Assembly (NCBI GenBank): GCA_030141605.1
Contig: JAQGDQ010000051.1
Location: 496,001 to 560,000, forward strand
Source: Tubiluchus corallicola
Taxonomy: Eukaryota; Animalia; Priapulida
Reading direction: 5' to 3'
DNA: 64,000 nt
The notes under the pieces are model-generated. The model was not told where the DNA came from. It saw only the letters and a program-made list of their open reading frames with translations, and made no database searches. Numbering within the stretch: position 1 is the stretch's first letter; the number at the start of each line of letters is the position of its first letter. A program made the translations under genes and the position numbers. Positions 1-64,000 of the stretch are shown here, one piece after another.

Positions 1-1468
1 ATTTATGCTGGCTACCGATTCAGCTACCGTCAAGGGCTGGCTGAGTGCTGTACTTGAAAATACACATAGAGTCCGAACTCATGGAATGGCAGAAATGCTG
101 GTCAGACGGCGATTAGATCTTATTGCTGAACTCGTTCAAGAGTATGGTTTGCAAATTGTGGTAGAACTAGTTAAGTCTGCTGAGAACAAAGCTGACGTGT
201 TAACTCGTGTGCCAAGACAGTGGATGAGCTCTGTTGGATGTGATGGACTGTTGTGCGTCAGTGATCGGATGGGCGACTTGAAAGACGAAGTGCGAAGGAT
301 TCATTCAGTGCATCACTTTGGTGTTGACCGCACTATGGAACTGGTTAACCAGAAGTTGGGAGACGTAACACGAGATGTTGTTCGTGATGTAGTGCAGAAA
401 TGTGATCGCTGTAGTAAAATCGATCCTGCGGTGAATTTTAAGTGGCAAAAAGGGGGCTTTGTGCCAACTCTATTTGGGAGAGGTTGGCAGTTGACATCAC
501 CCATTTTGCTGGAGAACGGTATTTAACTGTCATCGACTCTTTTTCTCGGTTCGCCATATGGCAACATCTGCACAGCGAAGCTGCTGGTGCCGTTGTGTCA
601 GCAATACAAAGTATCTTAGCTGAATTTGGCCCTCCCGATTCTGTATTAACGGATGATGGTCTTGTTTTCAGAAGCTCATATTTTCAACGTCTTTTGCAAG
701 ACTGGGACATACAACATGAACTTTCGTGTGCCTATCGAAGCTGTGGTAATGGCTTGATTGAACGATGTCATCGGACAATAAAGAGGATGGCTGCTCGTTC
801 AGGGCGGTCCATTTTAGAGATGGCTTTTTGGTATAATAATACCACTAGTGATGCTACTAAAAAGGTACCGTATTAAGTTTTGTTTGCAGCTCTGACTAGA
901 CTTCCAAGCATTCGAGACAGACGTGAACTTGTTGAAAGAGAACAGTGTGAAGTGAATTCAGCTCAGGATGTGGATGATTACTCTGACGTTGCTTTGAACC
1001 CGTTTGCAGTTGGGGACCTGGTATATGTAAAAGGACATAACAATGCATGTACGGAGCCGTGGCTTGGTCCTCGGCAAGTAACTAGATTGTTTAATAGTGT
1101 GTCTGTAGAAGTAGATGGTGATGGAGTGCATAGGCATGTGTCACACTTGCGCCATTGTCCTGATGCGTGTGAGGTGCCTGCTGATGTAAAATGTAATGGA
1201 TGTTCGGAAGGCAGAGATTGAATTTGAAAACTGCAAACGTGGTTCTGACATGGGTAATGGTTCTGACATGGGCAATGATGGCGATATGGAAAATCTTGAC
1301 GGCGATGACTATATATGCAATGAACAGGACGGTGTTGATGGAGTAGCTGATGATGATTATAGGGACTATGAAGAAAATGTTGTTGCAGATGGCAACGGTG
1401 GAAATCTTGGTATGCGTTTTCGCCCGCTTGAAACCCTGCATTTGCCTTTGCGTTTCAGGAATAACTAG
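1..1468 (+). mobile_element. Ty3/Gypsy-type LTR retrotransposon pol 3' part (RNase H end, H2C2 zinc finger, integrase core), disrupted
   Basis: The ORF chain 5-526, 442-876, 880-1221 carries NKADVLTR (RNase H end), HSVHHFGVDRT...CDRC (integrase zinc finger), WERLAVDITHF-LTVIDSFSRF-TDDG-NGLIER (DDE core) and WLGP (GPY/F-like). There is a frameshift near the AAAAAGGGGG run at ~447-457 and a stop at 874-876. Confidence 0.9.
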
Positions 1469-1494
1469 TGGTGCACCTGCGGTGCATAGAGAGG

Positions 1495-1702
1495 TGTGAT
1501 TGTTGTGGTCCTTGGCGATTACAGTGAAGTGCAAAATAGAGGCTGAATAGAAAAGAAGATTTCTGGGATTGAGGAGAAGGAAGTCGCGGGAACGTGGTGA
1601 AAGAAATTCTAAAACAATTATTGAACTTGTACTTTGGCTTTTTTTTGGTTTAACGGCAACTATTTTTATCAATAAACTGGAGCTTTGTCAACGACTTAAT
1701 AC
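1495..1702 (+). repeat. Probable 3' LTR of the Gypsy element
   Basis: A short purine tract (AGAGAGG) is followed by TGTGATTG at ~1495, with AATAAA at 1671. The 3' boundary is uncertain and the 5' LTR is outside the window. Confidence 0.45.
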
Positions 1703-2138
1703 CTTTATTTCTTGAAATTTACCTAAAACACGCACGCAAAACTTTGCTTACAAAGGTATAAATGTGACAATATTTTTACACCATTATGTCTCCATAACAA
1801 TTTCCCCTAGGTAGCTGTGTGATACATCAATCACAGCCACCAGGTTTTGATTAAAACTCCTAGTGCTTTTTGGGGTCATTGAACGGAATCCTAGCAAGGC
1901 ACCCTTAATTGCTCCTTAAATAATGAGCATTATTTTTATCATAAATTTTATTCATGTTTGCCCGCATATTTTTCATTTAAATGTGACTACTAACCCATTG
2001 TTTTTTCTTTTTTGTTTGGTTACTTATAATTACGAGGGCTTTTTTTGAGAGGCATGTGTCGTATTTATTGACTATAAAGTTAGTCTACAGTTTTGCAGTC
2101 TAGGAGGTCCGGCTGAGTTCGATACAGCGGCCGGGACA

Positions 2139-4100
2139 TAATAATAATAATAATCTTGTTATTTATCTTGCAACACACGCACAGTTATAATACAATTAAT
2201 TTGGAAACAAAAATGTGAAGAAAGGACAGCGAAAGACTAATTGGTCAGCTGCCCTTTGGTTAGTGATGAACATTTTTATAGCGCTATGCTACAGTGTATT
2301 AGTGTTGGTACTGCTTATAATAAAAATTTAATTGTTACAAATGACATTAAATTGATATGCTTATAACGTGTTATTACAAGTCATACACAGTAATAATAAG
2401 TGCATAATAAAAAAATCAAACAAGAACTGAAATAAAAATCTGACAACAGAAACATAATAACAATGGAAACTGAAATATATTTTATAACACAAGCATAATT
2501 CTTAGACATAAGCAAGCGAATGTATAATGGAGTCATTAAAAAATTACAGAGCGATTTTTGATGATCTGAGGTAAAATAAATTGGCAGATGGTTAAAGCAC
2601 AAAAAAATTACCTGTATGACTTGTAATTGTGGAGGAGATTGACAATTGGAGTCCAGACTTTGAAAATGATCTACAGAAGTTAGACAATAAACAATTAAAT
2701 ATTGAAGTTAATTGAACCTGCAATAACAGTGTTACAGTAATTGCCCTTGCACGCAGTTAGACAATTTATTATAGTGGAAAAAAGAAATAAAAGTTGTTGG
2801 AAAATACTGTACGCTTATATGTAGTTGATCTCAGTAATAAGTTTGCAAGAGTTGATATTTATATAATTTACTCAAGTGACAGATACTAGTTGATTGCTTA
2901 AGATCATCTGAAAGAGTATTCCATAGAATTGTACCATTGTATTTTATAGTTTCTAGACATTTTGTTGTGTTAAATTTTTCCTGAAACAATAGTTTTGTTA
3001 GGTAGCTGTTCTCGTAGAATACTGGTGAACGTCACTAATCTTTCTGAAATAATTGCCGTATAATTTAGGTAGATTACCCTTTTTATAGTTGAACATGAAG
3101 TTCGTTAACTCAAGCTTGTAAATTTCATTAATTTTTAATAATTGCAAAGCATAATAAGAAGGGGTAGCGTGATCTCGGAACCCAGCAAAAGTCATTGTTT
3201 TGATAATTTTGTTATGTGCTGCTGTAAGTGGTTTTAGTTTTTGCTGTGGCCCACGACAAGATACAATAGTTAATGTGTGGGTACACAACGGCAAAGTAAA
3301 TCATTTTTAGGATATCCGTGCTCAAGTAATGCCTCAATTTAAAAAATATACCTGTAACTTTGCTTCCTTTGTAGGCAATATTTTTTATGCATGTTGACCA
3401 ATTAAGGGTGTCATCTATGTAGTCCCCAGATATTTTATGTCTGATACTTGTTCTAATAAACAGTCTTGCATGGATACTGTTATAATGGAGTTTTCATTGT
3501 TTTCAAATTTATTTCTTGATCATAAATTTTGTTTTATTATAGTTTACTGTTAACTTATTTGTACGCATCCATGTGTTAATTTTGATCAGTTCTTCATTAC
3601 TCCTAAGCTCAAGATGTCTGCTAAGAAGAGGTTAGTGTCATCAGCAAAAAGTCGTGTTTGCATGTTAGTACAAAGAGGGAGGTCATTTGTATATATCAGG
3701 AAAAGAACTGGACCCAAGGTGGGTCCTTGAGGTACACCACATTGTATTGGGCATAGGCTGGAGGCAAAATTGTCAACTACCGCAAATTGGTGTCTGTTCA
3801 TAAGATATGACTGGAATAGTTATTGCGCGATTCCACGGATGCCATAATAGTCCATTTTGTTGAGTAAAATGTCATGTTGAACTGTGTTAAATGCTTTTGT
3901 TAAATCAAGAAAGATGCCGCAGCTAAGTAATTTATTGTTAAGGTTTGTCAGAAGATTGTCTATGATTTCAGCAGTGGCTAATATTCTGGAATGATTTTTG
4001 CAGAAACCGAACTGAAAACACGATATTGTATCGTTTTTGATTAAATATGTCATCAGGTGTTTATGTAAGATTGACTCAAAAATTTTGGCAATGACATACC
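2139..4100 (-). mobile_element. Degenerate 5'-truncated non-LTR retrotransposon (CR1/L2-like reverse transcriptase and 3' tail)
   Basis: Minus-strand ORFs contain GIFLDLTKAFNTVQHDILLNKMDYYGIRG, GVPQGPTLGPVLFLIYTNDLP, LFADDT and LLKINEIYKLEL..HQYSTR. An (ATT)n-type tail lies at 2139-2154, and there are multiple stops and frameshifts. Confidence 0.85.
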
Positions 4101-4539
4101 AAATACATACTTTAAAAATATTACCTGATATTGCCGTTGCCTGGCGCATTGTATTTAGAGTAAAAGTGGGGTAATAATAGTCTCTGTTATGCAAGTGTAG
4201 ATTTGTTATTTACAGTAGGCGAAAAAAATTCTTTGACCTTATGTTAATTGTTAATCCAAAAGCCGACTTTAAATAATAATATTAATTATTATTATTATTA
4301 TTATTTATAACTGTTATTCAGAAATTTTTTTCTTGGAATAGCATGTTTTCTATTTTACCCGTGGTATTTCTAAACAAATGTAAATTAACCAGTTAATTAG
4401 CGACGAAATAATCGTTTACAGAAACCAACATTTAATTGCAATTTCGCAAAATTTAATTATTATTTGTGCACTCTACCAATTTTATGCTCGTACATTGATT
4501 TTTTGTTAGAGAAACTGTTAAATATGATCTATTCTTCGT

Positions 4540-4870
4540 TACCATAGTTTGCTTCATCGTCAATGGCGGCGCCGCGATCAGTCGTTAATTCGCAGTTTGG
4601 GAACAGCAAAACTTGGGCAAACGTAAATTGCGCTAGTTATTGTTTATGTAAGATGAGCTTGTGCGTGGATGCTATTTTTGACTCTAAAGATAAGCTAAGA
4701 AGCTAGACAAACGGCTTTCGTTAGTGGGTCTCATTCGCAGTTTTGCCTGACGCATTTCATATTACGTAGGTCGAAGCTTCGCTGGCTATATTTAACGGCA
4801 AATTTCTGCTTTACTGTTTTCAATTTTTTATACACTAATCGTATGTGTCGTGTTGCTCGCTGAGAAATTT
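4540..4870 (+). promoter_or_regulatory. Candidate promoter / non-coding first exon region of the FHOD gene
   Basis: Local CpG enrichment in an AT-rich background, a CAATGGCGGCG (YY1-like) motif at ~4561 and a possible donor GTAAGA at 4648. The ATG exon has its own acceptor (TTATAG 5731-5736), which implies an upstream exon. Confidence 0.35.
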
Positions 4871-5768
4871 TAACTAAAGGAAATTACAGTTCGCAGTCTG
4901 TTTTGCTAGATAAATGAACAGCCATTTTTTATTAAATGCTGATGAATTACGATTGAATCAACGACTATTTTCGTGTTTAACATGGGGTAGATGTAGATTC
5001 CGAAGTGTTTGTTCTAGAGCTGTGAATTACTTTGTGTTGCATTCGCAGTAGTGTTAGAAATACATGTTTTTTAATGGTGCACACTTAACATTTATTGGCA
5101 CCTAATCTGGTTTGGATTTTGTACAAAAATACGAATTTCGTTTGATTTGGCAATGCAATGGCCAGACAGCTTTATTTACCATAAGCGTTTAACCAAACAT
5201 ATTGTTGATAATGTTGGTTGGACTTTGATAAGGCGTACGTGATATGAGCGTATAATATTTTTCAAAATTTTAAGGTCCATAAACGTGAAATTCACAATAA
5301 TTACTTGGAAGACCCATTACGATGTAAAATTATCTGGAATTTTTATTTATTTTTTCTAAAAAAAAGAGGAGTTCCAGAACTGAAATGTTTTGCTAGTACC
5401 TACTGCCTGTATTATCTAATCCACATAATCTGCTGACGAATATTAGCTGAATGCAACAAAAGTATCGTACTATGATGATTTTGACTTGTGATTCGATTTT
5501 AAATTGTGCCATCATCATTATAATAGTAGTAACGATTTTCGTTAAACACTTTAATCAAATTATAGACATATGTTGGTTAAATGCTAGTGCAACAGGATTA
5601 GTGACAGCAGCAAAATAAGCCTGCTATTGTACTTGTGGTTTCATTATTATAGACATAGCTTATAGTATATAAGTTATTATAGCCCTGTACTGCCGTCACT
5701 GTCACAGTTGTGTTCTTTAATACTTTACCATTATAGGTTTATAACTGTGCGATAAAACATCACCAATC

Positions 5769-5930
5769 ATGGCTTTTTCTTGCAAAGTGCAGTATATTGA
5801 TGATATAGATCCATTTTCGAGTGCTAACTTTCCAGAACCCATTCATCCTCCAACATACACATTTGTGCGAGATATACCTCTCATTAACCAAATAGCTGGT
5901 TTACGAAAATTTCTCAGAGCACCTCACAAG
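5769..5930 (+). CDS. FHOD: FHOD coding exon 1 (GBD start)
   Basis: MAFSCKVQYIDDIDPFSSANFPEP...LRAPHK; donor AAG|GTAATC, phase 0. Confidence 0.9.
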
Positions 5931-8900
5931 GTAATCTCAAATTATTTTGATACTGTAACTTGTTATAGAAGCAGCACTGAAGGCATAATATGATTGAGTA
6001 TCAAAATGTAGTTTAGACATTGCTGACAACCATATCATATATAAAAACTGACGAAAAGCTTTGTACAGGCAAAAATAAGCTGCTTTAGTTTTGGCTTGAC
6101 ATCACTACAGTTAATTGGTATCTCCAATGTATTTAAGAAAGCACACATGTATGCAGTAAAACACATAAAGTACTACAGTATGAAAATTTTTCGCTGAGTG
6201 TATAGAAATTACAGCAGACTACACATCATAGAAGGCCAAAAGATAAAGTTGGAATACACCAAGTAGGAGGCAGTCAATTTACTTAATAAACTGTAGCTGC
6301 ATAAGAGCCATGAGTCCATTCCTGTCAGGTCTTGTTTCATGGGGTTGAATGAGCACTATAAGTGTGACAAGTACTCCCGAGAATCAAATCTATGATCTGT
6401 AAGTAAATATTATTATTATGATTGTTTAATTAGCTACTATCAGTTAGTACACGAGTAATATAGGTAATATTAACCGTTACAGCGAAATTTTATAGATACT
6501 ATATTTAATCTAGATTAGGTGTTACAGAATTACTATAAATTTTTGACGTAATTTTCCAACATGTTTGCAACGTTCTAGTTAAATTTTATGAAAGCTGTAT
6601 TTAATCTAGATTAGAAGTTACTGAATCACTATAAATTTTTTTCTTTAATTTTTGAGCATTTTTACAACTGTAATAATTGTTTTAGTATTACTATTGTATC
6701 TCACAAAAACATTTCAGATAAAGCCATATTACTTATTTGAGCCTACAATTTCTCAAACACACTTTAGTTAAGACTTGCGCACAGCTTATGGTTTTTTAAC
6801 TCATGCAATGGACCAAAGAATGCAATAAGTTTCAGTTTTTCCTATCGAACCTCACAGCAGTGTCAGCGAAAATGCAGAGGGCTGATGCAGAACAGGGTGT
6901 TGCTAAATGTGCAGACTAAAATGCGAAAAGGATACAAACTTTAGCCCTACTTCAAAATATTAAGGGATTTACTTGCTTAATGATTAAAATTCAACAAAAT
7001 TTTATTATATTTGCACTAATTATTATAAATTTACAAATGACAAATTCATTACTTCTGATAAATGTTATTTTTTCCTTCTTTATTCAGTTCTGTTGTATAT
7101 CTTAAAGTAAACATTCCATAGACTCACTTTTTTGATGCTAACAAACTATAAATCAGCAATATTGAAGAAAAAACTTTGACTAAGCATTATTACGAATATC
7201 TATTGCTATTTAGTGTACTACAATGTACATATCTAAGCAGTTCTGTCTAACGTAGAATCTCAAACTTGTCAACTTGCTGACATTAGTGGCACCACACTTC
7301 GTAGTATGTTTACTCAGTCATTGAAAAGTCATTAAATGATAATGGACAAAATCAAAAGATATTTATTTCGCTCGTTTAGCAGATAAAGTACAAAAGCCAC
7401 TAATGGCCAAACTCAGAAAACACAATCATTCCTCTCCGTACACAGTTATTTTCTTGGTGGTCATACATATATCAGCAGGCCTAAACTGTTTTCTTACAAT
7501 TTTATCTTTTGGAAAATGTAAAAATTTTCACTCTTTTAAGTGGCACAAGGCAGCCCAATTAGCTAGACATTTAACAAGCAGGAATGGCCATGAAGCAGCA
7601 AATTTAACCACACTGCAATAATAAAACAGCGCTGTGTGAGATACCAATGATATCACACTAAAACTTTTGCTTGATGCACCTCATTAGTCATTACTAAAAT
7701 TTTTCGCCTGCAGCATATAGTGGATTGAAGTATTTGAGGACAAAAATGAGGTTCTTCCTTAACATTAAAAATGCCTTCAGTGCTGCTTTAGCACAAGTGT
7801 ATAAATCCTAATTTTTAACATACGTTAAGTAGTTTTTTGAAGCTAATTGAAAATAAGTTGTAATTCGAATTACTGGAGTTTACAAATGACAGAACCGATG
7901 ATGGTAGATCAGGTGCATAATTGTGTCGATTTCATTTTGATTTTTACCACTCGTTGTTGTTAGCTTGTACAGTGAAACAATGTTTGTGCTTTCTGAAGTT
8001 AACTCACTGTCAGTCTGGCGATTATTCATAGTACTAAATGATGGTTCTGACTAAACGTGTAGCATTTGCCAGAATTTTAAGAAAGTTAATTCATTTGTTG
8101 AACTATGATGCGATGTCGACACCTCCAGTTTTAAACAACATTTTAGTTAGCCTGATAAATGTTATACATATTTAATACAGACATGCATAGCACCTACATT
8201 ACACTGGTTAGGTTTATATAACACTTTTTTAGTTAGCTCAATAATAACTTCAGTTGTTTGCAGAGTCTTAAAACTTCTTCAGAATTTTTAATTAATGTGT
8301 TTTAAAGTTTTGCATTCATTCAGCACTAGCATGCATAAATTAATTGAAGCAGCTGCTGTAGTACGCCGGCTTAGCTGTAGTGCTGTAGACTGAAAGCTGA
8401 TAATGTAACTTAAATTGAAAAGCCGCATCTGAAAGATTTAATGTGCTGCTCAAGTGGTGGCGATATCCACATCTGTCAAAAGGGAGCTTTATATTTTATC
8501 ATAGGGAATTTTAGAGTGGCAGACTCTACATAATCCCTAAAAATCATTTTTAAGGGTAACTATTATCTTATAATATATATTTAATTATTTATTTAGGAAC
8601 ATGAGTGCAAAAAAGTAAAAAAGTGCAAAAAGAGCACAAGTGTATTTACAACATTAAACCTTCACAAGCATGCCAGGGCCAGCAGCAGGGAACTTCTTCT
8701 CCAAACAGTAAGCTGCCTGCTGGCCCACACTAGAGAAGTGAACAGGAGAATTTGTGACTATAAACGATCAGTAAAACAAGATAAAATGTAGAAAAATCAG
8801 ATATAAAATACAAAGAAATCAGATAAAAAACACACTGATAAAAAATAAACTGATGTAGAAACTGTAAGAAAACCATTGAGTAAAATCATTGTGCAAGTAC

Positions 8901-10539
8901 AAAAATGTTAAAATAATAGCTTATTGTAGTACTAGTACTTAAACGACAAGAAAAGGGGTACCTGAAGTAGGTTTCAGAAAAATCTCCTTAAAAAGTTATA
9001 TATTTTAATCTCATTGACAAAGATTCGGTAATTTAAAATTTTACTTAGTTAGTGATGTGTGCACTACGAATGCTCTGATTATTTTTTCAAACTTTACTCA
9101 ATGTTATCTAAACTTGTTTCAAATGACTTATCGTCAAAATGGCTGCATCTAATGGTCATCGTGTAAGTTCGTGTTTATACAGCGTTACTGCCGACGCATG
9201 TCCTGTATGCAAAAGGCAGTATGTAAGTGGTATAAAATTTCAAGATGAATTTTTTAAGCTTCATGTAAGTGGAGGATTTTTTGTACTTTAAGTGAATACG
9301 TATTTGTCGTTCAGATAATGATTTACAACTTTGCATTCAACTCTGACAATGTTCCTGCTTCTTTTATGCTAGAAAACTCAGAAACCGATTAAAGAAAGAT
9401 GCCCATAAACAAATTGTATGGTTGCTGTTAAGTAACAGGTAGTCCAAAAAATATGAGGTTCTGGAGAAGGTCCAGCTATGGTCAGGAAAAATGGTTGTTG
9501 AGTGCTTTTAACCAAAATAACATGGAGAATAAATGTCTGTGCCTTTTAATGATGTTCAGTCATGTGCAAATCAGACTACCTTTTTTGATATTTTGTTTGC
9601 GATAAAAGGATTATGTACTGTGAATGGTCCCTATTGTGATTACTCTTCTACAATTTTTCATAAAGCAGCAAGGTGTTTGAGCCAGAAGATCAATGGCATG
9701 GACCTATGTAATTATTTTACTTCTGGGAAGTGTGCACTTGAAAAACGAACAGGCTCTAAGACTTGGTTTACATTAATTTCATACATTTCAATTAAAACAG
9801 CTTGAAACTTTAACAAATAAAAAAGAAACATATTTTGTAATTTAGATGCTAAAAAGTAGTTTTATGAAAAGTAAATTTTATGAAAAAAAATAAAACCTTG
9901 ACATATTTATGTAAATTATAAACCTTCATATATAGTTGACATAGGAAAGAAATACACAGTCTTGTTTTGTGTATTCACCACATTTTAGAATATGGAAAAC
10001 TCCACATATAGCAAATTCTAAAATGAAATTAGAGAAACATATGTAGAATAGAAATTAGCAAGTTGGGCAATGCAAATTAATTAAACAATTATATTAAAAC
10101 TGGAATAGAAGTACCGACATAAGCTTATGAAGTAGGTTTAAAAATAAGTGAATTGAAATAGATAAATTCCAAAAAATAAATGAGTAAATTAACAGGATGA
10201 ATTCCAGACTATGCCTAAATTGATCTATGGTTTTATATAAAACAGTTGGTTTTAGCAGATGATACTAAATTGTATATTTTCTCTTTCTTCATCTGCTATA
10301 TACAGTATTATAGGTGCTAACAATTTGTGTAAGTATACCAAGGTTTTGCTTTCATTATGTAGCAGCGAATTCATTGTTTAGACTTTATGCAACATCATAA
10401 ACCTGGAAGCCTCAAAATGTTTGCACTAAATTTATTTATTTTAATTATTTAGGGAAAATTAATGAAGAATTGGTAATTTCACAACAATTGCTTTTTTACT
10501 CCAAGGTTTTTTCTTCTGTTGCTCTAAACTTCTTTTTAG

Positions 10540-12730
10540 GCATTGAGTCTTTCCTTTATTAATCTAACAAGTACCTCATTGTTTCCTATCTGCAGTTGAA
10601 GTTTTCAACTCCTGTGATGCTGTTGTTAAGTTTGGTCTCAGCTATTGTAAATCGTATATATGAATTTCGCTGGTATATATATATATATAAGATTCGAGGC
10701 TACAGCTCGGACGACGGCACCATTTGCAGCGATCAATATATCGAACGAAGGTCTCGATTTAGTGTCGTGCCATTGGGGGTTTATTTTTCGAATCGGGCCC
10801 ACCGGGACGAACGGGGGGCCAAAAACCTCCAAAAATGGCCATTTTCGGCCGTTTTTTGCAAAACTTATACCTCTTATTTTTGGAGAACGGGAATGGGCCA
10901 TGGGTGTATGGCCCGTTCAGCAGTGGGTGTAGTAGGCGTATTTAGAATTCGCGAGAGGGCCACAGCGTCCCGCAACAGGCATTTTCCCGGGCCGAACTCG
11001 TGATTTTTTCGAAATTTTGGTCAAACTACCTGTAGAAAAAACGTTCTAGCGGAGCCTGGTGGGAACAACAGGGCTACACAATGATGTAGGCTATATTTTA
11101 GGACACGTCTACCAAGAGGAGTACCGACGAGTTGATTAGATGTTCTATTTTTGGCAATTTTCGCTTGGAAAACTGCTGACGCAAAGCCATTGTTCTGACA
11201 TCATCCATTATGCTCTGCTTGTAACGTTAATTCAGTAAAAGCTGCTGTTGACTTTGCGTTAGATAAATCAACGAACACTAGGTAAAAAGTTTGCGCATTG
11301 TTGATTATAAGTGTATTTATACGCAAAATTTTTTGCAGGGCCTTTGCTAGTCTATATATTAATTTCGGTGGTATATATATATATATATATATATATAAGA
11401 TTCGAGGCTACAGCTCGGATGACGGCACTGGGAAATGGCGATTTTTCGGCCGTTTTTTGCATAAAATTGCAAAACTTATACGTCTTATTTCTAGAGAACG
11501 GAAACGGGCTTGGGGTGGTGCTGGCCATGGATAGATAGCCCGTTCAACTGTGGGTGTAGTAGGTGTATTTAGATTTCGCGAGAGGCTCACGGCATCCCAT
11601 AACGGGTGTTTTCCCGAACCCAACTCACAATTTTTCCGAAATTTTGGCCAAACTGCCTGTAGAAAAAGTGCTCTAGCGGCATTCAGTGGGACTCTTGGAA
11701 GGAGATATATGGCTCTTTAGAAAGAGAAATAACAGGGCTACAGGATGATGTGGGCTATATTTTAGGGCTGGTCCATCAAGAGGAGTGGTGACGAGTTAAT
11801 TAGATGTTCCTTTTTCGGCAATTTTCGCTTAGAAAACCGCTGACGCAAATCCATTGTTGTGACGTCATCCATTATATTCTGCCTATAACATTATAACTTT
11901 AATTCATTAAAAGCTGGTGCTGCTAGTTTTGCGTTATAAATGAGGACTGTGTAGGACATTCGCTTATTATTGATTATAAGTGTATTATACACAAATAATG
12001 TATATTGATTATACACAAATTTTTTTGCGGGGCCTTTCCTAGTCTTTATTAATTCTTGATATCCAAGTTCTTTTTTGTTTGCTTGGAGATCGTTTAGCAA
12101 TTTCAGTGCCTCATTTAATGCTAACCTTATTGATCTTATTTCTGGCAATCTCGTTAAGTGTGCCAGCTATCTTAGCATTCTGATTCTAACTTTTGTACTC
12201 CAAAATCTTTTTTTTGTTTTGTTATACAGCTGCTCATTTGAAATGGAACCATATACCATTCTATTTTTAAGATTTTTCTGAGTGGACCTCTCAGAACACA
12301 TCTGTTTCTGTTTCCTGAATTGCTGTCAAACCCCGCATTTCACTATTGTACATGAAGGTACTTATTACATATGTATTAAAGAGTCGAAGCCCAATTTTGA
12401 GGGATAGTTTCTTGCGGGTTAGAACTGATTTATTTTGATTAAAACTGTACTTTTCCCACTGTTTTTCCTATATTTCGTATCATCTTCTGTGTTAAGTAGC
12501 GATCCAATATATTTATAACATTTTCAGGATTGATCTCCATCCCTTCAAATGTTATATTCTTCAGTTTTCATGCTGTGACTTTGAGGTTTCTTTTTTTCTA
12601 GTAATTATGCTATTCTTTTTTAATGTTATCTGTATGGAATTTTGAAACACTAATCCACCCAATGTCATTAGTGTATTGTTGGTCTATTGGGAATGGCTTA
12701 TAGGAATCTGGTGCAACAATGTCAATGTCA
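10540..12730 (-). mobile_element. Degenerate LINE 3' fragment (RTE-like), interrupted by the Helitron pair
   Basis: Minus strand reads QQYTNDIGW (decayed YADD) near 12660-12680 and RLALNEALK near 12110-12130. It resumes below 10651 and is collinear with 24100-24420. Confidence 0.65.
10652..12042 (+). mobile_element. Head-to-tail pair of non-autonomous Helitron-like elements (10652-11350 and 11351-12042)
   Basis: Each ~0.7 kb copy starts with TC and ends with CTAG. Copy 1 has a GCAAAA-TT-TTTTGC hairpin just before its end. The pair is inserted at A|T with no target-site duplication. Confidence 0.8.
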
Positions 12731-12829
12731 TCATATGCCTATCACTTCTATTGTACACATTTGGCAGGCATAAATCTAAAGTAAAATAATCTTGCCCTCA
12801 AGAAAATTAAACACAGCAGTAATCTAACA

Positions 12830-13840
12830 AAAAACTAGACACTCCTATGCCATTGGCTTCTCAGTGCCACTTCCAAACCTCACTGTCAGTATCATGATCA
12901 CCCAATGAATCATATGCCCAGGTACATGATTCTGTTCACCTCCCTGTGCCAGGACTCCCTACTCACTGCAATGCCCCAAGCGCATTTATTTCTAAGGATC
13001 AGTGCTGAAGTGTTTAAATCTTTCTGTGCAAAGTCTAAATATGTTAACATTTGTCCTCCTGCAGGTTTTTTAGCTGGTTCTATGGCTTTTTGAAGAGCTA
13101 TCTTTACTGGAATATCATCTGGTAGTCTAAAAATATGCCCATATCTTAAACAGCGTCTTTTTATTTTTCCTGTCCAAGGTTCTTTTATTTTTTCATATAG
13201 ATCTTTGGCCATCTGATACCCAAAATGTTTATGTAATTTCGCCTTTGAAACGCATCGATTACAGCTTTATGATTAGCTTTTAATGTCCAGAGCTCAGAGT
13301 TGTACAGAAATGCAGTTTCAACTAAGGCTGAGAATATTCTTATTTTTTTCCAAAGAAATCTTCCTATTTTCAAAAACTTTTGAGTTTCAATGAAGCTGAT
13401 AATGCCATTATCTTCCGTCTTGATATGTCATCTTCTGTTTCTAGCAAACTACCGAGATACTTGCATTTTTGCCATGATTCCTCACCATGGCATGTTATGT
13501 GAAACTCTTCGGTTTTATTTTTGTTTGCTACGAGATCCATTCTTTTCAGTTTCTCTTCTATTGAGTTATTATTTCATCGATTTCTTCTTTGTTTCTTGTA
13601 ATCCACATCATCAGCATATTGCATAGATATAGTAGTTGACATACTTTGTAGAGAGCTGTAACTGTGTTCTTGTCTTACTTCATTTGGTATTAATTCAGGA
13701 TCAAGAATTGTATAGTTGATCTTCTAGGTCTTTTAATGGCATAACTTTGTCCTTAGCGAGAGCTATGACAAGATATAAAGTAAAAAGTACGGAGCTTTGG
13801 CAGTCACCCTGATGTTCTCCTTTGTTTGTAGAAAATGTCA
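12830..13840 (-). mobile_element. Second degenerate RTE-like LINE fragment
   Basis: Minus strand reads HQGDCQSSVLFTLYL (~13770-13820), QYADD (~13605-13622), FLYNSELWTL...IDAFQRR and RCLRYGHIFRLPDDIPVKIAL. Confidence 0.75.
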
Positions 13841-14164
13841 ATGTCAGCAATTATTTCTTTTCAGCAATATGCAAGATCTTCCCAAAAAAATAAAACGCAA
13901 AAGTAGCAAAAAATTTGTACAAGTAATAAAAGTAATCAGATTATAAGAGCGCAACATAGTAAATTGAAAAGGCGAAAACATACTCAGTTTACAAAAACCA
14001 TTTATTAACATCAAAATTATAAATTGTGCTCTTTTTTATTTGGTACAGTATCAGGTTTAAGTTTAAAGTACTGAAAGCTGTCAGATTTATCAAATGAAAA
14101 AATTCTTGATACATGATATTCTTTTCGTTTTTCTCTTTATACATGCATTCTTGTTTTTTTTCAG

Positions 14165-14277
14165 CTTGAAGATATTGCACTGCAGATTACTAGACCAGGA
14201 GAAGAATATGGTCAATATCTAGACCTTGAATCAAGTTTTGATGAACAGGATGATGACTTGGAAGATTTCGAAGAGAA
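14165..14277 (+). CDS. FHOD: FHOD coding exon 2
   Basis: Acceptor TTTTTCAG; LEDIALQITRPGEEYGQYLDLESSFDEQDDDLEDFEE; donor GTAAAT; phase 0/2. Confidence 0.9.
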
Positions 14278-15339
14278 GTAAATTACATTTACAATCATTA
14301 ATTACTTTTATTAACCATATGCATAGAAATTCAGACGTGCTATGTGCCTCTTTATCTGGACTAAAACGTATCCAGACCACAAAATCTCCAAGAATCTAAT
14401 TATGTTAAAATATAATTGTAAATGATGCTAAAAAATTTAAAAATTAATATTTATTTTTAATATCTTTATTATAATTTTTACAATAAAATGGTTCTACAAT
14501 GACGAGACACTTTCATATTGACATTATCTTTCATCTGTCTGTAGTAATTTTTACAGATAAGATTTTTATCTGCAAGTACTGGTAGCTCGTTTTGTGGTTT
14601 AGTATGAAATGAGTAACTGTCCCTGAAAGGTGCTCAATGTTCGTTGCACTGTATAAATTTCTTCTGTGTAACTAAAGCAAATTACAGCAATACATGATAT
14701 TTTCATTGTAAGTCATTTTCCATTACCATACAAAATGACATAAAATTGTAAGCACAAAACTTTGGTAATTTTCCTTTAGCATTTAGTAAATTTTTAAATA
14801 AATTTTAATGAAAATCACTAAATATTAGTCCAACCTCTCATCAAGTTAATCATATTTCCTCGACCTTTGTATCACTAAGTTTATTATTAACAAGTCCAAA
14901 GCTTCACTGTAGGAGCTTATTGCTCGGCATATGGCAAACAGTTAAATTTCATTCACAGGTTAGACAAATGTGGTAAACCATACGTTTTCCCGGCAGCTTT
15001 GACTCTACACAGAATGTATCATACTCTGCATACATCAACAATATTGCAAATGACAGTCTTTGCCCTACCAAAAGTTGCACCTGTTACTGATGGAAGTTGA
15101 CATTACCAGCCAGTCAAAGTGCTTTAATGAATCTAGTCTACTAACATCACAAGCTACATTTACACCAAGCTAACTACTGTTGGATCCAAAAACACTTCTA
15201 CATTGTTACCAACATTCATCCACTGATTTTGTTAACATGGCTGCTTTTAACATCCATACGTCACCAACTGTCTACCTGAAGTAACTTTTCGGGTCACCTG
15301 TTCTGGCTTCCACTCACTCTGGATGTCGCTCTAGGTGAT

Positions 15340-15850
15340 AAGTTGAACTTTGAGGCCCATAGTTTGGAAATTAGGCAGAAAACATTGCATAAATGGATAA
15401 AGATGAAGAATTTGTTTCTTAAGTACAAAAAGCTTAAAATGGAAATAGTCATAAGTTTGTTTAAAGGTGTTGTTTTGCCTACATTACTGTATGCAGCCGC
15501 AGCATACAGAGAAACTAATAACCACATTTGATGATCTTGTTTATAACGTCCTCAAAACTGCAGTGGGAGTGAGGTATAATCCACCCAAAAAGAACTTGAA
15601 TTATTGTGTGGCTTACTACCATTAGACATACTTATAGCAACAGTTAATAAATTCTTAATAAAAGCCTTAAATCAACCAGACCAGGATCTTGTTAGGCGAA
15701 AAATAGAGTCAGTTGATGATAATCTCAGTCAAAGCCATACATGTGAGGATTAGTAGAAGACGATAAATGTCTGTGCTCTAACGTTCAAGCACTGGAACAT
15801 CTGATTCTCAATTGTCCTGTATTAGATTACAAACTTAGAACATCATTACA
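15340..15850 (+). mobile_element. Non-LTR retrotransposon post-RT fragment
   Basis: LFKGVVLPTLLYAAAAY followed by LELLCGLLPLDI, similar to LINE ORF2 C-terminal motifs; disrupted. Confidence 0.45.
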
Positions 15851-16187
15851 AACTAAAATCGGTGGCAGATATTTAAAAAAACATTTACAGAAAACGTGAT
15901 GAAAATATATTGAAAATTCATATAGAAATAGTAAACGAATTAAGCAGAATGAATTTGATAAGTAATTAAAATCGGTTATTGGTGTCAAACTCTTTGTATT
16001 GATCTGTGTAAATTCCTCATATAGTTACTGCTAATAACAACAATGACATAGTTCGGCAAACTGTATACATTTGTAGTGAATAAACAGTAGTAATATATAG
16101 TGGTAATAATTTGAGCGTAAGTCGGTACATGTAACATGTAAAGCCCTAAACTATCGTGTGAGTAATTAGTGTTCATCATGGTAGCAT

Positions 16188-16258
16188 AGATATGTAATTA
16201 ATATTATTTTGGTTATATATATATATATATATATATCCAAAATAATATTAATTACATA

Positions 16259-16318
<60 letters not shown>
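16188..16318. repeat. AT-rich palindrome with a (TA)n core, followed by a (TC)n(TA)n microsatellite
   Basis: AGATATGTAATTAATATTATTTTGG-(TA)n-CCAAAATAATATTAATTACATATCT at 16188-16261. Confidence 0.9.
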
Positions 16319-16320
<2 letters not shown>

Positions 16321-18401
16321 ATTTATATGAGCTGGCTAGATTATATTTAAAAGTTAGTTACAGATAAACACATTTATTCGCACACTCATAATTATATAAA
16401 TATACATAAATATGTGAGAATGTAACGAACTTTTAAATATAATCTAGCCAACTCATATCATATTGTAAGTACAATAATAAGTGTTAATTAGGTATAACAA
16501 TTTGTTATACTGTGTAACTTTTGCCCTGCAAATAGAGGGCTTCATTTGGAATGAATTTCTAAATAAAAGATTATAATAATAAAAAAAATTCCACTTACTG
16601 TAAAAGTGCACTGTTAAGGTGTCTCTCGAGTTCAAGGAATGACTAGCTTCTTTTGGGTGATGTCATTTTGCAACTCAAGTAAGTCACTGGAAAATCAATG
16701 CCATCATCAGCTCGCTTATTGCAAGCAAAGTTTTTTGTGTCATCTGGTACATACGATGATCTACCCACGTTTTGCTTTGTGTACTTCTCTTTGGTTGCTT
16801 GTTTCTGCAACACTTGCTTGGCTTCTCTTGCTTCTTGAGCTGCAGCGAACTAATCAGTTGCTTCGGTCATTTGTTCAAATGCCCAATTATTTAGATAAAC
16901 AGTCTCAAACTGTGGCTGCTTCCTCATTTTCAAGCCACTGGCAATGTACCCTATGAGACCTCAAAAAAATAGAAGCCCTTTCCCTCTAATTGGTCATTGG
17001 TCTATAAGCATCATAACTTGGCTTTTAACTGCAAGTATAAATTGCTTTATCTTTTGATAGTCATTAATGTCTCTGATGGATTCTTCCCTACAGCTGTGGC
17101 TGCTTTCCCAGTTAAAACTTCTGACAGGTTCACAACAAAATTACTTTATGGAACTTTATTTGACATCATAACCTTTTCAAAAATTATTGGAGATATTCCG
17201 TTGTCTTTGATTGGTCTTCTTACGAAAGAGACAAATTTTTATAGATCAGTGTTTAGTTTGCTCATTTTCAGTGTTAAGTTCAATTTGTCTTATTTTTAAG
17301 AGACATTCCAGTTGTTCTGGCATCAATTGATGAAAATTTTCTTGAGTAGTAGAAAAAGTATGCAGTGAGGGTGGTGTGAAATCCTAGGTAGTTTTAGGAT
17401 TGGCTGGGGTTGATTTGCCTTTATAGCTTCTTCCTTGGAATCGAGCTCACCGAAATACAGGGATGTTTTTAACATATTCATCCTTGCAATCTAGGATCAC
17501 ACAAAATGGCTATTTTTGCCTCCTCCTCAATTATATTTTCTGTTTTTGTAAGATTTGTTGCACAATTTCAATTTTTTTTCGTTCCTCAGACACATTGCAG
17601 TTTTTGCTTCATCTTGTGTGTTTTACCCAATGGCATTAACTGGTCCCATGCCACTTCATAAAATGGATTTTAATTCATGAAATTTAGTTAGATTGAGTTT
17701 GCAGCAAGTTTCGCTAAAGTGCATTTTATTTCTCCAGCATTCACAGAAGTTTTTCAATTTTCAGTTATAGATTTTTTATTTTATTTAAGTCTCACCTCAT
17801 TTAACATACAAATTAATACATACATTATTAATAAAAACTATATGAGCCACTCATTTAGAGTTATGAAAGACTGTTAAAAACTATACATTCAGTTATACTA
17901 AAACACAGCATTAATACACACATTAACTGTAAAAGAAAAACTATGTGAGTCATCACTAATAATTATGATACACTAGTTGATCCCCTTCGTAATAAAATTT
18001 TGTTACAGACCTTTGCACTTTCATAAACCGTCAAACATGAACCTAGCAGAAAACTCATTTTCTCAATTTTGTTCATTGTACTAAAATGTTGATTTTGTTT
18101 CTAAGTGCACTTATATATAGATCACACTTAATATCTTTGATAAAGTTCACACTGGGTTAAAACGTGCAACTCAGATTCAGTTATTATTAGTATTACAAAG
18201 TAAGCTCAGTATTCCATTAATAGAAGGCGGACGCCATTGCTTTGTACAGCCACTTAGTGGATAGCACTTTTCATGGCAGCATACATTGCTGTGAGACATG
18301 TCTTTTTTAATTATAAACTATAGATATGTGATTGATGTAATTTTTTTTACAAGTTTACTATAAATTTTAAACATTTAATTTGTTGTATTTTTATTTTTCA
18401 G

Positions 18402-18460
18402 TCAGAAGAACGTATTGATTTTGCGCACACAGCTTTCGGTGAAGGTTCATGCTTGCATTG
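18402..18460 (+). CDS. FHOD: FHOD coding exon 3
   Basis: Acceptor TTTTTCAG; QKNVLILRTQLSVKVHACI; donor GTAAGT; phase 2/1. Confidence 0.9.
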
Positions 18461-19575
18461 GTAAGTAAAGTACTTTTGCATTTTTTTAAAAGTTCCCTGG
18501 ATGGTCATACATTGAACAGATGTTCAGTTTGTGAGTGAAATGACTGCTGATGGAATATTTTAGTAATTGAATTTAGTTACTAATTTTGTCATGTCTTCGG
18601 GCAAGTGTTCAAATGTCATAGTAAGATGAAAATGTTGTCTGAGTGAATAGAACTAAAACTGCACGAATTAGTTCAGAGCTTTAGAAATTAAAATTTGTGT
18701 ATCCAAAAGAAAAAATGGCAAATCAACAAAAACTAATTGAACTGAGATAGTATCACTTTACTCTTAGTTTTCCAGTCTCTGCCATTTTCATAGATCTGAA
18801 TCATTTTAAAAGGAATATCTGCAACGTGGAACCATAAATTTTTTTAAGAAGTAAAATAAATTATCACTTTATTGAGTACTGATATAAAGAAAAAATTACT
18901 ACTAACTCGTACTGACTAACAATTTAACAACCATTAGTTTAAAAGTAAACAACAGAATAATTAGGCTACTGTTTACGAAACGATTGCAGAAAGCTTCATT
19001 AAACACTTTTTGATATTGGTGCTAAATTAGGTTTGTCAGATTCAGTCAACTGACTGTAATTTTACTACTTATCTGCAAGAACATGAAGATGAATAATTTT
19101 TCTTCTATCTTTTATTGTGTGAAGATATATTCAACATTTGTAAGTCATTTGACATAAATAAAAGCTCTGACATATTTAATATATCCCCCTCCTCTATTGC
19201 CGACTCTGTTAGTCGCATAGTTTGAACATCATTTTCCCCTGGCAGATTTCTAAGCTTCATGAAAAAAAAACAAAAGCTATACTTATACTTAAATCAAGTG
19301 ATAGAACTAGTGTGAATAACCATGGATCGACATCGTTGCTTCCAGTTTTCTCTAAAATTCTACGGGAAGTGCCTGTAATCAATTAATTTCTTTCTCAAAC
19401 AAACACAATCTTTTATACTATTATCAATTTGGTTTTTGAAGGAATTGCCCTGCCGAGTTATTTTTGATTAATGTCTGCAAAAGATTACTTAAAGCAGTTG
19501 AAAATGATTTGATTATAATCTGATTTGATTAGATTTTAATAAATAATTATACAATCAATTATTTTACTATTACAG

Positions 19576-19643
19576 AAAGGCTGCTCAACTCTACTGGAAA
19601 AGACCTCAGACGAGCACTTTTTTCCTTAAAGCAACTTTTTCAG
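19576..19643 (+). CDS. FHOD: FHOD coding exon 4
   Basis: Acceptor TACAG; ERLLNSTGKDLRRALFSLKQLFQ; donor GTATTT; phase 1/0. Confidence 0.9.
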
Positions 19644-20740
19644 GTATTTCAGATCATAGCTATAGTAGTTTTCTCTAGGTTTTTTTGTAAAATAAATTGG
19701 TGTTAGTCCTGATCTCAAATCTATGTACTTGAATTTTGTTTTGAGCTGGTACAATTAAAAAATTCAAAATTTAAAGGTTTTCCATCTCAATTGTCTTTAC
19801 TATTGTTGTGGATTGATTAAAAATGTCTGTAAAATTGATGAATTTTGGCAATGAAAACATTATTTTTTGACATTTCAAAGGCTTTTTATTTTAGAGGAAA
19901 CACAAACAACATTTTAAGTCTGAGCTTTTGCTTGATGAGAAATTGCAAATATACCTAAAAGATTTAGTAAAAGTACTCGTCTATTGACAGTGTAAAATAT
20001 TTGAAGTCATGTGCCTGTTTCCTAAATTCGTTACGTTGTGGTGTGTATTTTTATTATCATGGTGCCCATTAGCATAGGTACTTTCTGAACCAGATTTCAG
20101 CTCAGGCTGTGCATCTAACATTGTTATTAAAAATCTGTTAGACTGTAGGCATGTTTCTTCTGTTATAAACTAGATGAGTGTGTTGTTTAGTCAGGTAGCA
20201 TCATTCAGGAGTTATCAGACAGATCAAATTTTTGTGGGTAACATACTGAGAGTTGATTCTTGCAATCTGGTACAAATAAAACAGATAAATAAGTGGGTTA
20301 TGTAGTTAAAATTGCTCCATGATAGGTAGGAGTTATTTTTATACTACAAGATAAAGACTGAAAGTTGCAATTAGCTATACATGCATATCATCATGTCAAC
20401 TTGTAGTAGTATTCCACTGACATTATATATCATGGCATACACCAGATTAACATAATAACTAAATATTATACAGCAATGGTATGCCATGAATAAATATTAG
20501 ATTAAAAGTAAAGTCAGAAATATTAGCAAAGAAATCTAATGGTTATAGAGCTGGTTCATGTACATTTACAAATAGATCTTACAATTAGATTTGCAAGTAT
20601 CTGAATGTCGAAATAATTAAATTTCCCCTTTCCAATATTAATTTATAAATTATAATGCCACTGCTAACTATAAATGAAATTGTTGAAGCATGAACATTTC
20701 ACCTGTAGATAATACTTATAGAATCATAGAGTCATTGTTG

Positions 20741-21176
20741 GCATGCTGGTCAACACCTAACATCCCCGACATGCTTACCAACACCTAACATCCTAGCATG
20801 CGTACCAACCCCTAACATCTCTGGCATGCTTACCAACACCTAACATGCCCGGCATGCGTACCAACACCTAACATCCCCGGCATGCTTACCAACACCTAAC
20901 ATCCCTGGCATGCTTACCAACACATGACGTCTCCAGCATGCTTACCAACACTTAACATCCCTGGCATGCTTACCAACACCTAACATCCATATCATGCTTA
21001 CCAACACATGACGTCTCCGGCATGCTTACCAACACCTAACATCTCTGGCATGCTTACCAACACATGACGTCTCCGGCATGCTTACCAACACCTAACATCT
21101 CTGGCATGCTTACCAACACATGACGTCTCCGGCATGCTTGCCAACACCTGACATCCCTGGCATGCTTGCCAACACA
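20741..21176. repeat. 28-bp minisatellite, ~15 copies
   Basis: Unit ACCAACACCTAACATCCCTGGCATGCTT, with a variant ACCAACACATGACGTCTCCGGCATGCTT. Confidence 0.95.
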
Positions 21177-21701
21177 TTTACTGGTTATCATTGGTTATTT
21201 AATTTCTGCCCATTCAAAGCGAGCCCCGTACCTTGATCACTGACAGCCATAGTTTGTTTTTACCTTGAAATTGTTTAGTTCAGTATTAAATTATGCAATC
21301 CGATAGATTCTTATCATCATCTCTTTGCTCTTACACAGAGCTGTCATAGCACCAGCTTGAGAAAATGCCAAAAATTTAAATAAAACCTACTGACTTATAT
21401 TAATGCTTGCCTGCTATCTTTAGGGAGAGAGAAAAGCCTAAATAGTTTGACCTTGACTGCTTTTTGAGTCATTCTGTGCTTTGGCTGGCTCACTTTCGGT
21501 TAGCAACATTGTTACTCATTTCTTCCTATGCAGCATTCAGTTCATTGGTTTTTTGAACACTGAACAACAGCCATATTTGTTAAGGGAACTGATAATTCTA
21601 TTTTTATGGCTCTATAACCATCGTAAGATTGCTTTATAATTTGTTTGCTCTTTGTGTCACTAATTATAATAACTTTTTTATGTTGTGGTTATTTATTGCA
21701 G

Positions 21702-21807
21702 GAAGATAAGGACCTTGTACATGAATTTGTGCAAAATGATGGTTTAGCTTGTCTGATAAAAGTTGGGTCGGAATCAGATCAGAATTATCAGAACTATGTG
21801 CTCCGAG
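21702..21807 (+). CDS. FHOD: FHOD coding exon 5 (FH3)
   Basis: Acceptor TTGCAG; [35 protein letters not shown]; donor GTAGGG; phase 0/1. Confidence 0.92.
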
Positions 21808-22894
21808 GTAGGGTACATTCACTAAAGTCGACTGCTATGCTACTGCATGTTTGTGATCTCATAAATTTTTGTTTAACATCTGTCTTTTTTGTCTCCTTTC
21901 CTGTTCCCCCCTCTCTCTCTCTCTCTCTCTCCCATTCTCTCTATCTCTTTCTCTCTCTTTCTCATGAAACTTTGTGGAGAGGCATGTGACAAGGAAGAAA
22001 AGAAAGAATGTTTACAATTTTGGTACCAAATGATTAACAGTTCTGAAAGAAATTTAATTTAATTTATTAACTATAGGCTTGCATGGGTAAATCCTATGTG
22101 ATATCACAATACTGGGTCCCCTTTTCATTAATAACAGGAAGTCAAGATATTGCGGGGTCTGTGCTTTACTGAGTGCTATTCTAATTTATCACAATTTATT
22201 TATATGACATTGAAATTTTTTATGTCGTTCAATTGAAAAGGTATTTAATTCTGACAGCTAGTAAAGGCTTCTTTCGACAGTAAATTATATTTTGAAAGAA
22301 AGTAGTAATGTGTTCCTGTGTAAATGATAAATTACCACTAATATCTGAATTGACTAAAGACTGCAGCTCTCCAAGAAGCAAAAATTTTATAGTAAATATT
22401 TTGAATAAATTCTGAGACATTTTTATCCTGTCACTTTAGATATTTGGTATGATGTTGCAGCATTAGGCATGCATACTGTAGATAGGATTATAGAAAGAAC
22501 AGAAGAGTGTATTGATATTTAGTGAAAGACAGTGTGAATGCCACATGCTTTAATCTGTCACCGAAACTATTAAAACAGTCTAATTGAATAATGGATGGTG
22601 TCATCTATTCATTAAACTAATAAAATTCGAGAGAGACATTTTCTCGTCTAGATTTGCTAACGTGTAATTCTAAAAGTTTGTGAATGGCTTATCACTTATT
22701 TGCACACTGCTGCGTGTGTTCTCATTGCTATGGTAACTGCCCTAAGCCAAGTTTTTAAATCAAAGCTAGAATATCTCTCATGTCCATTAAATATTAGAGA
22801 TAAACCGTGCTAAGAGAGCCATTTTCAACCTAACACATGTCCTAATACTAGCAAAGAATATAGTTCAGTACATTTTATTTCATTTTATTTTCAG

Positions 22895-22989
22895 CTTTAG
22901 GCCAGGTAATGCTATATGTAGATGGTATGAATGGCGTCATTGATCATAATGAAACTGTACAATGGCTGTACTCACTTTTATCCTCAAAG
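22895..22989 (+). CDS. FHOD: FHOD coding exon 6
   Basis: Acceptor TTTTCAG; [32 protein letters not shown]; donor GTAAGT; phase 1/0. Confidence 0.92.
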
Positions 22990-23789
22990 GTAAGTGAAAT
23001 TGTTTCCTACAGTTTTGGAGCTAATGACACAATTTTTGTTATGGCAGAGGAATGATGGCATTATGATCTTTGGTGAAGGGATCAAGGATATAACAATATC
23101 AAATTTCGGGTAGGTAGGTGGCAGGAGATGTGATAAACGCCATTATAACTCAAGGTAGATAGGTGATTTTGTCATGATATCAGTATCTGACTTTGTTTTT
23201 TCAAGTTTACGGCCGTGAGGAGGAGGAATCTGCAGAATGAGTCGATGAGAATGAGTTCAGTAAATTGCCACTGCCACTGCCAATGCCAGTAGAATCTACT
23301 AATGGTTTCTCATTAATTAACGCGAGTGTTGTTGATGCCTCTGCTTGGAAGACAAAGAATAAAATCATTGCAATATCGATATCAATGTAAGGGGTAGGTA
23401 GGCAGTTGGGCATATGATAACATCTTTATAATGCAAGATAAGTAGGTCCTCCAAATTGGTTGAAAACTTGATATTGTTATATGTGGATTGTCCCTAATGC
23501 CAAAACTTATCTTCTCTATTTCTCTTGTGTTGCCAGTAATGTCCAATTCTTCATTGCTGTTAGACAATTTTTTAAACAGAAGAGATCAGACATATTTTTC
23601 TCAGCTTAGCTAGCTTATCCAGGTCGTGTTCTTTGAAAACCATTGAGTAAGGCTGATAAATTTTGCCATGCCAATGTTTCTTTTGGTCCTTGTTTAGAAA
23701 GGTACAAACCTGTGCTTTATGTAGCTAATACCAGGTTGGTTTATAAATATTACACAAAATTGGCTTCTGTCTTCTCACATAATAATTCT

Positions 23790-24060
23790 TATAATTTAGA
23801 AAAATGTTGAGTCTACAAACTTTCTTGCAAAAGTTGTGACAACGTTTGTTTTGAGGAAACTGCTAAAAATTTAAATGCGCAAATTAGAGAGCATAAAGAA
23901 GACGTACGACAACAAAAACCCACAAGTGGTTCTCCACGCCAGAGAAGCTGACCATAGATTTTTATGGAGCAAAAATTTTATAGCTATCTAAAAACATGAA
24001 AAATATTGTTGAAACTGCCTTGTTTGTAAAACCTTCTTTTCTTCTTCTGTTCCTAAAAAA
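23790..24060 (+). mobile_element. Penelope-like element remnant (GIY-YIG endonuclease)
   Basis: EETAKNLNAQIREHKEDVR at ~23850-23910 resembles the YIGET.R.L..R..EH motif and is preceded by a C..C (SCKSCD). Confidence 0.5.
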
Positions 24061-24089
24061 TCTATTGTGGACATTGAGCCTCTATCCCC

Positions 24090-24420
24090 ACTTTTTCCTG
24101 TTTGCAGCTAAAGTTTTCAACTCCTGTGATGGTACTGTTATTTATGATCTCAGTTATTGTACATTTTCATTAATTCTTGATAAATAAGTTGTTTTTGGTT
24201 TTGCCTGGAGGTCCTTTAGCAGGTTTTAGTGCCTCATTTAATGCTAATCTACTGGTGTTGTTTCTGGCAGTCCCATTAAACGTCCTGCCCTTAGCCTTCA
24301 GATTCTGATTTTAGTGCTCCAAAGTTCCTCGTTGGTTCTTCTATACAGCTGCTCAGTTGAAATGTTACATGGCCAGTTTATTTTAACATTTTTCTTAAAA
24401 CATTCAAATTGGGCTTTAAA
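24090..24420 (-). mobile_element. RTE-like LINE 3' fragment, same family as the Helitron host
   Basis: Collinear with 10590-10651 joined directly to 12043-12280. Confidence 0.7.
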
Positions 24421-25209
24421 TCAGAAACAATGCTGTTCTACTTTATGTCTTTTTGTCAAAATGCATTGTTGTCATAGGCTTTTATATATGATACATTTTT
24501 CTTTATTTTTAGGTTTTTTATAATTAGTGTTTTTATAGTTACTCCCAGTTTTGTTTGATGTTTTTGATTTGTTTTTAAATTGTGTACATTTTTTCTTGAT
24601 GATGATTGCTGGTGTGCAGTAGAAACATCGTTATTTTTTAATAAAAATGATTAAAAGTTCTTTATTTATTGGTATGCTTGGCAATCTCATTTAAGGATTG
24701 TGGCGAAATGATCAGTCAATAGATAAGTGATCATTAGGTTCAGTGTTCTCTCTGGGAAGTTTTATTTGCCATATTGATCTTGTCTGTTTACCTTATTGAG
24801 AGAAGAATGAATTCATGTCCGAATGTATGTCTCTCTACAGCTGCATTGAGTAGATCTTGCCATTGCATTAAAGAGTCCAGCTTATGGTATTCTAAATTGT
24901 ATATAAAAAAAGCAAATCATTCATGGCTATGTTCCATGGCATATGTTGGGTACAAAAGGCATGATTTGTCAAAAGCGAATGTTGTTGGGTTGTGGTTAAA
25001 CAATAATGTTTGTGGTATGCTAACATGCCAATATAAGTAAGGATTCTTAGAATCTTAGAAGAGATGCATCTTAGCAAAATGAGTCTGTAATTAGGTGAGT
25101 CCAAGTATTTTCTTTTATTTTATCTATTTTCTTTATCTAGAATTACATGGAAAGTCTGTTATGCAATAGCTGAAACTAAAAATTGCATATTTTTTCTGTT
25201 TATATATAG

Positions 25210-25321
25210 TACCGACTAGTTGTGAAAACAGCTCTAAAACTTCTTCTTGTATTTCTGGAGTATGCAGAAGTAAATGCCGAATTGTTGATCCAAGCAATCA
25301 ATATTGTGGACCTTGAGAGAG
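25210..25321 (+). CDS. FHOD: FHOD coding exon 7
   Basis: Acceptor TATAG; YRLVVKTALKLLLVFLEYAEVNAELLIQAINIVDLER; donor GTATGA; phase 0/1. Confidence 0.9.
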
Positions 25322-25976
25322 GTATGATGTTTATATTTGTAGAGAGCCATTATAGTGGGTCATTCAAAATTATTCCAGCTACATTTGTGTGGGGGTCTGT
25401 ATGAATTTTAAGATTAGCACAGAAAAATAAATGTTTGCCTCTTACTTTTAATTTGTTTTGGTTTTTTGTGGGAATACCTTGTTCTAATCATGAAAATCAA
25501 AAATATGGCATGTGTGAATAAAGTTGTAACATAACATCATTTTTGGACGTGAAGTTTTAAGTCAACATAGCAAGAATGGGAAGGAAATCAATGTGCTTAT
25601 CTTATTTTGGTGTTAAGCTATAGAATGGCCTTGGCAATAAAATTAAGCAAAGTTAATCCATTAGTGTGAATGTGACACACATTATTAAAAGTTGTGAATG
25701 CGATTTTTATAAAAGTTTATCTGCTATTAATTTTATTAAGAAATGAGCGAGTAATTTTAGTGTAAAATGTATTTTTAATATATAATACAATATTGCAAAA
25801 ACATGCAACATGTACGTGTAATGTAGTATGTAATGTATAATGAAATTTTAGGCGAATAATATTGAACTATCATTATCATTATTATTAAAAGACAAATAAA
25901 ACTTAAAAGGCTGAATCATCTTATAAATTTTTACTTATTTTTGAGAGTGATTTTTACCGTATTTATATTATATATA

Positions 25977-26769
25977 TGTGCTTGCGAACCAAAACCGTCC
26001 ACAAGCTGCATAGGTAAAACTGCGTTATGATGCTTCAAAGTAGAATGCATCAAAAATTTGGTCAAATATCAATTTCTTGTTTTTAAAAAAAACAAGTGCT
26101 ACATATATTCAACTTTTATATTTTGCATCACATTAACTAGAAAATGTTCAAAAACACTAAAAATCTTATTTTTTAACCCCGTACCCACTTTTCTGCTTAA
26201 AAACTTTTATTATGTTTGTTTAAAACTCGTATTTTCAAACTCTGATAGTAGCTCCTGGAAGCTGTCATTTTTACGATATATAGTATATGACGTCATGATC
26301 ATGTGACTGTACTACAGCCGTTGGATTAAAATGATGAATGCTGATTTACTTTGCAAGTGTTTCTTTAGATTATGTTTGAGCACCAACCACAATTGCAACA
26401 GTCATTTTGCTTCGGGTTTTTGCTGTTGCCAAGTGCAGTTCTTCGCCACGGAGAGCCATCTACTGGATTTAAACATAACTTCAGTGTGCTCTTGCAAAGT
26501 CCATAGCAACCAACATCTGTGCGGTTGCTTTGTGTTTTGTAGAAACGCGACAGAAAACATGTCTAACTTTAATAGCGATTTTCTCAAGATTATGTTTTTC
26601 AGTACGCACCGTGCCCTTCGACTTCAACGTGGATTTATCTCAGCTTAGAAATAATAGAGCAATTATCTTTATATAAAAATTATCCACGTGAAATGGAGAT
26701 TCGGGTTATGTGAATACCTAGAAAAGTTTTAATTGCCGACTTTTGGACGATTTTGCTATGCAAGCACAC
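25977..26769 (+). mobile_element. Non-autonomous TIR DNA transposon (MITE), copy A
   Basis: Imperfect ~25-bp terminal inverted repeats (TGTGCTTGCGAACCAAAACCGTCCA ... TGGACGATTTTGCTATGCAAGCACAC); three copies in the window. Confidence 0.8.
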
Positions 26770-26891
26770 GCATGTGCACACGCACGCACGTACACAGAAG
26801 AAATATCTTTTGCAAAGTATCAATATCGTTTACTAAATCAGGTAAAGTTACTTAATGAAATCTCATTAATATCTAAAGTTACTTGTTTTAG

Positions 26892-27084
26892 GTACTAGGC
26901 CATGGAGCAGCATTATGCAGATTCTTGATGATAAGGACACGTTGGATACAGAACTGCTTATTTATGCTTTAACATTGATTAACAAGTGCCTTGCTAGTAT
27001 CCCAGATCAGGATACATTTTATGATATCTGTGATAACCTGGAAGAACAAGGAATGGAACGAATCTCAATACATCACATGTCTAG
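26892..27084 (+). CDS. FHOD: FHOD coding exon 8
   Basis: Acceptor TTTTAG; GTRPWSSIMQILDDKD...DQDTFYDICDNLEEQGMERISIHHMS; donor GTATGT; phase 1/2. Confidence 0.9.
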
Positions 27085-28460
27085 GTATGTTTTTCAAAAA
27101 GTAAACTGATTTATTTATTCATTTACCACAAACAATACATTTACGTTACAAGCAAAAATTGAGGGACTAACTTTAATCACTGGGATTTGGATTCTCCAAA
27201 CATCTGAAAAAGGATGAAGTTTACCAGTACATAACAATCAGACAGTAGTTATATATTCAAATATATCGTTTAGTTCTATGTTACTTAAAAAACTGAAGTT
27301 AATATCTTCATTGGCATCTAAAATAGCTAAAAAAAGTGTACAGTATTTGTTTTATCGTTATCCGAGTATAATTGGGTTTACTGATACCTTTTAAAACTCC
27401 TTTCAAATCCGAATTGTCATATTTCAGCACTGCGAACATTGGTATCCCCCACCTTCTCAATTTTGGTTTTTGCCCCAATGAAAATTTTTCCTTTATGCAA
27501 ATGGCTCATGTTCAGCCATACACATCAACTCGACCTGATCTAGCCACATGCCAAAGATTGTGGCTCTAGCTCAAAAACTGTAGGAGGAGATCCAAAAACT
27601 GTAGGGCAACGGAAAAAATCAAGAAACCCCAACACTCGCAGATAACATGTTGCATTCAAACACAAGTCCCCCTACCTTGGGAATATACCCTTCGAGTTTT
27701 GTCACCCTGTGCATGTGTGAGTCATTATAGAAACAAAAAGGTACAAATAATAATAATAAACACGAGCAAATCAAGCAGACTCTGCTGTAAAACAATCTTA
27801 ATAAAATGCCTAACTCTGTAAATGTTGTTTACATTTTTTTCAGTTTCTGACCGAGTCAGAAACATTGTCAACTAGTTTCATAGGTAAAACTTGTGTAGTG
27901 TCTACTATAATTGCATCTGTCAACTCATTAATTAATTGGTGTGACTGCCATTTTTACACTTGAACATAAATAAAACAAAAGAAATTATTATTGACTTTTG
28001 AATTACTAAAGGACCCATAGCCTTCTCATTATTAAAGACGTGTTTATGAAAAAATGTTTTTGGGAAAACGATAAGGAAGTATATGCACTGCTGTGTGACA
28101 CTGACAACGAAACACAAAGTTTAACAAATTTTGAGGTTCCAATTTCTAGTTTATAATAGGGCTAAATAAATGCTTATCCGAAGCTGCCTTGACATAATGA
28201 TTGTATAGTGTAGTCCTAACATGTCATTTTAATAATCTCATCTAGGCCTAAAATGAACGTTGCACCCATTCTAAGCATGCATGCAACAGTGAAAGATTAT
28301 CAAAATTTGGTTTTTAAGGTAACTTTAAACAAAAAGTCCTTGCCTGTAAGACATTATTTGAAAAAAAATTATAATTGCCTTTGCAACATTTTAGAAGTAG
28401 GTCATTTTGAACTCTAGTCCAAAATTGAGTACTGTTTATTTAAAGGAAAAACATGTGATT

Positions 28461-29298
28461 AACTGTCTTTGCTACTTAATCACGTGTTTGTCCTTTAAAT
28501 AAATTATGGGTAACTAATATGCAACAACAAATTTAGCACATCGGCTCTCACATTTTTGCTTATACTATTTGAAGCGACTGATTAGTATTAAAGCCTTTTT
28601 ACCATAGTTTGCTGTTAGAGAGACTGTAAATACTACAGGCATGATCTGTTGAACTGATAATTCAAAGAAATGAAAATATGCTTCCAATGAATATGTAATG
28701 CTGATTTTAGAACTGATTTAATTGGTGAAACAGTACTAACCCTGATGACTGACTAATATGTAAATATGTTTGTAAAGTGTCTATGTAAATACTTTTGAGT
28801 TGTTATTGCGCTCGTAACTTAGTCTAATCTGTTGACAAAAAATTAGACACTTTATTAAAAAAATAAACAATTTAGGAAAAATAGGCATGTTAATTTAAGG
28901 AAAATGCATACCTATTTTTTAGAATGTATAATAATAAAGATGATTTTAATTTTCAAGTATGGAAAGTAAATAAGTGCGTCTTAAATTTGTAAGTAGTAAA
29001 TACTTTTAAATAACTGTCGTTCAGGCATATTTTGTCGTACAGTGTAGTTACGATGTAGCAACTGCAATACAAATCTGACGAAGCCGACAGTTAGCCTTCC
29101 TTGCCCTGGCACCTTGCAGAGGGCACTAAATTTCAATACATAATACTTTAGCGTGTTACTTTGCTGATGCGTTGATTTTTGGCTAAAATCGTATTTTCCC
29201 CAGCAACTGTCTTTGCTACTTAATCACGTGTTTTTCCTTTAAATAAATTATGGGTAACTAATATGCAACAACAAATTTAGCACATCGGCTCACACATT
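28461..29298 (+). repeat. Duplicated intronic segment bounded by ~90-bp direct repeats
   Basis: 28461-28555 recurs at 29205-29298. 28571-29232 recurs nearly identically at 36310-36984, and a piece recurs at 35380-35510. Confidence 0.85.
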
Positions 29299-29349
29299 AT
29301 TTGTATTATTTATGTTCTTTTTATAATTTTATTTGCTTTTAAATCACAG

Positions 29350-29457
29350 AAATGGGACAGATATAGATCTAATTGAACAGTTTCAACAGTATGATATGTC
29401 TTTAAAAGCTGAAGATGGAGTTGACTCAATTTCTGATCAGCCTAATAATTGCGTAAG
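29350..29457 (+). CDS. FHOD: FHOD coding exon 9
   Basis: Acceptor CACAG; NGTDIDLIEQFQQYDMSLKAEDGVDSISDQPNNCV; donor AAG|GTAATC; phase 2/2. Confidence 0.85.
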
Positions 29458-30058
29458 GTAATCACTATATACCACTAATAACTGCTCACTGTAAAAATAT
29501 AAATGCACTATTTTAAGTTAGTTTTTTATGATTGGAATGAATACATAAAGTTGTTCAAATAATTCTCGTTTAAATTTTTAGCTTTCTTGGTATACCAGGT
29601 GTCTTCGTTGTTTGCCATAAAAATAATATATAAAATAAAGTGCTTCCTATCTGACAGAAAATGTATACAAGACATTCTTGCAGCAGAATGCTTATATTAT
29701 TGTGATTAAGAGATCCAAGGAAGAATTTTACTATATTAGCCTACATAGATATTGGTGATTTGGAACACAACTGTTATTTGAATGCCCTCTGTTGTTTCTT
29801 TTTATGCCCCCTCCAAGGCCTTTATATTGCAGTTTATAACGGCAATATAGAATTGATATTTTTGTGCCTTGAATTGCCTTTATATTGTGAAAATTGGTCT
29901 TACCATGCTACGTGCAATGGCAGTTAAATTTCATTAAGACCGCTTAGATTCAAATTGAGTTTCCCTGTATGTCCTGTATTTACTAATTATATTTGTGCTT
30001 GTGATTTTTAAACATTAACTATACTTCAGTTATCAATTGTCATGAGTTTCTTTATTAG

Positions 30059-30205
30059 GAAGGTACCTCGCAGTAGAAAAGATGGACAGTTAAGTGCAAC
30101 TAACACCACCGAGAGGAGAAAGAGCAAGCGTCATTCTGCAGGTTATAGGGATATTTCTCCAAGCCCATCACGTCACAATTTTTTGGACATTAGCGCTAAA
30201 AGAAG
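30059..30205 (+). CDS. FHOD: FHOD coding exon 10
   Basis: Acceptor TTTATTAG; KVPRSRKDGQLSATNTTERRKSKRHSAG...SAKR; donor GTGATA; phase 2/2. The RRKSKRHS motif resembles the basic motif after FH3 in FHODs. Confidence 0.75.
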
Positions 30206-31799
30206 GTGATATAAATTATTTAAATTTATAGCTTAATAATCTGACAAATTTTTCTGAGTTTTCTGACAAACAAATATTTTTATAGCATCAGTATTCATTG
30301 ATGGTGTAGTAATTTTTATGTTTTAACTTAAGTAATGCCAGAATTTGTTTCTTGTGTAAAATGCAAGTGCTGGAATCTAGTGTTTTCAGCCAGAGAAAAT
30401 GAGAAAAACAAACTTTGTATAATAAGATGAATATCTGCATTTTCATTAACTTACATTTTATTTCACAACTAATATATTTAGGCAAGTTTAAAATGCAAAA
30501 CTGACCAAGTGCTTAGGTAAAAGAGTCCAGCATGATGTCAGTACAAACACTGATGCAAGCGAGACAAGTGCTAAAATTTCGCTCTACGAAAAGCCAGCTC
30601 TAAGCCAAATACTGCAGAGATTTGTAAAGCTATATCCCTGCTAATACAATAGATGTAAGTGCACTCAGTATCATGTGAGGACATTACCAATTGTTGTGAC
30701 TACCTCTGTTTATGTATTTCTTCAACATTGGAATAATCTTGTACAAACGTAGCATTTAATGTCAGCTGATGTCAAAACATATAGTATGACGCATTCTACT
30801 AAAGAATCAGAATAGATGTTTGTATTGTTGGAAAAACCTGACAAGGAATATGATGAAAAATTTGCTGGATTATGTCAGTTGTTTTTGGCGAAGGATAGAT
30901 CTAACTTAACATATTAAACTTAACGTCAAGTAAAGTCACTCGTTGGATTAGAGTCAAAATTTAAAGTTGTTAAAAGTGACTCAATCAAAATGAAACTTGA
31001 TTTGCCTAAAGCCTTAGAAGGTGTAGAATATGTCATTTAGTTTGCAGAAAAAGCAATGATGGACACTGATAACAAGGGACAGTATTCCTGTCGGAATGTT
31101 GCTATTTTATGAAATTCCAGTACCAAATGAGGATGAAGACACTGTGGCACAAATGGTGGATTTCATAAGTGATTTTAAGCAGATTCAGGTTACGTGTAGT
31201 GACATAATCACAGCGCATAGTTTTCCAACTTGCTACCCATTCCACATCAGTGCTATTTATCATCACATTTTTGTCAACAGCCAAACAAAGTTTAGAGTTC
31301 AATGCTAAAAAGAAAGGTCCAGTTAATGAAGTAGGTGTCAAGTTTGGAGTTTCATTGTTTCTTATCAAATTAAATGAGTTAATTTGATGAGGCACTGGAC
31401 TTTTTCTGAGAAACTAGATCATTGGAAGAGTCTGTAGATGTAACTGAAACTGTACGAAGTTGCATAACAAGAAAGATCATCTTATTCATTTGAACACTTG
31501 CAAAGACATTCAAAAGCATATGTAAATTCACTGCAATGTATATTTGAACTATGAACTATAGGTTATAACGACCATAATTTAAATGTCTGCTATAAGTTTT
31601 CACAATTATTCTACCATTTTGCAAGTAATCTACTTGAAAACCTTTACATTATGTGTGTAACAAGAAATGTTTCGTTTGTTATACACACGAGTCGATACAA
31701 TTTAGATGTTAAAATAGGTCAAGTATTATCTCCGTTTATGTTACATTGCCACTATGCCAAAATCAGTGGACTTATCTGTGCATTTTTCATTTTTTCTTC

Positions 31800-32480
31800 T
31801 TTTAATTTACTGTAAATTTCCTGCTCTATGCTATTGAGCGAGTGCAATACGAAACTGCTTTAATTGTATCTTGTGCCGTTTTTGGCAAAAGCCATCTAAA
31901 AAAATACCAAGCAATTTATATTAGGAAAAAAGTCAGAGAGACAGTACATACATAAGCTATCACTATTTCTTAAAATAGTAAACAATGTAGTCGCGCTTGT
32001 CTTACAAATTTATTTACTCCTAGGGCCTCTGAACGAACTGATTACAGTTTGTGAAATTTAACTGCATTGTCTCTTTTTAGATGTAATTCTAACTACTTCA
32101 GTTCTTCCCTTATTGTATAAACAAACTCTCATTGCATTTAAGTAATCAGTCATCTGTAAGCAGATTTTAGCATTATCTAATTAGTTAGAAGTTTTCTTTA
32201 TCCATTTACATCTCATTATTTTTCTGGCCTGTGGTACTCGCTGTTTTAACATGTCGTTTAAGGCACGGTACAGCGCCTTAAATGAATCCTTGCATCTACA
32301 TAACCTATCGCCTTCACCTCTCTTTTCAAATTGTGGTCTATCATTGAAAACTACCACTCACTTTTTGTTGCAGTGTAATAAATACAACAATATCGGACAT
32401 ATCTTATTAATTAAAATTTATTTATTACTACTGCCACATGTTAATTTCTTACTTAGTAATAATAATAATTTATTAGCCTG
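31800..32480 (+). mobile_element. LINE ORF2 3' fragment with a decayed Cys/His knuckle
   Basis: IERVQYETALIVSC near 31833, then SALNESLHLHNLSPSPLFSNCG..KTTTHFLLQC. Confidence 0.6.
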
Positions 32481-32586
32481 ACTTCCCAGATAGCTGTTTG
32501 GCTTTACAGAGTTAAAAATACAATAAGATCACAGAACTAAAAATGTTACACTACACATGTTAAAATTACCAAATTACGTCAGGTGA

Positions 32587-32830
32587 CTAAAATTTATAGA
32601 AACAACTAAAATTTAATGATTGCGAATTACTAAACGCGTAAAAATAAAAGTGTTTTTCTTTGAGATTTAAAACAAGAAGTGTAGGAGACATTTTGACATG
32701 AAGGGGCAACTGGTTCCAAAGATGCGGAGTTGCATAAGCAAATGACCAACCATGACAAGTGGCAAGACTAATCCTTGGCACATTCAGATTGTATAGATTA
32801 CTTGATCTCAACTGCAATTTATACTAAGAT
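32587..32830 (-). mobile_element. L2/CR1-like 3' fragment
   Basis: LRSSNLYNLNVPR...SFAYATPHLWNQLPLHVK, a typical L2-type ORF2 end. Confidence 0.65.
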
Positions 32831-33662
32831 TTAGTATAAATGAACAATCAGATTTATTACTATGTGGGTCTGACATGTTTCCTGACAATGTTAATAACTT
32901 AGTTCTCTATGAAACTTAGATGTGCATATCAAAATCTGAAATACATATTTAAATAACTTGTTTCTTTTTTCTCCTTTTGCTTGTGACAACAGGAGGTATT
33001 TTGGTACTTAGAACTATTGTTTTTATTTAAGATGTATACGTTTGTATGTTTGCCAGACTTACTCAGCTAGTTTAGGTTATTTTGTATGTTTGCCTACAAA
33101 GGATATTTTACAAGTACATATTTGAAATGTTTGAAGAAATGTAATACATTGTAAAGAACGATCACAATGTTATACACCAGATTATAAACTCATGTTCTGG
33201 TAACAGGCTTTCAGTACTATGCATGCACATAAGACAAAGATGATTAATCCGGGTAAGCGATCCATGTCTATCCAATATTCAATGGATGTATGCAAACTTG
33301 TCTGTATGTAGTATTAAGATTTTTTTAATATTTCGGTCGATGTTACAACAGTACAGATTAAGTATTCTCTACAAAATTCTTGATTGGAATTTTTACATAA
33401 CAACCAGATTCAAAATACCTAAAAATATAATCATATTAACTTGTGTCCGAAATTCTTTAGTTTGAGTTTACTTCACAGCTTTATACAACACACTGATCTT
33501 ATGATCAAACTTACGAATTATAGATCCATGATCTTCTATTTATAACTGTGTTTGGCACTGATGTCACCGTTTATTTGTAATACCTAAAAACGCATGTGCA
33601 TTTTGTTCGCTTAAGTTTTGGTTATAATCATTGATCGTCTTCTTTTTAATGGAAATTTTCAG

Positions 33663-33745
33663 ATCTTCGGGTTCTGATAGCAGTGAAGCAAGTGAAATAT
33701 ATTCAGCAAAGATAAACGATAGTAGCAAGTTTAATGCCAATAAAG
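33663..33745 (+). CDS. FHOD: FHOD coding exon 11 (Ser-rich linker)
   Basis: Acceptor TTTTCAG; SSGSDSSEASEIYSAKINDSSKFNANK; donor GTTAGT; phase 2/1, which supplies the phase change needed to join the downstream exons. Confidence 0.7.
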
Positions 33746-33917
33746 GTTAGTTTTGTCCAAATAAGGTGTTTGTGTACACTTTACAGTAAGTAAGTAATTG
33801 TCATACATTAACAGTTGATGTTTTGTTTTGTATTTTATTATATTAGTACTGTTCATTTGCATTTGGCATGAATTAGCACGTATTTAATTATTGAACTAAT
33901 GCATGTTCTTTTTGCAG

Positions 33918-35024
33918 TGTTTACTAATATTGGGCCTGTGGGCACATGTCAAGTTATTTCTTCCGCAAGTACAAAGAAACCATTAATGTCAGGAAGTGAA
34001 CTCAAACATTCTGTTTGTGCACTTATGTCAGAATCAGAATTCCAGTTCATGAATGCAAGTGAATGGACTTCTAAAAAATATGCTACATTAGTAACTAATG
34101 ATAATAACTTGCCATTTACTGCCAAAAGTGTTAATGACGATAAATTACTGCAGAAAAACTCTGACAAGCCGCACACTGTGATCAATAGTGTTAAATCAGA
34201 CTGTAATGCGCTGCTAAAGCAAGACTGTGATACTGATGAAAATATTAATAATTCTCAACTACCTTGTAATGGACTTGGCATATATGATGATAAATATTTG
34301 CCAGAGTCACGGTTCAAGAAAACCCGCTTCGTATGGTCTGAGTCGTGCTTTGAAACTTTGTTGGAAAAAAAGCCTTTTTGCCAAAATGCTGCAGCTGATT
34401 CTGCATCCTCGCCTGCTTTAGTTTTTGGACGGAATAATGAAAACCTGCCAATGACTTTTGGAGACTATTGTACTAATACTAGTAGGGCTTGTGTTGAACA
34501 AAATTCAGATTTTGTTAGTGTCAGAAAATCACCCTTGACAAGTGCTATCTTATCTTGTTCAGAAACGTCAGTTGTTCCGAATGATCGTGAAGCTTTTATA
34601 AATACACATTTGTCAGCGATATCTGATAATGAATATTCTAGTCATTCTTCAAAACATGTAGATCAATTTCTTGCATACGAGTTGTATACAGATGGTGTGG
34701 AAGGCAAAACTGTGCAATTGTCACCTCCTATTGAAGAAGATAAACTTTGCGAAAGTTATCAACTGTTGTTACCAGAAAGCCAGACAAACCGGAAAGCTGA
34801 TGTTGGTGGTGACAAATATGATACTTTAAACTCCAAGCCAGATGGCACACGCTCAGAAAAATTTATCTTTAGCAATGAAAATTTGAAACCTGTTCCAAAA
34901 GATGTCTCTCTCCGGTTGTATAGCATTCAGAAGGACACAAAGTCACAGGAAGAGACTCTGACCTCTGAAGTACCACATGTAATTGATGCCTATGAGGGAC
35001 AAATACTTCTGAAGAAGGAATTAG
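33918..35024 (+). CDS. FHOD: FHOD coding exon 12, large 1107-nt linker exon (probable cassette)
   Basis: Lies within the 379-aa ORF 33899-35038. Acceptor TTTTTGCAG and donor TAG|GTAAAA are both phase 1 in that frame. The sequence is S/D/E/N-rich with no recognisable domain. Confidence 0.7.
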
Positions 35025-35574
35025 GTAAAATGAATTAACAAAATTTTCTAATTTTGCATAACATGAATTTAATTCTTAATGGCAAGATCAGTGATAAATA
35101 CTAAAAAAATCCTACAATTAACACAGTGAAAGGACACGACATTTCAGACCGCCACTGCGATTTATTGTCAGGTGGAAGAGAAGATAAATCATAAAGATAC
35201 TAAACTAATTTTTTGTGGCTTTTTTAAATTACTTACACTTAAAACAAATATACTCACATATTAAAATCACAGTGGTACAACAAATGAATCACAGAGAAAG
35301 CACAGAAGTAGAGTACAGTGTCACTGGCCGCATTCACTGTAACTGGGACAGAGAGAAAACTATTTCCTGGCCTTTCTATTCCAATGAATATGTAATGCTG
35401 ATTTTAGAACAGATTTAATTGGTGAAATAGTACTAACACTGACCTGATGACTGACTAATATGTAAATATGTTGGTAAAGTGTCTATGTAAATACTTTTGA
35501 GTTGTTATTATCTGTCATTTGTTTTTATTACTACTTTTGATTGCATGTTGTGAGATAAGCAAATAAAATAATAA

Positions 35575-36239
35575 TGTGTGTGCTTGCAATCCAAAACCAT
35601 CCACAATTTGGCACAGTTAAACTGCGTTATGATCCTTCAAAGTAGAATGCATCAAAAATTGGGTCAAATATCATTTTTTTGTTTTTTCACAAAAACAAGT
35701 GTTAAATATATTGGACTTTATGCTCTAACATTAAAATTTCAGGAAATTGCTTGCAAAATACTAAAAATTTAATTTTCTAACTCCTTACGAACTTCTCTGC
35801 TTAAAAACTAATATTGTGTTTGTCAAAAACTCATATTTTCAAACTCCAATAGTAGGTTGTGGAAACAGTCATTTTGCTTGCAGCTTTTTTCTGTTGTGAA
35901 ACCCAGATGTTTGTTAGGAAAAGCCATGTACAGGATTTAAATATAACTTCAACGTGTTCTTGCAAATCCATGGCATCCACCCATTCCTATGGTTCCTAAG
36001 CATTTTTGTAGAAGTGCAATAAAAGACAATGGCAAACTTTGGTAGTAATTTTCTCAAGATTATGTTTTTCAGTGTGCAGTGTGCACCTCAGTTTCAATGT
36101 GGATTATGTCAGATTGGAAATAACTTAGAGTGATGTGCTTGTATCAAAATAATCCTCATGAAATGGAGATTCTGGACTCTGGAACTGAAAAAAGGCTTAA
36201 TTGCCAACCTCTGAACAGTTTTGGCTTGTAATCACACAT
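35575..36239 (+). mobile_element. Same MITE family, diverged copy B
   Basis: TGTGTGCTTGCAATCCAAAACCATCCA ... CAGTTTTGGCTTGTAATCACACA; internal similarity to copy A, with a deletion. Confidence 0.75.
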
Positions 36240-36309
36240 ATATAAATTAAAGCATCAGATAAGAATTAAGTAAATATCTCAATGATCACACTAATTGCTT
36301 CTACTATGG

Positions 36310-36984
36310 GAAGCGACTGATTAGTATTAAAGCCTTTTTACCATAGTTTGCTGTTAGAGAGACTGTAAATACTACAGGCATGATCTGTTGAACTGATAAT
36401 TCAAAGAAATGAACATATGCTTCCAATGAATATGTAATGCTGATTTTAGAACAGATTTAATTGGTGAAATAGTACTAACCCTGATGACTGACTAATATGT
36501 AAATATGTTTGTAAAGTGTCTATGTAAATACTTTTGAGTTGTTATTGCACTCGTAACTTAGTCTAATCTGTTGACAAAATATTAGACTCTTTATTAAAAA
36601 AATAAACAATTTAGGAAAAAATAGGCATGTTAATTTAAGGAAAATGCATACCTAATTTTTTTAGAATGTCTAATAATAAAAATAATTATAATTTTCAAGT
36701 ATGGAAAGAAAATAAGTGCGTCTTAAATTTGTAAGTAGTAAGTGCTTTTAAATAACTGCCGTTCAGGCATATTTTGTCGTACAGTATAGTTACAATGTAC
36801 GTGAAGCAGCAACTGCAATACAAATCTGACGAAGTCGACAGTTAGCCTTCCATGCCCTGGCACCTTGCAGAGGGCACTAAATTTCAATACATAATACTTT
36901 AGCGTGTTACTTTGCTGATGCGTTGATTTTTGGCTAAAATCGTATTTTCCCCCAGCAACTGTCTTTGCTACTTAATCACGTGTT
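36310..36984 (+). repeat. Second copy of the 28571-29232 segment
   Basis: GAAGCGACTGATTAGTATTAAAGCC ... CAGCAACTGTCTTTGCTACTTAATCACGTGTT; near-identical direct repeat. Confidence 0.9.
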
Positions 36985-37400
36985 ACTATTATTTGTTTCT
37001 ATCTTAGAAACTTCACAGTTCAATTGCTTTATGACATTCAAAAAATACTATTTTCATTAGCTAATAAATGAATGAAATGGGCTCAGATGGATGAAATATT
37101 TTGCAGAATGATTGTGTTTAAGTCATTAATTTTAGTTACATCCCAGCCAAATGATAAAAATGGAGCTACACTAATTCAGTGCTTATTTTTTAGCACATTT
37201 CATAAATTGCACCTGGGGTAGCTCCATTACTATAACACCAATTTTTAATCCTTGGGACCTTTTAATACTTTTCAATCCCTGATTGCATTGTGTACAAAGT
37301 GGGAAATATTCTTTGTTGCTATTCTTGAAATAATTTTATTTAACCATATTTTATTTATTTTAAAAATATGTGCAATTATTACTTATTTTTCTTTAATTAG

Positions 37401-37544
37401 ACAAGCAGTTGCACTCCAGACTTCTTGATATGGAAGATAAGAACTCATTTAGAAAAGAAGAGAATCACTTGATGGACTGTCAAACTCCTGTTACACCTCG
37501 CCAAAAGGATTTTAGTCTAGGAATGATGTATGGAGGAAATAAAG
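37401..37544 (+). CDS. FHOD: FHOD coding exon 13
   Basis: Acceptor TTAATTAG; KQLHSRLLDMEDKNSF...SLGMMYGGNK; donor AAG|GTGAAT; phase 1/1. Confidence 0.75.
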
Positions 37545-38111
37545 GTGAATGTACTGATCTTTACTGAATTTTTTTTGTTTTGTGCTTGATACATATGTAA
37601 TTGTACTTTTAATTAAAAGAAATACTGCCACCATAGTTCGATATTAAATTATTTTTCAACAGCCATGCATAACAACAACTTTAACAGCCAATGAAAAAAA
37701 TTCAATTAGTTTTTGTATCTGAAAGCAGATAATCTGCAGCTGCAGCATGTTTGTTATACATGACTTGCTGGCTAGTTACCATTTACGTCTCACAACAATT
37801 GGAATTAAACATAGCACTTGCTAATCCTAGGTAAGTGGCTTGTAGTTGTTTGTTGCTCTGTTCGCCATGAGACCCTTGCCTAAATAAATACGCCTATACA
37901 CCTTAAGCACTGCATATTGAGTTCTCAGTCTAAATAAACTAAGGCAAATTTTTACTAGTTTCCAAATCAGTAATATTAACAAGCCCTTCTATGGAATATT
38001 TATCACTCACTGCATTGTCAGCCTCTTGCTTAAGTATTAAATGAAACAAAACTTTTTATTTTACATATTTTGTTCTGGAAAAACGAAATGTAACTTCTAT
38101 AATTATTGCAG

Positions 38112-38875
38112 GTTTCAGTAATGAAGAGTCTGAGATTGTGAATACAGCAGCTGGTCAGTCTAACTTCAGCTCTTCCAAAACAGAATCTCAAATGCCGAGC
38201 GAAAAGAGAAGAGATGGAGTGATTAAGAATTATTTAGAAAGTATTGATGAAAAATCTGCAGGTGGTGTAAAGGACTTGGCAACAAAGTTGAAAGTGGGCA
38301 TTGCAACTCCAAGCACGCCAGATGCGAAGACTCCAGGAAGATTGGGAGACTCAACAGGCTTGATTGCAAAAGCTAAAGAAAGCTTGGCTACTAGTGTCCT
38401 CTCTCCAGGAAGAGAAAAACCAAAAACACCAGAAAAGAAAAAATCTGAGGCAGATTTGCAGTGGGAGATGCTTATGAATCGGCTGAATCGTCCTTTGCGA
38501 ATTGGTGATATGGATTTCACGGACTTAGTGGAGCTGGATGATTGTGATTGCTTTAGGCCAGCCCCTTGCTCTGGAACACAACCACCTCCTCCACCCTGTG
38601 CCCCACCCTTAAATTACACGGTTTCTGCTCCTAATGTGCCTCCAGCACCACCAGACATTCCACTTCCTCCCAAAGCACCTCCATCTCTAGCAAACACAAT
38701 TCAAAAACACAAAAGAACCATCAGACTTTTTTGGAAAGAAATTCGAACCGAGTCACTACCACCCAGTGGAGAGAAATCTGACGATATGATTTGGACTGAT
38801 ATGTCACCTATACAGCTAGATACGGAAAAGTTAGAACATCTCTTTGAAAATAGAAGTAAAGATGTATTGAGCAAG
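38112..38875 (+). CDS. FHOD: FHOD coding exon 14 (FH1 poly-Pro and FH2 start)
   Basis: Acceptor TTGCAG; ...RPLRIGDMDFTDL...PPPPPCAPP...KRTIRLFWKE...LEHLFENRSKDVLSK; donor GTAAGT; phase 1/0. Confidence 0.92.
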
Positions 38876-39539
38876 GTAAGTAATTTCAATGATTGTTATG
38901 GATAATTCTCACTGGTGTCAGTGAATGATGAAATGTGAATATTCAATATCCTGCCCTCCCTGTTCTTTCTGAACAAAATAAAAAACCTGACAATTTTTTC
39001 CAATGCCTGCAATTTTCGTCAACCTGGTAAACATGTTGGCATAAATTTAATCTGGCTTCTTTTTCACAGTTTTCAGTTTTTTCTGATACAAAGTAATCGG
39101 CAATTTTACTTGTTTAACATTTTCATATTTTGCATCAACTTTCAACGTATCACAATCAGTGAATGATGAGATCTACATTTTCGGTTTGCTGTTCTTTTGA
39201 AATCAGAGCAGTTGTTAAATTTGCTTAGTATAAGCTATATTGTGGAATGTACAACAAGATAAATACTCCGAGAGTGCATATTTATGTTCACATGTTTTAT
39301 AGGTCTATTGTATATTTAATCAGAAGCCAATGAAGCCCTATCAATATTGATATTATATATCACATATATCACCTATCAGATATATTGATATTATATATGG
39401 TAAAAATGTGCCAAAGTTTAGGCTGCAGTGACACTATAAGCAAGCGCTACTCGAAGTTGAAATTCTATAACGTGATACTACAATTCATTAGGTTACGGTT
39501 GTGATAGTTAAAGTAGCTTTAGTAGTTTTTAAGTTATGG

Positions 39540-40120
39540 TGAAAAAACATTTGCTTGTTAAAAATTCAAGTGCTAGAACAATGTCAACTAATTAGCAGTT
39601 GAAAAACAGCCACATCAACGTAAGTGAAGAGCTGAATACGTGACCCCAAAACAGTAAAGAATCAACCTTTTTACATCATGATCTTACCACAGAAAAGAAG
39701 CATGGATAATGATTTGTTGCCAAGAAAACAAAGGAACTTAATCCTATGAACTACTGTATTAGGAATTCCGGAGAAAGTGCACGATGGCTGCACAGGGCCG
39801 TTTGATTTAGAGGAACTATGAGAAAAAATTATTGAGCGCTGGCTTTAAATACCTCTTAAAGAAGTAAGCAATTGCATCACTTGTTGGAAGAAACACTCAT
39901 CTACTTTGCTGTGAAAATGGTGGACAAGTGGCAGTACAGAGCACTTGCTGTAAATTTTAACAATAATGGCATTTTTTTACCTATTTGTTTGTGGAAAAAT
40001 CTAGGAGAATAACCAAAACCTTTTGGTGTTTACACGTAAGAGCTTGTAACATCAGTGTGTTAATTTTCAAGCGATTATTGAAAGTTTTTTCCCAACCTCA
40101 CTAACTTGAATAACCTTGTA
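39540..40120 (+). mobile_element. Tc1/mariner-like transposase 3' remnant
   Basis: ELNPMNYCI (decayed SPDLNP.DY.IW), then DLEEL.EKIIERW..IPLKEVSNCITCWKK; ends in AATAACCTTGTA, resembling a TIR plus TA. Confidence 0.5.
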
Positions 40121-40389
40121 TTTTTACTGTGGTTGCAAAGTGCCACATTGATAAGTTCACTGAATCACTCAACAAATGCTAATCTAGATTTTCATTATTA
40201 TATATTGTACTTTCCATCTGACAAATCCTTTTAGTAAAAGATCGATTAAATTAGTGCAGATGGTGCACATTATGAATTAGTGTGTAATTATTATAATCAT
40301 CACAAAATGTAGCTGTGTAACTTATTTAGAATATTTAATTTAATATATTAATGTAATGCCTAGCCTATTATTTTATTGTATTTCATTAG

Positions 40390-40548
40390 AAGCAAGAACA
40401 AAATGCAAAAACCAAAGTGTTAACAGTCTTGGAGTCCAAGAGGTCTAATGTGATCAACATTGGAATGACCAAGCTTCCACCTCCTAGAGCAATAAAGACT
40501 GCAATCTTAAAGATGGATCATTCTATTATTAACAAGGAAGGCCTTGAG
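40390..40548 (+). CDS. FHOD: FHOD coding exon 15 (FH2)
   Basis: Acceptor CATTAG; KQEQNAKTKVLTVLESKRSNVINIGMTKLPPPRAIKTAILKMDHSIINKEGLE; donor GTAGTA; phase 0/0. Confidence 0.92.
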
Positions 40549-40800
40549 GTAGTAATTCAAGTTTTGTTTGCTTACAGGAAACCACTTTTGAAAGTTTTCT
40601 AATTAAGAAATTATTTGGCATGTATTCATCATACACATCACATTTGATAACCGTTTTCAAGTTTTGACTTCCGTGAATTAAGCTGTTCAATTAAGAAACA
40701 AGGGAAGTGACTGTTTATGGACTCGGGACCTTCTTACAAGCACATTCTGTTTCATTGTATACACAGTGGCAGATCATTAAGCTAATAAGGTTAACAAGAA

Positions 40801-41058
40801 CTGGAAGCTCAGCTGTGATTATGGCTTTTCAAGCTTGACTATGAGAATGCAGAGGTTTGCTTTTACAGTAGACACTGCTTAATAGACTCACTTTGGAACA
40901 AAAGCATTTTGACCCAATTAATCAACTGAATTTATTATCCAACTGGTATAGCATTACTACAATAGAAGTACGAGTCATCACTCTTTAGCCTAGCATGAAA
41001 TGTAAAGGCTTTGAGCAAATTTTACAAATGAATTAATGTCATTAATGAATTCCTATCC
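40801..41058 (+). pseudogene. Duplicated 3' end of exon 16 with its donor and ~200 bp of intron 16
   Basis: Matches 42587-42840. It has CGA>TGA in the old frame and lacks the final AAG codon; donor GTTTGC is retained at 40855. Confidence 0.9.
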
Positions 41059-41466
41059 TAATTTATGTAAGTGAATTAACAAAAGAAGAAAATAAAAAAT
41101 TGCATAAATCTGTTTATTTACACTAAAAATTACAGAGATTCGTGCAAGGTCGGATGCTATATTTCTCCAAAAAGAAGTTGGTTTATAAAGTTCTCATTCT
41201 GATAAGAAGGGTGTAGATTTGTTGCAGTATGCTGCACATATTCACGCAAAACACCTAGTCACCTAGTGCTAGACATGCCTGTGCAACAGTTGGTGGTGCC
41301 CCGTGAAAAGCAGAGGGAGCTTCAAAAGTAAACTGCTGGGCAAATGATTAAATTTAGCTTTGAGAAACAAGGAGGTTAATTGCAGTAAACGAACAGGTGA
41401 CAGGTTCAAGCAAAACTGCTATGCTAGCATATTAGTGCGCGATAAATGCACCTGCTTAAAAACAAA

Positions 41467-41593
41467 ATGTATTGTATTATCACTATCAACTGCTAGCTCA
41501 GTTTAGTGTCAAAATGTAACTTTTTATTGCTGTGAAAAGTTTTTTGTTTATATATTTTAATGTTAGAAAATTTTGCAAACGATGCTGCCTTAG
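41467..41593 (+). pseudogene. Duplicated acceptor and first 8 codons of exon 16
   Basis: Matches 42352-42479: TGTTAG|AAA ATT TTG CAA ACG ATG CTG CCT TAG. Confidence 0.9.
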
Positions 41594-42456
41594 GGTCTAA
41601 ATTTTGATAGCCAATTAAAGCGAGTTATTTTAAAAAAGGATAACAAAATTATTAAAACTGCACTGACAAGTATTAAATTCGGTTGTTCAACACGTTGAAT
41701 ATGTATAGCTTCGTCCTGAAAAAAAGTTCCCCAAATTAACTTGTAATCCATCATCTTGGTAGAAGCATTTGTAAAAGATACCCACGTTGTTGTGTAGCCC
41801 AGTTTCTCCTTTTTTCAAACAGCTATAAATTTTCTTCTATGATCTCCAGTCCCTAGGGTGCTGCTAAAATAATCTTTCTACATGATTTTCCCCAAATCAG
41901 CATAAAATGCTGATTTTTAGACGTTTTTTGTCACTGTTGTAGAAAAACATTTTACTTTCAATTGGTTGGGGTATTGGGAAAAAAATTGTACCTTTTCAGA
42001 AAGAGGTGAACTAGGGCTACACAACGATGGATGTGATTCATCCCCCCCCCCCAACCATATAAGCAATGCTTGAAATGCCACATAATGTAAGCGTTAGCCA
42101 GTAGGTAGCATGTACAAGCAAAGTTGTTCATTCTCCATAAAAAATGCAACAGTTAAAATTGAATTGAAGTGCAAGAAGTATCTCTAGTGGCGCTTTCAAG
42201 AAGAGGTTCGTAACCAAAACATTTGTTGAATTGATCTTTATTATGTCTTGTAATTTCTAATGCGGTAATCCTTCATTATTAGCTCATAATAAACATCTGC
42301 AGAAGTCTGGCGAGTCATTAAAGGCGCAGCGTACCAGAAAATCTCTGTCATATGTATTGTTTTATCTCTGTCAGCTGCTAGCTCATTTTAGTGTCAAGAT
42401 GTAATTTTTTTCATTATTGCCGTGAAAAGTTTGTTGTTTATAAATTCTAATTTTAG

Positions 42457-42642
42457 AAAATTTTGCAAACGATGCTGCCCACTAGTGATGAGAAGCAGAA
42501 GATACTAGAAGCGCAAGTTGAAAATCCAGATGTGCCACTAGGATCTGCTGAGCAGTTCATTCTTATTCTTTCTTCAATCACGGAACTTGAAGCTCGGCTG
42601 CGATTATGGCTTTTCAAGCTTGACTATGAGAATGCAGAGAAG
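42457..42642 (+). CDS. FHOD: FHOD coding exon 16 (FH2)
   Basis: Acceptor TTTTAG; [34 protein letters not shown]...[11 protein letters not shown]; donor GTTTGC; phase 0/0. Confidence 0.92.
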
Positions 42643-43369
42643 GTTTGCTTTTACAGTAGGCACTGCTTAATAGACTGACTTTGGGACAAAAGCATTTTGA
42701 CCCAATTAATCGACTGAATTTATTATCTGACTGGTATAGCATTACTACTATAGAAGTATGAGTCATCACTTGTCAGCCTAGCATGAAATGTAAAGGCTTT
42801 GAACGAATTTTACAAATGAATTAATGTCAGAATTCCTATACTCTAGGAGTGGCCCATACCACATCTCTTTGAATCAATTCTAGGTGACCAATTCTATTAA
42901 CTGTTAGTCTAATAAACGACACCCACTGTATATATCTTTTGCGAAAAGCATACACACTAATTCGAAATTTCAGAATTTAAAATAGAAAGATTAGGCATAT
43001 GTGAATAGAATCGGATTAACATGTCAAATGTGTTCTTATGATAGATAAATAGTTAATTTGTTAAAAATGCCGCAATAACCAGCAAATTTTTTATCATTTT
43101 CTATTAAAAATAACAGTGTTTCTACGACAGGCATCATGTTCTACTCTGTAATGGAAACGATTAATCTTTTGTTGATTGTTGTGGGATATTTAATAAATTG
43201 GTTTATTAAGAATTTAAAAACACAAGATGAGCACTTCTAGCATAAGCATCATCGCAGAGTTACATAACATGATGTACGTACCATGCGACCATATTTTGCA
43301 TTTTTACCTTTTCTTGATAATTTTTGAACCTGGCAACAGTTTACTCAGATTCAACATGGTGAACTTGGT

Positions 43370-43760
43370 AAGACTTGGTAATCAAACAAGCAATTTTACT
43401 TTGGAATTCTCTACCATTACAGGTTAAACAAATCAAGTCCCTATCAGCATTTAAAACAAAATTAAAATCACTAATATTAACCAGATATGAAATACCATCA
43501 CACCAGTACGACAACATACACACTAATTCAGAATTCATATACCCACGGCCATATTAATTAAATCATAGTTTTTTTTATTTTTTTGTGTATGGTTGTAAAT
43601 ATGTTTGATTTTATTCGTCATTACTGCACAGTAGTTTAGATTGCACTGACGCATTTGCCTTCAGCAGTGTAAGTTTTTATTAACTAACACTGATTGATTA
43701 TCTCTGTAAAGTTTTTATCAGTGATTATCAATGTTTTTAATGGCAAATAAAGATTATTGA
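43370..43760 (+). mobile_element. CR1/L2-like LINE 3' end
   Basis: LWNSLPLQVKQIKSLSAFKTKLK, then a T-rich tail with AATAAA at ~43746. Confidence 0.65.
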
Positions 43761-43925
43761 CTTTTAGAAAAAAGGTGCCCCTAGAATTTTATAGTAGCAC
43801 CTTTTCAGGATTTTCTTCTAGCCTATTGTCAACATACGTTATCAAGCCTGCATTTTCTGAAAGTTATTGACTATAAACTGAATCAAATGTTTTGGAAATA
43901 AATATAACTCCCTTGGTATTTGCAG

Positions 43926-44045
43926 GATGTAGGCGAGCCACTAATGGATCTGAAATTGGGCATGGAGGAATTGCGAAAAAATAGAACATTCAAACTTGTC
44001 TTATCTACATTGTTGTGCGTTGGAAATTTTCTCAATGGATCTCGG
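43926..44045 (+). CDS. FHOD: FHOD coding exon 17 (FH2)
   Basis: Acceptor TTTGCAG; [40 protein letters not shown]; donor GTAATC; phase 0/0. Confidence 0.92.
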
Positions 44046-44199
44046 GTAATCATATATTTGTTTGCATCTTCATATGATGTTTAAACTTGGGATCATTGTG
44101 TAAGGCAACCTTATTTTATAGTGCTAGGTAAGGCTATGGTAGCTTAAGTTAGTTGTTGGAAAAGCTGCTACCTATGTGAAGCAATGTTTTATACGTCTT

Positions 44200-44630
44200 T
44201 GAGTAAATACGTATAACTCGTATACCTCCGGACCGTAAAATTTGTTCGAGTTATGCGAGAGTACGAGTTAAACAATGTTCGCAAGATAACAAGATTGAAA
44301 CACTCATCAATGTCAGACAATACACTGCAGCCTGTGAAAATGATCATTTTTGCTGAAACTAGCAGTTGAGAATGTAATGTGGTGCACACTTTCGCCTAGA
44401 ATTTCTCGCTTGGCAGGTTGGTCAAGATGGGCAGGGTATTGTCACTTAGATTCTTGTAAATTGTACCGGAAATTCGTACAGAAATTGTACCGATAATTTG
44501 AGTTGCAGATTTCGAGTTACGCAATGTTTGGTAAATAGAAAAATGAAAGGGAAATTCCTTTCCATGAGAGCTGTTCTAGATATACAGGAATTCGAGTTAT
44601 AACGCGTTGAGTTATATGTAGTTTACTGTA
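44200..44630. mobile_element. pogo/Tigger-like MITE
   Basis: The right end GAGTTATATGTAGTTTACTGTA is inversely similar to the left end GAGTAAATACGTATAACTCG; TTCGAGTTA motifs recur internally. Confidence 0.5.
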
Positions 44631-46703
44631 TTTCAAGTTAAACTTATTGGTGGCAGAACTTTCTGTAGGTAATAGCAAAATATTTAAATACTGAATTTCT
44701 TGTTTTAAGCAAAACCGTTATTAAAACATTATTAAACAAATTGCAGTTAGTGGAAGTAATTATTTTCTTCAAAAAAATGTTGGAACAATCTTCCCTAAGT
44801 AAATTTCAGCTGACAAACTTTGTATCTGTGAACAAAAATCGTTATAATGACAATCTGAAACAAATGTTATGACTCACCTCGTCTCCTAATAAGCTTTGTT
44901 TACTACAATTTTTGTGTACTTCTTGTTTGCATGACATCACTTATTTATGAAAAGTTATGTAGTAAAATGTTAAAATTATCAAAAATAAATCAAATGTTCC
45001 AAAACCAGTGACACTAAGCTCACTTTTACATCAAATTTGTACACCTGCCAATTTTTCAGCTTATGTTACTAATGCATTACATTATGATATCATAGTTTTG
45101 GCCTTTCCACATGGTAAGTACACAAAAAAATTAATGTTCGAAAGTTCTGCTTAAATTTTTTAATTTAGACAGCAAAAATGTCATGGTGATAAACTTGTCA
45201 CTTGGCAATCTCTGACTATCTGGATAAATACCAACAACCATGATATCATAGTTCACACAAATTTGTAATGGTAAACCACGAATTCTGCAAGTTTTGAAAC
45301 AACTGACATTTGGGCAATGGCATTTACAATCATTAGCATATCCGTTTGCAAGCCATGAACTCTACACCTTGCACCTTTTGCACCTTTTTATGTCGGTAGT
45401 TAATGCAATGTATTTATAGGTAGTTGCCGTTGTCTGTTTCTGTGATGCAACATTATTATTATTAATGCCCATTTCAGTCCATCACAAGTCGTTATTACAT
45501 TGAGGAATGTAATAACAATTGGTCTCAAAGTCTGGTAATGTTATTTAAAATAGCTTTCCAATTGGAAGCAATTATTTAACCGTTTTCTATATTAAAACTT
45601 GTAAATGTTTAAGGTCATGGTTAAATGAAATTTCTTAACCTTTCTTACTGTATATAGTCGTGTAAATTTCATTCTGAATATGATTGAAACTAGGTGAATC
45701 ACCAGCCATTAAGTCGTTAATTAGCTAGAAACTTAATTCATGAATTAGGACTACGTCAACAGGTTCAGGAAGTATTTCCCTGTGAAGACCAGCTATGATG
45801 TGGTGAAAAACACGTAAATGGTTTTTCCCTAATTTACACTGTGCACAAATAAACTAATATGCATTGAAGTGTGTAAAATGTCATTATACTAATTATGTTG
45901 TTTTTTGCAGATAAATGCACTAGTTCATATGCCATATAATATCATTTTAATAATCATTGTACAGCATGATGTTCTAATTCAGTGTTGGTTGCTTTTATTT
46001 TATTAAACTTTCCAGACCTTCCCTTTTAGAGAAACAAATGCAAATAATTTTCAGTTTATGCTCTCAATATTTATTATAAAACAAAATGCAGGAACCACTC
46101 ATCAAGTTTTTTAATGTTGCTGATTTAATTTATTTAGCATGAGGATAAAGTTCTGGACAAATGTAATATGCCTTGATACATCTGCATTAATTATTATTAG
46201 TAAATTTCTGACCTAGTGGCTGACCCTGATAAAATTACGCATTGTTCTTTCACCATGTTCACCACTCAAGTCAATAATCACTTGTGTACTATTCTAACCA
46301 TTACTATATGTTTAGTATATATTTATACACTGTGATCATAATTTTTCTAGAAGTTCTGTAAGAATGAAGATATTGCCAGTGACATTGACAATCATGAACA
46401 TTATCCTAAAATATAGGAAACATAATTAGCATAGAAACTAAAATATTTTTATATGTATTAACATATAAATAAACCAATTTCCACAATAATCAGTACAACT
46501 ACAAATTTGTTAAGGAAACACACGTTATTTATACCACGCAACCACACTTGGAGTCAGGGGGTACCTGATGGAGAAACACTTTTTAGTCGAAGTTAGAACA
46601 AACAGCACCCTTTAAGTACTATAATAGTTACAGCAATATAATAGTAATGCAATGGTAAATATATAGCATTTTTGTATGTTAAAAATAATTATTTACTTTA
46701 TAG

Positions 46704-46865
46704 AATCGTGGCTTTCAGTACGAGTATTTGGTAAAAGTTCCAGAAGTCAAAGATACAGTTCATAAACAAACTCTTCTTCATCATGTTTGTAGCTTGGTAA
46801 TGGAGAGGTTCCCAGATACAACAGACATATATTCAGACTTTGGACCAATTGTCCGATGTTCAAAG
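46704..46865 (+). CDS. FHOD: FHOD coding exon 18 (FH2)
   Basis: Acceptor TTATAG; NRGFQYEYLVKVPEVKDTVHKQTLLHHVC...PIVRCSK; donor GTATCT; phase 0/0. Confidence 0.92.
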
Positions 46866-47041
46866 GTATCTTGCATGAACTCACACTATTCTTATTACTT
46901 TGTCTTATATTATATGACAACATATTTCATTTAAAGTAGATGGATGCGCTAGTTAAATAAACCCGAAAAATTACGTAACTTTTAAATGAATAAAATTTGC
47001 TTTGGCCTGTTCAGAAGCACAGTAATTGTAATTTTTATTAG

Positions 47042-47160
47042 GTTGATTTTGATGAATTGTCTACGAATTTGGAAAAGATGGAGCATGATTGTAAGGATTC
47101 ATGGGAGCACCTAAGGGTGATTGCAAAACATGAAGTAGCTAATTCTCAAATGAAGCAAAA
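47042..47160 (+). CDS. FHOD: FHOD coding exon 19 (FH2)
   Basis: Acceptor TTATTAG; VDFDELSTNLEKMEHDCKDSWEHLRVIAKHEVANSQMKQ; donor GTAAGT; phase 0/2. Confidence 0.92.
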
Positions 47161-47932
47161 GTAAGTAATTTTAGAGAAATTGTCATCTTACTTTTTATTT
47201 TTTTTGTAAGAAGTCCTTTAGTAATAAACTACAAATAGTTAAGGAAGTAAAACTTTACAGCAAGTCAGCGACCCACATTGACATGTATAATTCCACACAC
47301 AATACAATCAAATAAAATAATTTAAAACAAAATTAATTAATTGAAAAATACATTTTAGGTGGATTTGAGTTTCACCTTTTCTTCCCATATTGCATGTACC
47401 ATGTTGCTTACCAGTTTGCTGTTCATATGAAACTTATCATGTTATAGCCATTTCATCCCAGTTTCGTCAGTATCATTCCTTTTCATTTTTTACAATCTTT
47501 AGCTTTTTTATTCTCTTCTACTTACATGACTTAATTACACCCTTTTTTACTGCCATGCCAGCCCTTTTCATAGCACATCTTTTTTATCCTGCCCCTAACA
47601 TTTAACAATACACCAGCTGAAGCTGTTCTGTATTAGTTGTTCATTAATTAATTGCTCACTTGATATGTACTTGTAGTAAATTTGTTTTTAGTTTGTGTAA
47701 TTTGTTTTTAGTTTGTGTAATTGTATGTAATATATTTATGTGTGTAATTGTAATGGTGTTTTTATTTAATAAACATATAAATAAACTGAAAAAATCAATA
47801 TTCATAATTCTGTGTAATATTGAAACAAGTGTACACCAACTAGCCAACATACAGATTAAGCATTTCAGTATTAGAACTGCTACATAAGAATGTATACTGT
47901 TCGTCTGTTGTTAGGTTTATAAAATAAGGATA

Positions 47933-48750
47933 TACAGGGTGTCTCAAATGTCACTATACACTTTGATTTCTAATTTTTTTCAAGTTTTCTCCAGTCTCGA
48001 CAAGCTCTTACATGATTCAAAAGGGCCTTTGACAATTATTATTATTATTTATTGTTTGACTGGACAACAGGCTGTGTGGCAACGACAGGAGTGTTAGAAT
48101 TGAGGTGCAAAATCAACTGGGCATGAAATCCTTCGATCACTAACTGAAGTTCAGTAGAAACTCAGAGTACCACACTGTTTTCTCACATTTAACAATGCAG
48201 TTTTTCAACAAGATACAGCTTTTCCTCAGCACTCATGAGCTGTAAGAGACTTTCTCAATGCAAGATGCCTGACTTGCCATTGCCGACTAAAGCTCTTGAG
48301 ATGCCTGAAAATGGTAGTAAAAGTAGCAAATCCTACTAGTGCTGTAGTTCTTTCCAGATTTTTGAGGAACTTGACTAAAAGAATTACCCAAGGTTTTAGT
48401 TCATCTGTACCCATTTTCAAACATATTACTTTGATTGTTAAAAAAATATAGAAAATGTAAAGTGTGACACTTATGACTCTGTGTAGCAATGATAGTTTAA
48501 AAGTATTTAGCTCTAACATTGGTATGTTCGAAATGTTTGTGAAGTGAATTCTAACACCTTTTGGTGAACAGTTCATGACAAATAGTTTTCAGGTGCATAA
48601 TTAATACCTTCCATTGATGTTTTTGGTCGACTTCATTTCACTGATATTCGATGTCCAAACTGCGGGCCTTCTTCTTAAATTTACATTTAATTGATTTGAG
48701 TACAATATAATGCCACAATGGCAAGCTAATGCGTACACACCTGTAATGCG
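47933..48750 (-). mobile_element. Probable Tc1/mariner-like remnant
   Basis: TA-CAGGGTGTCTCAAA terminus at 47933; degenerate transposase-like minus-strand coding. Weak support. Confidence 0.4.
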
Positions 48751-49236
48751 AACTTGCAAAAAAGAACGAACTTTCATCATTTATTTAACTAGTATAACAG
48801 TATTGAATAAAATGTACTTGGTGATTGTGTATTGTGGATTATGTGACGGACATATTGTATGCATTACTATGTATTTTTAAGTTTTTATTACATACCTTAT
48901 CTTTGCCAGCTTTCTACAAATTCATTTACAGTTAAATTTAACCAGTCATTCCTAGTGGTGCAAAAAATTGTTATGCTTGCAGCATGTATCATTGTTAACG
49001 TATCTTTTCAAAGGGCTATCTTGTCTACTAGCTGTTTAAAATCCACAAGTCACTAAGCTGGTTTACATACGTATCCTGACAGTGCACTCCTGAGATATTA
49101 CACCAAGTGATGAACTCTTCAGAAACCTTTCATACAAGGGACAAATAGAAATTTTGTGCAAACAAAATTGACTGACCTTTTGAATCTCATTGACTTTACT
49201 GAACATGTCACACTGATCTGTTCTTTGCAGCATGAC

Positions 49237-49619
49237 CTCTGCTGTTCCTATTGCTGACCACTCTGTTGTTCCTCTTGCTCACCACTCTACTGTTTCTCTT
49301 GCTCACCACTCTGCTGTTCCTCTTGCTCACCATTCTGGTGTTCCTCTTGCTCACCACTCAACTGTTTCTCTTGCTGACCACTCTGCTGTTCCTCTTGCTC
49401 ACCATTCTGCTGTTCCTCTTGCTCAACACTCTGCTGTTCTTATTGCTCAACACTCTGATGCTCCTCTTCTTCAACACTCTGCTGTTCCTCTGGCTCAGCA
49501 CTCTGTTGTTCCTCTTGCTCAACACTCTGATGCTCCTCTTGCTCAACACTCTGATGCTCCTCTTGTTCAACACTCTGCTGTTCCTCTTGCTCAACACTCT
49601 GCCGTTCCTCTTGCTCACA
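49237..49619. repeat. 24-bp minisatellite, ~16 copies
   Basis: Unit CTCTGCTGTTCCTCTTGCTCA(C/A)CA; stop-free in several frames. Confidence 0.95.
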
Positions 49620-49932
49620 TGGAAAAAATAACAGAGCTGATGGCCTTATGTCAGAATTCCTACAAATTAAAAGAGACGGGGTTTCGAAATTTAGTTCACT
49701 GTTACCGTATAAGAGAGTTTTTAGTGATCTTTTCACCAAAATCTGAAATGATTACTAGTAAATTTTCTGAAAATTAATTAAATGGTTGAATTTTATAAGG
49801 AATGATTGTGTTCTCACAGTGTGATAAATTATAGTTTACCATTAAGTGAAGCATCAGAATGTTAAAATATTGTATAGGTTTTGCAACAGCTAACAAGTTA
49901 ACATTTTTCTTTCATTGTGGTCTTTTTAACAG

Positions 49933-50007
49933 GATGCTAGATTTCCTTACAGACTGTGCTGAGCGAATAATGGTTCTAAAGATTGTACACAGACGAGTTG
50001 TGAACAG
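49933..50007 (+). CDS. FHOD: FHOD coding exon 20 (FH2)
   Basis: Acceptor TAACAG; MLDFLTDCAERIMVLKIVHRRVVN; donor GTAACT; phase 2/2. Confidence 0.92.
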
Positions 50008-50383
50008 GTAACTTATATATGTCTTTGTGTTCTAAGGTTTTCTTGACAATGTAACATTATTTAATTACCTCATTTAGAAATAATATTTGTTAAGCTTTTA
50101 GTGTCTAGCAACTTCTGTTTTTTCAATAATACATTTAATGTAATCCCGATAAGGTACCTAAAATTTTTACATTAAATAAAATCAGCAGTTCTTTTTATTT
50201 TTATTATCATTAATTAACTTTTATAGGTATAGCTAATTTAGAATCAGCTAAGGCATCTCTTAATTCTCATGCACTTTACAGTAAAGTGCTACAATATTTC
50301 ATAAAAGACAATCACTAATATAAAAACATCCCAAATCTGAATTTGTAAAAGGTTTTGACAGTGTCAGCTGCATTTTTTTGCAG

Positions 50384-50576
50384 GTATCACAAACTATTGC
50401 TTTGGTTAGGATTACCTTTGGCATCTGCAAAAGAACAGAAAATTAATAGTTTCTGCAAAGTTTTAAGTGAATTTGCACTTGAGTATCGTACAACAAAAGA
50501 ACGAGTCCAGCTACAACAGCAAAAAAAGAAAGCCTACAAAGAACGCAAATTAACAAGAGGCAAACTAATAACAGAA
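50384..50576 (+). CDS. FHOD: FHOD coding exon 21 (FH2 end)
   Basis: Acceptor TTTTGCAG; YHKLLLWLG...FCKVLSEFALEYRTTKERV...KLTRGKLITE; donor GTATGT; phase 2/0. Confidence 0.92.
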
Positions 50577-50629
50577 GTATGTTTCAAAGATTTTCTATTG
50601 GTGGTTATTATTCAGGCTCTGTTATAACG

Positions 50630-50795
50630 AATTCAGATAAAAAGTCACGGGTAAAAAAGTCAGGGAAAAAACCACAGGAAAAAATAGCCCTACCTGTAAC
50701 CCCTAACCTTAATCCTAGCCCTAACCCTAGCCAAAATTGATTGTGACTTTTGCTATCCAAAATTGACTTTTTCCTGTGGCTTTATTATCACTGAG
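50630..50795. repeat. Small MITE-like element with an internal CCCTAA-type tract
   Basis: Arms AAAGTCA/ACCACAGGAAAAA and TGACTTT/TTTTTCCTGTGG flank CCCTAACCTTAATCCTAGCCCTAACCCTAG. Confidence 0.55.
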
Positions 50796-51268
50796 CATTA
50801 TAACAGTGCAGCAGTTTGTAGTTGAAAACTTGCATTATTGTTTGATAAAAATATAATAAATGACTTTTGTGTTAGCTTCTTTATCTGTATTTTGCAATCT
50901 ACCTATTGTGTTTAGTCTAAGTGCCATCCGTAAATACCAAGATCAGTAGGCTTACAAGCAAAATATCATAAAATAGTTTTTACTTGCAATCTACATTTAT
51001 TGTTTTTAGATAATCTATTAGAAGTATGCTCTAGTATTTTCAGTTTTGGTTGGAGTCTCAATAAACTTTGAGTTACGATACTGTTTTATTATAAATCACC
51101 AGTAAAAGCTAAATAACTCAGCAACATTGAAACTTCATGTTGAATAAGTTTTGTTGAATTAAACTGACAGTTATGTCTGTTGTTATTACAAACTGACAGT
51201 ACTAACAGTTTTTACAAATTTTGTATACTAGTTTGCATAACATGTAAAGCATTATATTTAATTTTTAG

Positions 51269-51401
51269 ACTTCTAAATTCAAAGTGATGAGCAATGGATC
51301 AGAGAAAACAGAAACAGTTACAGATAACAGCAAGCTAAATGAACTGCTCAACCAAGGTTATGGCTCAGACTTAGATAGTGGATGTGCAAAGACTATTTCT
51401 C
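51269..51401 (+). CDS. FHOD: FHOD coding exon 22
   Basis: Acceptor TTTTTAG; TSKFKVMSNGSEKTETVTDNSKLNELLNQGYGSDLDSGCAKTIS; donor GTATGT; phase 0/1. An alternative same-phase donor CAAG|GTTATG at 51356 cannot be excluded. Confidence 0.75.
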
Positions 51402-52158
51402 GTATGTATGAAAACGCTTTAAAAATTCACGAGTAGCATTAGGCCCCCAAATAGTTGTTTGCAATTGCCGACCAAATGCACCATTTTATGTGCTAGTATA
51501 TTAATCTTTTTACGTTGATAATAATAATTTTTTTATTTGCGTACAACAATCCGTTCGATAACAGGTTCACTTTTTATACAGCCGCTTCTATTATGCAAAC
51601 AAAATGACTAGCAGCCGCTCAGACAAACATATTTGTAATTTGATACCCCCATTTACTGTAGCTACCAGACACCAATGCAGCCTTCACACTGTGATTTATA
51701 ATGAAACAATCTGACAATATTGTAAAACATCAGTCCAAAGACTGAACATACACAATTAGTTATATGCATTGTGATTTTATTACTGTATATTTTATTTGGG
51801 CCACCTATGTCAAAAAGAAGACAAATCGTTTTCACTATTGATCGTAATGTAGAAATTCTGAATTTCTGTAAAAGTAAAGCCTCTTACCAATGAGTTTGGG
51901 ACTTGGCACAGTTTATATCTGGCACTTTTCAAGTCACCTGATTAACAAAGTCCAACAAGCAGAACATGCTGAGATAAGGAACACAAGAAACTAATTCAAA
52001 ACTTTTATAGAGCAAAAACTCTTGTGAGTTCGTATGTTGTAGTACAGCTTATTCGGTACAAATTCACCTTGTAAGATAGGCCTATTTACAAAAAAAATTG
52101 TAGTAAATGTAAAAATTAAAGATATAAAAAATAAAACAATCAAAAACAAAGTTATCTA

Positions 52159-52460
52159 ATGGAGCATATTGTGGACCCTGTCGAAGCTGTCCTGATGAGA
52201 ACATTGAACATGTTATCAGAACTAAAGAGCTTATCGTATGGAAATCAGTTAAAACATATCGGTTTAACTAAATTAGCTTTGAGACCATTGTGTGGCCAGT
52301 TAATTGATGTTTACAAATATGTGTTTGGGGTTTATAGCCGTGACGATGATTGTCTCCTGTTAAATTGGAAGTACATCGTACAGCAAGGTCCTATTTTTCA
52401 TAAATCAAGAACAGTACACCAAACCGATAAATACGACTTTTTTCTTTTACAATGCCACAT
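52159..52460 (+). mobile_element. CR1-like LINE 3' fragment
   Basis: ELKSLSYGNQLKHIGLTKLALRPLCGQLIDVYKYV resembles the CR1 motif LSYEERL..L.L..L..RR.RGDLI..YK. Confidence 0.6.
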
Positions 52461-52501
52461 ATCATTTCTTTTACAATAACAAGGATGTTTGATTTTATAT
52501 A

Positions 52502-53125
52502 TGTGTGCTTGCATAGTAAAATCGTCCATAAGACGACAATTAAGCTTTTCTGGTTATTCACATAACCCGAATCTCCATTTCACGTGGATAATTTTTATAT
52601 AAAGATAATTGCTCTATTATTTCTAAGCTGAGATAAATCCACGTTGAAGTCGAAGGGCACGGTGCGTACTGAAAAACATAATCTTGAGAAAATCGCTATT
52701 AAAGTTAGACATGTTTTCTGTCGCGTTTCTACAAAACACAAAGCAACCGCACAGATGTTGGTTGCTATGGACTTTGCAAGAGTACACTGAAGTTATGTTT
52801 AAATCCAGTAGATGGCTCTCCCTGACGAAGAACTGCACTTGGCAACAGCAAAAACCCGAAGCAAAATGACTGTTGCAATTGTGGTTGGTGCTCAAACATA
52901 ATCTAAAGAAACACTTGCAAAGTAAATCAGCATTCATCATTTTAATCCAACGGCTGTAGTACAGTCACATGATCATGACGTCATATACTATATATCGTAA
53001 AAATGACAGCTTCCAGGAGCTACTATCAGAGTTTGAAAATAGGAGTTTTTTTTACAATTGCAGTACTAGTTTCTAGACAGAAAAGTGGGTAAGGAGTTAT
53101 AAAAGTAAATTTTTAGTGTTTCTTG
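52502..53125 (-). mobile_element. Same MITE family, inverted copy C (one end truncated)
   Basis: Reverse complement of ~26170-26769. The chance ORFs 26331-26648(+) and 52623-52940(-) differ at only 3 of 105 residues. Confidence 0.85.
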
Positions 53126-54089
53126 AACACTTTCTTGATTTTTGTGTTGATGATAAATTAATGTATGTGGAATTTGTCGTAATTACAGTAGAAGAACTAT
53201 TTATCTCAAAAGTTATATTTATAACTACTGGAGATAACTATAACTACTATATGGTTTCTGTTGGTCTGAAAACCAGGGAGTTTACTTTTTCCTTTATGAC
53301 ACTTCTGCAAAGATAAACCCGAGAACATGAACTGGATTACCTGAATTGGTTGTAGAATACACTTGTATGTTTGTCTTCAAGCAAGATTGTCACCAACATA
53401 ATTATTTGTGACTGTAGATACTCATTATTAAAGCTATTAGAGCTTTATCTTGCTCATTATGATATTTATGGTGATTACATGAGATGAACTGTATTATTAA
53501 ATTATATTGGTATAATAAGATATGTCGGCCTATTTCATTAGAATGGTAAACGACATAGCCACATTTTAGTAAGAGAGATTTGTACATGATATGATAAATA
53601 TATATTTGCTCAAAAGCACATTATGATATAAGTGTATACAATACTACGTGATATAGCAATAGATCATACTTAGCAACGTGCACCTAGCATATCCTCAACA
53701 ATGAGACTCCAGGAGATAACATAGCGCTTGGTGGGCTACTATGTTAACTCAACTTAAACATAAGTTAGACATAACTTTAAGTAGATTTCTGAGGAAGCCT
53801 ATTAAAAATAGAATAATTAGTTTATTAAATGGGTAATTAGGCAGAATGCCAAATCCTACTTTCTATAGGCTTATTCAGAAAAATATTGCATGTTCATTAA
53901 TGAACCTGTTTGCTGGGGCAGATTCAGGCAACCAGGGTAAATACGTATAAACACTCTGCCTCAAGATATGCTTACACCGGCATGTTTCCCGACAGCAGAT
54001 GTGGCCTGCCATGAAATAAGTCTTATGAGAACTTAATGAATGATAAAGTATAGGACTAAAACACTAAGTGAGATGCAATTTTATTTTGT

Positions 54090-55240
54090 TAAACATGAGT
54101 CACACTATACAGTTTACATGAAAGACATGGAGTCATATAATGGAGGAGTAGCTTTGCTTGTGTGAAAAACAATTAAAAGTGTACGTGTGTCTACGAACAA
54201 TGAAACGGAAGTAGTAGCTGTCGATTTTATCAACAGTGCTCCATCAAGACTCGTTTGTTGTTACTGTTCACCACCAGCTGACATTGTGTATATTAACAAA
54301 CTCTGTGACACTAAAAGCTCTCTGCAGAATGTACATTATCCTACTATTGTGCTTGGCTATTTTAATTTGCCACTTTTTGAGTGGACCAGTTTTACTTATC
54401 CTGTCTCAGCCACGTATGAAAAGTTTGCCAATTGTATTCTTGAAAATAGATTAACTCAGTGTGTGCAAGGTTCTACGTGTAATGACAACATATTGGACTG
54501 TGCATTTCATAACATCTGATGGTAATCAAAGTCTCAGTCTAGCTTTGGAAATTCTTGCAGAATGGGCCAACAAATGGCAGCTTACTTTTGCAGCTCATAA
54601 GTGTGTACTCATTCACATAGGACGTAGTAATTCCCATTTTCAGTACGTGTTAAACGACACGCCTTTGCCGGTGAATACTAATTGTAGAGACTTGGGTGTT
54701 ACTGTGTGTTAAGACCTAAAATTTTTAATTTACTGTACTGAGCAGGTTGCCAAAGCTTTTGAAGTAGCAAATATGGTTTTTGTTGATTTGCTACGAAAAA
54801 CATTGACGCTCTTTTAACATTATATAAGTCATTCGTTGGACCTTTGTTGGAATATTGCACTCCTGTTATAGATCTAAGTTTTCTTACCTATATGGCTAGT
54901 CTCTGATTAAGGGGTCATAGTTACAAGTTGTACAAAAATTATTGTCGTATTGATATTTTTAAACACTTTTTTGCAAACAGGGTGATCGATATGTGAAACA
55001 ATTTACCGTTGGTGATTATTACTGCTAACAACTTACATTCTTTTTTCATTAAACTACTTACATTTGATTTTAATCCTTTTTGTAAATTTAATAGAAATAG
55101 CTATAACTAATGTGAGCCACTGTAAGTGCTTTCATGCCTGATGGCTTTCTCCCTTCCTAAAACATTAGCTAATCATATTTATTTGCAGGATTTTATTGTA
55201 TATGTGCAATTGTATATTTGGATTGAATAAATCTAATCTG
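54090..55240 (+). mobile_element. Internally deleted CR1-like LINE (endonuclease joined to post-RT region and 3' end)
   Basis: GGVALL, IVLGYFNLP (GDFNLP) and NILD, then directly EWANKWQLTFAAHKC, RDLGV, LYKSFVGPLLEYC, RGHSYKL and FFANRVID; tail AATAAATCTAATCT. Confidence 0.8.
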
Positions 55241-55411
55241 AAAGTGTTTCTGAGAATGTGTTCTTAAAATTTGTATTTGTTAGTCTTAAAAATGATTCCA
55301 ATTAAACATGGCAAAACCAGATAAAACGTGTTCTTGTTTGTGTGGTTTCAAATTATTTATCACATTAAAAGCGTTATACTGTTTGTTATTTATTTGATTT
55401 GTTTAATAAAG

Positions 55412-55570
55412 GGCGAAGCCATAGTCCACGTCGTGAAGAAACGCCAGTGCCAGATGTAAATGGTGATGATGAAATACTAGAATCACTCGTCAAGTCAGCA
55501 ACAACTCAACCCAATACACGGGCAGCTCCACGTGAACGTAAGCGTGCTAGACAAGGAACGAGAAAATCAT
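55412..55570 (+). CDS. FHOD: FHOD coding exon 23 (DAD core and basic region)
   Basis: RSHSPRREETPVPDVNGDDEILESLVKSATTQPNTRAAPRERKRARQGTRKS; donor CAT|GTAAGT; acceptor is an AAG; phase 1/1. Confidence 0.85.
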
Positions 55571-58500
55571 GTAAGTTTTCTACGTGAACGCAAGCGTGCT
55601 AGACGAGGAAAGAGAAAATCATGTAAGTTTTCTACGTGAACGCAAGCGTGCTAGACAAGGAACGAGAAAATCATGTAAGTTTTCTATGTGAACGTAAGTG
55701 TGCTAGACAAGGAACGAGAAAATCATGTAAGTTTTCTACGTGAACGCAAGCGTGCTAGACAAGGAACGAGAAAATCATGTAAGTTTTCTACGTGAACGCA
55801 AGCATGCTAGACAAGGAACGAGAAAATCATGTAAGTTTTCTGCGTGAACGCAAGCGTGCTAGACAAGGAACGAGAAAATCATGTAAGTTTTCTGCGTGAA
55901 CACAAGCGTGCTAGACAAGGAACGAGAAAATCATGTAAGTTTTCTATGTGAACGCAAGCGTGCTAGACAAGCAACGAGAAAATCATGTAAGTTTTCTATG
56001 TGAACGTAAGCGTGCTAGACAAGGAACGAGGAAATCATGTAAGTTTTCTATGTGAACGCAAGCGTGCTAGACAAGGAACGAGAAAATCATGTAAGTTTTC
56101 TACGTGAACGCAAGCGTGCTAGACAAGGAACGAGAAAATCATGTAAGTTTTCTGCGTGAACGCAAGCGTGCTAGACAAGGAACGAGAAAATCATGTAAGT
56201 TTTCTACGTGAACGCAAGCGTGCTAGACAAGGAACGAGAAAATCATGTAAGTTTTCTACGTGAACGCAAGCGTGCTAGACAAGGAACGAGAAAATCATGT
56301 AAGTTTTCTACGTGAACGCAAGCGTGCTAGACAAGGAACGAGAAAATCATGTAAGTTTTCTACGTGAACGCAAGCGTGCTAGACAAGGAACGAGAAAATC
56401 ATGTAAGTTTTCTACGTGAACGCAAGCGTGCTAGACAAGGAACGAGAAAATCATGTAAGTTTTCTACGTGAACGCAAGCGTGCTAGACAAGGAACGAGAA
56501 AATCATGTAAGTTTTCTATGTGAACGCAAGCGTGCTAGACAAGGAACGAGAAAATCATGTAAGTTTTCTACGTGAACGCAAGCGTGCTAGACGAGGAAAG
56601 AGAAAATCATGTAAGTTTTCTACGTGAACGCAAGCGTGCTAGACAAGGAACGAGAAAATCATGTAAGTTTTCTATGTGAACGTAAGTGTGCTAGACAAGG
56701 AACGAGAAAATCATGTAAGTTTTCTACGTGAACGTAAGTGTGCTAGACAAGGAACGAGAAAATCATGTAAGTTGTCTACGTGAACGTAAGTGTGCTAGAC
56801 AAGGAACGAGAAAATCATGTAAGTTGTCTACGTGAACGCAAGCGTGCTAGACAAGGAACGAGAAAATCATGTAAGTTTTCTACGTGAACGCAAGCGTGCT
56901 AGACAAGGAACGAGAAAATCATGTAAGTTTTCTACGTGAACGTAAGTGTGCTAGACAAGGAACGAGAAAATCATGTAAGTTTTCTATGTGAACGCAAGCG
57001 TGCTAGACAAGGAAAGAGAAAATCATGTAAGTTTTCTCCGTGAACGCAAGCGTGCTAGACAAGGAATGAGAAAATCATGTAAGTTTTCTATGTGAACGCA
57101 TGCATGCTAGACAAGGAAAGAGAAAATCATGTAAGTTTTCTATGTGAACGTAAGTGTGCTAGACAAGGAACGAGAAAATCATGTAAGTTTTCTATGTGAA
57201 CGTAAGTGTGCTAGACAAGGAACGAGAAAATCATGTAAGTTTTCTACGTGAACGCAAGCGTGCTAGACAAGGAACGAGAAAATCATGTAAGTTTTCTGCG
57301 TGAACGCAAGCGTGCTAGACAAGGAACGAGAAAATCATGTAAGTTTTCTATGTGAACGTAAGCGTGCTAGACAAGGAACGAGGAAATCATGTAAGTTTTC
57401 TATGTGAACGCAAGCGTGCTAGACAAGGAACGAGAAAATCATGTAAGTTTTCTACGTGAACGCAAGCGTGCTAGACAAGGAACGAGAAAATCATGTAAGT
57501 TTTCTGCGTGAACGCAAGCGTGCTAGACAAGGAACGAGAAAATCATGTAAGTTTTCTACGTGAACGCAAGCGTGCTAGACAAGGAACGAGAAAATCATGT
57601 AAGTTTTCTGCGTGAACGCAAGCGTGCTAGACAAGGAACGAGAAAATCATGTAAGTTTTCTGCGTGAACGCAAGCGTGCTAGACAAGCAACGAGAAAATC
57701 ATGTAAGTTTTCTATGTGAACGTAAGCGTGCTAGACAAGGAACGAGGAAATCATGTAAGTTTTCTATGTGAACGCAAGCGTGCTAGACAAGGAACGAGAA
57801 AATCATGTAAGTTTTCTACGTGAACGCAAGCGTGCTAGACAAGGAACGAGAAAATCATGTAAGTTTTCTGCGTGAACGCAAGCGTGCTAGACAAGGAACG
57901 AGAAAATCATGTAAGTTTTCTACGTGAACGCAAGCGTGCTAGACAAGGAACGAGAAAATCATGTAAGTTTTCTATGTGAACGTAAGTGTGCTAGACAAGG
58001 AACGAGAAAATCATGTAAGTTTTCTACGTGAACGCAAGCGTGCTAGACAAGGAACGAGAAAATCATGTAAGTTTTCTACGTGAACGCAAGCGTGCTAGAC
58101 GAGGAAAGAGAAAATCATGTAAGTTTTCTACGTGAACGCAAGCGTGCTAGACAAGGAACGAGAAAATCATGTAAGTTTTCTATGTGAACGTAAGTGTGCT
58201 AGACAAGGAACGAGAAAATCATGTAAGTTTTCTACGTGAACGTAAGTGTGCTAGACAAGGAACGAGAAAATCATGTAAGTTGTCTACGTGAACGTAAGTG
58301 TGCTAGACAAGGAACGAGAAAATCATGTAAGTTGTCTACGTGAACGCAAGCGTGCTAGACAAGGAACGAGAAAATCATGTAAGTTTTCTACGTGAACGCA
58401 AGCGTGCTAGACAAGGAACGAGAAAATCATGTAAGTTTTCTACGTGAACGTAAGCGTGCTAGACAAGGAACGAGAAAATCGTGTAAGTTTTCTACGTGAA

Positions 58501-60639
58501 CGCAAGCGTGCTAGACAAGGAACGAGAAAATCATGTAAGTTTTCTACGTGAACGCAAGCGTGCTAGACAAGGAACGAGAAAATCATGTAAGTTTTCTACG
58601 TGAACACAAGCGTGCTAGACAAGGAACGAGAAAATCATGTAAGTTTTCTCCGTGAACGCAAGCGTGCTAGACAAGGAACGAGAAAATCATGTAAGTTTTC
58701 TATGTGAATGCAAGCGTGCTAGACAAGGAAAGAGAAAATCATGTAAGTTTTCTATCTGAACGTAAGCGTGCTAGACAAGGAACGAGAAAATCATGTAAGT
58801 TTTCTACGTGAACGCAAGCGTGCTAGACAAGGAACGAGAAAATCATGTAAGTTTTCTACGTGAACGTAAGTGTGCTAGACAAGGAACGAGAAAATCATGT
58901 AAGTTTTCTACTGAACGTGAACGCAAGCGTGCTAGACAAGGAACGAGAAAATCATGTAAGTTTTCTATGTGAACGCAAGCGTGCTAGACAAGGAACGAGA
59001 AAATCATGTAAGTTTTCTATGTGAACGCAAGCGTGCTAGACAAGGAACGAGAAAATCATGTAAGTTTTCTACGTGAACGCAAGCGTGCTAGACAAGGAAC
59101 GAGAAAATCATGTAAGTTTTCTATGTGAACGCAAGCGTGCTAGACAAGGAAAGAGAAAATCATGTAAGTTTTCTCCGTGAACGCAAGCGTGCTAGACAAG
59201 GAATGAGAAAATCATGTAAGTTTTCTATGTGAACGCAAGCGTGCTAGACGAGGAAAGAGAAAATCATGTAAGTTTTCTACGTGAACGCAAGCGTGCTAGA
59301 CAAGGAACGAGAAAATCATGTAAGTTTTCTATGTGAACGTAAGTGTGCTAGACAAGGAACGAGAAAATCATGTAAGTTTTCTACGTGAACGTAAGTGTGC
59401 TAGACAAGGAACGAGAAAATCATGTAAGTTGTCTACGTGAACGTAAGTGTGCTAGACAAGGAACGAGAAAATCATGTAAGTTGTCTACGTGAACGCAAGC
59501 GTGCTAGACAAGGAACGAGAAAATCATGTAAGTTTTCTACGTGAACGCAAGCGTGCTAGACAAGGAACGAGAAAATCATGTAAGTTTTCTACGTGAACGT
59601 AAGCGTGCTAGACAAGGAACGAGAAAATCGTGTAAGTTTTCTACGTGAACGCAAGCGTGCTAGACAAGGAACGAGAAAATCATGTATGTTTTCTACGTGA
59701 ACGCAAGCGTGCTAGACAAGGAACGAGAAAATCATGTAAGTTTTCTACGTGAACACAAGCGTGCTAGACAAGGAACGAGAAAATCATGTAAGTTTTCTCC
59801 GTGAACGCAAGCGTGCTAGACAAGGAACGAGAAAATCATGTAAGTTTTCTATGTGAATGCAAGCGTGCTAGACAAGGAAAGAGAAAATCATGTAAGTTTT
59901 CTATCTGAACGTAAGCGTGCTAGACAAGGAACGAGAAAATCATGTAAGTTTTCTACGTGAACGCAAGCGTGCTAGACAAGGAACGAGAAAATCATGTAAG
60001 TTTTCTACGTGAACGTAAGTGTGCTAGACAAGGAACGAGAAAATCATGTAAGTTCTCTACGTGAACGTGAACGTAAGCGTGCTAGACAAGGAACGAGAAA
60101 ATCATGTAAGTTTTCTATGTGAACGCAAGTGTGCTAGACAAGGAACGAGAAAATCATGTAAGTTTTCTATGTGAACGCAAGCGTGCTAGACAAGGAACGA
60201 GAAAATCATGTAAGTTTTCTACGTGAACGCAAGCGTGCTAGACAAGGAACGAGAAAATCATGTAAGTTTTCTATGTGAACGCAAGCGTGCTAGACAAGGA
60301 AAGAGAAAATCATGTAAGTTTTCTCCGTGAACGCAAGCGTGCTAGACAAGGAATGAGAAAATCATGTAAGTTTTCTATGTGAACGCATGCGTGCTAGACA
60401 AGGAAAGAGAAAATCATGTAAGTTTTCTATGTGAACGTAAGTGTGCTAGACAAGGAACGAGAAAATCATGTAAGTTTTCTATGTGAACGTAAGTGTGCTA
60501 GACAAGGAACGAGAAAATCATGTAAGTTTTCTACGTGAACGCAAGCGTGCTAGACAAGGAACGAGAAAATCATGTAAGTTTTCTATGTGAATGCAAGCGT
60601 GCTAGACAAGGAATGACAAAAGTTACGTAAGTTTTCCAC
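55531..60639 (+). repeat. 52-bp tandem array, ~98 copies, derived from the exon 23 / intron 23 junction
   Basis: Unit CGTGAACGCAAGCGTGCTAGACAAGGAACGAGAAAATCAT|GTAAGTTTTCTA. The first copy is the real exon end and donor. Confidence 0.98.
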
Positions 60640-61324
60640 ATCACCACTTGAATGTAGTCATGTTAGATTATGATCAAGAAAGTCCTAACTTCTCCATGTT
60701 AATACAAGGCATTGTAGACTGGGAACATGGCTTTTTCACTTGACTGTAAGTGTGCTAGAAACAGTCAGGTGAAACAGACATTTTAGAAAGGAAATAAGGA
60801 AGTCACAAATTTTTTTTCATGCAGTCTGTATTACATTGCAGAAATTAGTAAAACTGTGAAACAGAAATTTCTTTTATAAGATGTCATTGTGAGAAAACAA
60901 AAGAATTTTGAATCAACCACATGCCAAGTTTGTGCAAAAAAATAAACAATAAGTAAGTATGTAAGTAAGTAAGTGACTGAGTTTATTTTATAATAACCAT
61001 TTATTATAACAAGATAAGTAACTAAAAAATTACAATATTATACAGCATTCAATGACATTAGAAAAGTGTACGAATGGTTATTGAATTGAGTGTTGAAAGG
61101 ATGGTAAAAGAACTGTGAGTATCGAAATCAGTCACTCCCCGAAACGTAGCAAATAATAATTAATTAATGCACATGTATTTAGAAATGTAACATTATAAGA
61201 TTTTGCACTTAAGACTATTGTTGGTTAAATTATGACATAAAAGTTTTAGTTTTTAGTGGACAAAAAGTGTGTACAGCAATGTTCAATCATGGGAAAGAAA
61301 AGAAAAGACAAGTGTGACTAATTT

Positions 61325-61660
61325 TGAATATTAAGTTAAGTTTTGATTAGTTTTTGCATTTAAAATGATTATTATTCTTGTGACCTTAAAAAAATTTGGG
61401 TTGTAGTCTGTAAATATGGGCATAAATACATGAATGCGTATTTTATATGAGCAATAATGTCTTAGCATAGCTACCTGGAAGCAGAAACTCGTGGGTTCGA
61501 ATCTCAGTGCAGCTACAAGATTTTTCTGACATTCTAATTTAAAGGAAAGGACAATCACTTTGTATATCGTGTTTATTTTACTATTATCACTTAATAGAAA
61601 AACATAACAAAAAAATTTGCACGTAAACTTTCTGTAAAGCACAAAATTAATTTATATTAC
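61325..61660 (+). mobile_element. Dispersed repeat with a tRNA-derived core (SINE-like), copy 1
   Basis: AGCATAGCTACCTGGAAGCAG...GGGTTCGAATCTC is a B-box with a decayed tRNA-like 3' half; second copy at 63140-63460. Confidence 0.55.
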
Positions 61661-62028
61661 TGCTGAATAGAAATTTTCAGCACTGTTATATCCGCCATTT
61701 ACTTGAAAATTATGACATAACTGGCAGACTTCGTGACTTTCGTAAATGCATCATAGCTTTCCTTAAGCGCACGTTGCTTAAAAAAATTCAAATTCAAATT
61801 GACAGTGCCCTGCTTTAAAGTGATTTTTGTAATTATACAAAATGCTTACCACACTTTTATTACTAATTCTTCTTAACATTTTTCGTGAATATTGAAGTAA
61901 GCCTCTTCCCTTTTGTGTCCATATATGTATATGATTTTACAACTTCAGACCATTGGTTACATATCACATTTCAGTTTGTGCAAACAATGGATGCAGCCCA
62001 ATTTACATCTATTTTTTGGTTGTTTCAG

Positions 62029-62096
62029 TGAGACGGACATTGAAAACTGGACTTGATGCTGAAGAAGAAAGGTTTATCAACATGCTTTCATCTTAA
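62029..62096 (+). CDS. FHOD: FHOD terminal coding exon 24
   Basis: Acceptor TGTTTCAG; LRRTLKTGLDAEEERFINMLSS*. It completes the FHOD motif RKS-LRRTLK across the junction. Confidence 0.9.
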
Positions 62097-62474
62097 TTAT
62101 TTGTTTCTGGGCCATTCAGATGTTTTCGCATTTTTAGATGCATATGATAATCAACATAATTATTACAATTATTCTTATTAATAGTTACCAAACTACAGGA
62201 AATGAAATTAGCTGTTCAAGTAGCATAATAGGAATATACACTATAATCTGCAACTTATTATGTCTTAACTAATGCAGCAACATGGGCCTACCTACAAGTG
62301 TGATAAGTTTAACACGTGTTTATGGCAGCTATTATAATCATCTAATAATCTTGTTGTTATAAAATCAATCATGCAGTTGTAATACTGTACTATTTCATTA
62401 AATTAATGTATGTGCTACTATGTGTGCCTTTCAAATTAGCCTGTTGCCCCAATTGCAGGAATACCTGTAATTGC

Positions 62475-62480
62475 AATAAA
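62475..62480 (+). promoter_or_regulatory. Candidate polyadenylation signal of FHOD
   Basis: First AATAAA I see after the stop codon, followed by T-rich sequence. Another AATAAA lies near 62554. Confidence 0.4.
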
Positions 62481-62733
62481 TGATTCTTATTTTTTCCTTT
62501 ATTACACAACCACATTATTTATACTGATGGTCACCGTTGTATTTACTTTGAAAAATAAATTTTTTGAACTGAGGTTTTTTCACATTAGAATAGTGTGTAT
62601 TGTGCTGAAAAAAGTGCAAATATGAAGAAAGGCTAAATAAAATTGTAGTGGCATTGGTGATGCCTGCCACATGGCATGCGTCTGACAATGTATGTTGTCT
62701 GACAAAAGTAAGTTTTATTAGATACTGTAACGT

Positions 62734-63132
62734 ATTACATTGACGCTAACATCAATGTGGTGGAGACTGCATACATAGTACTAATGCACTTATTAAATAG
62801 TTCTTTCATATATAATGTAATATGAAATAATATTATAATACATAATACACATTACATTGAAGTTAACATCATTGGGGTGGAGACAAAATACATAGTACTA
62901 ATATACTTGTGAAATAGTTCTTTAGCATATTACATTGACGCTAACATCAACGTGGTGGAGACTGCATACATAGTACTAATGTACTTATCAAATAGTTCTT
63001 TCATATATAATGTAATATAAAATAATATTATAATACATAATACACATTACATTGACGTTAACATCATTGGGGTGGAGACAAAATACATAGTACTGATATA
63101 CTTGTGAAATAGTTCTTTCATATATAATATAA
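62734..63132. repeat. Tandem duplication of a ~195-bp unit made of two related ~75-bp subunits
   Basis: ATTACATTGACGCTAACATCAA..GGAGACTGC and ATTACATTGA(A/C)GTTAACATCATTGGGGTGGAGACAA alternate A-B-A-B. Confidence 0.9.
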
Positions 63133-63139
63133 TGAACTC

Positions 63140-63460
63140 CTTTGAATACCAGTTAGTTTTTGCATTCAAGATAATTATCATTATTGTGACAAAGAATTTG
63201 GGGTTGTAGCGGGTAAATATAGCCATATTTAAAATAAATACATGACTGTATATTTTATATGAGCAATAATATCTTAACATAGCTACTTGGAAGCAGAAAG
63301 TCGTGCGTTCGAGTCCCAATGGAGCTACACGATTTTTCAGACATTCCAGTATAAAGGAAAGGACAATCACTTAGCATATCATGCTTATTTTACTATTATC
63401 ACTTAACAGAAAAATATAACAAAGAAATTTACATGAAAACTGTCTATAAAACTATATAAT
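63140..63460 (+). mobile_element. Dispersed repeat with a tRNA-derived core, copy 2
   Basis: Diverged direct copy of 61325-61660, with GTTCGAGTCCC as the B-box. Confidence 0.55.
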
Positions 63461-64000
63461 TACCATAAAATTCTATAAAAAATATAATTACCAATAAAAA
63501 AAATTGATATTCATAAGCATAGGAGCATGCAAGAGCATCGCTCTGTGAAAATAAAATTCACACATCTGTTGAAAGGAAAATGCTTTCAGTGCAAACTGAA
63601 AACAATTGTGCACAGAAATTTAAAACAAAAGTATATAGTACAATATTATATTCAAATTATAATACAAACTATGTACAATATATACGTACAATTTAGAAGG
63701 GGTGCGGATAAATAAAATTTGTGGAAAATACATACCATCATTAACATATGTATGATTATGAAAACGATTTAAAGTATGTATTTTTAACTTTGATTTAAAC
63801 CCGAAAAAAGTTTGATTTGTTTTAAATTTTGTGGCAGTTCATTTCAGAGTTAAACGGCTTGTGTAGTGATGGAATTTTTGTCATGTCTATTATTACAACG
63901 TGTTTGTCTAACAGGTGTCCTTAGGCTTGGTGCAACATCCGGGAGGAGTGAAAGCTGATTTTTAATGAAAGGGGTGTGAATATTATTGATATATTTGCAT

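What the first reader, a model, noticed from the sequence alone, without database searches (positions are those of the whole stretch)
55531..60639. Satellite made of ~98 copies of the gene's own 5' splice site, placed within the autoinhibitory C-terminus
Seen: the 52-bp unit is the last 40 nt of exon 23 (RERKRARQGTRKS) plus GTAAGTTTTCTA, and nearly every copy keeps CAT|GTAAGT in the same local context as the real donor. Only donor 1 (55570) gives RKS-LRRTLKTGL. Any later donor reads through to TGA at 55585-55587, giving ...RKSCKFST*. Established: this basic DAD region contributes to FHOD autoinhibition and carries the ROCK phosphorylation sites in vertebrate FHOD1; stops more than ~50 nt upstream of the last junction usually trigger NMD. 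Inference: donor 2 (stop 35 nt upstream of the junction) could yield a stable truncated, possibly deregulated formin, while donors 3-98 could yield NMD substrates. The array could therefore act as a copy-number-dependent splicing or expression rheostat, or as a dense U1 snRNP binding platform. It could equally be a neutral expansion ignored by exon definition.
Basis: partly seen in the sequence, partly recalled or inferred. Interest (0 to 1): 0.85.

Follow-up and report, generated by a model that had tools for sequence, protein, structure and literature searches.

The report
Splice-donor minisatellite in FHOD's last intron
A 52-base piece spanning the end of the second-to-last exon of an actin-regulating formin gene (FHOD) and its splice signal is repeated 98 times into the last intron; the same arrangement is known from human and lancelet genes and occurs in at least three other genes of this genome, so it is likely an ordinary repeat in which the cell uses the first signal.

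Summary
In detail: 98 copies of a 52-bp unit (last 40 nt of the penultimate FHOD exon plus GTAAGTTTTCTA), 96 of 97 regular copies with intact GTAAGT. Any later donor reads into TGA 55585-55587. Read-derived contigs of two samples hold the unit at high depth, so it is not an assembly artefact.

It is a new member of a known kind: junction-spanning minisatellites (human F7, CBS, IFI6; amphioxus 'mirages'). This scan has noted the kind in at least 24 genomes, some far larger.

Against a rheostat:
- donor positions are no more conserved than the rest of the unit;
- variation is CpG-driven and mostly missense;
- a 5-bp microhomology flanks the array in register;
- NFAT5, Smoothened and an SLC1 transporter in this genome carry such arrays, and a rough null model expects hundreds;
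- the spliced poly(A) contig found uses donor 1.

That contig is from a diverged sample that may lack the array, so leakage is untested. One tension remains: these donors are strong and 52 nt apart, where HeLa data predict use of the downstream site. Verdict: real, likely neutral, low interest.

The parts
5769..62572 (+). FHOD-subfamily formin gene (20 exons mapped; the 29.4-38.1 kb stretch not resolved)
   Evidence: tblastn with FHOD3 proteins and P0035; one match in G000 for the FH2 exon
55412..55570 (+). Penultimate exon, 159 nt; encodes the DAD core (ILESLV) and the first part of the polybasic region RERKRARQGTRKS
   Evidence: sequence
55527..60639 (+). 52-bp minisatellite, 98 units, each the last 40 nt of the exon plus 12 nt of intron
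55568..55576 (+). Donor 1, CAT|GTAAGT, the authentic 5' splice site
   Evidence: spliced contig in X5; P0035 ends RKSLRRTLKTGL
55585..55587 (+). In-frame TGA reached if any later donor is used (RKSCKFST*)
55620..55628 (+). Donor 2 (pseudo-donor), 35 nt after the stop; use not shown
60586..60639 (+). Diverged terminal (98th) unit with TAC|GTAAGT at 60627
55527..55531 (+). Left microhomology arm TCCAC
   Evidence: only two TCCAC in 55501-60700
60635..60639 (+). Right microhomology arm TCCAC, in register with the left arm (5108 = 98x52 + 12 inserted bases)
62029..62572 (+). Last exon: T|TG completes Leu, RRTLKTGL...MLSS, stop 62094-62096, AATAAA 62554-62559, poly(A) after 62572

Best explanation
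This is a 98-copy minisatellite whose first unit spans the last splice donor of the FHOD gene; it likely arose as a microhomology-mediated duplication, expanded neutrally, and is likely spliced out whole because the first donor is used. Shown: the array, its exon-intron anatomy, the flanking TCCAC arms in register, the diverged end copy, the CpG-led variation, and a donor-1 mRNA in a diverged sample of the same species label. Inferred: (1) a 52-nt segment between two TCCAC arms was duplicated, which leaves the exon and first donor intact; (2) unequal exchange or slippage expanded and homogenised it; (3) U1 at donor 1 is committed with the upstream acceptor (159-nt exon) long before the 3' acceptor 6.4 kb away is transcribed; (4) any leakage goes mainly to donors 2-3 and is tolerated noise, with donor 3 onward likely cleared by NMD.
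For: No selection on donors: donor 9-mer 2 of 9 positions variable versus 14 of 43 (p=0.70). CpG positions 7 of 8 variable versus 9 of 44 (p=0.0006). 11 of 14 variants in the exon-derived part would be missense. TCCAC arms in register fit MTD (PMC13167724 passages). X5 holds an 842-nt contig: unique exon sequence, one unit's exon part, GT..AG joint to 62029, poly(A); no X5 or X6 contig lay on the intronic part of the units. P0035, 98% identical over the exon, ends RKSLRRTLKTGL. Of 19 donor-motif loci fetched from G000, 3 are homology-confirmed donor-spanning arrays with further exons downstream: NFAT5 29 bp x43, Smoothened 42 bp x4.9, SLC1 54 bp x19. A rough null gives about 190-1650 such arrays genome-wide (donor number assumed). 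In F7 only the first donor is used and the number of repeats did not change the choice; amphioxus mirages do not disturb splicing.
Against: No RNA from a sample known to carry the array was seen. X5 differs at 59 letters and 36 gap positions over the 544-nt last exon and may lack the array; contigs also drop rare or NMD-cleared forms. Duplicated strong donors 45 nt or more apart give about 100% intron-proximal use in HeLa (PMC3413131 passages); these are 52 nt apart and near-consensus, whereas the F7 sites are weak and 37 nt apart, and perfect pseudo-sites did compete in F7. CBS and IFI6 use two extra sites. The conservation test has low power (19 variant alleles, related copies). The array is the largest of the 30 arrays in my two samples.
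Confidence: 0.8

Rival explanations
1. Leaky ladder with a passive cost: donors 2 and later are used at a substantial rate, giving a stable RKSCKFST* isoform (donor 2) and NMD substrates (donor 3 onward). FHOD output falls with copy number, without selection for it.
For: Strong, identical donors 52 nt apart; intron-proximal preference at 45 nt or more in HeLa. CBS and IFI6 use the next two pseudo-sites. The donor-2 stop is 35 nt from the junction, under the 50-nt EJC limit. Donor 2 and 3 exons (211, 263 nt) are of usable size.
Against: Only the donor-1 product was seen. F7 copy number did not change splicing. The SLC1 gene keeps 19 perfect CAG|GTAAGT donors mostly 54 nt apart with an immediate stop, and intact flanking exons.
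Confidence: 0.12
2. Selected regulatory device: the array is kept to make a truncated, less autoinhibited FHOD or to tune FHOD level.
For: The intron splits the extended polybasic region, where single charge reversals at R1128, R1135 or R1139 activate human FHOD1. A donor-2 product would lose RRTLK and the T1141-equivalent site.
Against: No excess conservation of the donor. Same anatomy in unrelated genes of the genome. The donor-2 tail places Lys at the R1139 position. No AATAAA or ATTAAA lies in the array for U1 to mask.
Confidence: 0.05
3. The array is an assembly artefact, or its length is much inflated.
For: No laid contig spans the array, so the copy number of 98 rests on the assembly alone. 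X1, X2 and possibly X3 may come from the animal that was assembled.
Against: The bin holding the first two units has summed depth 42522 against about 180-230 single-copy in X1, 536 against about 9 in X2, and 313 against 2-37 in X3, a different sample and study code (not a copy number). There are 25 unit types in non-periodic order, two internal insertions and a diverged end copy.
Confidence: 0.03

Closest known systems
Human F7 IVS7 37-bp VNTR (Borensztajn et al. 2006, PMC1557585; parts 1, 3 and 4 of 6 read)
   Same: First monomer spans the exon-intron boundary; identical pseudo-donors follow; the first donor is used.
   Different: F7 has 5-9 copies of a weak donor 37 nt apart with 4 exonic bases; here 98 copies of a near-consensus donor 52 nt apart with 40 exonic bases, in the last intron.
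Human CBS IVS13, IFI6 (6-16) intron 2, LMNB2 and PDGF junction minisatellites (as described in the introduction of PMC1557585; primary papers not read)
   Same: 10-25 reiterated donors in a minisatellite.
   Different: CBS and IFI6 also use the next two pseudo-sites; not shown here. Copy number here is about 4-10 times higher.
Amphioxus 'mirages' in Adh3 and globins BflGb6/BflGb9 (PMC3087553; passages read)
   Same: Invertebrate tandem duplications of exon-intron boundaries, recurrent in one genome, concerted evolution with boundary copies excluded, no disturbance of splicing reported.
   Different: The globin cases have 2-6 units of 150-160 bp; length instability is shown there and not tested here.
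Microhomology-mediated tandem duplication (PMC13167724; passages read)
   Same: A segment flanked by short identical arms, duplicated and then expanded; mostly neutral.
   Different: Internal junctions here read TCTAC, not TCCAC, so one substitution before expansion must be assumed.
Splicing-associated tandem repeats, spl-TRs (PMC10078293; listing and passages)
   Same: A tandem repeat at a splice site that could alter splicing.
   Different: spl-TRs are defined by a repeat-dosage to splicing association, which could not be tested.

Membership tests
Junction-spanning minisatellite (F7/CBS type, 'mirage') | Head-to-tail array of a 10-160 bp unit | tested here: met
   52 bp x 98.0, 95% matches
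Junction-spanning minisatellite (F7/CBS type, 'mirage') | First monomer spans a real exon-intron boundary | tested here: met
   FHOD homology; spliced joint; P0035
Junction-spanning minisatellite (F7/CBS type, 'mirage') | Donor sequence reiterated intact in the intron | tested here: met
   GTAAGT in 96 of 97 regular copies
Junction-spanning minisatellite (F7/CBS type, 'mirage') | First donor (at most the next two) is used | tested here: inconclusive
   Donor-1 mRNA in X5, but X5 is diverged and not shown to carry the array
Junction-spanning minisatellite (F7/CBS type, 'mirage') | Concerted evolution, boundary copy excluded | tested here: met
   Diverged 98th unit; repeated 7-unit blocks, reached by 11 of 300 shuffles, so modest support
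Junction-spanning minisatellite (F7/CBS type, 'mirage') | Length polymorphism between alleles | not testable with these tools
   Only collapsed contigs were available
Regulated splicing/NMD switch or spl-TR | Alternative donor used in mRNA | tested here: inconclusive
   None seen in X5 or X6 contigs; contigs show presence, not absence
Regulated splicing/NMD switch or spl-TR | Selective conservation of the alternative donor | tested here: not met
   p=0.65-1.0 in four comparisons; low power
Regulated splicing/NMD switch or spl-TR | Premature stop placed to trigger or escape NMD | tested here: met
   35 nt (donor 2), 87 nt and more (donor 3 onward); 50-nt rule from PMC6173133 passages, not known for this animal
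Regulated splicing/NMD switch or spl-TR | Copy number associated with splicing or expression | not testable with these tools
   No paired genotype and RNA data
Microhomology-mediated tandem duplication | Short identical arms flanking the duplicated segment in register | tested here: met
   TCCAC at 55527 and 60635; no chance control run, and array ends are partly defined by where similarity stops
FHOD formin subfamily (host gene) | FH3/FH1/FH2 plus DAD core and extended polybasic region | tested here: met
   DAD layout per PMC12858348

The most novel reading that the evidence does not exclude
The 97 extra strong donors form a copy-number-dependent ladder: donor 2 makes a stable FHOD that ends RKSCKFST and lacks the last part of the autoinhibitory basic region, later donors drain transcripts into NMD, and array length tunes formin activity. 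A milder version is that this genome, with likely hundreds of strong-donor ladders spaced above 45 nt, is a natural test of first-donor commitment against the mammalian downstream-site rule.
Probability: 0.07. Interest if true: 0.7.

Novelty: new member of a known kind. Interest (0 to 1): 0.2.

Why it matters
As it most likely stands it matters little: one more, fairly large, junction-spanning minisatellite. Its practical value is as a test substrate. Two published rules for choosing among duplicated 5' splice sites disagree (most upstream site, PMC1557585; downstream site when sites are strong and 45 nt or more apart, PMC3413131), and this array and its siblings in the genome fall where they conflict. 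If leakage were regulated, it would be a repeat-length control on formin autoinhibition.

Tried and rejected
- No RNA holder on record was listed for the stretch. X6 covered upstream exons but not 55471-55640 or the last exon; this is no evidence either way.
- Genome-wide enrichment of donor-bearing arrays over reversed controls: GTAAGT x3 gave 20091 versus 21087 (microsatellite-dominated); AGGTAAGT x3 1994 versus 116; MAGGTAAGTT x3 184 versus 2; MAGGTAAGTA x3 78 versus 8. Rejected as evidence, because dispersed repeat families carrying the motif dominate the lists and the counts are units, not loci.
- A donor-versus-acceptor asymmetry: the acceptor pattern gave 156 versus 30. Of 15 loci fetched (from the first 100 matches), 3 had a plausible exon after the array, none confirmed by homology of that exon. 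Acceptor arrays seem to exist too, so no asymmetry is claimed.
- Of 19 donor-motif loci fetched, 11 showed no exon and 5 only a plausible one (L039, L059, L081, L084, L086). The label 'phosducin-like' for L039 is recalled; Pfam and PDB gave no hit.
- Recursive splicing or intron gain: no AG directly before the GT in the unit.
- A coding role for the array: the longest stop-free stretch is 57 codons.
- U1 pairing energy does not separate donors 1, 2 and 97 (-5.5 kcal/mol each; the U1 motif is recalled).
- No structure or complex prediction was run.
- Taxon not resolved: best named FHOD hits were gastropods at 75-77%; earlier scan notes say likely priapulid, not tested.
- No supplements were read.
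Full report
Observation. TRF finds a 52-bp array at 55530-60636 with 98.0 copies and 95% matches. I count 97 regular donors from 55571 to 60574 and a diverged 98th at 60627. The unit is the last 40 nt of a 159-nt exon (55412-55570) plus GTAAGTTTTCTA; 96 of 97 copies keep GTAAGT and 94 of 97 keep CATGTAAGT. A DNA search of G000 found it only here (a lower bound).

Host gene. It is an FHOD formin. tblastn with vertebrate FHOD3 maps 19 exons from 5766 to 62093, and P0035 adds one at about 51270-51400. I did not resolve 29.4-38.1 kb, so the numbering 'exon 23' is unverified. One FH2 exon has a single match in G000. The intron interrupts the extended polybasic DAD region. In human FHOD1, charge reversal at R1128, R1135 or R1139 releases autoinhibition (PMC12858348, parts 1-2 of 6). 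Mapping those positions through the rat FHOD3 spacing (my inference), a donor-2 product keeps the DAD core and the R1128 and R1135 equivalents, has Lys at the R1139 position and loses RRTLK. Deregulation is possible but not certain.

Is it real? In read-derived contigs the bin with the first two units has summed depth 42522 against about 180-230 for single-copy pieces in X1, 536 against about 9 in X2 (same sample), and 313 against 2-37 in X3, another sample and study code. These are not copy numbers, no contig spans the array, and the runs may include the assembled animal. With 25 unit types and internal insertions, an artefact is unlikely.

Which donor is used? Run X5, listed as DNA but behaving as RNA here, holds an 842-nt contig at depth 277. 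It has 243 loose letters ending in the unique exon sequence, then one unit's exon part, a GT..AG joint to 62029, the last exon to 62572 and poly(A). That is donor 1. No X5 or X6 contig lay on the intronic part of the units. P0035, a Logan protein 98% identical over the exon, ends RKSLRRTLKTGLDAEEERFINMLSS; it may not be independent of X5. The limit is serious: X5 differs at 59 letters and 36 gap positions in the last exon, may not carry the array, and contigs drop rare forms.

Selection. There are 19 variant alleles at 16 of 52 positions. The donor 9-mer has 2 of 9 variable positions against 14 of 43 elsewhere (p=0.70), and GTAAGT 1 of 6 against 15 of 46 (p=0.65). CpG positions have 7 of 8 against 9 of 44 (p=0.0006), and 11 of 14 variants in the exon-derived part would be missense. 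This looks like unconstrained, probably methylated DNA (inferred). The test has low power. Repeated blocks of 7 units occur, reached by 11 of 300 shuffles.

Origin. TCCAC stands at 55527 and 60635, the only two in 55501-60700, exactly 98 units plus 12 inserted bases apart; internal junctions mostly read TCTAC. This fits microhomology-mediated tandem duplication followed by expansion (PMC13167724, passages). Such a duplication leaves the exon and first donor intact.

It is not special to FHOD. Pattern searches of G000 gave 19 donor-motif loci that I fetched and read. Three are donor-spanning arrays at homology-confirmed exons with further exons downstream: NFAT5 (29 bp x43), Smoothened (42 bp x4.9) and an SLC1/SDF transporter (54 bp x19, with 19 CAG|GTAAGT donors and an immediate stop). 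Five more have a plausible exon and eleven have none. Array density was 13 in 364 kb around the window and 17 in 132 kb from 14 other contigs. With an assumed 100,000-200,000 donors, random placement gives about 190-1650 donor-spanning arrays. I make no enrichment claim, because the pattern counts are confounded by dispersed repeat families. The FHOD array is the largest of those 30 sampled arrays, but motif-selected arrays reach 43-67 copies.

Comparison with what is known. PMC1557585 (parts 1, 3, 4 of 6) describes the class. F7 IVS7 uses only the first donor, regardless of repeat number; CBS and IFI6 also use two further sites; LMNB2 and PDGF use only the authentic one. PMC3087553 (passages) describes amphioxus mirages that do not disturb splicing and exclude boundary copies from homogenisation, as here. 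Earlier notes of this scan list 48 findings with these words in at least 24 genomes, including arrays of about 405 and over 1,300 copies (unchecked AI notes, not used as evidence).

Against my reading. [quoted passage not shown] The FHOD donors are near-consensus and 52 nt apart, so F7 is an imperfect model. The EJC 50-nt rule (PMC6173133, passages) is not established for this animal. A donor-2 mRNA would have a 579-nt 3' UTR against the native 476 nt.

Verdict. A real, fairly large junction-spanning minisatellite; a new member of a known kind; likely neutral with donor 1 dominant (0.8). Substantial unselected leakage 0.12, a selected rheostat 0.05, artefact 0.03. Interest 0.2.

Noticed in passing
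window 40798-41041 and 41467-41589: Displaced copies of both ends of the FH2 exon at 42458-42642 lie in the intron before it: the exon's 3' end with its donor region (92% over 247 nt, with an in-frame stop) and the acceptor with the exon start (87% over 128 nt). A second boundary duplication in the same gene.
   Followed up: partly
window 55539 (unit 1, position -32): The coding unit has a synonymous T shared with 26 other units, while no difference was listed for X5's exon against unit 97, which has C (14 rows were not shown). This may mean sequence exchange between array and coding exon; the array's common R-to-C variants are absent from unit 1.
   Followed up: partly
L080:2431-3453 + (G000 C677): SLC1/SDF transporter exon followed by a 54-bp x19 array with 19 perfect CAG|GTAAGT donors and an immediate stop.
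   Followed up: partly
L040:2953-4205 - (G000 C24): NFAT5 Rel-homology exon followed by a 29-bp x43 donor-spanning array; at least five other arrays lie in the same 7 kb.
   Followed up: partly
L061:4099-4304 + (G000 C34): Smoothened cysteine-rich-domain exon with a 42-bp x4.9 donor array; donor 2 would add 14 residues in frame.
   Followed up: partly
L039:2022-3618 - (G000 C5): 33-bp x48.5 array after a short acidic exon (phosducin-like by recall, no database hit); units carry AG|GTAAGT, so each is both acceptor-like and donor-like.
   Followed up: partly
L089:2129-2620 +, L090 (- strand), L095:2106-3411 +: Three arrays that appear to span a splice acceptor (63, 55 and 59 bp units); L089 lies just before an eIF2B-epsilon-like LbH ORF (E 3.7e-8, below cut-off).
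   Followed up: partly
G000 C16, C18, C40, C100; C549, C604, C738, C896, C933, C944, C992, C1024: Two dispersed minisatellite families (21/42-bp and 15-bp units) carry AGGTAAGT in their units; where read (L041, L062, L063) no exon precedes them, and they are likely transposon-borne.
   Followed up: partly
window 442-1221 +: Integrase-like ORF pieces interrupted by a stop, upstream of the FHOD start; judged by eye only.
   Followed up: no
window 20740-21175, 49237-49617, 62733-63118; 26307-26648 and 52623-52964: Other minisatellites (28 bp x15.6, 24 bp x15.9, 195 bp x2) and two copies of a very high-copy dispersed element.
   Followed up: no
window 33872-35038 +: A 388-codon open frame in the unresolved middle of the FHOD gene; possibly a large alternative exon.
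   Followed up: no
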